Source: Squalus acanthias | Taxonomy: Eukaryota | Direction of reading: 5' to 3' | NCBI GenBank assembly: GCA_030390025.1 | Contig: CM059430.1 | Span: 61,628,001 to 61,692,000 of the forward strand | DNA: 64,000 nt | Shown here: piece after piece, positions 1 to 64,000 of the stretch | Position numbering within the stretch: position 1 is the stretch's first letter | How the letters are laid out: every line of letters begins with the position of its first letter | Program-made: the position numbers and the translations under genes | Notes under the pieces: model-generated | Databases searched by the model: none | The model's input: only the letters and a program-made list of their open reading frames with translations | What the model was told of the DNA's origin: nothing

Positions 1-639
1 CTCCTTCATCGCATTCCCTGCTTTCGTATGTTGCTGCTTTTAATTCCCAGCTGTGCCTGGACACGCGTTATTCTTTCCCAAAGGCTAACCTATTGCTCTC
101 GTGGAACTGTGAGCAGCGGAGGCAGAAATTATCAGCAGTTCTTTACCTGGCCATTAAAAACAACATTCAAAATCATAGAATAATAGAAATTTACGGCACA
201 GAAGGAGGCCATTCGGCCCATCGTGTCTGTGCTTTTAAATAATGTAATTACCTTGTTTATTTTTTCTATTTTCCACCCACACGCGGTGCCGTTTAGAGCA
301 CGTCAGCATCAATATAAATAGACTCTCAGACACACTCACAACTGCATAAATAATCAACTATTATTAAATTCAAGAAACGTTCTTCAATTATATCCTTGCA
401 TTGTGATTCGACAATAATTATCAAAACAATCTTACATTAAATCATTCTAGGACTGAGGCAAACTTTCCTCAATTTTAAATAACTATGCCGTCATTTCAGG
501 ATGTCACAACATATTAGGTACAAAACTTACATTTGTGTTTAACTTTCATTCGGCGATATTCTTTCTCTCATGATTATTGTGTATGTGTAATTGTGCACTT
601 TATCTTTTCTATATTAAAATTACCTAATATAAGTACAAA

Positions 640-960
640 AGACCATCGGAAATAGGAGTAGGAGTAGGCCATTCGTTCCCCCGAGCCTGCTCCGCCATTT
701 AGTGGGATCATGGCTGATCCGATTTTGGCCACTTTCCTGCCCGCTCCCCGTAACCCGTGACTCCCCGATTGCTCAAAAATCTGTCAATCTCCGCTTTGAA
801 TATATTCAATGATTTAGCTTCCACAGCTTTCTGGGGTAAAGAATTCCAAAGATTCACGACCCTCTGAGAGGACAAATTCCTCCTCATCTCCGTCTTAAAT
901 GTTGACCCCTTATTCTGAGACTATGCCCCATCATTCTAGATTCCCCCACGAGGGAATTAA
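640..960 (-). mobile_element. CR1/HER1-type LINE 3' fragment
   Basis: Typical CR1 3' UTR (aggagtaggccattc…gagcctgctccgccatt) and the end of ORF2, matching other copies in the window. Confidence 0.8.
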
Positions 961-1098
961 CAACCGATTACTTAAATCATAACCGATGTCGCAGTGAATC
1001 GTTTCCACTGCACTTAATGTAGAATGATATTGATATAAAAATACTACTCTTATTTATATGAATATCTGAATGAAAACCTTCGAACCGTCTGCACTCAC

Positions 1099-1130
1099 CT
1101 GATGTCCAATACTCTCTTGCACACATTTCA
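1099..1130 (-). CDS. Probable exon 5: 32-nt cytoplasmic micro-exon of the VJ-C1 gene
   Basis: tttattcag|…cag|gtgagt; phase 1 to 0, reads VKCVQESIGHQ. Same length as the candidate paralogous exon at 24701-24732, and both are preceded by ggattta. Confidence 0.5.
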
Positions 1131-1436
1131 CTGAATAAATCCACATCTTAAGGAACCCATGGGTTTGGCACCGACCCATACATATCAGAAGATGCCAGGT
1201 TGGATTGCCTGTCAGTTTTATGTTAAATGATCACAGTTCCGGCAGCAGTTGAAACGCTAAAACTGGCCTAAGCATCCAGGGAGAGGAAAAGGGCAATTAG
1301 CCTGCCAACCCAAAAATGACCCGCTTATTCCTACTCTCTGATTTCTGTCCATTAACTAATCCTCAATCCATGCTAGTATATTACCCCCAATCCCATGAGC
1401 CCTAATTTTGTTTAATAACCTCTTGTGTGGCACCTT

Positions 1437-2249
1437 TATGAAATTTAATACAGAGAAGTGTGAAGTGCTGCATTCTGGCATAAGGAACAGGGAGAGGCAA
1501 TATAAACTTAATGGCACAGTTTTAAAGAGTGTGCAGGGACAGAGGGACCTGTGAGTTAGTGTGCATCGGTCCCTGAAGGTGGCAGGACTTATTGAGAGAG
1601 TGGTTGCAAAGCATATGGGATCTTGGGCTTCATAAATAGAGGTATTGAGTACAAAAGTAGAGGAGTTATGCTGAACGTTTATAAAGCGCTGGTTAGGCCA
1701 CAACTGGAGTATTGCATCCAGTTCTGGTCACCACACTTTAGGTAGATATGAAGGCCCTTGAGAGGGTGCAGAGGAGGTTTACCAGAATGGTACCTGGGAT
1801 GGGGGATCTCAGCTACAAGGACAGGTTGGAGAAGCTGGATTTGTTTTCATTAGAGCAAAGGAGGTTGAGGGGTGATTTGATAGAGGAGTACAAGATTATG
1901 ACGCGTTTGGATAGGCTAGATGGGGAAAGGCTGTTCCCACTAGTTCATGGTACAAGGATTAGGGGACACAGATTTAAGGTTTTGGGCAAGAGATACAGGG
2001 GGGTCGTGAGGAAAAACTTTTTTACGCATCGAGTGGTGATGACCTGGAATTCGCTGCCGATGGAAGTGGTGGAAGCGGAGACACTCAATGTTTTCAAGGG
2101 AGGCTGGATAGGCACTTGAGGGAAATAAACTTGCAGGGCCACGGGTTAGAGCGGGGGTGTGGGACTGACTGGGTTTCTCTACAGAGAGCCGGTACGGACT
2201 CGATGGGCCGATGGCCTCTTTCTGTGCCGTATGACTCTATGACTCCATG
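1437..2249 (+). mobile_element. 5'-truncated CR1 nested in the older CR1
   Basis: RT C-terminus (LERVQRRFTRM…RRLRGDLIE), (GACTCTAT)n-like tail, and ACCTT duplicated at 1432-1436 and 2250-2254. Confidence 0.88.
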
Positions 2250-2808
2250 ACCTTATCGAATGCCTTCTGAAAATCCAAATACACCACATCCACTGGGTCC
2301 CCCTTATCTATTCTGCTCGTTTAATACTCAACAAATTCTAACAGATTTGTCAAACACGATTTCCCTTTCATAAATCCGTGTTGACTCTGCCCAATGCTAT
2401 TATTATTTTCTAAGTGCCCTGTTAACATTCCTTAATAATAGTTTCTAGCATTTTCCCTACTACTGATGTCAGGCTAACTGGTCTGTAGTTCCCCGTTTTT
2501 CTCTCCCTCCTTTTTTAAATAGTGGGGTTCCATTTGATACCTTCCAATCTGCGGGAACCATTCTAGAATCGATGGAATTTTGCAAAATGACAACCAATGC
2601 ATCCACTATCTCTATAGCCAACTCTTTCAAAACCCTAGGATGCAGGCCATCAATTCCAGGGGATTTATCGGCTTTCAGTCCCATTAATTTCTCTAGTACT
2701 ACTTTTTTACGAATACTAATTTCTTTCAGTTCCTCATTCTCCCCAGACCCTTGGTTCTCCACTATTTCTGGGAAGTTTTTTGCGTTTTTCCGTGAAGACA
2801 GACACAAA

Positions 2809-3563
2809 GGGCCGGTTTTTCCGACCCCCATGGGTGTGTACGATGTGTGTACGCACCCAGAGGGGCCTTGCAAGTGTCGGGTTTAGGCATGCAAAGCGCA
2901 TGCGCTAAAACCCGGCACTTCCGACCTGTCAAGAATTCTCTTGACAGATCAGCTGCCTGCCCGGGAAAAGGGCTTCAGCAGGCAGAGTTGCGCTTTCTGC
3001 ACAACTTCCACACGCTAAAAGCCTATAAAAATCTTATGCCTTGTAAAACATGGGTGAATGCCTGCTTTTACCAGCATAAGAGATTTAAAAAATAATTTCA
3101 CTCGTTTATAATTTAAAAATAGTTTAAAAAAGGTAAGTTTATTTTTAGCCCCGTAAAAAGCTTTAATTCTTTTTAAAAAAAAATTAAATTTTTGTTTAAA
3201 ATATTTAATTTAATATAATTTTAACTAATTTTAAATACGTGATGTTTTGTAAAAAAATATTTAATGTTTAACTGTGTTTTTTAAGTGATCCTCATTCATA
3301 CTTTTGACAGATCCATGCGTAGATGCCTGTCAAAATTGTGAAGGGGGATTCCCTTCCTGGATTGGTTCTGCATAGTCCACGTGATCCCAGGGGTGCTTGC
3401 GTACCGCATGCTCCCCTGGAATACCTGAGCCTCTGCGCATGTTGGAGAGCAGAGGCCCAGGATCAGAAGTCTCGGGACCTATGGAGCCAGCAGGTAAGTT
3501 CGTAGATTTTTTCCGATCAGAGGCATCCGCACGTAGGAAGCCTCCGATTGGAAAATACAGCCT
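2809..3563 (+). mobile_element. MITE family A (Harbinger-like, about 755 bp)
   Basis: Imperfect TIRs GGGCCGGTTTTTCC / GGAAAATACAGCCT; 3-bp TSD AAA splitting CR1 sequence; AT-rich core; second copy at 43480-44233. Confidence 0.8.
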
Positions 3564-4429
3564 AAAGTATTTGTTTAATTTCTCTGCCATTTCCTTATTC
3601 TCCATTATAATTTCTCCTGTCTCAGTCTGTAAGGGACCCACATTTACTTTCGCTAATCCTTCCCTTTTTACATACCTAGAGAAGCTTTTACAGTCTGTTT
3701 TTATGTCTCTGGCTAGTTTACTCTCATATTCTACTTTCCATTTTTTAAATCAAGTTCTTGTCCTCCTTTGCTGAATTCTAAAATCCTTCCAATTCTCAGG
3801 CTTACTACTCTTTTTGGCAACATTATAAGCCTCTTCCTTTGATCTAATACTATCTTTAACTTTTCTTGTTAGCCAAGGTGGGGCCACTTTTCCCGTTGGG
3901 TTTTTGTGCCTTAAAGGAATGTATATTTGTTGTAAATTATGTATTAATTATTTAAATGCTAGCCATTGCTCATCCAATGTCATACCTTTTAATGTAGTTT
4001 CCCAATCTACCTTAGCCAACTCGCCCGTCATACCTACGTAGTTTGCTTTGTTTAGATTTAAGATCGAGATTTGGATTTAACAAAGTCACTTTCAAACTCA
4101 ATATAAAATTCTACATATTATGGTCACTCTTCCCTAAAGGCCCCTTTACTGCAAAGTTATTAATTCTCAGTGGCCACGTGAGAAATATATGGAGAAGGCT
4201 GTGGACATCCCAGCAAGAATCCGCACTTTGGGAAGAGGAGAAAACAGGAGAAAATGGGAAAGTAACCACACGAAAACAGCTCACTCTGAGAGGCATCTAC
4301 ACCAGCTTAAAGAATTGTCCCAGAATACCAACCCGCAGTTTTAGCTGATATTAATGCAATAATGAATAAGAGCACTCGGAAAGTGGCACCTGTGTTATGA
4401 ATTAGTCAACCATACATATAAGCCTTAGA

Positions 4430-4870
4430 AAATACAAGACAGAAGTTGCATTTATGTAGCACCTTTTATCACGACAGGACGTTCCAAAAAATATTTCCAA
4501 AGGACTATAGGACGTTCCAAACAATAATTGAAGTACTTTTGAAGTGTAGTCACTGTTGTAATGTAGGGTAAAGCAGTAGCCAATGTGCGCACAGGCAAGC
4601 TCCCACAAAAAGCAATGAGATAAATTACCAAATAATCGGTTTTAGTAAAGTGGATTGAGGAATAATTATTGGCCAGGACGCAGGGGAGAGCTCCCATGCT
4701 CATCTACGATATACGCCATGGGAACTTTTACGTCCACCCAAGAGGGCAGACGGAACTCCCTCAGTGCTGCGCTGAAATATTAGCGTGGATATTGTGCTCA
4801 AGTCTCTGGAGTGAGAACATGAACCCACAGCCCTCTGACTCAAAGCGAGGAGCTAGCAATATGCCAAGGC
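4430..4870 (-). mobile_element. Deu-domain SINE (SacSINE1/AmnSINE-like), degenerate
   Basis: Recognised from memory of the Deu-core segments (ttttacgtccacc…gagggcagacgg; ctccctcagt), with a decayed tRNA-like head near 4800-4870. Confidence 0.65.
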
Positions 4871-5004
4871 GCAAAATTGCATCCGATGTTCAGAATTATC
4901 CTGCAAGAAACTGAATTAAATATGAAAATTGTCGTGTTGAAGTATCATTTTTCTATGTTGTCAGCAATTTGGTGGCAAAGCGTTTTAATTGTTAATCTTA
5001 AATT

Positions 5005-8000
5005 ACATAGAAGCATTGAATAGTTCAGCACAGAAGTACGCCATTCAGCCCATCGAATCTGCGTAGGCTTTTTCGAAGAGCAATACTGTTATCTCCACTC
5101 CCCCTTTTATTCTCCTTCAAGTATTTATCCAATTCTCTTTTGAAGGCTACTATTGAAACTGTATCCACCTCCCTATCAAGCAGTGCATTCCAAATTCTAC
5201 CCACTCGCTGCATCAAAATATTTTACATAAGAAATAGGAGCAGGATTGGCCATAGGCCCCTGGAGCCTGATCCACCATTCAATAAGACCCTGGATAATCG
5301 TCGACCGCAAATCCACTTACCCACCTGATCCCCACATCCCTTGATTCCCTTAGAGTCCAAAAAATCTATCGATCTCAGCCTTGAATATACTCAATTATTC
5401 AGCATCCACAGCCCTCTGGAGTAGAGAATTCCAAAGATTCACAACCCCCTGAGTGAAGAAATTTCTCCTAATCTCAGTCCTAAATGGCCGACCCCTGAGA
5501 CTATGCCCCCTAGTTCGAGCCTCTCTAGCCAGGGAATACAGTCGCTCAACATTTACCCTGTCACCCATCTCAGAATATTATATGTTTCAATGAGATCGCC
5601 ACTCATTCTTCTAAACTCGAGAGTGTTTAGTCCCATGCTACTCAATCTCTCCTCATAGGACAACCCTATCACTCCAGAAATCAATCTAGTGAACCTTCGT
5701 TTCACCCCCTCTAAGGCAAGTATATTCTTCCTTAGGTATGGCGACCAAAGCTGTACACAGTACTCCAGGAGTGGTCTCATCAAAGTGCTGTACAATTGCA
5801 GCACGACTTCCTTACTTTAGTACACCAACCCCCTTGCAATAAATGTCAACATACCATTTGCCTTACTAATTGCTTGCTGTATCTGTACATTAATGCTCTG
5901 TGTTTCGTGTACAACGACACAAAAACCCTTCTGAACACCAGCATTTAATAATTTATCACCACTTAAAATATTCTGTTTTTCTATTCTACCTACCAAAGTG
6001 AATGACCTCTCAATTCCCCACATTATACTCTACCTGCCACCTTCTTGCCCATTCACTTAACCGGTCTGTATCCCTTTGCAGACTGTTTGTGTCCTCCTCA
6101 CAGCTTACTTTCCCACCTAGCTTTTATTGTCAGCAAACTTGGATACATTACACTTGGTCCCTTCATCTAAGTCATTAATATAGATTGTAAATAGCTGTGG
6201 CCCCAACACTGATCCCACATGCTCTTATCTTGTGTAACAACCTTTCGTGTGGCACCTTAACATATGCCTTTAGAAAATACAAATATACTACCTCCACTGG
6301 TTTGCCTTTATCTAACCTACACGTTACATCAACAAAATACTCTAATAAATTTGTTAAACACGATTTCCCTTTCGCAAAACCATGTTGACTCTGTCTAATC
6401 ATATTATGATTTTCTAAGTGTACTATTAGCAGTTTCTTAATAATAGATTCTAGCATTATGCCGATGACTGATATCAGGCTAACTGGCCCGTAGCTCCCTG
6501 TTTTATTTCACCCTCCATTCTTGAATAGTGGTGTTACATTTGCTACCTTGCAATCCACTGGGACCATTCCAGAATCTAGGGAATTTTGGAAGATCACAAT
6601 CAATGCATCCACTATCTCAGCAGCCACCTCTTTTAGAACCCTAGGATGTAGGCTATCAGGTCCAGAGGATTTGTCAGCTTTTAGTCCCATTAATTTCTCC
6701 AATACTTTTTCTTTACTAATATTAATTACTTTAAGTTCCTCACTCTCATTAGACTCTTGGTTCCCCACTATTTATAATATATGTTTTATTTCTTCTACTG
6801 TGAAGGCAGTTACAAAATATGTGTTTAACGTCTCTGCCATTTCCTTATTTCTCATTATAATTTCTCCTGCCTCAGCCTCTAAAAGATCCACATTTACTTT
6901 CGCCACTCTCTTCCTTTTTACATACTTTTAGAATCTCTTACAATCTGTTTATATATTTCTTGATACTTTACTCTCATATTCTATTTTCTCTCTTTATTAA
7001 ATTGTGGTCATCCTTTGCTGGTTTTTAAAAGTCTCCCAATGCTCGGGCTTACTACACTTCCAGGCAACATTGTAAGCCTCTTCTTTTAATCTAATACCAT
7101 CCTTAACCTCTTTAGTTAGCCACGGATGCATCAACTTTTACCGTGGAGTTTTTATTTATCGATGGAATGTATAATTGTTGAGAATTATGAAATATTTTTA
7201 AATGTTCGCCATTGCTTATCTACCATCATATATTTTAATCTAATTTCCCAATCTACCTTAGCCAACTCGCCCCTCATACATAAGAGCATAAGAACACAAG
7301 AAATAGTAGCAGGAGAAGGCCATTCGGCCCCTCGAGCCGACCCCGCCATTCAATAAGATCATGGCTGATCTGACCTTGGCCTTAATGCCACTTTCCCGCC
7401 CGCTCCCATAACCCTTGACACCCCTGTAGCTCAAATATATGTCTATATCCGCCCTGACTATATTCAATGACACCGCCTCCACAGCTCTCTGGGGTAGAAA
7501 ATTTCAAAGATTCACGACCCTCTGAGAGAAGAAATTCCTCCTCATCTCCATTTTAAATGGGCTATGTAATTGACTTTATTTAAGATTAATACTCTAGTAT
7601 CGGAATAAAGTATGTTACTTTAGAACTCAACGTGAAATGCTATCATATTATGTTCACTCTTCCCCAGAGGCTCCCTTACTATGAAATTACTAATTAACCC
7701 TGTCTCATTACACAAGACAAGATCTAAAATAGCCTGTTCCCTGGTTGGTTCCACGACATATTGTTCTAGGGACTTGTCTCAATTGGATTCCCTGCACTCG
7801 TTTTCCAAACTACTTTTGCCAATTTGATTTGTCCAGTCTATATGAAGATTAAAGTCCCTCACGATTATTGCAGCTCCTTTGTTACAAGCTCCTCTTATTT
7901 CATGATAAAAACTCTGTCCAACAGTATAGCTACTGTTGGGGAGGGGACGTTAAACTACTCTCACCAGTGTTTTCTGCCCCTTGTTATTTCATTTCTCCAC

Positions 8001-9845
8001 CCATACTAATTCTACTTCCTGCTCTTCTGAGCCAAGATCCTTCCTCACTATTGTCCTTATGTCATCCTTTATTATTAGGGCTACCCCCTCCTTTTGCATT
8101 TTGTCTGTCTTTTCGAAACGTCAAGTACCCTGGAATATTTAGTTCCCAACCTTGGTCAGCATGCAATAACGGCTTTCTAATGGCTATTAGATAAAACCTG
8201 TTTATCTTTATTTATGCCATTCATTCGTCTGTTTTGTTATGAATGCTTTCTGCATTCAGATAAAGCGCCTTTAATTTTAACGTTTTATTATTTTTTCCTG
8301 ATTTGACCTTATTCACTGATGCATTACTCCTGTCCCTTCCTGCCACACTCTGCTTATCATTACCCAAATCACAACACTGCTCTAAGGCCTTGACTTTTCT
8401 CTATAGATTTATAAATTTCCCCTCTCCTGCACACTCTCCACTTTTTAGGTTAAAGCTCTGTCTACAGCCCTAGTTATTCGATTCACCAGGAAACTGGTCC
8501 CAGCTGGTCTAAGTGGAGCCTGTCGCAACAGAACAGCACCCTCTTTCCCCAGTACTGCTGCCAATGCCCCTTGAATCATAACCCCTATCCCCCACACCTC
8601 ACTTTCAGCTATGCATTCAACTCTCATCTGTTTGACCCTATGCTAATTTGTGCTTTTCTCAGGTAGTAATCCAGAGATCATTACCTTTAAGATTCTGCAT
8701 ATTAAGTTCGACCCGAGCTCCTCAAACTCCCTCAGCAGAACCTCATTCCTAGTTCTACTTATGTCATTGGTTCCTACGTGGAGCACGAAAACTGGATCCT
8801 CCCCTCCCACTGCAAGTTCTTCTCCAGCTGCGTCGGGATACCCTTAACCCTGGTACTGGGCAGGCAGCACCACCTTCGGAACTCCTGGTCGTCGCCAAAG
8901 AGAACAGTATCTATCCCCCTGAATAAACTGTCCTCTACCAGGACCACATTCTATTTCACTCCCCTCACTTGAATGGCCTCCTGTACCACGGTACTGTTGT
9001 CCGTTTGCTTATCCACATTGCAGACTTTGCCTTCATCTGCACAGGCAGCAAGAACCTAGTACCTGTTGGATAACAGCGAATGCTGAGGTTCCTCCAGCAC
9101 TGCACCTGACTTGCCTGACTCACAGTCACAGCCTCCTGTCCATTAACACGAACCAGACCTGTGCAACTACCTAACCTAAGGGGTGTGACTGCCTCCTAGA
9201 TCAAAGTGTCCAGTTAACTCTCCCCTCCCTGAATCCCCGCAATGTCTGCACCTCGGACTCCAGCTTAGCAACTCTGAGCTGAAATTCCTCTAGATGCAGA
9301 CACTTACTGCAGATACGGTTGTCCAAGATCCTGATGTTCCCCACAAACTCCCACATGCTGCAGTTGCGACACATCTGCTGCCATCGCTATATAACCTCGT
9401 TTTATTTATTTATTTAATTAAAGTTTATGTAATTAATCAACGTAGCTTATATTCTTTATTTTTAACTAATTACTTGATCTAAATTAAGTTAGAGGTATAT
9501 TAAATTAAAGATTTACCTTACCCCGCCAACCCTCCCTCTGCTGTGACACCACTTTGCGATTTTTCTGCCGTGCTGCTCTCGGCCTCGCCGTTTTCTTAGA
9601 TATCAGATCTATTTGTTTACCTGAAGTATACTATTGTCTTCATACTTTGATAGATGTGAAATTAAGCAATTAACTATGATTCCTCGGCTCCCGCCACTCC
9701 TCACTCTATACGGACAATTATGTCATTTTTTTAGTTTTTCCCTCCGTTTGTCTGATATCAGCTGCTGCGCTCTGCCCCGCTCCTTTTAAATCACTGGTGC
9801 TCGGGATCCCGCTCTTTTTAATCAGCTGCTGCTCTCTGCCGTTGC
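5005..9845 (-). mobile_element. Near full-length decayed CR1 LINE, plus adjacent and nested 3' fragments (5005-5225, about 7281-7560)
   Basis: 5' UTR about 9400-9845; ORF1 CxxC…CxxC/leucine zipper (CRNCSMWE…CSKCLHLEEFQLRVAKLE) about 9240-9375; esterase region ending AVDRALT*; fragmented EN/RT ORFs; 3' tail near 5225. Confidence 0.88.
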
Positions 9846-9952
9846 TTACAAACAAACAGCTGGCAAAAATACATTTCTCATCTCCATAAAAGCAATCCTA
9901 TCTGTGTGTGTACTTCGAAGTAATTTCCTGAATTAATGAAGCGTTTTCTTAC

Positions 9953-10066
9953 CTTCAATGGAAGTTATTTTTACGTGGTCCACAATAATTCCAGTCAGTG
10001 CAAGAATTACCATAAAACCCAGAACAAGCCGAGCAATCATGAGGAGCCGGATGCTGAAACTGTGAC
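9953..10066 (-). CDS. Exon 4: transmembrane exon with an intramembrane Arg
   Basis: Acceptor ttgtag| and donor G|gtaaga; 114 nt, phase 1-1; GHSFSIRLLMIARLVLGFMVILALTGIIVDHVKITSIE. Confidence 0.85.
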
Positions 10067-10194
10067 CTACAATGTTGGATTAAAACCAAGATATAAAACT
10101 GTTGTATAGAAGTATTATCGAATGGAAGCAACAGTGATTGGTTTATACAGGGGCATGGGGTCCATTGAATGTTTACTTTAAACCGAACTCCATT

Positions 10195-10900
10195 GGGATC
10201 GATTTCAACTTGCCTAAATCGGCGTTAACGGTGCGATAATGGCCTCAAAATGGGATCGGTAGACTTAGCAGCATGTTAACGCCTACAACGGAGCCTTCCA
10301 CTGTCAGAGAGGGCCTGTTGCTCAGGGCTATCGCCTTTGTCTCAGGCAGTAGGCTACTCTTCACACAAAAAGAACATACTGCACATGCTGGAAATCTGAA
10401 ATAAAAGCAGAAAATGCTGGAGATACTCAGAAGGTCAGGCAGTCTGTGAAGAGAGAAACACTCTTCATATCCAAATCGAGGTTCTATGATGTACATAGGA
10501 TCCCGATGGCCATTTCAGGACAGAGTTGGCACGCCCTGCACTCTGTGGCCAGTTTAACTAGCGAGAGAGATAAAGAGATCTGAACATGTACATTTACATT
10601 ATTTTCGCGTGACCAGGCAAAGCAGGAGTGCTCCTATGGGCCCCATAAAGATAATCTGGGATGCTGCAATCCGGGCACCCCCCGCCCCACTACCTGATCA
10701 TGACACTCCCGGCTTAGCTTGCTGCCCACCGGACTGTCTCCAGATACCTGCGAAGTTTATCGGGCCGCCTTACATGCCTTAAGGTTCCTCATTTTCATAC
10801 AAGTAGCCTGGCGTAGACTCCCTTCATGGGAGACTGGTTCTCACCAGCACAGGGGCCAAGTGCCAAATTGTTTCCATCAGCAAAGTAATTTCCACCATTC
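10195..10900. mobile_element. Degenerate MITE-like element containing a Penelope terminal fragment (about 10366-10460)
   Basis: GC-rich ends resembling other MITEs here; internal gctggaaatctgaaataaaagcagaaaatgctgg matches the 25.9-kb repeat. Confidence 0.45.
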
Positions 10901-11445
10901 CTTAATTTTACTCTAACATCTACAGTGATAAAAACGGTTCCGAACATTTCATAACCTGTTTTTTGGTCTAAAGAGTCCAGAGCTACAGTAATAGCCAGAG
11001 TTGATTTAGAAGCAATGCGTCTTGCTCCATCAATCTATAAGAAATTGAGGAGAGAAGTTGCTCAGTGGATGGAGGAAATCCAGCTAAGAGTTTCCTTATA
11101 TTTTTGGAAGATATTTGAAAAAGTTCTGCGCATGAGGCTTTTGAAGCAAATTCAGCCTCATGGCATTCGGGGAGAATTGGAAAGTGATAATTAAAGGCGC
11201 TGTCTGGGGAGCAGTAGATTTCTAGACAGAGCTCTACCTGGTCTATTTTAGGTTCAATGCTTTCTCGTCTATTGATGATCTATTTGGACTAGCCACTTCT
11301 AGTAATAGTCCTAGATGTACTGATGGCGTCAATACATAGATAGAAGAGATGTAGGTTAATAACACACCAAGAAATCTGGGTCATCGAAGAAATGCCCTTG
11401 AAAGATGTTCCCGGAAGTTCCACACATAATCTGTCCAAATCGTAC

Positions 11446-11742
11446 CTTGCTTAACGGTGTAGCTGACATTGGCGGGCACCAGAAGAGAGACATGAGATAC
11501 CAGACATGTATAAACAACTCCGCTCTGGGTAGGCTGTGCTTCTTCCAACGAGCTGGAAACCTCAAACAGTCCCTCCGCATTCCTGTTTTTCACAGTTGCT
11601 ATTCCGGTCAGATTTTCGACATCATCTCTTCGCCAGGAGATTTCTAAATGCTCCGGGTAAAAGGCACTCGTTTTACACTCGAGTTTTAGAGAAGTCGCTG
11701 AAATCCCTTCGACAAGAGCGATTTTCAGGGGAGTTGGGGGAA
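11446..11742 (-). CDS. Exon 3: Ig C1-set domain
   Basis: Acceptor ttttctttcctgttaaag| and donor G|gtacga; 297 nt, phase 1-1, open. Reads VPPTPLKI…LECKTSAFYPEHLEISW…GLFEVSSSL…YTCLVSHVSL…YTVKQ, with the C1 hallmarks C-x4-FYP, W and YTCxVxH. Confidence 0.92.
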
Positions 11743-13304
11743 CTTTAACAGGAAAGAAAAGTTTTTTTCAATTTAAAGGAACACATTCTCATTTGCCTAC
11801 TCTCGTTATGCTGATACAGTCCTACTGTCACAATAGTTATCCGCGCTGTCGTTTTTTTTAAACTTCCAGTTTGCATTTATTTTATAAATTGTTTTACCGC
11901 GCACAGCAACATGACGGGATGTATTGGAAACGGAACGCAAAGTGGGCAAACATGCAGGGAGGCAAACGTCACTGTTCTGAATGGAGTATCAGATCCTGGC
12001 GCGGAATTGTGGTTGGCAGCAGTGACCCCGAGTGAGGTTCCTGTCCGAATATATCGGAGAGAGCGCAACCCAGTCTGCACGAACAGTGGAATCGTTTCTC
12101 GTTATTCATTAATAATCTTTGGAGTATGAAACATTTTGTGTGTTTATTTAAAAATTGGTCGCTTTTTAGATATTTCGTAGATTGCAAATATATTTTACAT
12201 AAACGGTGAATATTGAGAAGAATAAATCTTACCAATATATCGAAATATCTCCGATGTCTGCACAGATTACAGGTAGGATGCTGTTATATCTATAGATTAA
12301 AATTCGTGCATTACAGTTGCTAACTCAGCATTTCAGTGTCTGTGTTGGAGATTTCAGATCGTGCAGCTTTCAATAAATGTACTTTCCCCAGAGCGCGAAC
12401 CGAGGGCTGGAATATTTTTCACGTCATGAAAGGGTTATATTGGTAATGATGTATATCTGTGTAGATCACAACATCCATACAGATGAGGGAAACCGAATAG
12501 GAAATCCTAACTCAGAGTGCATGTCTTATATAATTCCAGGGGTTTTGTCCTTCCCCAGGTCTATTCGGTCTGTTGAACACGTTTTACCTGAAGAAGATTC
12601 TGCTTATATCAGTCCTACAATCGTCTTTTACTAATGTGAACCTTTGTCCGCTAGAGCTACAGTCAGCTGGAAGTAGAGTCCCTTATTAGGTTTGCATTGT
12701 TTTGTCAGTTTATTACAAACAATCTCCTTAACATCTTTTCTTTAAATGTTTACTTTTCCGACTTTGTACTAATAGCAAACATTTAAATCAGGGGTATTAT
12801 TAACTTGAAAAATTATTTTAGCCTTTATTCCCAGCAGCACCGTGTTGACTGCCCAACCAAAGCTCAGAATTCCTCCATTCCTTTACCACTGATCTGTTTA
12901 GGTTTAATATTTAATGCAGTATAGTTTTCGTGGAGGAGGAGGAGGACGAAAGTGTTCTCTTAATCTGCTGCCGTAACCTCAGTCTGGGATTGGTAGAATG
13001 TTAATAGAAATCATGAATTACAAGTACGGGAGCCCTGGCGTTTATAACAAGTTCGGCGATAATCTGCCCGTACTTTACAGGTTGTGAGTGTATGAAAGAA
13101 AGTCCAATTGGCGTCAGACAGTGTTTTAAACAGGAGCACTGGGTTTCTGCACTCTCCTGCAAGCTCTAGGACTTGGGGTGGAATCTAGCATTGAGGGTAA
13201 GACCAACACTTCCCCTTTCAATGGGCTATAAGATTCCTTCGTGAAATGAGTTTGGCCGTCTCAAAAAAGTTCTCAATGGAAGCAAGTGCACAGCCTAAAC
13301 TGCG

Positions 13305-13520
13305 GATATAGGAACAGCAGGAGGCCATTTAGCCCCTCGAATCTGCTCCGCCATTCAATTAGATGGTGGCTAATCTGTACCTCAAATCCATATGTCCACT
13401 TAACTCCATATCCCTTGAGAACCCCAACTAACACAAATCTATACATCTCAATCTTGGAAGCTCCAAATGTCCCATCATCCACAGCCTTTTGGAAGAGAGA
13501 ATTCCAGATTTTGGACAATT
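13305..13520 (-). mobile_element. CR1 3' end fragment
   Basis: IWNSLFQKAV…KIEMYRF followed by the CR1 3' UTR motif. Confidence 0.75.
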
Positions 13521-13895
13521 CTGTACAGAAAATATTAGATTGGCAATTTCAAGTAGTGGAGCCAAAATGTGCCCTGGTGTGTGTAATAACCACGATTGTA
13601 GCAGGACATTGTTCTGTTGAGTTGTGATGAAGGCACCTTGTTGGGGCGGCGTAGCTGGCCTTTAATGTTGTATAAAATACCTGACCTAGGAGGTGTTAAC
13701 ATTTTTCCATTGTCGCTCCTTGGCACCGCTACTTTGGTGAGAAGGAATGTGACCATCTAATCCCAGTTATTAATTTCAAGCCAAGATTTAAACATTTATA
13801 ATATTTCAGTATTTTGCCTCAATAATAATTGTAACTGCACTTCCAAAAGAACTCATTGGATGCAAAGCACTTTCGAATGTCATGCGGACAATGAC

Positions 13896-14052
13896 GGGGT
13901 GAAATTGATCTGGGGCAGTAGCGCAAAACGGGCGCTAGTGAATCGGCGGGCCGTTGTACACCGGGGTAAATGGAAAAGGAAATCGGGAGAAGCGTAAAAC
14001 GAATTTGCTATCACCTGGTTTTCGTCAAGTAATAAAAGTTGAAATTACCCCC
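13896..14052. mobile_element. Short MITE with Harbinger-type termini
   Basis: GGGGTGAAATT … AATTACCCCC inverted ends, similar to the GGGGDRRAAATTCAG TIRs of the full elements; a related fragment starts near 51879. Confidence 0.55.
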
Positions 14053-14119
14053 ACTATTGAGTTTTACATATATCGCACACTGCTGAGAATCTCCCATTAC
14101 CCGGCACAATGACACTTAC

Positions 14120-14425
14120 CGTACACAGTAAGCTGGGAGCCAGTTCCATCTCCAATAGATTTCTGATGATGTTTTACTTTACAGTAATACACTCCGGCGT
14201 CGGCGATACTCGCATTAAGGAGATCAAATGACCCACTTCCCTTTTTTACATTAAATTGCTTTCTGCTGTCTGGCTCCAGAAATGTCTCCTCGCCCCGTCT
14301 CCGCCAATAAACATCGGGGGCATCTTGAAATATGGGAAATGTGCAGAACATGGCAACATTTGTACTCCTAGCAACTTTAATAAATTTAGGGAATTGATCC
14401 ACTTTAATCGAAGTTCCTTCAGCGG
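14120..14425 (-). CDS. Exon 2: Ig V-set domain with germline-joined J-like G strand
   Basis: Acceptor ttttctgatag| at 14426, donor G|gtaagt at 14119; 306 nt, phase 1-1. Contains B-strand Cys (MFCTF), C-strand Trp (VYWRR), DAGVYYC and the J-like GDGTGSQLTVY. Confidence 0.93.
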
Positions 14426-14639
14426 CTATCAGAAAATAAACAAAAATGTTGACACAATAGTTTGCATACCTTAGAAAAAGAACAAATAAAATGACTTAGA
14501 AATAAAAAAACAAGAAAATTAACCACATTAGTAACACAATAAGAAAAACGGAAGAAAGAAATGTGCACAAAATATGAATTTCTTTTTTAACAATAGCTTT
14601 TTTTCGATAAGCATGGAGCGGTAAGATAAACGAACACAC

Positions 14640-14694
14640 CTCTGTAAAGAACTCCCACCAAAGATATGCAGAAAAGCGCGGAGATCACCGCCAT
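14640..14694 (-). CDS. Exon 1 (signal peptide) of a non-rearranging VJ-C1 IgSF receptor
   Basis: ATG at 14694 encodes hydrophobic MAVISALFCISLVGVLYR; phase-1 donor G|gtgtgt at 14640/14639; splices in frame to the V exon (…LYR-A-AEGTSIKVDQFP). Confidence 0.8.
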
Positions 14695-14699
14695 TCTGA

Positions 14700-15060
14700 G
14701 TGACGAACATTAATCTGGCCACAAGCTGCAAGGAAGGAACAAGCTCCTGGAGCTTTGGAAGCCAGGGCTTTGCACGTGATCTAGAGTGGCGTGTAACATC
14801 ACGAGCCTAAATGTACAATTTCATGTTGATGTATTTCCTTTGTTAAGACAGTATTGTGGGCGGAGAGTCGTGCAGACTGACGGTTTTATGCACCCACTTA
14901 AAAGATCTAGGATACTTGGGTGTATTGTAGTTAGTCGTGTTACTCACACGCAAAAATGCGCGATCTTTAAAGCCATGTAACTTGTTTGACTCCAGATTGC
15001 ACTTCTCTCTTGGCGGAAACGCGGAGAGAACTCTGGACTGTGAGTGCTCATTTCTTGTTC
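14700..15060 (-). promoter_or_regulatory. Putative promoter / 5' region of the VJ-C1 gene
   Basis: Non-repeat, CpG-containing sequence directly upstream of the ATG; E-box CACGTG near 14773 and GC-box GGGCGG near 14858. Positional inference only. Confidence 0.35.
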
Positions 15061-15899
15061 TTGTGGTGATAAAGCGTTATTAATTGTATTGGTGTATTTT
15101 GTTCTGGCTATTCCTACAGCAAACCCTGATCAATGTAAAAAAAAATCTCCTGTCTGTGCATTGAATGCCCGTGCGTCTTTATGCTAACCAATCGAGTGCT
15201 CCATGTTAATGAGCTTAAATGCATATGTCAAAATCCAGCGACTCACATTCTGCTGTAAATAGGAAGAGCCTATTTGTCTGATCCATAGTTGTGCCAATGT
15301 AACAACACTCTTGACTTCAGCTGTGATGGTGAACTGTCGGATGAACTAACTTGCCTAGCTCATCCCTATTAACCTTCTGGTCTTATTTCCTATGAACGTT
15401 GAAACTAACAAATGAGAAAACAAGAGTGAAAGTGGAACGGCAGATCTTGTGGACTATAGTTTTGTTGTGCGTTATAGTGAATCCCCTCATCCTGCTGCCC
15501 GACCATAGCCCCCAGATCCACCTGAATTCACAAATGCTGTCCTAGTGGCTTCTATTAAATGATTGCAGTGTCTACCACAGCTTATAAGTATCCCATTAGC
15601 ACCATCCTCCGATCAAGTACTCCGGTGTGAGTTTGCTTTATATATGTACGTTCAGTGAACATTCATGCTGACACTAAACCCATTCACTATATATCTGTAT
15701 TGTTTCAGATTGCATGCTTGCTTACTATGACCTGGTCGCTTATTTGGTGAAGCCATCATCCTTGGAGTCTTCTGTAGTAGGTGACCTCAGAGAGAGCTAC
15801 TACAGTAGTGGCATGATTGAGCTAAGTGCCCCTGCACTGGACAGAATATTAATCAATTAGGCTTGGGTTGTCATCCATATCTGAAGCAGCCAACTGAAA

Positions 15900-18560
15900 T
15901 GAAGTTTTGTATGTAGTCCAATGTCCGCAGTGTAATTAATAAGGTTGTTGAGCTGCAGGCACAAATTGCTGCATGGGATTATGACGTGGTTGCATTAATA
16001 GAGACCTGGCTAAAATAAAGCCAGGAATTGGTTCTTAATATTCCTGGTTTCCAAGTATTCAGGAATGATAGAGTAAGATAACGCGCAGGGGCCGTGTCAG
16101 CATTGAATAAAGATGATGTTACGGCTCTAAGTCGAAAGTATACACTCGATAGTTCGAGGACTGAACTTATTTGGCTTGAGTTGAGGAACAGAGGGGGAGC
16201 TGTTACACTGTTGGAAGTTTTTTTTATAGAGCTCCAAACAGTGGGAAGGAGATAGATGAGCATATTTGTCGGCAAATTTCAAAGCCGTGTAACAAAAATA
16301 GAGTAGTAATATTAGGAGACTTTAATTACCCGAATATAGACTGGGGAATACATAGTTCTGAGGATAGGGAAGGAGAGGAGTTTCTGATATGTGTACAGGA
16401 GAACTTTCTCGATCAATATGTCTCCAGTCCAACAAGGAAGGAAGCAGTTTTGGATCTGGTTCTGGGAAATGAAGTAGGGCAAGCGGTGTGTGTTACCGTA
16501 GGAGATCATCTAGCTAAAAGTGACTACAACATAATTCGGTTTAAAATAAGTATGAAAAGAGATCAGAAAATATCGAAGGCAAAAGTGCTCAACTAGGGAA
16601 GAGCTAATTTCAGTGATTTAAGGAGGAACCTAGCACAGATATATTGTAAAAGGCGATTGCAGTGTAAAGCAATAACGGAGCAATGGAAGGCATTCAGGGA
16701 AGAGATAGTTCAGGTGCAAAATAAGCATACTTCTACGAAGGGAAAAGGTACAGCATCCAAAGTAAATACGCCCTGGATGACAAAGGAATTACAAGTTAAA
16801 ATAAAACAGAAAAAGAGGCTTTTGACAAATTTCAGGGGCAAGATTCAATTATTAAACAGGAAGTTTATGGAAAGTACAGGAGGGAATTGAAAAAGCTAAT
16901 TCGGGAGGCAAAGAGAGGTTACGAAAAAAGATGAGCAAGCAATATTAAAATGAACCTTAAAACATTTTATAAACATATAAAGCATAAGTAGTTAGCTAGG
17001 GAAAACGTTGGGCTATTAATGGCCCAAAGGGAAACCTTCATGTCGAGGCAGAGGACATGGTTAAACTATTAAATGAATGCTTTGTATCTGTCTTCACAAA
17101 GGAAGATGGAATGCATCCTAGGTTGCTGAAAGATGCAAAGGTAAAAATAGCAGAGGCATTGGTCAAAATATTTCAATAATCATTGGATACAGGTACTGCC
17201 GGAGGACTGGAGGGTTGCTAATGTTATACTACTATTCAAGTTAGGGGAGAGGGATAAACCAGGAAATTACAGGGCAGTCAGCCTAACATCGCTAGTGGAG
17301 AAGTTACTAGAAACAATTATCAGGGACAAAATAAACTTTCATTTGGAAAGGCATGGGTTAATCAAGGAGAGTCAGCATGGATTTGTTAAAGGCAAATCTT
17401 CTCTGACTAACTTGATTGAATTATTTGATGAGATAACAGAGAAGGCTGATCAAGGTATTGCAGTAGCTGTTGTATGAATGGAGTTTCGGAAGGTATTGGA
17501 CAAACATGCGCACAGGAAGCTTATTAAGAAGATGAAAGCCCATGTAATTAAGGGGAAAGTGGCGGTATGGATACACAATTGGCTCAGTGACAGGAAGCAA
17601 AGGGTAGTGGTGGATAGAAGTTTTTCATACTTGGAGGTGGTTTGCAGTGATGTTCCCTAAGGCTCAGTTTTGGGTCAATTACCCTTTTCAATTTTTATAA
17701 ACCACCTAGACTCGGCTGTAGGGAGCAGATATTTGCAGATGATGCGGAACTTGGTAAAGTAGTAGATAGAGATGAGGAATGTTATAGGCTTCGAGATGAC
17801 ATAGACAGGATGGTGAAATGGGCAGAAGCATGGCAGATGGAGTTCAATGAGGAGAAATGTGAAGTGATGCACTTTGGGAGGACATATATGGAAACGGCAC
17901 GATTTTGAAAAGTGTAGATGAGCAGAGAGACCTTGGTATCCATATACACAAATCCTTAAATGATGTAGGACAACTTGATAAGATGGTTAAAACCTCATAT
18001 GGGTTACTTGGGTTTATAAATAGTGGAATAGAATATAAAAAGCAAAGAGATCATGTTGGAACTTTATACTCACTGCTTAGGCCTCAGCTGGAGTATTGTG
18101 GACAATTCTGGGCACCACACTTCATGAAAGATGTAAAGGGCTTAGAAATGATACAGAGGAGGTTTACTAGGATATTACCAGGGATGAGGGACTTCAGTTA
18201 TGAGGAGAAGTGGTAAAAGGTTGGACTGTTCTCCTTGGAACAGAGAAGGTTAAGAGGTGACCTAATAGCGGTTTTCAAGATGATGTGAGGTTTTGATAGA
18301 GTAGAGAAAAACGATTCCCTCTGGCGAGCGGTGCAATAACTACAGGCCATAAGTTAAAAATCATTGACGAAAGATCTAGAGGTTGATGAGGAGTTTATTT
18401 TTCACTCGAAGATGGTGGAAGCTGATGCCATAAATAATTTTAAAAGGTTGTTACGGACAAAAAGCAGGGATGTGGCACTAAGCACGGATGCTTTTTCAAA
18501 GTGCCATCACATGCAGGAAAGGCCGAATGGCCTCTTTCTGTGCTGTAAGTTTCTATGATT
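15900..18560 (+). mobile_element. Old, decayed CR1 LINE ORF2
   Basis: EN (GDFN), ESQHGFVKGKS and LLRPQLEYCGQFWAP fragments with many stops; TTCTATG tail near 18550. Confidence 0.85.
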
Positions 18561-19139
18561 CTACGATCCTTATGTATAAAATAGGATTGTAAAGGTAATT
18601 CGGGAATACTACTGACAACTAAGCAATGATTGTAGGACAAGTTGACGCGAGTGCAAACGAGCAGAAGGTAAATTTTAGACTGATATCAGGAAGATTTATT
18701 TTCACACAGGAGTGGTCACCATGTGCAAGGGCCTTCCAGTTAGAGTAGTGGAGATAAAAAATAATCCATTAAATAATTTAAAAAACAATCTGTTCGGAAT
18801 CTGTAGCGTCTTTCAGGGCGCACGGCCCAAATTTATTCTCTCAACTGTATCTACTTTGCACTCGTGACGCCTGCTACAAGGTGTGTGTGTATTCGTGCAT
18901 GTCCCCTGTGGCCCAATTTCCATATTCCACCCCAAGCCACCATTGGGACTGACGCTTGAAGAATGGCCAGTTGGGTGAGGTTTGAATGGTACATGAGGAC
19001 GCTTATCTGTGTCTCTTTCAAGAGCAGAAGAAAAATGGGCATGACAGTCGGCAACATTGTTTTAAATCTGCTTCTGCATTTTCGAAAGCAGGTAAACTAG
19101 TTAAATATAAGTGATTTGTCGCGTTTACAGAGTCGAATT

Positions 19140-19593
19140 TCTTCTTTAATGTCGAAGTGGTTTTGGGCTCATCCCTTTGACATGAGAAGGAGATGGTGCC
19201 GGGCCCTCTCCTTGAAGTTTTTTTTTACAACTGGATGGCTTCCTAAGCCTTTTCAGAGTACAGTTCAGAGTGAACCACATTAGTGCGAGACTGGAGATAC
19301 ATATAGGCCGCGTGCCAGTTTTCCTTGCCTAAAGGAATGAACCGTTAGTTGATCGTTAGTCAATAGTAAACCGCTGGGGTTTTCACAATTCAACAGCTTG
19401 ATTGTTAATTTTACTGCTACCAGATTTTTACTCCTTCAATCACATCCATAAAGAGATTTATCTGAAACATTTTTTGATTATCATGCTTTTTATTTTCAAA
19501 CTGAATTCAAATTCTCAAACTGCCATGTTGTAATTTTAACTCACGCTCGCTGGGTTACAAGTCCAGTACCATAACTACTACACTACCGTACCC
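19140..19593 (-). mobile_element. Degenerate tRNA-derived SINE
   Basis: Decayed tRNA-like head (gggtacggtagtgtagtagttatggtactggacttgtaaccc) on the minus strand; 3' end resembles the LINE tail near 59050-59110. Confidence 0.5.
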
Positions 19594-20981
19594 ATTGCAT
19601 TTCCTCCTTCAGAAAACAGCAGGTTAGTGTTCTGTCGGTCACACAATCCCGAGTCATAAGGCTATGATCATATTTCCACTTGGGAAGTGCTTGCTCGCAA
19701 CACCGCAGATCAATCCCAATTCATCTATTTAATTTTATTGCGATTATTACCATTTGACATACAGCACATTCATATATAAAGAATACATGGTGTATTATAT
19801 TCGGTTTATTTTGGTTGTGAGGTTTACTGCGTGGCTTAATATTAACACCTGAACTAATGCAAACGAAGCTTCCTGAGCAGAAATAACTCGAGTATCTGTT
19901 TAAATTGAAAGGACCGTAAACAGCCTATCGCCGCCGCACAGCCGTATTAATCACATTGCGAAACATTCGCCCTGTCACTGCAACAGGTTGAAGGAGATAA
20001 ATTTAACACCTTATTGTGCACGTTCGCTTGCTCATTTTGCAACATTCAAATCAAAAGAACAGCAATCATTGGTCTAACGCTAGCATTGAAAGATCAAGCT
20101 AGCCTGTTTTGTTTGAGTAACGAATTACCACCCCGGCTATTTCTCTTTTCTTATATATTATTTATACCTTTTACATGTTTTCTTATAACCTGTCATTTTT
20201 CAATCAGGTTACCTTCTAATTTATGCTTTTTAATTTTACATGCATGTACGCAATTTGGAAAGCCGTTCAAACGTAATTCCCAGGACCAAATATAAAGTTA
20301 AGGCCTGAGACACCTCTCAGTAGCGATCGCTGGAAACTAGTCCAGTGAATAAATGGTGCACGTTATGTCGGGGTATTGGACAGTGCCGGGATTTTTGCAA
20401 GTGGTTTAAGGGGCTGGGATAAATGGGTTAGCATCTGCTTTATTTTTCAACAATTTATCAATTTTAAGATGACACTCAGAATGACATGAAGTAGTTCAAG
20501 GCGTCATTTTCATTGAGGCATCTCTGTTCTAGCTAAGATAGGTAAGGTGCTGTGAGGGAGGCAACACACGATGAGACATGTCATGTACGTGAACTGGGAA
20601 TGAGACTTAACATAGAAGCTCAATTGGAGAATAAAGAATGCACAGAGAGACACTACAAGGACCAACTGTACAAATCTTAGCTATTTCCGTGTACCGATCC
20701 ATTTCTAGTCCATCACGAATCATTAAACAATTTATACAGAGCAATAAATAAACGATATTATGCGACGTGAAGCTTCGGCGGAGTAATAAAATAACAATTA
20801 AATAAAATAACATTTAAATATGTATCTTAGGTGACAATAATCTTGTTCCATGTATACAATCTTTGTTTAACTGCTCCTGATTCTATGCGTCACCGAGGTC
20901 TTTGACATGTTCAGTTAAAGTTCAGGGGCACCCGCACAAGTACACTCCTCATGAGTTGCCCATTACATATAAAAACATAAT

Positions 20982-21745
20982 GGCCCAGAATTTCGGCGCT
21001 TGGCCGGTGAGTACGCGCTGTGTACTTAGCCGTAAGGCCACTTGAAGTGCCGGTTTCCTGCATGCACTGCGCATGCATGGGAAACCGGAACTTCCGGTCT
21101 CGTGAAGGGACGGGTTCAGTGGTGAACCGCGTGGGAGGGAGAGGCTGCCCGCACGCAGCGTACTTCGTTTTTTTTCAGGTTTTTCTGGGAAGGTAAGTAT
21201 GGAAGAAGCTGCGCTTTTAAAAAGGAGGGGCAAGACCCGTTTTTAACAAGGTAAGTGGTTAATTAATTACAATTTAAAAAAAATTTCAACAGGTTTATCT
21301 TTTTTAGATACTTTAAAGAAAGGTAAGTTTATTTTTAGCACCGTTAAAAAGTATTTTAATGTTTTCAAAAATTAAAATTTTTGTTTAAAGTAGTTAATTT
21401 ATTTAACTTATAGTTATTTTAAAAAAGTGATGTCTTTTTTAAAATTTATTTGAAATTTAGGAGTTGTTTTTGGGGCCGATTTCAATTCATAGATTTGACA
21501 GGTCTTCCTGTCAAATATATGAATGAAAATGGTCTGTTAGGATTGGCTCTCCATGGCCCACGTGATCCCAGGGGATGCTTCGAACTAACTGCGCCCCTGG
21601 GACACGCAAGCACTGCGTGCGGGCAGCTGGAGGAGGCCCAGGACCCAAAGTTCTCGTGGGCGCAAAACACAACGGCAGGTGCGGTAGGTAAGTACGCGCA
21701 CGATGCTTGCACCCGCAGGAAGCCGGAAAAGCGAATTTCTGGCCG
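20982..21745 (+). mobile_element. MITE family B (Harbinger-like, 764 bp)
   Basis: TIRs GGCCCAGAATTTCG / CGAATTTCTGGCCG; TSD AAT; internal palindrome CCGGTTTCC…GGAAACCGG; related copy at about 44245-45007. Confidence 0.85.
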
Positions 21746-23364
21746 AATGTAGAAATCATCATCATTCTTCCGCTCCTTCTTTTCATTCTTTGGTTTAATC
21801 TCAAGCAGGATCCTGCGTATCCAATGAAATGAGTTAAAAAAATACATTACTATCCCAGATACACATCTACTCTTTATTTAATTACATGACCAGAAGATAT
21901 TTAATTGAAAAGTTGTGTAATAGATATTACAACATTACATTCTCGCAATTTCGACTAAAGTTATAATTGCTGTTTGGCAATATATAATTTTCGACTGCAT
22001 TTTCCAGTGGGTATTTAGTATGTGCCTACCAGTAATTCAGTAATCAATTCAGTTTGCTGCCAGTCTTTTCACCTCGTCAGAGATAAAACATATTTAAATA
22101 TGTTGCTAGTGGTCTTCAGACATTTGATTCTGACTTTTATGGCTTCAGTGTCCTCCCCTGTTCTCCGAAGGTGTTGATTATGTTTGGGTGTAAACCCAAG
22201 GCTGCCGGTTACCCTCTACATGGTCACCCAAGTGGCCTAGATTGGCGGTAGGCTTTTCGATTGTGAGGGTCAACAAAGCTGAAACCCATCCTGTCCCATC
22301 ACGGTATCCGCTCAGGGGCACTTTCTAGCAGAGGATAAGGATCAAGAATGCAAATACAGATTGATCATTTTTCCTTTATAAATCGATTTTTTTTGCCTCC
22401 CTGTCATTCCTCCAGCTGATAAATGGATAGCAGAATGGAAAGTAATATCGCCAGTGGGAACGAGAGATGTTTGACCTTGCAGTGAATTTGAGAACTCAAA
22501 GATGACGTCCTGTCCAATATTTCAATTAGATATAATTAGGATTAAGTTATTAAATGCGCTTTCAGCCATGTAGGCAAGAACGCATTTTGTTTTTATAAAG
22601 TGGTGTTAGTGATAGCAGCTGCTTGATTTGGCTTTATCACTGATTCAAATAGGGTCTAGAAAATTAGGCAGTGTTTGGGTAATGAAGGATACACCATAGA
22701 TCTCACTTTGAACGTGACCAGGATTATAGTTTTATCTGATGTTCTGTCATTACTGCCACATAAAACTATTCTAAACAGGGTAAGAACATTTTTCAAATCC
22801 AACCCCATTCATAAACGTGGTTTGTACAAATAGGCCCTGAGGTTACTCCCTGAGAACAATTTAGATATTAACTGCAATTTGTCTCTCCCTTCTTTTAGAG
22901 GAGGCGTTTGTCGTTCTGTTTTAAAAGGATTCGTGCATCCGGTGAAATGAGGAACAGAAACATTTTGGACGAACGCATTCCGAGTTCCAAAGCTACCGTC
23001 TCACAGCATAACTAGAGACCCAGCTATTTACGGACGATGAATAAGGCCCTTGAATTTATGCAGTACAACATTCGGAAAGTAATCTTTACGAATTCATAAC
23101 AACTTCTTCAGTCGGTTATTTCAATACAGACATTAATCAATTTACTTCAAAGAAGTTGCTGTCTCCAGTAAAATAATGTTCAAGGAATTTAAGACGCACA
23201 CCTTCAGCGATCCCGTGTTAATATCATACAGGGCAATTTTCAGGCTGAAAGCGTATTTAAATTAGGAGGATCTTATCTTATTGCAGTATCTCTATGTGAC
23301 TCTAGCTCTTGTGTGCGTCTGATGGGGTTTGTGTACAATCAATGTAATCATCGGTGGCAACTTT

Positions 23365-25427
23365 ACAAATTCGATATACGCATAAAAGAGGACTGTTTAC
23401 ACCTAACTCCTTGTTTTGGGGATTTTTTGTCTTTCTGTTCTGGACGTTTTATGAAAGGCGCTGAGCCCGTGTGCGTGTTCAGGAAGGTGAAATATGGATA
23501 CAAGCTAAACATTGCTTCATCTCAAAGTCTCAGACAGTTGTATGTAGCGTATAAATGTAACTTACCTGATTCTGATTCATTCTGATCCGAATTAACTGTA
23601 CCTGTGAGCGATACAGAAGCAAGATTTTGAAAAGGGATAAAGCTGGTTATCTATATTAAAAAAAATGTATTTACAGCCAAGTAAATTGAAATGCAATTTT
23701 CAAAGTAAAACAACTGACTGGTAACTAGCAATGGCGCTCGCTCGAACTACAGCTATTGTGTCGCTGTTAAGTTGTAGGTACACATTTAAGACGAAAAGCC
23801 GCTTAGAGCATCGAAGGACTGTAGCTGCACACTGTTCGCTGGTCAGGCAAAGCGGAGATTGTCCTGAATGTCCTGAATGGGCTGATAAGTGGCAGGTAAC
23901 ATTCGCGCCACACAAGTGCCAGGCAATGACTATCTCCAACAAGCGAGCGTCTAACTACCTCCCCTTGTCATTCAATGGCATTACCATCGCCGAATCCCCC
24001 ACCATCAACATCCTGGGAGGTCACCATTGACCAGAAATATAGCTATACCAGCCACATAAATACTGTGGCAACAAGAGCAGCTCAGAGGCTAGGTATTCTG
24101 TGGTGAGTGTCTCACCTCCTGACTCCCCAAAGCCTTTCCACCATCTACAAGGCACAAGTCAGGATTGTGATGGAATACTCTCCACTTGCCTGGATGAGTG
24201 CAGCTCCAACAACACTCAAGAAGCTCGACATCATCCAAGTCAAAGCAGCCCACTTGATTGGCACCACATCCACCACCTTAAATATGGACTCCCTCCACCC
24301 CGGCGTACCGTGGCTGCAGTGTGTACCATCTACAAGATGCACTGCAGCAACTCGCCAAGGCTTCTTCGGCAGCAGCTCCCAAACCCACGACCTCTACCAC
24401 CTAAAAGGACAAGGGCAGCAGGCGCATGGGAACACCACCACCTCCAGGTTCCCCTCCAAGTCACACACCCTCCTGACTTGGAAGTATATCGCCGGTCCTT
24501 CATCGTCGCTGGGTCAAAATCCTGGAACTCCCTCCCGAACAGCACTGTGGGAGTACCTTCACCACACGGACTGCAGTGGTTCAAGAAGGCAGCTCACCAC
24601 CACCTTCTCAAAGGCAACTAAGGATGGCCAATAAACGCTGGCTTTGCCAGCGGCGCCCACATCCCATGATCGAATAAATATACAAAAATAAAATATGTAC
24701 CTGACTGTCCGTATTGGAAAAGCTCAGTTCACCTGTGTCTAAATCCTGGTCCAATATTAGCAAAAATTGAATTGGTTATTCTGCTCAAGACCAAATAAAG
24801 TAATAAATTAAGTTTGAAACGATACTTTAAATCAAAAACCTCAAGTCTCCGAATGAATAGTTTCACATTCAGAAAACAACATTGGTGCTCAGTAAAACTA
24901 AGGAGCTTTGGCTTGGCGACTGCTGTATTTTAAATACATGTAGAATAAAGTGAACATTTTGAACTTTCTGATTTTTTTTGGCGTTTTCTAAATTTGGCAA
25001 AGAGCCAATGCTTAACCTACACTATCATCGAGTTAACGATTTTAGCTGGAAGGGGAGTGGAATTCTGTGCGTACCATTGGAGCAGCGCTTTGTTCCGCTT
25101 GAATGTGGTGCCGAGCCAACAGAATAACTTGCATCGCCCGGCTCTGCAGCCTCGATTTGCCTCTATGAGCGTAATTTGAAAATTTCACGGTCCATTTCCA
25201 AAATTTGAATTATACGAAGGCAACTATCTCTAACCAATAAAAACGTACTCTCCCCTTTAAACTGTTTCAGTTGATTAGTTTGTGTATTATATATATAACC
25301 TCTTTGTCTTATCTGTACAGCTACGTAATATAAATTGATCAGCGACGATACGTAGCAACATTGGAATTGCCAATGAACCCACTACAATATGAGGGATTCT
25401 ATAATTGGAGGAAGGTAACATTTGTTC
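23365..25427 (-). pseudogene. 3' remnant of a paralogous IgSF receptor (decayed TM exon plus small cytoplasmic exons)
   Basis: 25427-25313 reads …RIPHIVVGSLAIPMLLRIVADQFILRSCT, aligning with exon 4 (…MIARLVLGFMVILALTGIIVDHVKITSIE). It is 115 nt rather than 114 nt, and its donor is G|ataaga where exon 4 has G|gtaaga. AG/GT-bounded micro-exons follow at 24732-24701 (32 nt) and 23601-23566 (36 nt). Confidence 0.55.
23870..24680 (+). mobile_element. 3' fragment of a second LINE family (CR1/L2 group, distinct from the HER1 type)
   Basis: WADKWQVTFAPHKCQAM…IYKAQVR…MEYSPLAW…WNSLP; homologous to 59030-60660. Confidence 0.8.
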
Positions 25428-25902
25428 CTACAAGATATATGAAATAAAGGCAAAACTGACATGTTATATGTAACTTCATTTAATTGATATGAAGACAACT
25501 GTATTAGATGTTAGCCCTACAAGTTACTTGGTTATTTGCATAGGAACATAGGAATTGCTAGACGAAAAAATACAACATTCGATCTTGCTCCCCTTCTACC
25601 ATCCTGTTTTCGCATGATACAATGCTCAAGAATTGTTCACTATTCACGGCAATCAGTCTCTATCAATTCGTCTACAGCAGGCTTATACATGACGCGAGGA
25701 AAACCCCAGTGATATGAGCTTTGGGAACCAAAGGGCCAAAGTATCCTGTTCCTCCCAAGCATGCTACACTTACCACATGTCCTGTCTCAAATTAATCATA
25801 CATTGTATCCCTAAATGTTATTTTTGAAATAAATTAATTTGCATTTGAATGATTCAATGCTAGCAATTTCAATTGAGAGACAGTTGGCTTTAGTTCTCCA
25901 AA

Positions 25903-26325
25903 AGCAACATACTGCGGATGCTGGAAATCTGAAATAAAACCAGAAAATGCTGGAAATACTCAGCAGGTCAGGCAGCATCTGTGGAGAGAGAAACAGAGTT
26001 AACGTTTCAGGTCGATGTCCCTTCGTCAGAACAGTTATGACGCAGGGTCATCGACCTGAAACGTTAACTCTGTTTCTCTCTCCACAGATGCTGCCTGACC
26101 TGCTGAGTATTTCCAGCATTTTCTGGCTTTAGTTCGCCTCGGAAACATAGCTTCAAAATTCCACGGTATTATCAAGTATCTCGCCAGTTCAGAAGAAGGA
26201 TCAACGACCTGAAAAGTTAACTCTGCTTCTCTCTCCACAGATGTTGTCTGACCTGCTGAGTTTTTCCAGCGTTTTCTCTTTTTATTTCAGATTTCCAGCA
26301 TCTGCAGTATTTCGCTTTCATTATC
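25903..26325. mobile_element. Penelope-like element terminal repeats: inverted pair plus a third copy
   Basis: Near-perfect inverted repeat about 25938-26127 centred near 26033; third copy about 26185-26320. The same terminus abuts GIY-YIG C-terminal sequence at 36836-36990. Confidence 0.75.
25998..26032 (-). ncRNA. Candidate minimal type I hammerhead ribozyme
   Basis: Minus strand reads gtt-CTGACGA-agggacatcgacct-GAAAC-GTT-aac: conserved core, short stem I (gtt/aac), short stem II (agg/cct) and a palindromic stem III. Confidence 0.55.
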
Positions 26326-26959
26326 CAAGTATCAATTCTTATCATATTGGTTTAAATGATTAAGTCTGCTATTTTGTAGCAGAAGCGTTACGTTTAACTA
26401 AACGAGTTAATGTATCTGGTAAAATAATGACAAAAGAATTCGATAGCAATGCCTGAAGCGTTTGTATAATCACATAGCCTGATTTCAAAGTTCACATATT
26501 TTGTAGTTTTTTTCAAATTGAAATATAAACACAAATTAATCCTTTATACATCTGAGCGTTCCGTTAAGTCAAGGCAGTACAGTCATATATCACAGCATTC
26601 TTCAGTCAACAATCCCATAGCCATTCAAACATAACTGATAAATATAGACTGATTATAGTATAGCGGTGGATCTCCGCTGACCAGGCTCGCCCCTACTGGT
26701 ATGTCTTTTAGTTGCATTGTTGTAACAGGCTGAGCAAATTCACAGCCCCACCTCTGGAACAAGTTAGGAATAGCACGGTTTCTTGTATAACTATTTTTAG
26801 AGGATGCAGTGCCATCCTGTGGAGAGCGGGAAGATAGCAGGTGTTACTATTACCTTGACTCAATGGACTGGGAGTGTTTCATCCTCAGCTAAGCTGTACG
26901 ATTTTATCCGACTAGTCAATATCCCGTGGGGTTGCATATGTGAAGTCAGAATATATGAT

Positions 26960-27335
26960 ATCTGCTTTATCTGTCTCTGTTGTCTTCGTGTTGCTATTTC
27001 TGTCTGTCTCTGCTTCTCTGCTTTTGTCTCGCTTTCTCTTCTCTTGCTTCTCTCACACTAAATCTTCTCTTTGCCTCTCTCTCACTTAAACACGGACACA
27101 CTCAGAGCCTCTCTCTCTCTCTCTTTCTCTCCCCTCCTCTCTCCCTCGTCTCTTCGGCCTCTCTGTCTTTTACTTCTTCCGATATTTCTTTTCCTATGTG
27201 GGGTGACAGGTTATCCTGGCAAAATAAGCTGCTGATGTCTGCAGTTTCACATATGAAATGTACAGAAAAGCAAATATTTCTGTCTGTCTGTCTACCAATT
27301 TGTGTACATATGTGTCTCTGTCTTTCTGTGCTTTT
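26960..27335 (+). repeat. Degenerate (CT)n/(CTGT)n polypyrimidine microsatellite
   Basis: Long CT-rich low-complexity tract, e.g. 27108-27180. Confidence 0.8.
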
Positions 27336-28139
27336 CATAAGAGTCAGTCATTAGAATATTTCAAAATAACACAGGAGAGACGCTTACAAGCCTTCTGTTT
27401 GCTTCAAAATTTAATAATCTTTGAAACTTTTATTAAACGTATGGTGAGGAAAGAGCTTCTCGATCAGCTCAATGTGCTTTCTAAAGCTGAAAGAAACACA
27501 AAACAAAAGCTTCAACAGATGTGTAATCACCACATTTTCATTCTTTTCTCTTTCTTTCTCTCTCACAGCTACAAACGCACACATTGTTCTCACATAAATA
27601 CGCAGAATAAAAGTCCCCTAGCTTTCCTTTAAATAACTTTGATAAACAACTGAGAATAAATTGCTTGAGGTTAAAGAAAAATATTCCCCCGCACTGTGGA
27701 CTGAATTGTATTGATGCATCCTAGGAAATTAGATACACTGCACTTCTTCAGTATCTGCTTTTACCGAACAGAATCACAGCTCTGGACAAAAATATCAAGT
27801 CGGAGCTTGGCTTTTTGGATAGACTGAGGTCTTCAAGTAAACAGTTAATGAAGACATTGAAGAATACAAGAGAAAATTCAACGGATAGATATAATAATGT
27901 TATTATATTTAATTTTTCTTAAATTTTTCATAAATGGAAATAATTATGAATTATATTATAGAAAATATTTTGAGTGACTTGTGAGGAACACATAATACAG
28001 CACCACATGTTGATTTTACAGGGACTTGTTATAACTCAGCGATTGGAGTAACATTGGAAACCCTATTATAATATCATCTACAAGCATCACAGGGAATCAT
28101 TCAGGAAAATAGTCCGGACAGGGTGAAGTATTCACTTTA

Positions 28140-29355
28140 AGTACTGCCAGCCTTTCTCGTACCTCCACTTTATCTAATTTTTATCTCATGCGGTATCCTG
28201 GCAACCTCCTCGTTTACCACAGCTTTGGCAAAGTTATCTTCCTTGGTAAACACCGATTTAAAGTACTCATTTAGTACCTAAGCCATACCTTCTGCCTCCA
28301 CCAATAGATCTCAACTTTGGTCCCTAATTGGCCCCATCGCTTCGCGGATAAACCTTTTACTGTTAATACACCTCGAGCAAACCTTTGGATTCCCGTTTAT
28401 GTTAGCCGCCGATCTATTCTCTTATGGTCTCTTTGCCCCTCTTATTTCCTCTTTCACTTCTCCTCTGTACATTTTATATTCAGCCTAATTCTCCCTTGTA
28501 TTATCAAGCTGACATCTGTCATACGCCCCCTTTTTCTGCTTCATCCGACTCTCTAACTCCTTTGTCATCCAGGGAGCTCTGGCTTCGGTTGCCCTCCCTT
28601 TCCCCCTTGTGGGAATGTACCTAAACTGTACCCGAACCATCTCTTCTTTAAAGGCCATCCATTGCTTTATTACATTTCTGCCTGCCGGTCTTTGACTCAA
28701 ATTTACCTGGGCCAGATCCATCCTCAATTCGCTGAAATCAGCCCTCCTCCAGTTAAATAGTTTCATTCTAGATTGCTCCTTGCCCTTCTCCATAACAATC
28801 TAAACCTTACGATACCATGCTCACTATTCTCGAGGTACTCCTCGACTGACATTCTCCACTTGACCCACTTCATTCCCCAGGACAAGATCCTCGCTGGGCT
28901 TGAAACAAACTGATCAAGAAAACTAGTGCTGTGGAGAAGGGTTTAAACTAATTCGGCAGCGGTTTGGGCACCAAGATGTAATTTTTAAAAGTACAGAGGA
29001 CTGGGAGAGACAGCTAGAATTAGAAATAATACAGAACTAAGTGGGATCATAGAAAATACAAAGAGGTCTAAGTTAGGTTTGTAATGTATGTGTGTAAATT
29101 CACGAAGTGTAGCTAATAAGGTTGGTGAACTACAGGCGCCAATAGCCACGTGGGAATATGAGGCAGTGGCGATAACTGAGACCTGGTTCAAAAGGGGTAT
29201 TCCAGGGTACAAGGTATTCAGGAAAGATAGGGAAGGAAAAAACAAGGATGGATAGCAGTTTTGATGAAGTAAAATATTACAGTGCTAGAAAAAGAAAATA
29301 CCCTTGAGGAGTCAAAGACAGAATTTATTTGGTTGGAGTTAAGAAACAATAAACG
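28140..29355. mobile_element. Two CR1 fragments in opposite orientation (28140-28910 minus; 28925-29355 plus)
   Basis: Minus piece: NWRRADFSELR…APWMTKE. Plus piece: ORF1 end TTTAAACTAA and EN start (ITETW). Confidence 0.75.
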
Positions 29356-29357
29356 TG

Positions 29358-30265
29358 CTATCCCGGCTGTAGTGCTAGATCTGTTCTGAATCTATTCCAT
29401 TTAGCACAGTAGAAGTGCCACACATTGGTGAGTAGATGGTGCTTGATACATTGTCGACGACGCCTTCCGTCACTTTGCTGATGATTGAGAGTAGGCAGAT
29501 GGGGCGGTAATTGGTTGAATTGTATTTGTCCTGCATTTTGTGGACAGGACATACGTAGGCAATTTTCCACTTTGTCGTTAAGATGCCAGTGTTGTAACTT
29601 TACTGGAACAGCTTAGCTAGTGGCTAGTTCTGGAATAGAAGTGTTCAACACTACCTTCGGGATGTTTTCCGGGCCCACAGCCTTGTTTTTTTCACTCAAG
29701 CGCGGGGCTCCATCATCATTGAGGATGGAGATTATCAGGAAGCCTCCTCCACCTGTTAGTTGTTTACTTTTCCGCTACCATTCACGACTGGATGTGGCAG
29801 GACTGCAGAGCTTTAATCTGATCCGTTAGTTGTGGGATCGCTTGTCTCTGTCTATAGCATGCTACTTCCGCTGTTTACCCTGCATGTAGTCCTGTGTTGT
29901 AGCTTCACCAGGTTGGCATCTCATTTTCAGATAAGCCTGGTACTGCTCCTGGCATGCACTTCTACACTCCTTGTTGAACCAGCGTTGGTCGCCTGGCTTG
30001 ATGGCAATGGCAGAGTAAGGGATATGCCTTTCTGCTGCTGCTGATGGCCCGCAACGCCTCATGGATGCCCAATTTTGAGCTGCTCGATCTGTTCTGAATT
30101 TATCCCATTTAGCACGCTGGTAGTGCCACACAACACGATGGACGGTGTCCTCAATGTGAAGACGGGACTTCATTTCCACAAGGACTCTGCAGTGCTGACT
30201 CCTACCAGTACTGTCGTGGACAGATGCATCCTCGATAGGTAGATTGGTGAGGACGAGGTCAATTG
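29358..30265 (-). mobile_element. CR1/L2-group LINE internal fragment, continuing near 34240-34370
   Basis: HRVVWHYQRAKWDKFRTD…IKPGDQRWFNKECR. Confidence 0.7.
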
Positions 30266-30276
30266 GGTTTTTCCCT

Positions 30277-33200
30277 CATAAGAACATAAGAACATAAGAA
30301 ATAGGAGCAGCAGTAGGCCAATTGGGCCCTCGAGCCTGCTCCACCATTCAATAAGATCATGGCTGATCTGATCCTAACCGCCAATCTACTATCACAGAAC
30401 CATCTCCTGAACCTAACAGAATTGGACACACGAAATAGGAGCAGGATCAGGCTACATGGCCCCTGGGCACGCTGCGCTACCCACAGGGCCATGACCAATC
30501 CGAACCTAGACTCATGTCCAAATTCCTGCCCGCTCCCCGTAACCCTTAATTTCCTTTACTTCTAGGAAATTGTCTATTTCTGTTTTAAAGTTATGTAATG
30601 ATGTAGCTTCTACAGCTTTTTGGGGCAGCATATTCCATGGACCTACCACCCGCTGAGTGAAGTAGTTCCTTCTCATCTCAGTTTTGAAAGAGCAGCCCCT
30701 TATTCTAAGACTATGCCCCCTAGTTCTAGTTTCACCCATCATCGGGAACATCCTCCCCGCATCCACCCGATCCAACCACTTCACAATCTTATATGTTTCA
30801 ATAAGATCGCCTCTCATTCTTCTGAACTCCAATGAGTAGAGTCCCAATCTACCCAACCTCTCCTCATATGTCCATCCCCTGATCCCCGGGATTAACCGAG
30901 TGAACCTGCTTTGTACTGACTCGAGAGCAAGTATGTATTTTCTTACGTGTGGACACCAAAACTGCATGCAGTATTCCAGGTGTGGTCTCACCAATACCTT
31001 GTACAACTGAAGCAATACCTCCCTATTTTTATATTCTATCCCCCTAGCAATGAAAGCAAACATTCCATTGGCCTTCTTAATCACTTGCTGCACCTGCATA
31101 CTAACCTTTTGAGTTTCGTGCACGAGGACCCCCAGATCCCTTTGTACTTCAGTACTTTCCAATTTCTTGCCATTAAGATAATAACTTGCTCTACTATTTT
31201 TCCTGCCAAAATGCATAACCTCACACTTTCCAGTAATGTATTCCATCTGCCAAATCTCTGCCCACTTACTTAGCCTGTCTATGTCCCCTTGCAGATTTTT
31301 TATGTCCTCCTCACTCACTACTTTCCCTCCCATCACAGTATCATCTGCAAACTTTGATATGTTACACTCGGTCCCCTCCTCCAAATCGTTAATATAGATT
31401 GTAAAGAGTTGGGGACCCAGCACTGACCCCTGCGGAACACCACTAGTTACTGATTGCCAGTCTGAGAATGAACCATTTATCCCAACTCTCTGCCTTCTGT
31501 TAGATAGCCAATCCTCTATCCATGCCAGAATATTACCCCCAATCGCGTGATTTTTTATCTTATGCAATTATCTTTTGTGTGGCAACTTGTCAAATGCCTT
31601 TTGGAAGTCTAAATACACCACATCCACTGGTTCCCCTTTATCCACCCTGTATGTTACTTCCTCAAAGAACTCCAGCAAATTTGTCAAACATGACTTCCCC
31701 TTTATAAAACCATGCTGACTTTGTCCTATTAAATTATGATTATCCCAATGTCCCGTTACTGTCTCCTTAATAATGGACTCCAAAATTTAACCTACAACAG
31801 ATGTTAGGCTAACCGGTCTATAGTTTCCAGCCTTCTGTCTACTGCCTTTTTTAAATAAGGGTGTTACATTAGCAGTTTTCCAGTCTGCCGGGATATTTGC
31901 TGAGACCAGGGAGTTTTGGAAAATTATTACCAATGCATCCACAATCCCTACCGCTACTTCCCTCAAGACCCTAGGATGTAAGCCATCAGGTCCAGGTGAT
32001 TTATCCGCCTTGAGTCCCATTATTTTACCGAGTACCACTTCCTTAGTGATTTTGATCGTGTTTAGCTCCTTCCCCCCCACTATAGCCCCCTGTTTGTCCA
32101 GTGTTGGGATATTCTTAGTGTCCTCTACTGTAAAGACTGATACAAAATATTCATTCAGTGTATTTGCCATCTCCATATTTCCCACCATTAATTTCCCGGT
32201 CTCATCCTCTAAGGGAAAAACATTTACTTTAGCCACCTTTTTTCTTTTTATATAACATAAAAACTCTTGCTATCTGTTTTTATAATTTTTGCTAATTTAC
32301 TTTCATAATCTATCTTCCCTTTCTTTATCAATCTTTTTGTTATTTTTTGCTGTCTTTTAAAGTTTTCCCAATCCTCTATCCTCCCACTAGATTTGGCTAC
32401 CTTAAAGGCCCTTGTTTTTAGTCGAATACCATCCATAATTTCTTTACTTAGCCACGGATGACTGTCTTTTCTTTTACACCCTTTTCTTCTCAGTGGAATA
32501 TATATTTTTTGGAAGTTGTAAAATTACTCCTTAAATGTGCACTACTGATCATGTATCGTCTTACCCTTTAATCTATTTTCCCACTCCACTCTACTCAATT
32601 CCGCTCGCATACCTTCATAGTCTCCTTTATTCAAGCTTAGCACGCTTGTTTGAGATCCAACCTTCTCACCCTCTAATTGAATATGGAATTCAACCATGTT
32701 ATGGTCACTCATTCCAAGGGGATCCTTTACTAGGACATTTTTAATTAATTCTGTCTCATTACACAGGACCAGATCTAAGGTTGCTTGCCCCCTGGTCGGT
32801 TCAGTTACATACTGCTCAAGAAACCCATCCCTAATACACTCAATGAACTCATCCTCAAGGCAGCCCTGCCCAAGTTGATTTGTCCAATTAACATGATAGT
32901 TAAAATCCCCCATAATTATAGATGTTCCCTTATTACAAGCCTCAACTATTTCCTGATTGATACTCCGTCCAACAGCGTTGCAACTGATCGGAGGCCTATG
33001 GACTACGCCCACTCATGCTTTTTGCCCCTTATTATTCCTTATCTCCACCCAAACTTTCATTATCCTGATCTTTTGACCCAATATCATTTCTCTGTATTAC
33101 AGTGATTCCTTCCTTTATTAACATAGCCACCCCACCTCCCCTTCCTTCCTGCCTGTTGTTCCTGATCGTTAAAAATCCTGGTATGTTTAATTCCCAGGCA

Positions 33201-34230
33201 TTGTCACCCTGTAGCCATGTTTCTGTAATGGCCGCAAGATCATACCCATATGTAATTATTTGTGCCATTAACTCGTCTATTTTGTTACGAAGTCTACGTG
33301 CATTCAGATAGAGAACTTTCAAATATGTTTTGTGACACTTAGTTCCTGCTTTTGCCCTTTTTATTACTTTACCTTTTACTTCATACCTTCTGCCCCTTCC
33401 TGACGCACTCTGGTTTTTAATTTCCCCACTGCTACCTAATCTATGATCTTCTCTGTTGTCATTTTTATTATTTGCTCTCTAGGAACCGCCCCCCCACTAG
33501 TTAATTTAAAGCCCTCTCTACAGCCCAAGTTATATGATCCGCCAGGACTCTAGTCCCTGCACTGGCCAAGTGAAGCCTGTCCCAACGGAACAGCTCCCTC
33601 CTGCCCCAGTACTGGTGCCAGTGTCCCAGGAAGCAAAACCCATTTCTCCCACACCAGTCTTTGAGCCACTCATTTAACTCTCTAATTTTATTTGTCCTAG
33701 CCAAATTCGCTCGTGGCTCAGGTAATAATCCAGAGATTATTACCCTTGAGGTTCTGTTTTTTAATTTGACCCCTAGCTGCTCATACTCCTTTAACAGAAC
33801 TGGCTTCCTTGTCCTATCTACGTCGTTTATACGAACATGGAACACGACAACTGGATCCACCCACGCCTACTGCAAGTTTCTTTCCAGCCCAGATGAGATG
33901 TCCTTAACCCTGGCACCGGGCAGGCAACACAGCCTACGGGACTCTCGCTCTCGGCTGCAGAGAACTCTATCTATCCCCCTAATAATACTATCCCCTACCA
34001 CTACAACATTTCTATTTACTCCCCCCTCTTGAATGGCCCCCCGTTTCACGTTGCTGTGGCCAGGTTGCTCATCCTCCCTGCAGTCCCTGCTCCTGTCCCC
34101 ACAGGGAGTAAGAACCTCGAACCTGTTGGACAAGAGCAAGGGCTGCGGCTCCTCCAACACTACCTCCTGGTTCCCCATACCTGCCTCACTCGTAGTCACA
34201 CCGTCCTGTTCATGACCATGGGCTACATCT
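30277..34230 (-). mobile_element. CR1 LINE: ORF1 esterase plus ORF2 with a few disablements
   Basis: GDSIIRG…CCLPGARV; EN (ITETW, GDFN, SDH); RT (QGSVLGP, FADD); tail reading (CATAAGAA)n on the plus strand. Confidence 0.93.
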
Positions 34231-34423
34231 AAATTAATTAATCATGTTGTGTCTGTCACCACCTGCGACAAGCTTAGTCTAGCAACTATTTCCTTCAGGA
34301 CTCGGCCAGATCGGTCAGTAGTGGTGCTACCAAGTGACTCTTGGTGATGCACATTGAAGTCCCCCCACCCAGTTTATGGCCGGCAATTTTTACTGACACT
34401 GGCAATTCCACTGAAATACATCG

Positions 34424-36835
34424 AGGGGAATTTCGTGGGTGGTTAGCGGGCGTGTTCGGTGGTGGGTCGTGTGGGAATTTTTTTTTAGACAGCTGTCAAC
34501 ACACTGTCATCTGCCTTTCCATATGTTGGGTATGTCAGTACTGAATAGACCCGACACACAACAGCAGGGGAGGCAATTCAAGTCATTATGACCTTGGTAA
34601 CAGCCCATTAAGAAGTAGTTTGAGCTCACAGTTACATTTTACGTGGTCGCCCACGGGGTCCACGCTGCTCGGGGATCATTTCAAGTAAGCAGGTCGGGAG
34701 TTGTATGACCATGGAATCATCTCATTACTTGACAGCTTGAAATGTGCTTTAAACGCTCCCATCTCACATCTGTTCACTTTCCAAGCTCAGAAGCTGTTGC
34801 TTACTGTATCTGGAAGACAGATTTAGCTTTATGCAGGTTGCAAGTGTTTTGAGTAAACTCTCTATCAAATGTCAGCTCATTGGAACAAACTATCCCTCCA
34901 TTGACAGATCGTTTCTCTCAGTCAGGGGAAAAATCGTTTTGGGCAGCGGGATGGAGACAGCAGCGGGGTCGGGAGCTGCCACCGACCTCGCCTGCCACAG
35001 ACCCGCCGAGGTTGGTAAAATCCAACTGAATTTTACCGGCATTCAGAGGGCGGGTTTGATGGTGCGCCCGCTGTCAAAATCAAAAAGATTGACAGCGGGC
35101 CGATATCCCAATCTGAACCCGCCTCCTTGTCAGTTTCCCAAGTGTCATTTCTGTCTGTGCTTTGCAGACACGGCACTAAGCGGCGGGTCATTCAATTGTG
35201 CTTCTTAGGACGGTGTTTAAAGTAATGAAGTCCCCATTTTCCTAGTTCCGAAGCATTTTGCCAAGTTTTGCACGAGGTTCCCATCGCGTGGATATCACGC
35301 CAGGTAAGTATATCCGGTTCTGAACTACTCTCCATTTCTTTCAATAGGTGACAGCTGCAAAAGTGTTTTAAAACCTGCCATTTGAAAGCTGGTCAGTTTC
35401 CAATCTCAGAAGCTTCAGCCTTCAGTATTTAGAACCCACTTTGAGCTTTTTGCACTTTGAAGTGTTTTGAGTAATCTCTCTATCCACTGTCACCTCCTTG
35501 GAACAACCTATCTCAACATTGACAGATTACTTCTGTCATCTGAATCTCACCTGCCATCTATTCTATCAGCATCGGTGCCCTTGAAAAGATCTCACCTTGG
35601 TCCTCAGAATTCCAAAACGATCAGCTCCAACACCAGCATCACCGGGCACACCAGCAGCACCAACATCCACACCAACCTTCTCCACAATCAACTGATGCTG
35701 CACTGGACACAGGGCATCATCACCCGTGCACATTGCTGTCCGGGACGCCAGCGATGGACTCACCATGTCCAGATTAGCTTCGCTTAACACTGTACACCCT
35801 GGCTGCAACATCATGCACCAGGTTGGCAACACCCCATATCAGTATATCTACAATGTCCAAGCCATTCCTTTCACACTCATCACCATCGCGGAAGGGGGGG
35901 GGGGGTGCGGGGGGTTGGTGGGGTGGGGGTGACGTTATGTCTCACCATTCACTGCAACTCACTAAGATACTTTCAAAGGGTCATACAAATCTGTCCAAGA
36001 ATGCAATGTGTTGAAAATAAAGATTTCAATATTTGACAGCACATTAACAGAAACTTCACATGAACATGGGCTAAACCACCCAAGTGCCTACCCTTGTGTG
36101 TTGTTAGTTGGTATGCTTGCAGTAGGATGAGGGTGAGTGTGAGGGGTGGTTAGTGAGATGGGAAAGTCATAATGTAGATAGAGAGTGATGGGTGGAGTTG
36201 CAAGGAATGTTGGTGTGAGTAAAGATGTGCAGCAGTAGGGTAGGGAAAGCAGATTGATGGGGATGTGATGAGTGGCACAGCAGGATGAGGTTGAGGTTGA
36301 GTCTTTGCAGTAACATTTCGTGATATACCGAGATCATTGAAAGGTTTGCGCCACTGCAGCTTGATTCTCCTGATGCCATCCCTGCTTATGGCCTCCTGTG
36401 CAATGTGGAACCAGGCTGTGTTAGTGTCATGGGGAGGTGTCTTCCGCCCATTGGAAGAGAAGAGAACCTCCCTGCGTGCTGTGACTCCCAGCATAAGCAG
36501 ATGGAGGGAGTCATGGGAGTGCCTGAGTGCAGCCGTGTAACTTTCTGCAGTGTTCGTCAGTTTTTGCAGCAACTCAATGCTGCAGAACACTGACAGCAGA
36601 ACTGTCAAAATAAAGTTGGACATGGCCCTTTTAAGGAAACCGGCTGATGACGCATAATCAAATGACGTCATTAGACCCGCTTCCTATTAATTAGCCGGGA
36701 ACCTCGCAGGGCGGGTTTAACAGGGTCCATCCTCGGAATATCTTGTTGGAGGCCGGGATCGAGACAGATGCGAAGTCCCGACACGCCACCGACGTCGCCC
36801 GCCCCGGACCCGCCGAGGTTGGAAAAATCCAAGCC
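34424..36835 (-). mobile_element. Non-autonomous Harbinger-family elements (short MITE about 34424-35026, longer Myb/SANT-bearing element about 35027-36835)
   Basis: ORF 36150-36671 carries the Myb/SANT-like TARREVLF…AWFHIAQE…LQWRKPFNDL; colinear with the inverted copy at 50161-51824. Confidence 0.7.
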
Positions 36836-36990
36836 AACTCTGTTTCTCTCTCCACAGATCCTGGTTGACTCTGAGCTTCCAATCGCTTTCGATTTTAATT
36901 CACCGTCCCACTCCCACTCTGACCTCTCTGTCCTCGGCCTTCGACACGGTTCCAGGAAAGCTCAACGAAAGCTCGAGTAACTGCACCTCA
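36836..36990 (+). mobile_element. Penelope-like fragment (GIY-YIG endonuclease C-terminus)
   Basis: ELPIAFDFNSPSHSHSDLSVLGL…AQRKLE resembles the PVAxHFN…RxxxE end of the Penelope ORF. Confidence 0.65.
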
Positions 36991-37556
36991 TACGGAAAGG
37001 AGAAAGACATTCAGAACGCCATATTCTCATTTGGTATCAATGGAAATGACTATAAAATATTCGTTTTACATCCCAAACAATTCTTTATTGTTTCCGTGAA
37101 TTAAACGGAAGAGAGCGTTGATGCCCCAATGTTAATTTTCTGATCCAAGTAGTGTAATTCAACCCCACAGTTGCGGAAGCTGAAGGCAGTGGTGGACTAA
37201 AGAGACAACGCTTACGGCACAAAGGGACGGCATGTGGCCTATTGCGTCCGTGTTGGCTTAATGATAAAGCAAACCCAAAACTAATTCCGGCAGCCTTTCG
37301 CTTCCTGTAGCCCTTCTTCTGCTTCGAATATTTATGAACGTTTCCCTTAAAATGCGATTATGATTTTCACAGTTATTCGGTGTAGTTGAGGGAACATAAC
37401 AGAAAGAAATATACTTTCATCTAAATGAGATCATAAAGTGAATTGTGAATCGTCATTATTTATGATCCATGTTTTTATTATCTCCGTTTATATTGGAAGA
37501 TTTGGCGCGCGTATGTGTTGGTGTGTATACTTGGTTTTTACTTATAGTATCTTAAA

Positions 37557-38003
37557 CATAGAAACATAGAAACTAGGAGCAGGAGTAGGCCATTCGGCCC
37601 GTCGAGCCTGCTCCACCATTCAATACGATCATGGCTGATCATCCAAATCCAGTACCCTGTCCCTGCCCCCTCACACAGAATCCCCATCGAGCCTGCACCG
37701 ACACATATCCCACCCTATCCCCGTAACTCCACGTATTTAATTCCCCCTAACATATCCCATCCTATCCCTGTAACCCCACATATTTAATCCCCCCCTAACA
37801 CTAAGGGTCAATTTATCATAGCCAAATCACCTAACCCACACATTTTTGGACTGTGGGAGGAAACCGGAGCACCCGGAGGAAACCCACGCAGACACGGGGA
37901 GAATGTGCAAACTCCACACAGACAGTCACCCGAGGCCAGATTCGAACCCGGGTCGCTGGCGCTGTGAGGCACCAGTGCTAACCACTATGCCACCGTGTTG
38001 CCC
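37557..38003 (-). mobile_element. HE1-like V-SINE followed by a CR1 3' tail
   Basis: A box TGGCATAGTGG, B box GGTTCGAATC and V-domain (gtttgcacattctccccgtgtctgcgtgggtttcctccgggtgctccggtttcctccc); (TTTCTATG)n tail at 37557. Confidence 0.88.
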
Positions 38004-38965
38004 AGAAGGTGCACAGAAGGAGGCCATTCGGCCCATCGTGCCTTTGCCGGCTGCTTGAAACATCTATCCAATTAGTGCCACTACCCTGCTCTTTCTCCGT
38101 TGCTCTGCATGTTTTTCTTATTTAAAAATAAATAAATAATAAATAAATACTTGTGTATGTATATATGAACATAATCATAGGCAACATGTTCCTAACGGAG
38201 AACCTGTGCCTTATTCCTATAATGTTAGAAAAGGGAATACTTGTACACGAACTGTTGCCTTCTATTCTACCTTTGTTTTAATGTTGAACTGTTGAATGCA
38301 GGCAGCCTGTGAGCAGACGACTTACCTGGAAGTACCTCCACAGTTATGTTCCAGATAAATCACTCTCAACGTATCGTAACCCAGGATCCATCCCATTGTC
38401 TTCCTCAGCCTTTCCACACAAATCAAAATGTTGTCCAATTCACCACACTTGTTGCGCTTTCCAACCATAGTTACAATGGGAGTTCTGTTCTCTACCCAGC
38501 CTCCTGTTCCTGAGGTGGTTAGAGGGCGACGTCATAATGTCACTAAAGGAGTAGAACTACTCAAAATCTCTTCCATGATCGCCTCCCACCTGCAACTCGA
38601 GCGTGTAACACACTGTAACAAGGGATTACTTTAATTAGCAGCACCCCTCATAAAAAAGTTACAATAATGGGGGAAATTCAATTAAAAAATGCGTCACTTT
38701 AGCTAAATTATGTTTACGTTTTAACTAACTGGCCAGAAATTACATTTCGAGATCCTGCATGATCAGCAGAACAATGTTGTCCATGGAGGGACTTCGTGGA
38801 AGGGATCTGATCAATTTCACAGTAGTAGAAGTGTGGGCGAAAAATATAAAGCGCCAGTATTTTGAAAAACACACCTAATGTTTGTTCTAAATTTTGTATA
38901 ATGTCGATAAATATAAAGAATGCATCAGATATAGCATCTTCAGGCGAAGCCATTGTAAATTCTAG

Positions 38966-41900
38966 GTGGGAAAAATTCAGTATCGCCCCGTTTGGGGCGC
39001 GATTATCGGCCGTGCACAAAGTTTAGCGCCTGGCGCTAATTATCGCCTCCGACTGCAAACTTCGCTTTTATCGCCCACGGAGTTGATTGGAGCGCTAAAT
39101 CGGGTGCTGCACACCTCTCTTAAGCACAAAGGCCGAGGAGCGAGGCACTAGCTCAGAGCGCGGGTGCAGTGCAGGTGCTGTCAGTTAGCGATGGAACACA
39201 GACACACTGGCGCCGGCCAGTTCTTGAAGGGGAGGGTCGATCTTGCTCTCCTGCCAAACCCTGCTCATTGGAGCCTTGAATCTCGGCCTGGAGAGACCTG
39301 TGCCTAAATCCTGCAGCCAAGGACTATAGAGAGGGCCAGGGACCGAGCACATCGCTTCAGCGAGCGGGCCTTGGAGGCTCTGGTTGGTGCGGTGGAGCGC
39401 AGAAGCTGAATACTGTACCCAGAGAGTGGCAGGAGGCCTTTGCCGCGCGATTACTGAAGAGTGTGGAGGGAGGTGACACAGAGCGTCTCCTCCAGAAGCA
39501 TGGTGCCCAGGACCCATATACAATGTAGAAAAAAGTTCAACCACCTCACTCGGGTCGTCAGGGTGAGTGGCTTTTTTTCAATACCTCTCCATCCCTCCAT
39601 TTCAAGCTCACTCTATGGCCAGATGGTCTTAAAACCCCAATGCCCAACACTCATCCAACACCTATGGCCCTCTCATGAAACACACACGCACATTCCACAC
39701 TTTGCATAGTGTAAGGGCTATTCACCTATGGGAGGCAAATCAGGCAAGACCATGGCTGCATACAGTAAGGGCTATTCACTTATGGGAGGCACATCAGTCA
39801 AGACCATGGCTGTATATTTACTCAGACGCCGTCCTTTTTCTTGCAGGCCAAGCTATCTCATAATAGGAGACGGCAGCAACGGACGGGTGGAGGGCGGCCT
39901 CAGCTGCAAACCCTCAGCAAGCTTGAGGAGCGTATCCAGAGGATTGTAGCAAGCCGGGTGATCGGTCCCGTCGCCACTGGAGAGGCCGACCCCGTTCTGG
40001 ACAGCAATGGTAAGGTCATTACCTTTTTGTTCTCTCTCCTTCAACTTGTCCCTCACAACACCAGCCTTTGACACTTTCAATCCAACTTACTAAATCGCTG
40101 CACTCATTCCTCCCTTACTGCCACCCTGTCCTCATGCTAAAGCCACTTTTGTACTTCCCTGCTTTCAGATGGTGATTCATCAGCTGAGGAGACGGGCCCC
40201 CAAGCTGCCAGTGGGAGTGAAGCTGCAGGCGAGGAGGAAGATGAAGCCGGAGCATCAGTTCCACCCTCTCCTGAGGAAGCCCATGCCCACACTGGGAACA
40301 CGCCTTCCCTGGAGGGGAGCAGGGTGGAAGGGTCTGATGAGGGTGAAGCTCCAGGACCCAGCGGGCTGCAGCAAAGCGATGGGGGTAGGGAAGCTCGGGG
40401 GCCTTCTTCCGGAGGGAGAGTATGCCAGCGAGTCCTAATGCAGTGGACGCAGAGGAGGAGCGGCTGATCGCTGAAATGAACACCCAGGCGGTGGACATGC
40501 ACACTGAGCTCATGGGTGCAGTGCGAAGGGTGCCCGAATGCATTGAATCACTGGCAAGGAGTGTGGAGCACTTCGCTGTAGCACAGGTGGATGCCATGCA
40601 AATGTTTAGTGCTGCAATTCAGTCACTGGCTGCCGTGACCCCATCTCTGACTGCTCTCATGCAGACTCAGATTGAGGCCACGCGAGCACTGACTGCTGCC
40701 ATCCTTGTTGGTTTGGACACATTTCCCTGGGGCTCTCACTGCGCCGCAGCAGGCCAGCAATCTGTGCTCCAGCAGATTGCTCCGGATGCTGAAGTGCTGC
40801 CCCGTGGGAGTGCCAGTTTGTCAGTCGAGCAGGGAGTGTCTGTCCTCTCTCAAGATGACAGCATTCCTGCTGCCACCACTGTCACTTCTCCACTGCACTT
40901 GCCACCGCCTGTAGGACAGACTGCTGCCGCCCATGCAGAGTTGGTGCAGTCTGCAGCCGGACCCTCCAGGCCCAGAGCTGGTCGAGGCTGTCCTTCAAGG
41001 GCATCTGCAGTCTCAGGTTCTGACAATCAGCAGCCTTCCAGCAGCCTTGCTGCAGCCACTGGGGTCTCATTACGGAGGAGCAGTAGGGTGGGAAGGGGGG
41101 AAGTGCAAAAGGGTAGGAGATCACCCTCGAAGGGCAAAAAGTAGGAAGTGTGACAAAATGTTGGTAATTTTTTTATTAAAGGCCAAGGTTCGTGGTCAAA
41201 CTCTTGTTTAGTGTTTTGGATATTATCTCCAGGTTGTGAGAACCAGTATGTTAATGACTTTGTTTTGTGTTTCTTTCTATTAGTTTGTCATGAGGAAATG
41301 ACACACACAGAATTTGTAAAATAAATAAGTTTTCGTATTCAAAATGTACATGTTTGGTCTTTGCAATCATTGCTGCCTTGGCCGGCTTAGGGGTTGCTGG
41401 TTGGTTTCATTCATGTTGTTCTCAATGGCAGAAGCCATTTCCTCAGCAGGGGCCTAGAAGCTGTTTGCTATCAGCTGTTGATGGACGGCCCTTCCAGTTT
41501 CTACATTGTGGGCCTCCTGCCCGCCTTGGTGCTGCTGATGATCATCCTCCTCCTCTTCCTCCTCCTCTTCCTCCTCCTCCTCTGGTGGTGCTCCAAGGCC
41601 TGGTGGTATTGGCTGGATCCTGAGGATTGCCAGCTTATGCAGCATGCAGCACACAACAATGAAGAGGGAGACTCGCTCAGGCGAGTACTGCAGGGCTCCT
41701 CCAGAATGGTCCAGACAGCGGAACCGTTGCTTGAGCACGCCGATTGTGTGCTCAACGATGTTCCTGGTAGCTAGATGGCTCTCGTTGTACCGCAGCTCAG
41801 CAGGGGTGTTGAGCGTATGGAGCAGTGTCATCAGCCAGGTGCACAGTGGATATCCGTTGTCCCCGAGAAACCAACCACCTGGGTGATGCGGTGCCTGGAA

Positions 41901-43107
41901 AAGTTCTGCCACAGTAGTCTGGCGCAGGATGTATGCATCGAGGCTGCTGCCAGGATAGCAGGCATTGACAGCGAGTATCAGCTGTCTGTGGTCACAGACC
42001 AACTGCACGTTTAAGGAATGGAACCCCTTTCGGTTGCGAAAATCCTCTGCATTCTCATGCTGAGCACGCAAAGCCACATGCATGCAGTCAATGGCGCCCT
42101 GCAGCATAGGGAAGCCCGCTATCCTCGCAAAGCCCATAGTGCGTTCATGCTGCTTGGCCGGGGTTATGGGGAAAGCGATGTACTTTCATCTCCTTTTATA
42201 GAGGGCATTTGTGAGCTGATGGATGCAGCAACGGACCACAAACTGGGAGATATTGGCGATGTCCCCAGTAGCTGACTGAAATGAGCTCGTGGCATAAATG
42301 TTGAGAGCCACTGTTATCTTCACTGCCACCGACAGAGACGTCCTGCTCCTCAGTTGAGGCTGCAGATCTGGCTGCAGCAGTTGGCAGAGATCAGTGACCA
42401 CCTTCGCAAACACTGCTCCTCAGACATATTAATGTATGAGAATTGTTGGTGAAATACCCTGGGAGGATAAGGTCTCCTGTACAGAGGCCTGTTGGCCCTC
42501 CTCCGTCTGGCCATGATTGCCACTCTCTCTCTGCATCTCTGTGGCCTCCGATTTTGCTGGCGCAGGATGATGCCCCCAATTAGTGCAGCCCCCAAGTCTC
42601 TTGGCAATCAAAGTAATGAAGGTTAAAAATCAAAGTACCTGCAAATTTATGCTCAGTAGCCAAAACTACTTCACACAGCTTTGACTCAATGCACAAGTCT
42701 CTCTTTCTCTCTCTCAAAATCTCTCTCTCTCTCTCAGAACGAGTGGTGCAAAAATGTCTACCACAGAGAAAGCCAGGAAGAGGCCCCCTTTAAATAGCGC
42801 CCCCCCCCAGCCCCACAGCCACTGGGAAGCGTTCCAGTCTACCGTCGTTGGTTGCGCCAGGCGGAAAGGAGGGGGGCACCACTCAATTTCCGTTCGGCGG
42901 CACCCCAAGGGCGTTGCACGTTCGAATAACATCAAGATCTGCGTGCACAGGAGATCGGGGCGGTATTGTGTAGCGCTGCCGCAAAATGTCTGGTCAATTT
43001 CGTGAGGGGCGCAGATATCGCTGCGCCCGGGCGCTAATTAATTTGTGCCCCATTAACGCCCTCTTAATGCACTAATGGGAGGCGCAAACCAACTGAATTT
43101 CCCCCCC
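38966..43107. mobile_element. Full-length PIF/Harbinger transposon, copy 1 (disabled)
   Basis: 15-bp TIRs GTGGGAAAAATTCAG / CTGAATTTCCCCCCC; TSD TAG; convergent Myb-like (+) and transposase (-) genes, both with frameshifts or stops. Confidence 0.93.
41454..42600 (-). pseudogene. Disrupted Harbinger transposase
   Basis: GAIDCMH, GDNGYP and RNIVEHTIGVLKQRF are retained; N-terminal part broken by a roughly 20-nt deletion near 42400 and a stop near 42186. Confidence 0.9.
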
Positions 43108-43479
43108 TAGATGTTAAGAAATGTTACAGGGCAAATATGAAGTTCAGTTACGGTTGAATGTGAACATTACGCGTATGCGGCACTTTCACAGGATGTTGCA
43201 ATGTGCAATGAACAGAGCTTAATTTAATACTTGAACTGCTGCTGTGTGGAGGTGAATTGATGCGCCAGATTCTTTATTTAGCTGGAAAACGTAATGCGCT
43301 CGTGTCACTATTTCCAAACATTTTTAAGTACTGCAAAAACCACACGGCCAAAGGCTTCGCTATTTCCCTAAGTTTCATCAGACTACGTGATAAGTCGAAC
43401 ATACAGACATTTCACGCTGCTATATCTGTTAAATTATATTCCGGTATCGGGTTATTAAATTAATCCTTACTCCAATTAT

Positions 43480-44233
43480 GGGCCAGATATTCTGATCCCT
43501 ACAGGTGTGTAAACACTGTGTACACACCCGTAGGGACATTGGAAATGCCGGTTTCAGGCATGCCAAGCTCATGCACTGAAAATCGTCATTTCCGATCTGG
43601 CAAGAATGCTCTTGACAGATCAGACGCCTGCCCTAGAGAAGGGCCTCTGCGGGCGATAGTTGCGTTTTCCGAAGAACCTCCACCTGCAGAAAACACTTAG
43701 AAATCTTACGCCTGGTAAAAGCAGGCATAAGGCCAGCTTTACCAGCATAAGAGTCGAAAAAAGTAAAAAAACATTTTTCCCACTCATTTATCATTTAAAA
43801 ATACTTTAAAAAAGGTAAGTTTATTTTTAGCCCCGTAAAAAACTTTAATTATTTTTTTTCAAAAAATTTACTTTTTGTTTAAAATATTTAATTTATTGTA
43901 ATTTCAACCCATTTTTAAATTTTAATTTTTTTCAATTTATTTAATGTTTTACAGTGTTTATGGGGTGATCTCCATTCATACATTTGACATGTCTATCTGT
44001 CAAGTGTATGAAGGGAGATTCCCTCCTGCTATTGGTTCCCCATTGCCCACATGATTCCAGGGACGCTTGCGAACCACATGCACCTCTGGGATACCTGGGC
44101 CATGCGCATTTCGAGTTGGAGAGGCCCAGGAGGTGAAGTGTGTGGACCTCGGGATCCCTCACGTAAGTCCATAGATTTTTTCCACATCGGAGGCCTCCGC
44201 AGGCAGGAAACCTCCGATCGGAATATACGGCCC
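43480..44233 (+). mobile_element. MITE family A, copy 2
   Basis: Colinear with 2809-3563; ends GGGCCAGATATTC / GAATATACGGCCC; no clear TSD. Confidence 0.82.
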
Positions 44234-44244
44234 AACATATTTTT

Positions 44245-45007
44245 CCCCCAAAATTAAACCTAATACGCGAGAGTACGCACTGTGAATGCTCACGTATTAG
44301 ATCCCGAATTGCCGGTTTCCTGCATGCACTGCGCATGCGCGGGAAACCGGCACTTTGTGAATTGAAAAGGGGGTGGTTCCTAAGCGAACCACGTAAGCCC
44401 TTCAGGCTGTGCGCACGCAGTGCACTTAGTTTTTTTTTCAGCTTTGAACGCGCAGGTAAGTGGTGAAGATTTTACACACAAAGAAAGCAGACGTAGGACC
44501 CCCTTTGAACAAGGTAAGTAGTTAATTAAGTGTTATTTTAAATTTTTTTCAACAGGTTGATCTTTTTTAGAGACTTTAAAGAAAGGTAAGTTTATTTTTA
44601 TAACTTTTAAAAAGATTTTAAATTTTTTCAAAAATTTAATTTTTTGTTTAAGGTGGTTAATTTATTTAACTATACTTATTTTATTAATGTGATGGCTTTT
44701 TTTTAAATTTAATTGAGGTTTAGCTGTTCTTTTGGGGGTGTGTAGTATTCATAGCTTTGACAGCTCTTGCCGTCAAAACTATGAATGAAAGATGGTGTGC
44801 TGCCATTGGCTCTAACTGAATCACGTGATCCCAGAGCACGCACGAACTAATTGCGCCTCTGAGTCACGCAAGCACTGCATGGTTCCAACAGAGAGAGCCT
44901 TTGAAACTAAAGTTCGTGTGGGCCCAGAGCAAAAAGGTAGGCGCTAAGTGCGATATCGCGGGGAATCCTTACCCCCACGGGAACCATCCATGTTTAATTT
45001 CTGGGCC
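44245..45007 (+). mobile_element. MITE family B, copy 2
   Basis: Colinear with 20982-21745; right end AATTTCTGGGCC; left TIR decayed. Confidence 0.8.
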
Positions 45008-45019
45008 AATCTCCAAATT

Positions 45020-45330
45020 GAAATAATTAGGTCGGTAGCCAGAGGTCACAGATTTATGGCAAAATAATTGGCAAAAGAACTGGAAGGGAAGTTAGGAGAA
45101 TTTTTTTGGTACAGATGTTTGTTAATATCCAGAATGCACTACTTGAAGGAGTAGTGGAAGCAGATTCCATAAGAACTTTCAAAAGACAATTGGAAATGTA
45201 CTTGAAGAGGACTAATTAGCAGGATTATCAGGAAAAAGCTGGAGTACGGGCGTAAATTGGTCAGCTCTTCCAAAGAGCCGGCAAAGGCACATCGGTCAGA
45301 ATGGCCTCCTTCTTTGCTGTAAGATTCTAT
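45020..45330 (+). mobile_element. CR1 3' fragment whose tail is split by Harbinger copy 2
   Basis: Tail …aagattctat resumes as gtttctacgattctatg after 49521. Confidence 0.75.
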
Positions 45331-45694
45331 GGGGGAAAAATTCAGTCGCGCCCCGTTTGGGGCGCAAATATCGTCCGGGCGCAAAAATTGGCGCCTGGCG
45401 CTAATTATCGCCACTGACTGGAAACTTCACTTTTAACGCCCCGGGAGGTGATTGGAGCGCTAAATCAAGCGCTGCACACCTGTCTTAAGGCGCAAAGGCC
45501 GAGGAGTGAGGCGCTAACTCAGAGCGCGAGCGCAGCGCAGGTGCTGCCAGTTAGCGAGGGAACACAGACACACTGGCGCTGGCCAATTCTTAAAGCGGGG
45601 GGGGGGGGGCGATCTTGCTCCCCAGCCACACCCTGCTCATTGCAGCCATGAATCTCGGCCTGGAGAGACCTGTGAATCCATTTTCCAGCCAAAG

Positions 45695-47537
45695 ATGGAG
45701 AGGGTGAGAGAACGAGCTGAGCGCTTCACCGAGCGGGCCTTGGATGCTCTGGTTGCCGCGGTGGAGCGCCGAAGACCAATACTGTACCCAGAGAGTGGCA
45801 GGAGGCCTTTGCCGCGCGACTACAGAAGAGTGTGGAGGGAGGTGGCTCAGCGCGTCTCCTCCAGGAGCATGGTGCCCAAGACCCATGTCCAATGCCGGAA
45901 AAAGTTCAACGACCTCACTCGGGTCATCAGGGTGAGTGGCTTTTTTGCAATACCTCTCCATCCCTCCATCTCAACCTCACTCTATGGCCAGAGGGTCTTA
46001 AAACACAAATAACAACACTCATCCAACACCTATGGCCCTTTCATGAAGCACACACACACATTCCATACTTTCCATACAGTAAGGGCTATTCAACTATGGG
46101 AGGCACATCAGGCAAGACCATGGCTGTATACAGTAAGGGCTATTCACCTATGGGAGGCAAATCAGGCAAGACCATGGCTGTATACAGTAAGGGCTATTCA
46201 CCTATGGGAGGCACATCAGGCAAGACCATGGCTGTATATTTACTCAGACGCCGTCCTTTTTCTTGCAGGCCAAGCTGGCGCATAATAGGAGACAGCAGCA
46301 ATGGACGGGTGGAGGGCGGCCTCAGCTGCAACCCCTCAGCAATCTTGAGGAGCGCGTCCACAGGATTGTGGCAAGCTGGGTGATCGGTCCCGTCGCCACT
46401 GGAGATGTCGACCCCATTCTGGACAGCAATGGTAAGGTCATCACCTTTTTGTCCTCTGTCCTTCCACTTGTCCCTCACAACACCAGCCTTTGACACTTTC
46501 AATCCAACTTACTAACTCGCTGCACTTATTCCTCACTTACTGCCACCCTGTCCTCACGCTAAAGCCACACTTGTACCTCCCTGCTTTCAGATGGTGATTC
46601 ACCAGCTGAGGAGACGGGCCCTGAAGCTGCCAGTGGGAGAGAAGCTGCAGCCGAGGAGGAAGAGGAAGCCGGAGCATCAGTGCCACCCTCTCCCGAGGAA
46701 GCCCATGCCGACACTGGGAACATGCCTTCCCTGGAGGGGAGCAGGGGGGAAGGGTCTGATGAGGGTGAAGCTCCAGGACCCAGCGGGCTGCAGCAAAGCG
46801 ATGGGGGTAGGGAAGCTCGGGGGCCTTCTCCCCGGATGGAGAGTATGCCAGCGAGTCCTGCTGCACTGGACGCAGAGGAGTAGTGGCTGATCGCGGAAAT
46901 GAACACCCAGGCGGTGGGCATGCACACTGAGCTCATGGCTGCAGTGGGTAGGGTGCCCGAATGCATTGAAGCACTGGCAAGGAGTGTGGAGCACTTCGCT
47001 GCAGCGCAGGCGGATGCAACACTGAAGCTCAGTGCTGCATTTCAATCTCAGAATGCTCTCATGCAGACTCAGATTGAGGTCACGCAAGCACTGTCTGCTG
47101 CCATCCTCGCTGGTTCGTTCACATTTCCCCGGGGCTCTCACCGCGCCGCAGCAGGCCAGCAATCTTTGCTCCAGCAGATTGCTCCGGAAGCTGAGGTGCT
47201 GCCCCGTGGGAGTGCCAGTGTGCCGGTCGAGCAGGGAGTTGCTGTCCTCGCTCAAGATGACAGCATTCCTGCTGCCACCACTGTCACTTCTCCACTGCAG
47301 TTGCCACCGCTTGTAGGACAGACTGCTGCCGCCCATGCAGAGTTGGTGCAGTCTGCAGCCGGGCCCTCCAGGCCCAGAACTGGTCGAGGCCGTCCCTCAA
47401 GGGCATCTGCATTGTCGGGGCCTGACAGTCAGCAGCCTTCCAGCAGCCCTGCTGCAGCCACTGAGGTCACATTGCTGAGGAGCAGTAGGGTAAGAAGGGG
47501 GGAAGGGCGCACGGGAAGGAGTTCACCCTCGATGTAG
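45695..47537 (+). pseudogene. Three-exon Myb/SANT (trihelix, NAIF1-like) Harbinger helper gene with one nonsense codon
   Basis: Exons 45695-45931 (RFTERALDALV…VWREVA…QCRKKFNDL, donor gtgagt), 46269-46431 (AHNRR…TGGG, donor gtaagg) and 46591-47537. TAG at 46881-46883 where copy 1 has GAG. Confidence 0.85.
46075..46237 (+). repeat. 54-bp minisatellite (3 units; 2 units in copy 1 at about 39706-39815)
   Basis: Unit tacagtaagggctattcacctatgggaggcacatcaggcaagaccatggctgta, inside intron 1 of the Myb gene. Confidence 0.92.
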
Positions 47538-47848
47538 GAGGTGTGACAAAATGCTGTTCATTTTTTTATTAAAGTCCGAGGTTCGTGGTCAAACTTTTGT
47601 TGAGTGTTTTGCACATGATCTCCAGGTTGTGATAACCAGTTATGGTAATGACTGTTTTTTTGTGTTTATTTGTATGAGTTTGTCATGAAGAAATCACACA
47701 CACAGAGTTTGTAAAATAAATAAGTTTTGGTACTCAAAATATACATGTTTGGTGTTTGGAATCATTGGTGCCTTGGCCGGCTTAGGGGTTGCGTGTTGGG
47801 TTCATTCATGCTGTTCTCAATGGCAGAAGCCATTTCCACAGCAGGGGC

Positions 47849-47947
47849 CTAGAAGCGGCTTGCTATCAGCCGCTGACGGACGGCCCTTGCAGTTTCACCA
47901 TTGTGGGCCGCCCTCACGCCTTGGTGCTGCTGCTGATCATCCTCCTC

Positions 47948-47978
<31 letters not shown>

Positions 47979-49009
47979 GGTGGTGCTCCAAGGCCTGGTG
48001 GCATTGGCTGGGTCCTGAGGATTGCCATGTTATGCAGCATGCAGCACACAACTACGATGTTGGAAACTCGCTCAGGCGAGTACTGCAGGGCTCCTCCAGA
48101 ATGGTCGAGACAGCGGAACCGTTGCTTGAGCACGCCGATTGTGTGCTCCACGATGTTCCTGGTAGCTTGATGGCTCTCGTTGTACCGCAGCTCAGCAGGG
48201 GTGCTGGGCGTACGGAGCGGTGTCATCAGCCAGGTGCTCAGTGGATACCCCTTGTCCCCGAGAAGCCAACCAACTGGCTGATGCGGTGCCTCGAAAAGTT
48301 CTGCCACAGTAGTCTGGCGCAGGATGAAAGCATCGTGGCAGCTGCCAGGATAGTGGGCATTGACAGCGAGTATCAGCTGTCTGTGGTCACAGTCCAACTG
48401 AACATTCAAGGAATGGAACCCCTTTCTGTTCCGGAAATCCTCGGCATTCTCATGCGGAGCACGCAAAGCCACATGCATGCAGTCAATGGCGCCCTGCACC
48501 ATGGGGAAGCCCGCTATCCTCGCAAAGCCCAGAGCGCGTTCTTGCTGCTTGTCTGGGGTCATGGGGAAAGAGATGAACTCTCGTCTCCTTTTAAACAGGG
48601 CATTTGTGACCTTCCTGATGCAGCAATGCACCGCGAACTGGGAGATATTGGCGATGTCCCCAACAGCAGATTGAAATGAGCCAGTAGCATAAAAGTTCAG
48701 AGCCACTGTTACCTTCACTGCCACCGACAGAGACGTCCTGGACCTCAGTTGAGGCTGCAGATCTGGCTGCAGCAGGTGGCAGAGCTCAGTGACCACCTCC
48801 TTGCTGAAGCGCAGCCTTCGCAGACACTGCTCATCAGACATATGAATGTAGGAGAGCTGTTCACGATATATCCTGGGAGGGTAAGCTCTCCTGTACAGAC
48901 GCCTGTTGGCCCTCCTCCGTCTGGCCATCATTGCCACTCTCTCTCTGCGTCTCTGTCTCCTCCGATTCAGCTGGCGCAGGATGACGCCCCCCATCAGTGC
49001 AGCCCCCAT
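47849..49009 (-). CDS. Intact Harbinger (HARBI1-like) DDE transposase, 386 aa
   Basis: Uninterrupted ORF from ATG 49009; HTH region, GAIDCMH, NRKGFHSLNVQ, YPGSCHDAFIL, LLGDKGYP, RNIVEHTIGVLKQRFRCL, CCMLHN and a C-terminal poly-Glu tract. Confidence 0.95.
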
Positions 49010-50160
49010 ATCTCTTAGCAAGCAAAGTTATGAAGGCCAGAAACCAAAGTACCAGCGAAGTTAGGATGAGTAGCCAAAACTACCTCACACAGCCTTGACT
49101 CAATGCAGAAGTCTCTCTTTCTCTCTCTCCGAATCTCTCTCTCTCTCTCAGAACGAGTGGTGCAAAAATGTCAACCACAGAGAAAGACAGGAATAGGCCC
49201 CCTTTAAATAGCGCCCCCCCAGCCCAACAGCGATTGTTAGCGTTCCACTCTTCCGGTTGTTGGATGCGCCAGGCGGTAAGGATGGGGGCGCCACTGAAAT
49301 TCTGCTCCGGGGCGCCACAAGGGCATTGCACTGTCGTATGACATCACAATCTGCGCGCGCAGGGGATCGCGGCGATAAAGTTTAGCGCCGCCACAAAATG
49401 TCTAGTTACGTTCGCGAGCGGCGCAAACATCGCTGTGCCCGGGCGCTAGCTGCTTTGCGCCCCATTAGTGCCCTCTTAAGGCGCTAACGGGAGGCGCAAC
49501 CAACTGAATTTTCCCCCCTATGTTTCTACGATTCTATGATTACTATTAGATGAAGAAATCGAATGGAAAAAATAACGTATTTACACATAAACAGTTGCTG
49601 AAAATTTACTTCAAGTTTTCGGACTGTGTCACAGCGTAACAGTTGGTATTGCAATTATGAGCCTTCTTGGAAATGCCTATAGTCATCCAACCCAGAGAGT
49701 TCGAAACACCATTCTGTTCACCTTATCACATTTAAATTCAGAGTAAAACTGCGCATTCAAACGCCACCAATGGGAATACGAGACAATCAGTTCCGAGTTC
49801 GCTTTGAGTCTGAAGGACAAATTTATCGGTCCAAAATCATGTCCAAATTATTTTGTTTATTGGCACCATGGTAACACCAAACATACACACAAAATAGTTT
49901 CGTCAAATCTGAAGTGATTTAATCTTCTCCCCAGATACAACAGCCAAGTGGGGCGCTATTTAAATCGAATTCTATTAATTTCCTCCCTAATGGTTTCTCA
50001 ATTTTCCCTTTGGGACGAGAACCACAGAGCACTGGATTTAGTCTGTGGTGTGCGATCTGCTGTTGCGGTCACTTTGATTTGCCAGCAACCGAGGGAGTGA
50101 AATTCAACCTTAGTGGGGGCGCAGCATGGGTGGTGGTGGCTCGCCCACCAATTATACTCT

Positions 50161-51824
50161 GGCCGGGATTTTGCTGATCTCGGCGAGTCCGTGACGGGCG
50201 ACATTGGTGGCGGGTCCCGACCCCGCAGTTGGCTCCAGCACACGATGTAAAATGAATTTCCCTTGATGGGGTTTGATTCCTGTCCAACCGGATGAAGCGG
50301 GTCTGGTGACCTCATTTGATGACGTGCAATCAACCCGCTTCCTTAAAGGGACCATGGCCAACTTTAATTTGACATTTGTGCTGTCAGTGTTCTACAGCAT
50401 TGAGGTGCTGCAAACACTGACAATGATTGCACAAAGGCACTGGGCTCCAGCGACGCTCTCCCACGACTCTCTGCATATGCTTATGGAGGAAGCCACAGCA
50501 AGCATGGAGGTCTTCTTCCCTTCCAATGGGCAGAAGAGACCTCCCCAGGAGATCAACACAGCCTGGTTGTACATTGCAGGGGAGGGCACAAGCAGGGATG
50601 TGGTCAGGAGGATCTGGGTGCTGTGCCGCAAATGTTTCAATGATCTCAGTAGATCAAGAAACGTTTGTACAAAGCCACATTGAACCTCATCCTGCTGTGC
50701 CACTCATCACATCCCGATCACTCTGCCTTCCCTACCCTACTTCTGCACATCCTTCTCACACCAACTTACCTTGCATCTCCACCCATCCCTCTCTATTCAT
50801 ATTATCACATCCCATCTCACTAGCCACCCCTCACACTCACCCTCATCCTAGTCCAATCATACCAACTAACAACACACAAACATTGACATCTTTATTTTCA
50901 ACACTTTTTGTTTATGGACAGATCTGTGTGCTTCGTGAGTTACAGTGAATGAAGAGACATAACGGTACCCCCTGCAACGGTGATGCATGTGAAGGAATGT
51001 CTTGGGAATTGTAGGGATGCTTTATGGTGTTGGTGTGGGGTGGTGCCAGCCTGGCACATCATGTGGCAGCCAGGGTGTACAGCGTCAAGTGAAGCAAATC
51101 TGGCCATGTTGAGGCCATCCCTGGCCTCCTGGTTAGCAATGTGGTCGGGTGCTGATGCCATGTGTCCTGTGCAGCATCAGTTGATTACGGAGAAGGTTGG
51201 TGCTGTTGTTGTTGGTGCTGCTGGTGTTCCTGATGCTCCTGGTGTCGGGGCTGATCGTGGTGGGATTCTGAGGACCAATGTGAGAGAGTATAAAGGACAC
51301 CCATGCTGATGGAATAGATGGCAGTTGAAGTAGAGATGACAGAAGCGATCTGTCAATGGTGAGAGAGTTAATGAGGTCAGACTGGATGGAGACCTGTGTA
51401 AAGACTTGCAACATGGTGAATCTGTCGTGGAAATGCAGTAAGAGCTTGTGGCTGAGGGAAGTTACCTCTGTAAAGTGGGAGCTTTTACTGCACATTTGAA
51501 GCTGTCAGCTCAACAGCTGATTCAATGGCAACTGAACTCCCACTTCAGCTTGACTGACGTGGTACACGACCAGTGTGGACCCCGTGGGCAAGCATGGAAA
51601 TTCAAAAGGTAAGCTCAAATGTATTCTAAATGATCTCTAAATTAGATCATAATGACTTAAATTGGGTCCCCCACCGCTGCGCATCGGATCTGCTTTGCGC
51701 TGACAGACCAGTCATAGGGAAAGGCATGTGGCGGCGGGTTCACAGCAGCGTTCTGACCCGCTGGGAAAAAAAAGACTTTCCCACCCGAACCCCGGCGCCC
51801 GCTGATCCCCAGAAAATCTCGGCC
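50161..51824 (+). mobile_element. Non-autonomous Harbinger-family element retaining a decayed Myb/SANT exon
   Basis: TIRs GGCCGGGATTTT / AAAATCTCGGCC; ORF 50273-50683 has AWLYIAGE…VLCRKCFNDL; no transposase. Confidence 0.78.
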
Positions 51825-52179
51825 TCACTGTCCGATTTTCCTTATTGCAGAAACTCAAAATCTACCTCAGTGTCATATTGGGGTAGAAATTTGCCTTGTG
51901 CCTTAGGGCAAAATGGGCGTTAGTGAACTGACATTCCGATTTGCACTCCATCCGATTATTTTTTCCATGAAGTAAATGAAATGGAAAATCGGCAGTGTGC
52001 AAGATGGGCAGGCATTTCGCGGTTGCGTGTTTTCCCACTACTGCACAAGAAGAAGAACCAACCTGATGACTCCCAGTGATTCAGAGACACAGAGTGTCCA
52101 CAGCCCCTGGTCTGCAATCAAGGCCTCCATAATCAGCACCTGTGAAGAGACGCTTGGTCACTCGACCAGGAAACACCAA

Positions 52180-53072
52180 GGGGTAGAAATTCAGTTGGTT
52201 GCGCCTCCCGTTAGCGCCTTAAGAGGGCGCTAATGGGGCGTTAAGCCGCTAACGCCCGGGCGCAGCGCTGTTTGCGCCGCTCGAGAACTTAACTTGAGAT
52301 TGTGCGGCGGCGCTAAAACTTACCGCTGCGACCACATGCGCGCGCAGATTGTGACGTCATTCCATGGTGCAACGCCCTTGGGGCGCCCCGTAGCGGAAAT
52401 TGAGTGGCGCCCCCTGCCTTACCGCCTGGCGCTTCCAACGACCAGAAGACTGGAACGCTATCAATCGCTGTGGGGCTGGGGGGGGCGCTATTTAAAGGGG
52501 TCCTCTTCCTTTCTTTTATTGTTGGTGGCATTTTTGAACTACGCATTCTGAGAGAGAGAGGGAGAGACTTCTGGAGAGATTCAACGTTGTGTGAAGGAGT
52601 TTTGGGTACTGAGCAGCACTTTGCAGGTTCATTTTGATTTGCCATTCCTTGTATCGATTTAGCAGAGACCGTGGGAGCTGCACTCTGAGCTCTTTGCCTG
52701 GTGCTCTCCATTGTTCTTTCCAGCACATTTGATGTGCAAGTCTCTCCAGGCCGAGATTCAAGGCAGCAATGAACAGGATGTGGATGGAAAGCAAGATTAA
52801 CCATCCCCTTTAAGAACTGGCCCGTGCCATTGTGTGTGTGTTCCATTGCTGACTGACATTACATGAGCTTCGCCAGCGCTCCGAATTAGCGCCTCACTGC
52901 TCGGCCTTTGCGCCTTAAGAGAGGTGTGCAGCGCCTGCTTTAGCGCTCCACTCACCTCCCGGGGCGGTAAAAGTGAAGTTTCCCGTCAGTGCCGATAATT
53001 AGCGCCAGGCGCTAATATTTGCGTCCGGACGATATTTGCGCCCCAAATGGGGCGCGACCTAATTTCTACCCC
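52180..53072 (-). mobile_element. MITE derived from the 38966/45331 Harbinger family
   Basis: Both ends match the full elements in reverse orientation; TIRs GGGGTAGAAATTCAG / CCTAATTTCTACCCC; flanks CAA/AAA interrupt RTE sequence. Confidence 0.9.
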
Positions 53073-54659
53073 AAAGACTGGTGCGACGACAATGACCAGG
53101 AGATGCAGGAGGTAATAAGCCACAAACACATGGCATTCCTGATCTGGAAACAGCAACAGAACTCGAGAACAAGAAAGCAGCTGTACAAACGCCTGAAGGC
53201 CGAGGTCCAACGAAAAACTTGCGACCTAAAGAACAGATGGTGGAGGTGGAGAAAGCGCAGGAGATTCAGCAGCTAGCTGACAACCACGACGTGCGTGGAT
53301 TCTTTAGCACAGTCAAGACCACCTACGGCCCAAGCACTTAAGCTCCTACCCCACTGTGGGCCAAGAACGGAGAGGTACTCATCAAGGACAGAGAGGCAGT
53401 CAGTGCCCGCTGGAAGGAGCACTTCGAAGATCTCCTTAACCGAGACTCTGTCTTCGATGCGAGCGTCCTCAACACCATCCTGCAGCATGCTACCTGCCAC
53501 CACCTCAGCACAAACCCAGCCCGGCATGAGGTTGAAAAGGCCATCCAACAACTGAAGAACAACAAGGCCTCAGGAGCAGATGGAATCCCTGGCTTGCGCT
53601 GAAACATGGTGGCGAAGCACTATTGGTGCATATACATGAACTAATTTCACTTATTTGGAAGGAGGAGAGCATGCCAGGGGATCTCCGAGATGCTGTAATC
53701 GTGACGATCTTCAAGAAAGTTGACAAGTTCAATTGCGGTAAATACGTGAGGAGTCTCCCTGCTGTCTGTCACAGGGAAAGTCATCACAAGAATCCTCCTC
53801 AATCACCTTCACCAAGTGACTAAATAGCTCCTCTCAGAGTCGCAATGCGGATTCTACCCACTAAGGGGCACAATGGACATGATCTTCACCGCACGGCAAC
53901 TACAAGAGAAATGCAGGGAACAGCACTAACCGCTGTACATGGCCTTTTTGACCTCAAAAAGACCTTCAACATTGTCAACCGTGAGGGATTATGGAGTGTC
54001 CTCCTCAAATTCGGTTGCCTTCAAAAGTTGGTCACCATCCTCCACCTGCTTCACGATGACATGCAAGCCGTGATCCTGACCAACAGATCCACCACAGGTC
54101 CAATTCATGTATGGACCGGGTTCGAGCAAGGCTGTGTCATCACATCAACGCTCTTCTCGATCTTCCTGGCTGCAATGCTCCATCTCACCCTCAGTAATCT
54201 CCCCGCTGGAGTGGAGCTAATCTACAGAACAAACAGGAAACTGTTCAACCTCCATCACCTCTAGTCCAGATCCAAGTTCGTCCCCTCCTCTGTCATCGAA
54301 TTACAGTATGCAGACAACGCTTGCGTCTGCGCACACACTGAGGATGAACTCCAAACCCTAATCAACAGCTTCACCGAAGCGTACGAGACCATGGGCCTTA
54401 TACTAAACATCCGTAAGACAAAGGTCCTCTACCAACCTGCCCCCGCCACACAGTACTGCTCCCCGATTATCAAAATCCATGACGAGGCCTTGGACAACGT
54501 GAACCACTTTCCATACCTCGCGAGCCTACTGTCAACAAGTGTAGAAGTCAATGACGAAGTCCAACACTGCCTTCAGTGTGCCAGTGCAGCCTTTGGTCGC
54601 CTGAGGAAGAGAGTGTTTGAAGACCAGACCTCAAATCCTGCAGCAAGCTCATGGTCTAC

Positions 54660-55261
54660 CAGGAGATGGCCTACCAGGGGAAGGCACTAGCAGCCAGGTT
54701 CATGGGACCATGGCTGGCTCTGCTGCACAGCAGGGCGGGAAAAAGAGTGGCAGGGCTATAGTGATAGGGGACTCAATTGTAAGGGGAATAGACAGGAGTT
54801 TCTGTGGCCGCAACCGAGATTCCAGGATGGTATGTTGCCTCCCTGGTGCAAGGGTCAAGGATGTCTCTGAGCGGCTGCAGAACATTCTGAAGACGGAGGG
54901 TGAACAGCCAGCTGTCGTGGTGCATGTAGGTACCAACGATATAGGTAAAAAGCGGGAAGAGGTCCTACAAGCAGAATTTAGGGAGCTAGGAGCTAAATTA
55001 AAAAGTAGGACCTCTAAGGTAGTAATCTCTGGATTGCTACCAGGGCCACGTGCTAATCAGAATAGAGAGAACAGGATAGTGAGATTGAATACGTGGCTTG
55101 AGCAGTGGTGCAGGAGGGAGGGATTGAAATTCCTGAGGCATTGGAACCAGTTCTGGGGGAAGTGGGACCTGTACAAAAGGGACGGTCTGCACTTGGGCAG
55201 GACTGGAACCGATGTCCTCGGGGTAATATTTGCTAAAGCAGTTCGGGAGGATTTAAACTAA
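54660..55261 (+). CDS. CR1 ORF1 C-terminal SGNH-esterase domain (5' truncated)
   Basis: GDSIVRG, LPGA, HVGTND and DGLH blocks are intact. Confidence 0.88.
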
Positions 55262-55308
55262 TATGGCAGGGGAATGGGAACCTATGTAGCGAAACAGGGG
55301 GAAGTAAT

Positions 55309-58245
55309 ATGCAGTCAGAAACAAATGTTAGAAGGGTGAGAAACAATAGGGGAAGGCCGAGTAAACAAAGGCAAGAAACACAAAGGGCCATACTAAATCA
55401 TAAGTCTAAAAGGACAAAGGATGTTAATAAAACAAGCCTAAAGGCTCTGTGTCTTAATGCAAGGAGTATCCGTAATAAGGTGGATGAATTGACTGTGCAA
55501 ATAGATGTTAACGGATACGATGTGATTGGGATTACAGAGACGTGGCTCCAGAACAATCAAGGCTGGGAACTGAACATCCAGGGGTATTCAACATTCAGAA
55601 AGGATAGAATAAAAGGAAAAGGGGGTGGGGTAGCATTGCTGGTTAAAGAGGAGATTAATGCAATAGCTAGGAAGGACATCAGCTTGGAGGATGTGGAATC
55701 AATATGGGTTGAGCTGCAGAACACCAAAGGGCAGAAAACGTTAGTGGGAGTTGTTTACAGACCTCCAAACAGCAGTAGTGAGGTGGGGGAGGGTATGAAA
55801 CAGGAAATCAGAGGTGCGTGCAAAAAAGGCACGGCAGTTATCATGGGTGACTTTAATATGCATATAGATTGGGCTACTCAAACTGGAAGCAATACGGTGG
55901 AGGAGGATTTCCTGGAGTGTTTAAGGGATGGTTTCCTAAACCAATATGTTGAGGAACCAACTCGAGGGGAGGCCATCCTGGACTGGGTGTTGTGTAATGA
56001 GGAAGGACTAATCAGCAATCTTGTGGTACGAGGCCCCCTGGGGAAGAGTGACCATAGTATGGTGGAGTTCTACATTAGGATGGAGAAGGAAACAGTTAAG
56101 TCAGAGACCATGGTCCAGAACTTAAATAAGGGCAACTTTGAGGGTATGAGGCGTGAATTGGCGAGGTTAAATTGGCAAGCAATATTTAAGGGGCTATCAG
56201 TGGAAGGGCAATGGCAGACATTTAGAGATCGCATGGATGAACTACAACAATTGTACATCCCGGTCTGGCGTAAAAATAAAAAAGGGAAGGTGGCTCAACC
56301 ATGGCTAACAAGGGAAATCAGGGATAGTATTAAAACCAAGGAAGTTGCATACAAATAGGCCAGAAGTAGCAGCAAACCCGGGGACTGGGAGAACTTCAAA
56401 ACTCAGCAGAGGAGGACGAAGGGTTTGATTAGGGCAGGGAAAATAAAATATGAAAGGAAGCTTGCAGAGAACATTAAAATGGACAGCAAAAGCTTCTATA
56501 AATATGTAAAAAGAAAGAGGTTAGTAAAAACAAACGTAGGTCCCCTGCAGTCGGAAACAGGGGAAGTCGTAATGGGGAACAAGGAAATGACAGATCAATT
56601 GAACAAGTACTTTGGTTCGGTGTTTACTGTGGAGGACACACACAACCTGCCGGAAATAAAAGGGGTCAGAGGATCTGGTAAGAGGGAGGAGCTGAGGGAA
56701 ATCCTTATTAGTCGGGAAAAGGTATTGGGAAAATTGATGGGACTGAAGGCTGAAAAATCCCCGGGGCCTGATGGTCTGCATCCCAGAGTACTTAAGGAGG
56801 TGGCCTTGGAAATAGTGGATGCATTGACGATCATTTTCCAACATTCCTTAGACTCTGGATCAGTTCCGATGGAGTGGAGGGTGGCCAATGTAACCCCTCT
56901 TTTTAAAAAAGGATGGAGGGAGAAAGCAGGGAATTATAGACCGGTCAGCCTGACATCGGTTGTGGGTAAAATGATGGAAGCAATTATTAAAGATGTCATA
57001 ACAGACCATTTGGAAAGTGGCGACATGATAGGTCCAAGTCAGCATGGATTTGTGAAAGGGAAATCATGCTTGACAAATCTTCTGGAATTTTTTGAGGATG
57101 TTTCCAATAGGGTGGACAGGGGGGAACCAGTAGATGTGGTGTATTTGGACTTTCAGAAGGCCTTCGACAAGGTCCCACACAAGAGATTGGTGAGCAAAGT
57201 TAAAGCACATGGGATTGGGGGTAATGTGTTGGCGTGGATTGAGAACTGGTTGGCACACAGGAAACAAAGAGTAGGAGTAAATGGGTACTTTTCAGAATGG
57301 CAGGCAGTGACCAGCGGGGTACCGCAGGGTTCGGTGCTGGGACCCCAGCTGTTTACATTATATATTAATGATTTGGACGAAGGGATTAAAAGTAATATCT
57401 CCAAATTTGCGGATGACACTAAATTGGGAGGCAGTGTGAACAATGAGGAGGATGCTAGGAGGCTACAGAGTGACCTGGACAGGTTGGGTGAATGGGCAAA
57501 TGTATGGCAGATGAAGTACAATGTGGATAAATGTGAGGTTATCCACTTTGGTGGTAAAAATAGAGAGGCGGACTATTACCTGAATGGTGGCAGATTAGGG
57601 AAAGGGGAGGTGCAACGAGACCTGGGCATCATGGTACATCAGTCATTGAAGGTGGGAATGCAAGTGCAGCAGGCAGTCAAGAAAGCAAACGGAATGATGG
57701 CCTTCATAGTAAGGGGATTTGAGTACAGGAGTAGGGAGGTGATGCTGCAGTTGTACAGGGCCTTGGTGAGACCACACCTGGAGTATTGTGCGCAGTTTTG
57801 GTCTCCTAACTTAAGGAAGGACATTCTTGCTATTGAGGGAGTGCAGCGAAGGTTCACTAGATTGATTCCTGGGATGGCCGGACTGACATATCAAGAAAGA
57901 TTGGGTCAACTGAACTTGTATCCTCTGGAGTTCAGAAGAATGAGGGGGGATCTTATAGAGACATTTAAAATCCTGACTGGTTTAGACAAATTAGATGCGG
58001 GCAGAATGTTCCCAATGGTAGGGAAAACTAGAACCAGGGGTCACAGTCTAAGGATTAAGGGGAAGCCATTTAGGACTGAGCTGAGGAGGAACTTCTTCAC
58101 CCAGAGAGTGGTGAATCTATGGAATTCTCTTCCACAGAAGGTTGTTGAGGCCAGTTCGCTAAATATATTCAAAAGGGAGTTAGATATAACACTCACAACT
58201 AGGGGGATCAAGGGGTATGGCGAGAAAGCAGGAATGGGGTACTGA
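55309..58245 (+). pseudogene. CR1 ORF2 (APE endonuclease plus reverse transcriptase) with one in-frame TAG
   Basis: ORFs 55309-56358 and 56425-58245 share a frame and are separated only by TAG at 56356-56358; ITETW, GDFN, SDH, QGSVLGP and FADD motifs. Confidence 0.95.
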
Positions 58246-59029
58246 GGTAGCATGTTCAGCCATGAACGCATTGAATGGCGGTGCAGGCTCGAAGGACCGA
58301 ATGGTCTACTCCTGTACCTAGTTTCTATGTTTTCTATGTTTTCTATGTCTACAGAGCAGTAGTGATACCCGCCCTTCTGTATGCTTCAGAGACATGGTCC
58401 ATGTAAAGGAGGCACCTCAAAGCACTGGAGAGGTACCACCAATGCTGTCCCCGTGAGACCCTGCAAATCCATTAGCAGGATAGGCACACCAACGTCAATG
58501 TTCTCGCTCAGGCCAACATCCCCAGCATCGAAGCTTTGTCCACGCTCGATCAGCTCCAATGGAAGGGCCACATCATTTGTATGCCCGATATGAGACTCCC
58601 AAAACAAGCACTCCACTCCGACCTCCGACACAGCAAGAGAGCCCCAGGTGTGCAGAGGAAACGCTTGAAGGACATCCTCAAAGCCTCCTTGAAAAAGTGC
58701 AACATCCCTCCAACATCTGTGAATCCCTGGCCCAAGACCACACAAAGTGGAGGAAAAGCATCTGGGAAGTCGCCCAACACCTCGAGTCTCTTCGCCGGGA
58801 GCAAGCGGAAGCCAAGCGCAAACAGCGGAAGGAGCGCACATCAATCCAAGCACCCCACCCCCCTGCACCTTCAACCACTGTCTGTCCCACCTGTGACAGA
58901 GACTGTAGGTCCTGCATTGAACTCATCAGTCACCTGAGAACTCAATTTTAGTGTGGAAGCAAGTCATCCTCGCTTCCGCAGGACTGCCTAAGAAGAAGAA
59001 GAAGACAAGAAGAATGTATACCATTAGCA

Positions 59030-60660
59030 TTTTAAATGCAGCATTCACGGGATGTGGGCGTTTCTGGCAAGGCCAGCATTTATTGCCCATCCCAAATTTA
59101 CCTTGAGAAAGTGGCGATGAGCCGCCATTTTCAACCGCTACAGTCCATGTGGTGAAGGTACTCCCACAGTGCTGGTCAGTATGTAGTTCCAGGATTTTGA
59201 CTCAGCGACAATGAAGGAGGCCGATATATTTCCAAGTCAGGATGGTGTGTGAATTGGAGGGAAACATGGAGGTCATGGTGTTCCCCTGTGCTGCTGCTCT
59301 TGTCCTTCTATGTGGTAGGGTTTCCAGATTTCGGATGTGCTGTCGAAGAAGCCTTGGCAGTGCATCTTGTAGATGGTACACACTGCAACCACGGTGCACT
59401 GCAAGTGGAGTTGTGAATGTTTAAGATGGTGGATGGGGTGCCTATCAAGTGGGCTGCTTTGTCCTGGATTGTGTTGAGCTTCTTGAGTGTTGTTGGAGCT
59501 GCACTTATCCAGGCAAGTGAAGAATATTCCATCAGACTCCTGACTTTTGCCTCGTAGATGGTGGAAAATCTTTGGAGAGTCAGGAGGTGCGTCACTCGCC
59601 GTGGAATACCCAGCCTCTGCTCTTACCTGCTCTTGTAGCCACTGTATTTATGTGGCTGGTCCAGTTACGTTTCTGGTCATTGATGACCCCCAGGATGTTG
59701 ACTGACAGGAATTCGACAAGGGTAATGCCGTTGAATGTCAAGGGGAGGTGGTTAGACTCTTTCTTGTTGGTAATGGTGAATGTCTGCAACGTATGTGGTG
59801 CAAATGTTACTTGCCACTTACCAGCCCAAGCCTGAATTTTGTCTAGGTCTTGCTGCATGAGGGCAAACACTGCCTCATTATCTGAGGAGTTGTGAATTGA
59901 ATTAAACACTGTGCAATCATCAGCGGACATCCCACTTCTGATCATATGATGGAGGGAAGCGCATTAATGAAGTAGCTGAACGGTTGGGCCTAGGCCACTA
60001 ACCTGCGGTACTCCTGCAGCGCTGTCCTGGGGCTAAGATGGTTGGTCTCCACAACCAAAAACATTTTTCTTTTTGCTAGGTATGACTCCAGCCAATGGAA
60101 AACTTATTCCCCTTATTCCCATTGACTTCAATTTTACTAGAGCTCCTTGATGCCGCACTCGGTCAAATTCTCCTTTGATGGCAAGGGCAGTTACTCTCAC
60201 ATCACCTCTGAATTCAGCTCTTTTGTCCATGTTAGTACAAAGGCTGTAATGTGGTCTGGAGCCAAGTGGTCCTGGCGGAACCCGAACTGAGCATCGGTTA
60301 GCAGGTTATTGGTGACTAAGTGCTGCTTGATAGCACTGTCAACGACACCTTCCATCACTTTGATAGATATTGAAGTCCCCTACTGAGAGTACATTTATGC
60401 CCTTGCTGCCCTCAGTGCTTCTTCGAAGTGGTGTTCAACGGGGCACTCTTTCACTAGGTGAGGGACGGCAGTAAGTGGTAATCAGCAGGAGGTTTCCTTG
60501 CCCACGGTAGGCCTGATGCCAGGAGACATCATGGGGTCCGGAGTCAATGTTGAGGACTTCCATGGCCACTCTTTGCCGACTGTATACCACTGTGCCGCCA
60601 CCTCTGGTGGGTGCATCTTGCCGGTGGGACAGTACCTACCCAGGATGGTGATACAGGAGT
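59030..60660 (-). mobile_element. CR1/L2-group LINE 3' portion, decayed
   Basis: SADDCTVF…WAGKWQVTFAP…IYEAKVRSLMEYS; homologous to 23870-24680. Confidence 0.82.
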
Positions 60661-61501
60661 TTGAAGCATATAAATATAACTTCTCTGCTTCTTACAATCA
60701 ATGGAGCGGTGGTGCAAAATTTCACAATATTCGCTCTCTGCCTATGCCCGAAACACAAGCATGAAACGTTTGTCCTTTTGTTTATATACCAACTTACAAG
60801 CCATGAAATTCCACAGCGATTGCCCCAGTTTTTCAGCCATTTGCGCGGTTTCTCTAAAAAAAAATTGCCAGTCTATTGCCGAAGTTATGGCAGATCACGC
60901 AAATTGAATTTAATGGCATACTTTAATAAGAGTAAGATTTTGGTTGTGGAAACTACAGTCACGATGATGCTAATCACTGAGTCTGTCTCTCACAGGCGTT
61001 ATCTAAGCAGTTCACAACCGAGAACAGCATCACTTTCATTTGAGAATTCAATATCCAATTTATTTCAAAGCCTTTTGGAAAATGCAATCAATTTTCAAAC
61101 TATCAGGACTGAAGGGTAGTACCCTCTACTTTTCAATTCCTTTTGATGCACAGGCAGTATGTAGAGAAATTCTGAAAAAGTATGTATGCTCAGAATGCAA
61201 AATGTGCATGATATCAAATTTTGCAAGCCACACAAACTCATAATGCACAGATGTAGTTGAACGCCCACTCCAACTGCTGTGAGATAAACACATATTCAGT
61301 CGAATTCTAAGCTTTTAAGACAGGTTAAGACCTTGAAACAAAAACTTTAATGAAGCTTTTAAAAGGCACAAAAGTCAATTGAGTGGGTAAATATAAACAG
61401 TAGCAACATTATGTTATTACACTTTCATTTGTCCTGATAACGGATACAGAGTTAACATGAACAATTATCAAAAAGTTCACGTTTTCCTATATAATTGTAT
61501 T

Positions 61502-63376
61502 AGAACATAAGAAATTGGAGCAGGAATAGGGCACATGGCCCCTCGAGACTGCTCCGCCATTCAATAAGATCATGGCTGATCTTGGGCTCAAAGCCACTTC
61601 CCTGCCCGCTCCCCAGAACCTTTAACTCCCTTATGTTGAAAAAATCTGTCTATCTCCACCTTAAATGTATTTAATGACCCAGCCTCCACGGCTCTCTGGG
61701 GCAGAGAGTTCCACAAATTGACCAACATCTGAGAGAAGAAATTCCTCCTCATCTCAGTTCTAAAAGGGCGACTCTTTATTCTGAACCGATGCCCCCGAGT
61801 TCTAGATTTCCCCACGAGGGGAAACATCCTCTCTGCATCTACCTTGTCGAGCCCACTCAGTATCTTATATGTTTCAATAAGATCACCTCTGATTCGCCTA
61901 AATTCCAATGTGTATAGGCCCAACCTGCTCAACCATTCTTCATAAGTCAACCCCCTCATCTCAGGAATCAACCGTGTGAATCGTGTCTGAACTGCCTCCA
62001 ATGGAAGTATATCCTTCCTTAAATAAGGAGACCAAAACTGTACGCAGTACTCAAGGAGTGGTCTCACCAATACCCTGTAAAGTTGTAGCAGGGCTTCCCT
62101 GCTTTTATACTCCAACCCCCTTGCAATAAAGTCCAACATTCCATTTGCCTTTTTGATTACCTGCTGTACCTGCATGCTAACTTTTTGTGTTTCATGCACA
62201 AGGACCCCCAGGTCCCTCTGAATTGTAGCATTTTATAATCTCGCTCCATTTAAATACCAATTTGCTTTTTTATTTTTCCTGTCAAAGTGGATAACCTCGC
62301 ACTTTCCCACATTATACTCCACCTGCCAAATGTTTGCCCACTCACTTAGCCTGTCTATATCCCTTTGCAGATTCTTTGAGTCCTCTGCATAACTTGCTTG
62401 CCCACCCATCTTTGTATCATCCGCAATCTTGGCTTCAGTACACTCGATTCCTTCATCCAAGTCATTAATGTAGATTGTAAATAGTTGAGGCCCCAGCACC
62501 GATCCCTGTGGCACCCCACTAGTTACCATTTGCCAACCGGAAAATTACCCATTCATCCCCACTCTCTGCTTCTGTTAGTTAGCCAATTCTCTATCCATGC
62601 TAATATATTACCCCCAACTCCGTGAGCTCTTATCTTATGCAGTAACCTTTTATGTGGCACCTTATCGAATGCCTTCTGGAAATCGAGATACACCGCATCC
62701 ACTGGCTCACCCTTATCCACCCTGCTCGTTACATCCTCAAAGAACTCCAGCAAATTTGTTAAGCATGATTTCCCTTTCATAAAACCATACTGACTCTGCT
62801 TGACTGCATTATGATTTTCCAAATGTCCTGCTACTGCTTCCTTAATGAAGTACTCCAGCATTTTCCCAACGACAGATGTTATGCTAACTGGTCTATAGTT
62901 TCCTGCTTTCTGTCTCCCTCCTTTCTTAAATAGGGGTGTTACATTTGCGGTTACCGATACGCTACGACCTCTCCAGAGTCCATGTAATTTTGGTATATTG
63001 CAAGCAATGCATTCACTATCTCTGCCGCCACTTCTTTTAAGACCGTGGGATGCAGGCCATCTGGTCCATGGGACGTGTCGTCTTTTAGTCCCATTATTTT
63101 ACCAAGTAGTTTTTCCTTAGTGATGGTGATTGTCTTTAGTTCCCCCCTCCCTGTGGCCCATCGATTATCCATTATTGGGATGTTGTTAGTGTCTTCTACC
63201 GTGAACACAGATACAAAATATATGTTCAGAGTCTCTGCCTTTTCCCTGTTCCCCATTATTAATTCACCATTCTCATCCTCTAAGGGCCCAACGTTTATTT
63301 TAGCTACTCTCTTCCTTTTTATATACATGTAGAAGCTCTTGATTTCTGTTTTAATATTTCTTGACAGTTTACTCAC
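61502..63376 (-). mobile_element. CR1 LINE 3' half
   Basis: RT fragments (SQYGFMKGKSCLTNLLEFF, VPQGSVLGP, IADD) and tail. Confidence 0.92.
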
Positions 63377-64000
63377 TTTGCTGATTGAAAATTCATAAAT
63401 GCTTGAAAAAGTACTAACTACAATGGCATTCTACAATATAATGCTAAAATATGCGCAGAGTCAGATGGGTGGTAATCTTGGGCCAGTTTTTGGTCTCAGT
63501 GGAGAGATTACCAAGGTAAAGGAGACACAAGGAAATCCTGTCGGAGAGAAGAGCAGAAGTTGTTCAAGGTGGGCATTCCTAGAAGAGAAGTGGCAGTGAA
63601 TTAAACACTAATACAAAAGTAAAATACTTTTGATCTGGAAGTTATTCCAGCGAATACATGTTCGCGTCCACAAGTCATAGCAACCAAAGCAACCCCCACC
63701 ACGCGCACACATACACACACACATTGGCTGCTGATATACTGAATGGCCCACGAAGCGGCTACGAGATTTCATATGTCATATATGATTCAACCATTGAACT
63801 GCAACTTGAATTATAAACTATTGATTGTGAGGAAATAAAAATCATTAACTTTTACTATTTTTCCGAATTAACACCTTGTCCTTAATGTTAAAACTTTAGA
63901 TTTATCCAACTGGATTTATGTTGTATTCGCTGAAGGATTCAAAAGCTAACAGGAGAAACAATGTCAACAAATTGTTCGCACTCTCTTGGTCAGTTCAATG

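Follow-up and report, generated by a model that had tools for sequence, protein, structure and literature searches.

A non-rearranging VJ-C1 gene with a transmembrane arginine in Squalus acanthias, a likely activating member of a large clustered family of paired receptors

The stretch of DNA analysed here (the window) comprises 64,000 nucleotides of the Squalus acanthias genome. On its minus strand lies an intact gene whose exons 1 to 4 join in phase into an open frame of 257 amino acids, as the original prediction had proposed; the introns between them are all GT-AG and all phase 1. That prediction stopped at a leader-V-C1-transmembrane product; its four exons are real but incomplete, as a fifth coding exon at 146-85 extends the predicted product to 277 amino acids (leader, VJ domain, C1 domain, transmembrane helix with an arginine, short tail). 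The coding exons are:

14640..14694, minus strand: exon 1, leader (55 nt, 18 codons plus 1 nt)
14120..14425, minus strand: exon 2, single-exon VJ domain, J-like G strand included (306 nt)
11446..11742, minus strand: exon 3, C1-set domain (297 nt)
9953..10066, minus strand: exon 4, stalk and transmembrane helix (114 nt)
85..146, minus strand: exon 5, short cytoplasmic end without tyrosine, then a stop (from conservation in paralogs)

Pfam searches with the predicted protein recovered a V-set domain (E = 4e-8) and a C1-set domain (E = 6e-9). The 55-nt leader exon was also present in five of the six close paralogs checked. Exon 4 terminates at a splice donor. Paralogs L034 and L035 both carry exon 5 at 90% identity, and the Heptranchias model XP_067853654 ends in a matching sequence. 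A read-through tail past exon 4 was dropped, exon 5 being preferred on conservation. Three read runs over window positions 1-14800 gave repeat-derived contigs only, with the C1 exon uncovered, and were uninformative on expression. Separately, the Atlas gave V-C1 clusters of a generic kind.

The V domain is short: its two cysteines are 54 residues apart (54-59 across the family) and the structure model has no C' or C'' strands. The J-like strand lies inside the V exon and a GT donor follows, consistent with the earlier proposal that neither a recombination signal sequence (RSS) nor an intron intervenes. No RSS was found between the F-strand cysteine and the J-like strand of the window gene; positions 9000-16000 hold two heptamer-like sites, with nonamers at least five mismatches off. 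Under laxer settings, 6 of the family's 76 V exons, all of the window gene's subfamily, gave degenerate matches in which the nonamer had three mismatches and the heptamer lay in the intron downstream. As a control, TCR V segments in the same genome showed canonical 23-RSSs. The length of the proposed CDR3-like loop is fixed, at 11 in 68 of the 71 V exons matched (76 in all). A single-sequence PDB search with the V domain returned mainly I-set proteins and was uninformative.

These features bear on whether the gene could be a germline-joined Ig light chain or derive from a TCR gene, as the description “TCR/IgL-like chain” had implied. Some RefSeq models of the family are automatically named Ig lambda-like or TCR beta-like, and a grouping of the family with IgL is borderline in approximately unbiased (AU) tests (0.06 for V, 0.066 for C1). 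On the other hand, the true germline-joined IgL genes lie on contig C13, carry WYxQK and FGxG motifs, have loop lengths of 6, 10 and 12, and end their C exon in Cys-x-stop. The family, on contig C6, has transmembrane exons, a fixed loop and a Cys-Cys spacing of 54-59 against 65-71, and lacks the WYxQ FR2, the FGxG J motif and the variable junction length. There is no cysteine between C1 and the transmembrane helix of the predicted protein, and the separate V and C1 phylogenies that had been proposed as a check set neither domain inside the germline-joined IgL, the best trees placing both outside the Ig/TCR groups. The exon structure already contradicts this reading, which we consider extremely improbable.

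The window gene does not stand alone as a TCR/IgL-like relic. With 150 candidates scored for each exon, at least 116 V-exon matches (116 of 120) and at least 132 C1-exon matches (132 of 147) fell on contig C6 between 57.5 and 76.9 Mb, counts that are lower bounds. In a census of 77 C6 loci, read over a 10-kb stretch each, 13 had an arginine-bearing transmembrane exon, 22 had ITIM-like exons (assigned by position, not from S. acanthias transcripts), 33 had a neutral transmembrane exon and showed no ITIM exon within those 10 kb and nine were left without a call; tail type is thus fixed for 35 of the 77 loci and not for 42. Among the 13 Arg-type loci no fewer than four (L018, L019, L082 and L109) look broken, so many of the putatively activating copies may be decaying. 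A second C1 match occurs in a few paralogs, compared to one C1 in the window gene.

Both tail types were found in other sharks, and close homologs were seen solely in sharks, rays and chimaera. The gene is a member of a poorly characterised cartilaginous-fish family, as had been suspected. Across six close copies dN/dS was 0.42 for V and 0.47 for C1. Both domains are under purifying selection, and no positive selection was seen domain-wide (dN/dS <1 in these six copies), nor any sign of an arms race. Automatic database names for the family's models include SIRP-like, NCR3LG1-like, CD276-like, tapasin-like, Ig lambda-like and TCR beta-like. We found no description of the family in the literature searched, a search whose reach did not extend to the key papers, and the skate receptor SKAR may be a member.

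Comparison of the window gene with its paralogs identified one further feature:

11438..15248, minus strand: leader-V-C1 DNA block, 90% identical to the ITIM-tailed locus L013, with L017 alike

The window gene aligned to L013 and L017 as a single block, at 90.4% and 90.8% identity respectively, which stops 8 nt past the C1 donor, in intron 3; its upstream limit (15248) is only the edge of the compared stretch. With the Arg-tailed loci L015 and L016, identity runs on through the transmembrane exon. In the pairs L020/L021 (94%) and L051/L091 identity likewise breaks in intron 3. Because the shared block ends just after C1, ectodomains appear to move between tail types. In a tree of V plus C1 the Arg label needs 14 changes (15 Arg rows of 99; shuffled mean 14.2), eight of them forced by strong branches. 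In the transmembrane-exon tree it needs a single change (13 Arg rows of 66, support 98/98), a clustering that is partly circular as the label is defined from the transmembrane sequence and the tree has only 36 columns. Near-identical ectodomains on charged-transmembrane or ITIM tails within one cluster are the anatomy of a paired-receptor family.

The charged residue, Arg232 (codon 10031-10029), sits near the outer end of the transmembrane helix, with Asp-His at the inner end; within the best hydrophobic window the arginine falls at position 3-6. According to PMC1440944, an N-terminal transmembrane arginine marks partners of FcR-gamma and a central lysine marks partners of DAP12; the family would be of the former type, like Fc-alpha-RI. 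The position of the arginine thus predicts coupling to FcR-gamma or CD3-zeta. Two candidate partner exons were found in the genome, one CD247-like and one FCER1G-like transmembrane exon, the names being our own assignment. A complex prediction for the transmembrane peptide with two FcR-gamma-like peptides scored 0.12 (mark 0.34), and a PDB search with the transmembrane exon gave no matches.

Which known system the family is closest to can be asked of both its architecture and its trees. The SIRP family is clustered, with paired ITIM and charged-transmembrane members, a V-C1-C1 ectodomain, a transmembrane lysine in the activating form and NSFL1C, a SEP-domain gene, as a neighbour. SIRP-alpha and SIRP-beta1 (PDB 2wng, 4i2x) share with our family a single-exon VJ domain followed by C1. 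It could be speculated that the family is a cartilaginous-fish SIRP branch with one C1 instead of two, possibly including the skate receptor SKAR. The paired tails fit; SIRP-alpha was the best V-C1 stretch in a PDB profile search (65.4 bits), tied with Ig lambda (65.8); the C1 lies on the SIRP/B7H6-like/tapasin side of its tree (96/93); a grouping with SIRP is not rejected by the AU test (0.16 for V, 0.36 for C1); and many RefSeq models are automatically named SIRP-like. However, the family has an outer-end arginine rather than the central lysine of SIRP-beta1, a shorter V and more than 100 copies, and the best tree does not join its V to that of SIRP as a sister group. When a lungfish SIRP V served as query, 150 of 320 candidates were scored and 26 matched, all of them off C6. 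The family appears not to be at a SEP/NSFL1C-type locus, SEP-domain matches lying on C8 and C11, where they were not assigned to genes. We regard a SIRP origin as possible, though not probable.

NCR3/NKp30 has a V-only ectodomain and a transmembrane arginine, and a cluster on contig C26, which we take from its motifs to be NCR3-like, shares with the family a germline VJ exon, an F-G loop of 11 and a GxG strand. In contrast to the family, these loci have no C1 exon within 10 kb (five loci), a Cys-Cys spacing of 65-70 against 54-59 and a separate clade in the best tree; joining the two V groups gives an AU value of 0.21. Two turtle multi-V proteins with automatic names (XP_037733860 and XP_053904980) were the best-scoring V domains outside the family, at 58 bits or less. 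They share the Arg transmembrane pattern and ITIM-tailed twins and have a Cys-Cys spacing of 60-61, but consist of tandem V domains with no C1. A sister relation to the family V is absent from the best tree and not rejected (AU 0.37).

Another possibility is that the proteins are not receptors but B7H6/B7-type ligands or tapasin-like molecules. The names NCR3LG1-like, CD276-like and tapasin-like point this way, the V falls on the B7/turtle side of its tree (95/95), where the B7 rows have long branches and were chosen by their likeness to the family profile, and a grouping with B7H6-like C1 is not rejected by the AU test (0.15). The J-like GxG strand, ITIM-like exons and Arg transmembrane exons are features of receptors, and this possibility is very unlikely.

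PRARP/VJC1 (attributed to Fu 2019 and Ohta 2019, as cited in PMC10751288) are likewise membrane proteins of the VJ-C1 type that do not rearrange and have ITIM-type tails, and reportedly comprise few genes and no Arg-type activating twins. Their VJ-C1-transmembrane plan with an ITIM is found in paralogs such as L013, not in the window gene. The family could be orthologous to PRARP/VJC1, or else a sister, still extant, of the VJ-C1 gene invaded by RAG. The VJ-C1 plan is the same, a grouping with antigen receptors is not rejected by the AU test (0.33 for V, 0.36 for C1) and the top folds for the V structure model are VNARs. Both PMC10751288 and PMC12227049 discuss genes of this kind as remnants of the precursor; as the latter describes them, UrIg and UrIg2 (PDB 9dmx) are also shark proteins with a non-rearranging VJ and C1, although they have at least three C1 domains against one in the window gene, form homodimers and are MHC- or AgRC-linked. 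However, the best trees set the V outside the TCR/IgL/VH/VNAR group (95/91) and the C1 outside the Ig/UrIg2 group, in a C1 tree built without TCR C, and a grouping with UrIg2 C1 was rejected (AU 0.024). The VNAR match (Z 14.5, level with NCAM2) is one of shape and not of sequence, with identity at 20-25%. The genome gave 28 proteasome matches, all of them off C6, though those like PSMB5/8/9 are on small unplaced contigs. Searches with the MHC_II_beta and TCR-alpha-constant families gave no match anywhere in the genome. The family is its own clade and the trees do not settle its deep origin; we found no support for the earlier idea of a precursor relic, although the AU tests do not reject an affinity with antigen receptors. 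We judge this origin unlikely.

In cluster logic, opposing tails and ectodomain sharing the family resembles LILR/PIR, KIR, NITR, CHIR and MDIR. The ectodomains of LILR/PIR, KIR, NITR and CHIR are of C2 or V-I type, not VJ-C1. MDIRs are activating and inhibitory receptors of skate with a CD300-like rather than a VJ-C1 ectodomain, according to PMC3031540.

Judged from its sequence, the most likely explanation is that the window gene encodes an activating receptor within a family of paired innate immune receptors, one encoded by a cluster of more than 100 germline copies. Its VJ domain would bind a cell-surface or microbial ligand, and an FcR-gamma or CD3-zeta dimer, recruited by the arginine near the outer end of the helix, would carry the signal via its ITAM. 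The same cells would be dampened by the ITIM-tailed twins, through recruitment of SHP-1/2. Exchange of ectodomain cassettes between the tail types likely takes place just past the C1 exon, by gene conversion or by unequal crossover; activating copies would thereby stay matched with inhibitory ones, probably as a defence against mimicry by pathogens. It could further be speculated, and we think it quite unlikely as a whole, that these more than 100 genes form an undescribed receptor complex which, as the counterpart of KIR/LILR/NITR in cartilaginous fishes, recognises self ligands, MHC class I for example, and whose VJ-C1 unit is a sister of the antigen-receptor precursor that has survived to the present, with the swapping of ectodomains taking the place of RAG in its diversification.

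Sharks are among the oldest living animals to have MHC, Ig and TCR; to our knowledge, which receptors provide self/non-self control of their NK and myeloid cells is largely open. With more than 100 VJ-C1 copies, opposing tails and homologs from chimaera to rays, the family preferred here is a concrete candidate for that role, one that databases conceal under at least five wrong automatic names. It suggests that an antigen-receptor-like VJ-C1 unit can be diversified in the absence of RAG, through the number of genes and the exchange of ectodomains, and it supplies many new sequences for tests of the antigen-receptor precursor.

The four exons of the original prediction (leader, VJ, C1 and TM) were borne out on the minus strand, each where it had been placed, and they are joined by GT-AG phase-1 introns into an open frame of 257 aa. 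As a four-exon gene, however, the model was incomplete: a donor closes exon 4, and a fifth exon with a proper acceptor in front was located by tblastn with the tail of a Heptranchias homolog.

Window 146 to 85, minus strand: exon 5 of the receptor gene

With exon 5, which is present in two paralogs at 90% identity, the product is 277 aa long and has a short cytoplasmic tail without tyrosine. Pfam identified exon 2 as V-set and exon 3 as C1-set, and the predicted structures of both domains agree with these calls. A scan for RSS found none between V and the J-like strand, as originally claimed. Degenerate RSS-like matches were seen at the 3' edge of 6 of 76 family V exons and are sequence common to one subfamily; as a control, TCR V segments of the same genome displayed canonical 23-RSS. 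The window gene is real and intact. No further family exons were found elsewhere in the 64-kb window, which also contains transposable elements of Harbinger-like (with a Myb/SANT-like frame) and CR1/L2-type origin.

Window 47849 to 49027, minus strand: Harbinger-like transposase frame, 392 aa
Window 45518 to 46012, plus strand: Myb/SANT-like frame near this transposase frame
Near window 41454 to 42185, minus strand: second Harbinger-like copy
Window 54605 to 58245, plus strand: CR1/L2-type LINE copy
Window 30512 to 34241, minus strand: CR1/L2-type LINE copy

Both LINE copies have an esterase-like ORF1 and endonuclease/RT frames.

A genome search gave at least 120 V exon matches among 150 scored candidates (at least 116 on contig C6) and at least 147 C1 exon matches (at least 132 on C6), numbers that include fragments and are lower bounds, not gene counts. 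The C6 matches lie at 57.5, 61.2–62.8, 67.4–68.2 and 72.5–76.9 Mb, usually as a V followed by a C1 a few kb on. For a census we took 10-kb stretches at 77 V loci, chiefly the best-scoring, and sought TM and tail exons with homolog-built profiles. An Arg-type TM exon was present at 13 loci and ITIM-like exons at 22, while 33 had a neutral TM and no ITIM exon within the stretch (in five of these a different Arg lies close to where the TM begins) and nine were not assigned a tail class. Internal stops occur in 3 of 76 V exons and in three C1 exons, other copies are frameshifted, and of the 13 loci with an Arg-type TM exon at least four appear defective. Away from the C6 cluster, L141 (C2:108.62 Mb) is a V exon of the family that has decayed and contains stops.

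The nearest paralogs of the window gene, 86–90% identical in V, include both Arg-tailed loci (L015, L016) and ITIM-tailed or neutral ones (L013, L017, L014); L013 and L017 each have five ITIM-like motifs spread across three exons. Compared with L013 and L017, the DNA of the window gene forms a single block of 90–91% identity spanning leader, V, intron 2 and C1, which stops 8 nt beyond the C1 donor. Against L015 and L016, by contrast, it stays identical across the TM exon as well. The pairs L020/L021 and L051/L091 also break in the intron that follows C1. Arg-labelled loci are dispersed over the V+C1 tree, which has 99 rows (14 changes versus a shuffled mean of 14.2); on the TM-exon tree, which has 66 rows, all 13 Arg exons form one group with support of 98/98, although this tree has few columns and the grouping is partly circular. 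Most simply, this reads as two old tails, one activating and one inhibitory, between which ectodomains have been exchanged repeatedly. In six close copies V has a dN/dS of 0.42 and C1 one of 0.47, which shows constraint, not positive selection.

Family V domains have a Cys-Cys spacing of 54–59 in 72 of 76 copies, compared to 65–71 for IgL, 65–70 for NCR3-like and 61–69 for TCR V domains of the same genome, and an F-G loop of 11 in 68 of 71. The predicted V structure of the window gene (pLDDT 93) is without C' and C'' strands; its top fold matches, VNAR, CD79b and NCAM2, are 16–25% identical, and the likeness is one of shape alone.

The gene had been described as a TCR/IgL-like chain, and this found no support: it does not qualify as IgL or TCR, and the family forms its own group outside the Ig/TCR groups on both the V tree (53 rows, 97/79) and the C1 tree (45 rows, 99/97). 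Neither best tree places it inside germline-joined IgL. It does not qualify as UrIg or NCR3 either. Controls came from the same genome: germline-joined IgL genes on contig C13, a cluster of NCR3-like V exons on C26, and also TCR V segments and C exons of UrIg2 type, labels that we assigned from motifs plus one PDB match. AU tests rejected only a family+UrIg2 C1 grouping (0.024) and gave values of 0.06–0.37 for placing the family with SIRP, NCR3, IgL, antigen receptors, B7H6-like sequences or turtle V, so that several deep origins are compatible with these data. In mode of action the family would resemble SIRP/LILR pairs, and SIRP is a possible, though less probable, identity.

The NCR3-like VJ exons at C26:13.6–15.5 Mb (L123–L133, L148–L152) are partly tandem, with three in L151; junctions differ among the IgL genes at C13:52.9–54.8 Mb (L145–L147, L153); and the UrIg2-like gene of L136 and L154 (contig C3243) has repeated, alternating C exons, similar ones recurring at at least five places on C3243. 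L139 (C1615:70000–79999) and L140 (C10:45.59 Mb) contain near-identical C1 exons, one per ~3 kb, that group with B7H6-like C1 domains.

Synteny was also compared with the MHC. The markers at 0.5–31 Mb on C6, GPI together with 6 of the 20 matches to classical-cadherin tails, are at least 26 Mb away from the receptor cluster and fit human 16q/19q12-13.1 and not the MHC. None of 28 genome matches to proteasome genes was on C6; PSMB5/8/9-like exons are on small unplaced contigs.

A full-length profile search returned 37 matches at E 1e-57 or better, followed by a gap to E 1e-8; 35 are named as shark, ray or chimaera and two have no legible name. All ten members looked up were chondrichthyan. Among the matches listed (150 of 9832, so that weaker bony-vertebrate two-domain relatives such as PRARP could be missed), whole member domains scored ~90–140 bits, while no outsider exceeded 58 bits for V or 54 bits for C1. 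The best outside V domains in this set were from auto-named turtle multi-V proteins (P0112, P0148, P0206 and cluster mates) with tandem short VJ domains, which share the Arg TM pattern of the family and likewise occur in ITIM-tailed forms. The database models P0031, P0140 and P0143 of family members lack the C1 or the TM exon, which suggests V-only and secreted isoforms. A subtype found from chimaera to rays (P0028, P0032/P0033, P0034, P0036, P0038) has no ITIM, a Cys-rich juxtamembrane segment and a cytoplasmic CxxC, and is reminiscent of the CD4/CD8-Lck zinc clasp. SKAR, reportedly a skate V-C1 receptor once called SIRP-like, may be a member. No description of the family was found in the literature searched, which included the accessible portions of PMC12227049, PMC10751288, PMC11599192, PMC1440944, PMC3031540, PMC10450919 and PMC3964593, the most relevant studies being beyond its reach.

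The TM Arg is invariant across six aligned Arg-type TM exons and sits at position 3–6 of the best hydrophobic window. According to Feng et al. (PMC1440944), FcR-gamma pairs with receptors whose TM has its Arg towards the N-terminal end, and DAP12 with those that have a Lys closer to the centre. Together with two zeta-family TM exons in the genome, this points to FcR-gamma or CD3-zeta, to which the window gene product would couple through its Arg; the ITIM-tailed twins would recruit SHP-1/2. The window gene is likely the activating member in a very large family of paired VJ-C1 receptors that belongs to cartilaginous fishes.

Follow-up and report, generated by a model that had tools for sequence, protein, structure and literature searches.

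A slippery heptamer conserved at the ORF1 stop of CR1 LINEs suggests probable programmed -1 frameshifting into ORF2

Within a 64,000-nt stretch of Squalus acanthias DNA (hereafter the window), we found that a CR1 LINE copy near 55 kb ends its first open reading frame in a canonical slippery heptamer, U_UUA_AAC, directly abutting the stop codon, and that the same heptamer is conserved in published vertebrate CR1-group consensi. Based on these sequence comparisons, we propose that CR1 LINEs with an esterase ORF1 probably express ORF2 by programmed -1 frameshifting, yielding an esterase–endonuclease–reverse transcriptase (esterase-EN-RT) fusion. Under this model, most ribosomes would read ...Asp-Leu-Asn and halt at the adjoining stop to give ORF1p, while a minority would slip back by one base on U_UUA_AAC, continue as ...D-L-N-L-I-W-Q-G..., and reach the endonuclease and reverse transcriptase by way of a 61-codon linker, so that the ORF1-ORF2 fusion would be made in a low, constant proportion, as gag-pol is. 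The conserved heptamer supports the gag-pol-style fusion raised in the original prediction; the slip itself, the fusion protein and the pause are what we infer from it, with the pause likely arising from the adjacent stop codon and/or a G-rich tract 10 nt downstream, and not from a pseudoknot.

The CR1 copy is 5'-truncated, spans 54660..58346 (with all its features on the + strand), and is bounded by a 6-nt target-site duplication, GTCTAC, at 54654-54659 and 58347-58352; judging from flanking ORFs, the element hosting this insertion appears to be RTE-like. Its ORF1 remnant (54660..55261) comprises a linker and an SGNH/GDSL esterase (PF13472, E 1.1e-13), and a profile built from 31 ORF1 homologues matched the ORF1 esterase of PDB 4c1b (E 4e-42). 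ORF2 holds an APE endonuclease region (55435..56355; PF03372, E 1.1e-14), an in-frame stop (56356..56358) reflecting decay of this copy, and a reverse transcriptase region with its own stop (56359..58245; PF00078, E 1.6e-34). CR1 LINEs carry short tandem repeats as a 3' tail without poly(A), and short target-site duplications. The 55-kb copy combines a short duplication and a tail of three 9-nt tandem repeats without poly(A) (58322..58348, the last 2 nt overlapping the duplication) with an esterase ORF1 and an ORF2 in which APE precedes RT. By eye, its junction also agrees with rows labelled CR1 in PMC13343379.

At the end of ORF1 (55250-55261), the codons GAT TTA AAC TAA place TTTAAAC at 55252..55258 in X_XXY_YYZ phase, with Leu-Asn as the last two ORF1 codons and the stop TAA (55259..55261) immediately 3' of the heptamer. 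The original prediction held for this site and its phase, for an open -1 frame (stop-to-stop 55237-56358) that contains ATG 55309-55311 and encodes the endonuclease, and for downstream G-runs, with GG beginning 6 nt and GGGG 10 nt past the heptamer. The -1-frame linker that runs from the heptamer up to where the endonuclease begins (55252..55434) is stop-free across its 61 codons. As a plain word TTTAAAC is common, occurring 18 times on both strands, and what is non-random is its position; across its 1168 codons, the 55-kb copy has only 2 canonical heptamers in phase, one of them at the ORF1 end. None of the 10 other Leu-Asn pairs in this copy is spelled T_TTA_AAY, and TTA accounts for 13 of its 103 Leu codons.

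Three further sites lie where they had been predicted, at 28942-28948 (+), 33510-33504 (-) and 8454-8448 (-). The 33.5-kb copy, whose ORF1 protein is 53% identical to that of the 55-kb copy, has the junction TTTAAAT TAA (33501..33510, - strand), the 8.4-kb copy has TTTAACC TAA with one change in the heptamer (8445..8454, - strand), and the 28.9-kb copy, a short decayed fragment, has TTTAAAC TAA (28942..28951, + strand). T_TTA_A(A/C)Y followed by TAA is retained at all four window junctions (one mutated), representing at least three diverged lineages. The proposed -1 phase of ORF2 was borne out in part: it is seen in the 55-kb and 8.4-kb copies and, by eye, in two consensi, but the 33.5-kb and 28.9-kb copies require an indel, which in the 33.5-kb copy is the single indel between heptamer and EN that had been described.

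Published consensi extend this pattern across vertebrates. Matches to TTTAAACTA in Supplementary Table 2 of PMC13343379 fall at ORF1/ORF2 junctions in 17 of 23 cases, with table labels that we take to denote sharks, rays, chimaera, coelacanth, bowfin, a teleost, a frog and crocodilians; because these 17 were found by searching for the motif within the first 400 nt of each table cell, they lack a full denominator. Free variation of the Leu-Asn codons, which would tell against the original prediction, was not observed. All 17 junctions read TTTAAAC followed by TAR, while 12 synonymous spellings (a set without CTT AAC TAA, any AAT-Asn form or any TGA stop) gave 30 matches in the same table, 0 of them at junctions. 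The heptamer is conserved at the nucleotide level and, going by these spellings, beyond what a Leu-Asn amino-acid constraint imposes. This bears on the alternative that the constraint acts on the protein, with Leu-Asn capping the last esterase helix and codon choice being compositional or inherited. Such a role would suit an AlphaFold model in which Leu171 ends the last esterase helix (H153-171), as well as the at least 90% invariance of L171 and N172 in 31 vertebrate-type proteins, a set picked mostly by clade and ending; it would not account for the lack of synonymous spellings at junctions, nor for other clades in which Gly or Lys substitutes for Leu, nor for the ZfL2-type homologues, in 7/7 of which the same fold ends with no dipeptide of this kind. 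We regard a protein-level constraint, which the codon data already weaken, as very improbable. The junction motif was not found in the supplements of PMC4992247, PMC4120745, PMC8665684 and PMC11303007, a CR1-type junction was absent from a metagenome scan (8 loci) and a genome scan (26 loci), and viral-contig scans gave three weak non-CR1 matches and nothing else.

The recurrence that had been predicted among diverged copies reaches further still, as other slippery types appear in distant ORF1 homologues. The 150 homologues compared are known as protein only, so that their GN, KN and GF classes are protein-based, and the counts that follow are not independent because the homologues are related. 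Asn is C-terminal in 62 of the 150 (preceded by L in 42, G in 10 and K in 3). Distant homologues close with LN, GN, KN or GF, each a dipeptide encoded by one of the four heptamers on which eukaryotic ribosomes shift most readily; PMC5009743 names these as U_UUA_AAC and A_AAA_AAC, along with G_GGA_AAC and G_GGU_UUU. After leaving out 45 homologues without a D-x-x-H motif and 3 with tails shorter than 23 residues, we found a slippery-fitting tripeptide at +23..+30 in 61 of the 102 that have an intact catalytic motif, compared with 175 of 1720 null windows (10%); by type, these correspond to U_UUA_AAC (33), A_AAA_AAC (13), G_GGA_AAC (12) and G_GGU_UUU (3). The required X base fits the preceding residue in 41/42 LN, 10/10 GN and 13/13 KN cases, against a background of about 80%, and heptamer types alternate between sister branches of a quick tree used only for viewing groups. 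The strict-set tripeptide is missing in 41 of the 102, including the nearest homologue, P0001, which ends E-L-N.

Start codons bear on a different alternative, in which ORF2 would be made separately, either by L1-like termination-reinitiation (at ATG 55309 or without an AUG) or from a SART1-like UAAUG, with the heptamer, stop and G-tract acting as a ribosome tether or pause. For L1 and SART1, the available portions of PMC2881922 and PMC3894237 give reinitiation as the accepted mechanism. L1 ORF2 is said not to require AUG. The first ATG of the ORF2 frame in the 55-kb copy (55309..55311) lies 47 nt past the ORF1 stop, has A at -3, and has no variant among the sister-copy variants listed; the 33.5-kb copy likewise has a -1-frame ATG, which lies 48 nt from where the heptamer starts and is absent from the original prediction, and TAATG with its ATG in the ORF2 frame occurs in 3 of the 17 published junctions. 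However, the downstream ORF2-frame ATG does not appear to be conserved across copies: it precedes EN in 2 of the 4 window copies (55-kb and 33.5-kb), at offsets that differ (57 and 48), and in neither the 28.9-kb copy nor the 8.4-kb copy, whose -1 frame runs to EN with one stop, a further feature missing from the original prediction. TAATG is lacking in 14 of the 17 consensi and in all 4 window copies, the first ATG past the 55-kb ORF1 stop (55263..55265) is in the +1 frame and opens only a 9-codon ORF that is not ORF2, and the esterase end of homologue P0149 continues directly into EN without a Met. Also in favor of the shift, P0029 has FKL at the site. Separate synthesis would offer no reason for the conserved letters to alternate between precisely the X_XXY_YYZ types, and we consider it unlikely.

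As for what might promote the frameshifting that we favor, a folded 3' stimulator gained no support, with folding downstream of the heptamer giving nothing above shuffles in 4/4 window copies. No stable hairpin or G-quadruplex was detected (z -0.6 to +1.8; G4Hunter at most 1.24) in pseudoknot-free folds of the 40-90 nt that follow the heptamer, whether or not G-quadruplex energy was included. The G-rich tract at 55265..55278, in which the G4 run lies, is a candidate linear stimulator, or may instead encode a trans-frame Gly-Asp/Asn-Gly. By eye, 13 of the 17 consensi have a run of four or more Gs no further than 15 nt from the stop, and a G-tract spacing of 10 nt is common to shark and crocodilian consensi.

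We also considered variants among sister copies, taken from contigs matched to the 55-kb copy at 80% likeness. None of the 40 variants listed (of 54) falls within a 47-nt stretch around the junction (55238..55284), with 23 lying upstream and 17 downstream (P about 0.001, post hoc); in the linker, no frame-changing indel reaches a share of at least 5% among the variants listed, and third-position bias was not found (4 of 17 variants). This apparent invariance reaches beyond the heptamer and, like the retained G-tract spacing and the lack of frame-changing indels, could reflect a cis-acting nucleic-acid element unrelated to decoding, serving in RNA packaging by ORF1p, as an internal promoter, or in polymerase slippage that gives -1 transcripts. 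We judge this highly unlikely, given that decoding is what specifically ties the site to the ORF1-codon phase and to the stop and makes XXX covary with the first codon, and that the homopolymer runs are just three long. Sequence depth at the junction is in the top two of 28 bins in X6 and not in X7 or X19, and is for that reason given little weight.

Programmed -1 frameshifting in CR1 would resemble gag-pol-type systems in the in-phase X_XXY_YYZ heptamer ending the first ORF, the polymerase in the -1 frame and the same four heptamer types, but CR1 is a non-LTR element with an upstream SGNH esterase and no predicted 3' hairpin. Among LINEs, the available text of PMC5911963 states that a -1 frameshift is needed for ORF2 of Dictyostelium TRE5-A/TRE3-A, which like CR1 are APE-type, although they belong to another lineage and host kingdom and are likened here by a one-line description. 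Penelope-like elements, in which ORF1 is followed by a frameshift and a pseudoknot according to the accessible part of PMC8557442, are likewise frameshifting retroelements, but of another class (PLE), and Drosophila HeT-A also frameshifts outside LTR elements, with its shift inside a gag-only gene (PMC5009743). L1 reinitiation and SART1 UAAUG share with CR1 a bicistronic LINE RNA and an ORF2 output coupled to ORF1 translation, as far as PMC2881922 and PMC3894237 were available, but differ in producing a separate ORF2p. Vertebrate CR1 descriptions, in the parts available of PMC13343379, PMC4120745 and PMC3905857, give the same esterase ORF1 and APE-RT ORF2, with shark consensus junctions of similar sequence, and regard ORF1p and ORF2p as two distinct products; the word 'frameshift' occurs 0 times in their main texts. 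A -1 frameshift is already stated for the Dictyostelium LINEs, while the CR1 case is unreported in the literature searched, which did not extend to the original CR1 descriptions.

LINE ORF2 translation is called an open question in the available text of PMC3894237, and accepted LINE models yield free ORF2p. CR1-group elements account for 22-34% of shark and ray genomes and are the dominant retrotransposons in most vertebrates, according to the portions available of PMC13343379. If our model is correct, the CR1 enzyme would be a fusion of esterase, EN and RT, about 1300 residues long (the 314 of P0001 plus 995 -1-frame codons), ORF2 annotations begun at the first ATG would be wrong, 'intact' CR1 copies would need redefinition, and the natural -1 frameshift signals of animal genomes would gain an ancient member, one that possibly lacks a folded stimulator. 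More tentatively, and less likely than not, esterase-bearing LINEs as a group might make a gag-pol-like polyprotein by recoding, with CR1 and relatives using -1 frameshifts on interchangeable heptamers, stimulated through a linear G-rich motif whose spacing is fixed at 10 nt and which, without folding, is bound by a trans-acting protein, and L2-like relatives using readthrough of an in-frame UGA-C stop; as a polyprotein, the enzyme would carry its own lipid-binding esterase domain. ESM Atlas matches were to GDSL clusters only, mostly chordate.

Comparative evidence strongly supports the view that the junction between the first and second open reading frames (ORF1 and ORF2) of these CR1 LINEs is a real, unusually well conserved recoding signal. 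The 55-kb CR1 copy (54660-58346, +) is flanked by a 6-nt target-site duplication and 5'-truncated within ORF1, and its three reading frames correspond to a GDSL esterase, an APE endonuclease (EN) and a reverse transcriptase (RT) in Pfam, with one in-frame stop in ORF2; a 31-homologue ORF1 profile matched the solved retrotransposon ORF1 esterase 4c1b (E 4e-42). Its ORF1 ends GAG GAT TTA AAC TAA, with the heptamer TTTAAAC (55252-55258, +) in ORF1 phase as the original prediction had described, and the -1 frame, said to hold ATG 55309, does so and is open over 55237-56358 (+). This copy sits within an older RTE-like LINE (53824-54659 and 58347-58950, +), which resumes past the duplicated hexamer.

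TTTAAAC is a common word, as it occurs 18 times in the window. Within the 1168 codons of the 55-kb copy, only 2 canonical heptamers are in phase, one of them being the last two ORF1 codons; TTA makes up 13 of 103 Leu codons, and none of the 10 other Leu-Asn pairs is spelled T_TTA_AAY. The three further junctions claimed for the window were found in the 28.9-, 33.5- and 8.4-kb copies, and the site does recur in diverged copies, with TTTAA and TAA kept at 4/4 window junctions despite only 53% ORF1 protein identity between the 55-kb and 33.5-kb copies. The 28.9-kb fragment (28700-29240) starts only ~20-25 nt 5' of its heptamer and adjoins an apparent opposite-strand CR1 endonuclease piece, and is possibly an inverted 5' end.

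Conservation at the nucleotide level was also seen in published vertebrate CR1-group consensi (PMC13343379 Supplementary Table 2, first 400 nt of each), where TTTAAACTA occurs 23 times, 17 of which read as ORF1/ORF2 junctions and 6 of which lie elsewhere. These junction rows, 16 labelled CR1 and 1 Crack, carry label codes that we read as alligator, crocodile, bullfrog, coelacanth, bowfin, deep-sea teleost, chimaera, stingray, sawfish, catshark and dogfish. Twelve synonymous Leu-Asn-stop spellings (none of them CTT AAC TAA, a form with AAT for Asn or one stopping on TGA) gave 30 matches in the same 400-nt stretches, none of them at a junction, in line with the anticipated synonymous-site conservation. 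Of the 17 junctions, 11 stop on TAG and 6 on TAA, and 13 have a run of at least four Gs no more than 15 nt from the stop; this run starts exactly 10 nt past the heptamer in AllMis_CR1-1b, AllMis_CR1-6a, CroPor_CR1-3a, PriPec_CR1-7 and ScyCan_CR1-1a, as well as in the 55-kb copy. The resemblance of the window sequence to the shark consensi suggests a cartilaginous fish as host. The -1 phase was followed by eye in two consensi, ScyCan_CR1-1a and AmiCal_CR1-1, several other rows having dropped bases or ending too early; in both the -1 frame is stop-free up to the endonuclease start, with no ATG along this stretch in AmiCal_CR1-1.

From this arrangement we infer that some ribosomes would slip -1 on the heptamer before terminating at the ORF1 stop, yielding an esterase-EN-RT fusion, a reading that we regard as quite probable. 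Synthesis of ORF2 by reinitiation or stop-start is an improbable alternative; it draws on the TAATG with its ATG in the ORF2 frame (the SART1 arrangement) in 3 of the 17 consensus rows (ScyCan_CR1-1a, SquAca_CR1-17a and SquAca_CR1-6c), which counts against frameshifting. An ATG is not conserved in the window copies, two of the four having one in frame before EN, at differing offsets, and the other two having none. Frameshift and stop-start routes could coexist in the UAAUG-bearing subfamilies.

More distant ORF1 homologues came from a protein search over 1.84 billion representatives, which gave 2863 matches, the best 150 of which were analyzed; this evidence is at the protein level, and the rows are related, so that the counts are interdependent. 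Among these 150, 62 have Asn as their last residue, with a penultimate Leu in 42, Gly in 10, Lys in 3, Glu in 2 and Ser in 2, plus three singletons. Restricting the count to homologues that keep the D-x-x-H motif intact and whose tail is sufficiently long leaves 102, of which 61 have at +23 to +30 a tripeptide of the strict set (U_UUA_AAC 33, A_AAA_AAC 13, G_GGA_AAC 12, G_GGU_UUU 3), compared with 175/1720 null windows, and the full X_XXY_YYZ set is found in 75/102 vs. 447/1771. The frameshifting review PMC5009743 places these four heptamers among the shiftiest on mammalian ribosomes and accepts G_GA as a first triplet, so that the two Glu-Asn ends would fit. The preceding residue can supply the required base for LN in 41/42, GN in 10/10 and KN in 13/13 cases, vs. 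~80% for the same dipeptides elsewhere, and Gln stands before GN in 9 cases and before LN in none. In a quick tree the heptamer types alternate among neighbours (e.g. SGN beside SKN, QGN beside FLN). Such swapping of Leu, Gly and Lys points to the slippery site, since protein constraint would not exchange these residues, and other causes of junction conservation seem very unlikely. The strict set leaves out 41/102 homologues, the nearest homologue (P0001) ends E-L-N, and the motif is absent from 7/7 ZfL2-type homologues. In one homologue (P0149) the esterase end continues into the endonuclease without a Met, its sisters having KN at the site and a stop soon after, and another (P0029) has FKL at the site. 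Leu171 lies at the end of the last helix in the predicted structure model.

For variation among sister copies, we aligned contigs from three sequencing runs (923, 13 and 105 contigs, respectively) to region 55120-55450, requiring a likeness of 80%; 4 reads came from a fourth run. The variants in the 40 listed of 54 rows fall at 55153-55237 (23) and 55285-55404 (17), with 0 at 55238-55284, a gap with P ~0.001 under a uniform model, calculated post hoc, inside which the other 14 rows could lie. Among these listed variants, the only indels are one compensated +1/-1 pair in ORF1, with none in the linker, and ATG 55309 has no variant; third positions account for 4/17 in the linker (no bias) vs. 13/23 in ORF1.

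Folding of the downstream sequence, where a stimulator had been sought, came out negative, with no hairpin or G-quadruplex predicted above shuffled controls 3' of the site in any of the four window copies. The conserved features there are the adjacent stop and the G-tract. According to PMC5009743, 3' stimulators located 12-15 nt from the site form a minority; they can be linear and work together with trans-acting factors, and G-quadruplexes stimulate in synthetic constructs only. More speculatively, the G-tract could be a linear stimulator or could specify Gly-Asp-Gly within the trans-frame linker; in both cases sequence ahead of ATG 55309 would have a function.

Frameshifting by -1 is a mechanism of a known kind; the searchable part of the literature yielded no case of it for the main clade of vertebrate LINEs. 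No report of it at the CR1 junction appeared among the matches listed, although Kapitonov and Jurka 2003, Haas 1997 and Kajikawa 1997 may mention the site; "frameshift" is absent from the main texts of PMC3905857, PMC8665684, PMC4120745, PMC13343379, PMC3894237 and PMC2881922, as is "CR1" from the first 300,000 of 449,034 characters of PMC5009743. A precedent in LINEs other than CR1 is provided by TRE5-A and TRE3-A, for which PMC5911963 states that a -1 frameshift is needed.

We also observed distant esterase LINE loci in genome and metagenome scans whose ORF1 stop is TGA followed by C or T, with next codons CTG (L003:1999-2004), CTC (L004:1894-1899), CCT (L006:1128-1133), CCT (L007:1825-1830), CCA (L008:1300-1305) and CTA (L009:1642-1647). 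UGA-C is a leaky stop context. The endonuclease continues in the same frame past TGA in L006, L007 and L008, without a preceding Met in the first two, which suggests stop-codon readthrough as a second possible route to the same esterase-EN-RT fusion. In another locus (L005:951-2640), one frame joins the esterase to EN through a long Pro/Ser linker, with a single TAG, then GGT and ATG. An esterase and APE endonuclease layout, with EN in an overlapping -1 frame and the catalytic motif used to anchor the heptamer scan unmatched, was found in a contig labelled Sedimenticola, a bacterial metagenome-assembled genome (L012:1501-2846); this contig probably stems from an animal host whose DNA was co-assembled, and a truncated one in a bacterial genome of this kind (L036) may be similar.

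Elsewhere in the window, a DDE transposase (PF13359, E 4e-40, 392-codon open frame) lies at 47849-49027 (-) and 41454-42185 (-), with neighbouring ORFs around 45518-46012 and 46884-47537; at least two copies are present, and we take them to be a DNA transposon family of Harbinger/PIF type. Inside ORF 45721-46383 lies a short tandem repeat of coding-like character with a ~60-nt unit (46100-46250, +). Finally, frames at 11381-11767 (-) and 14097-14495 (-) resemble immunoglobulin V- and C1-type exons and look like exons of a host immune-receptor gene.
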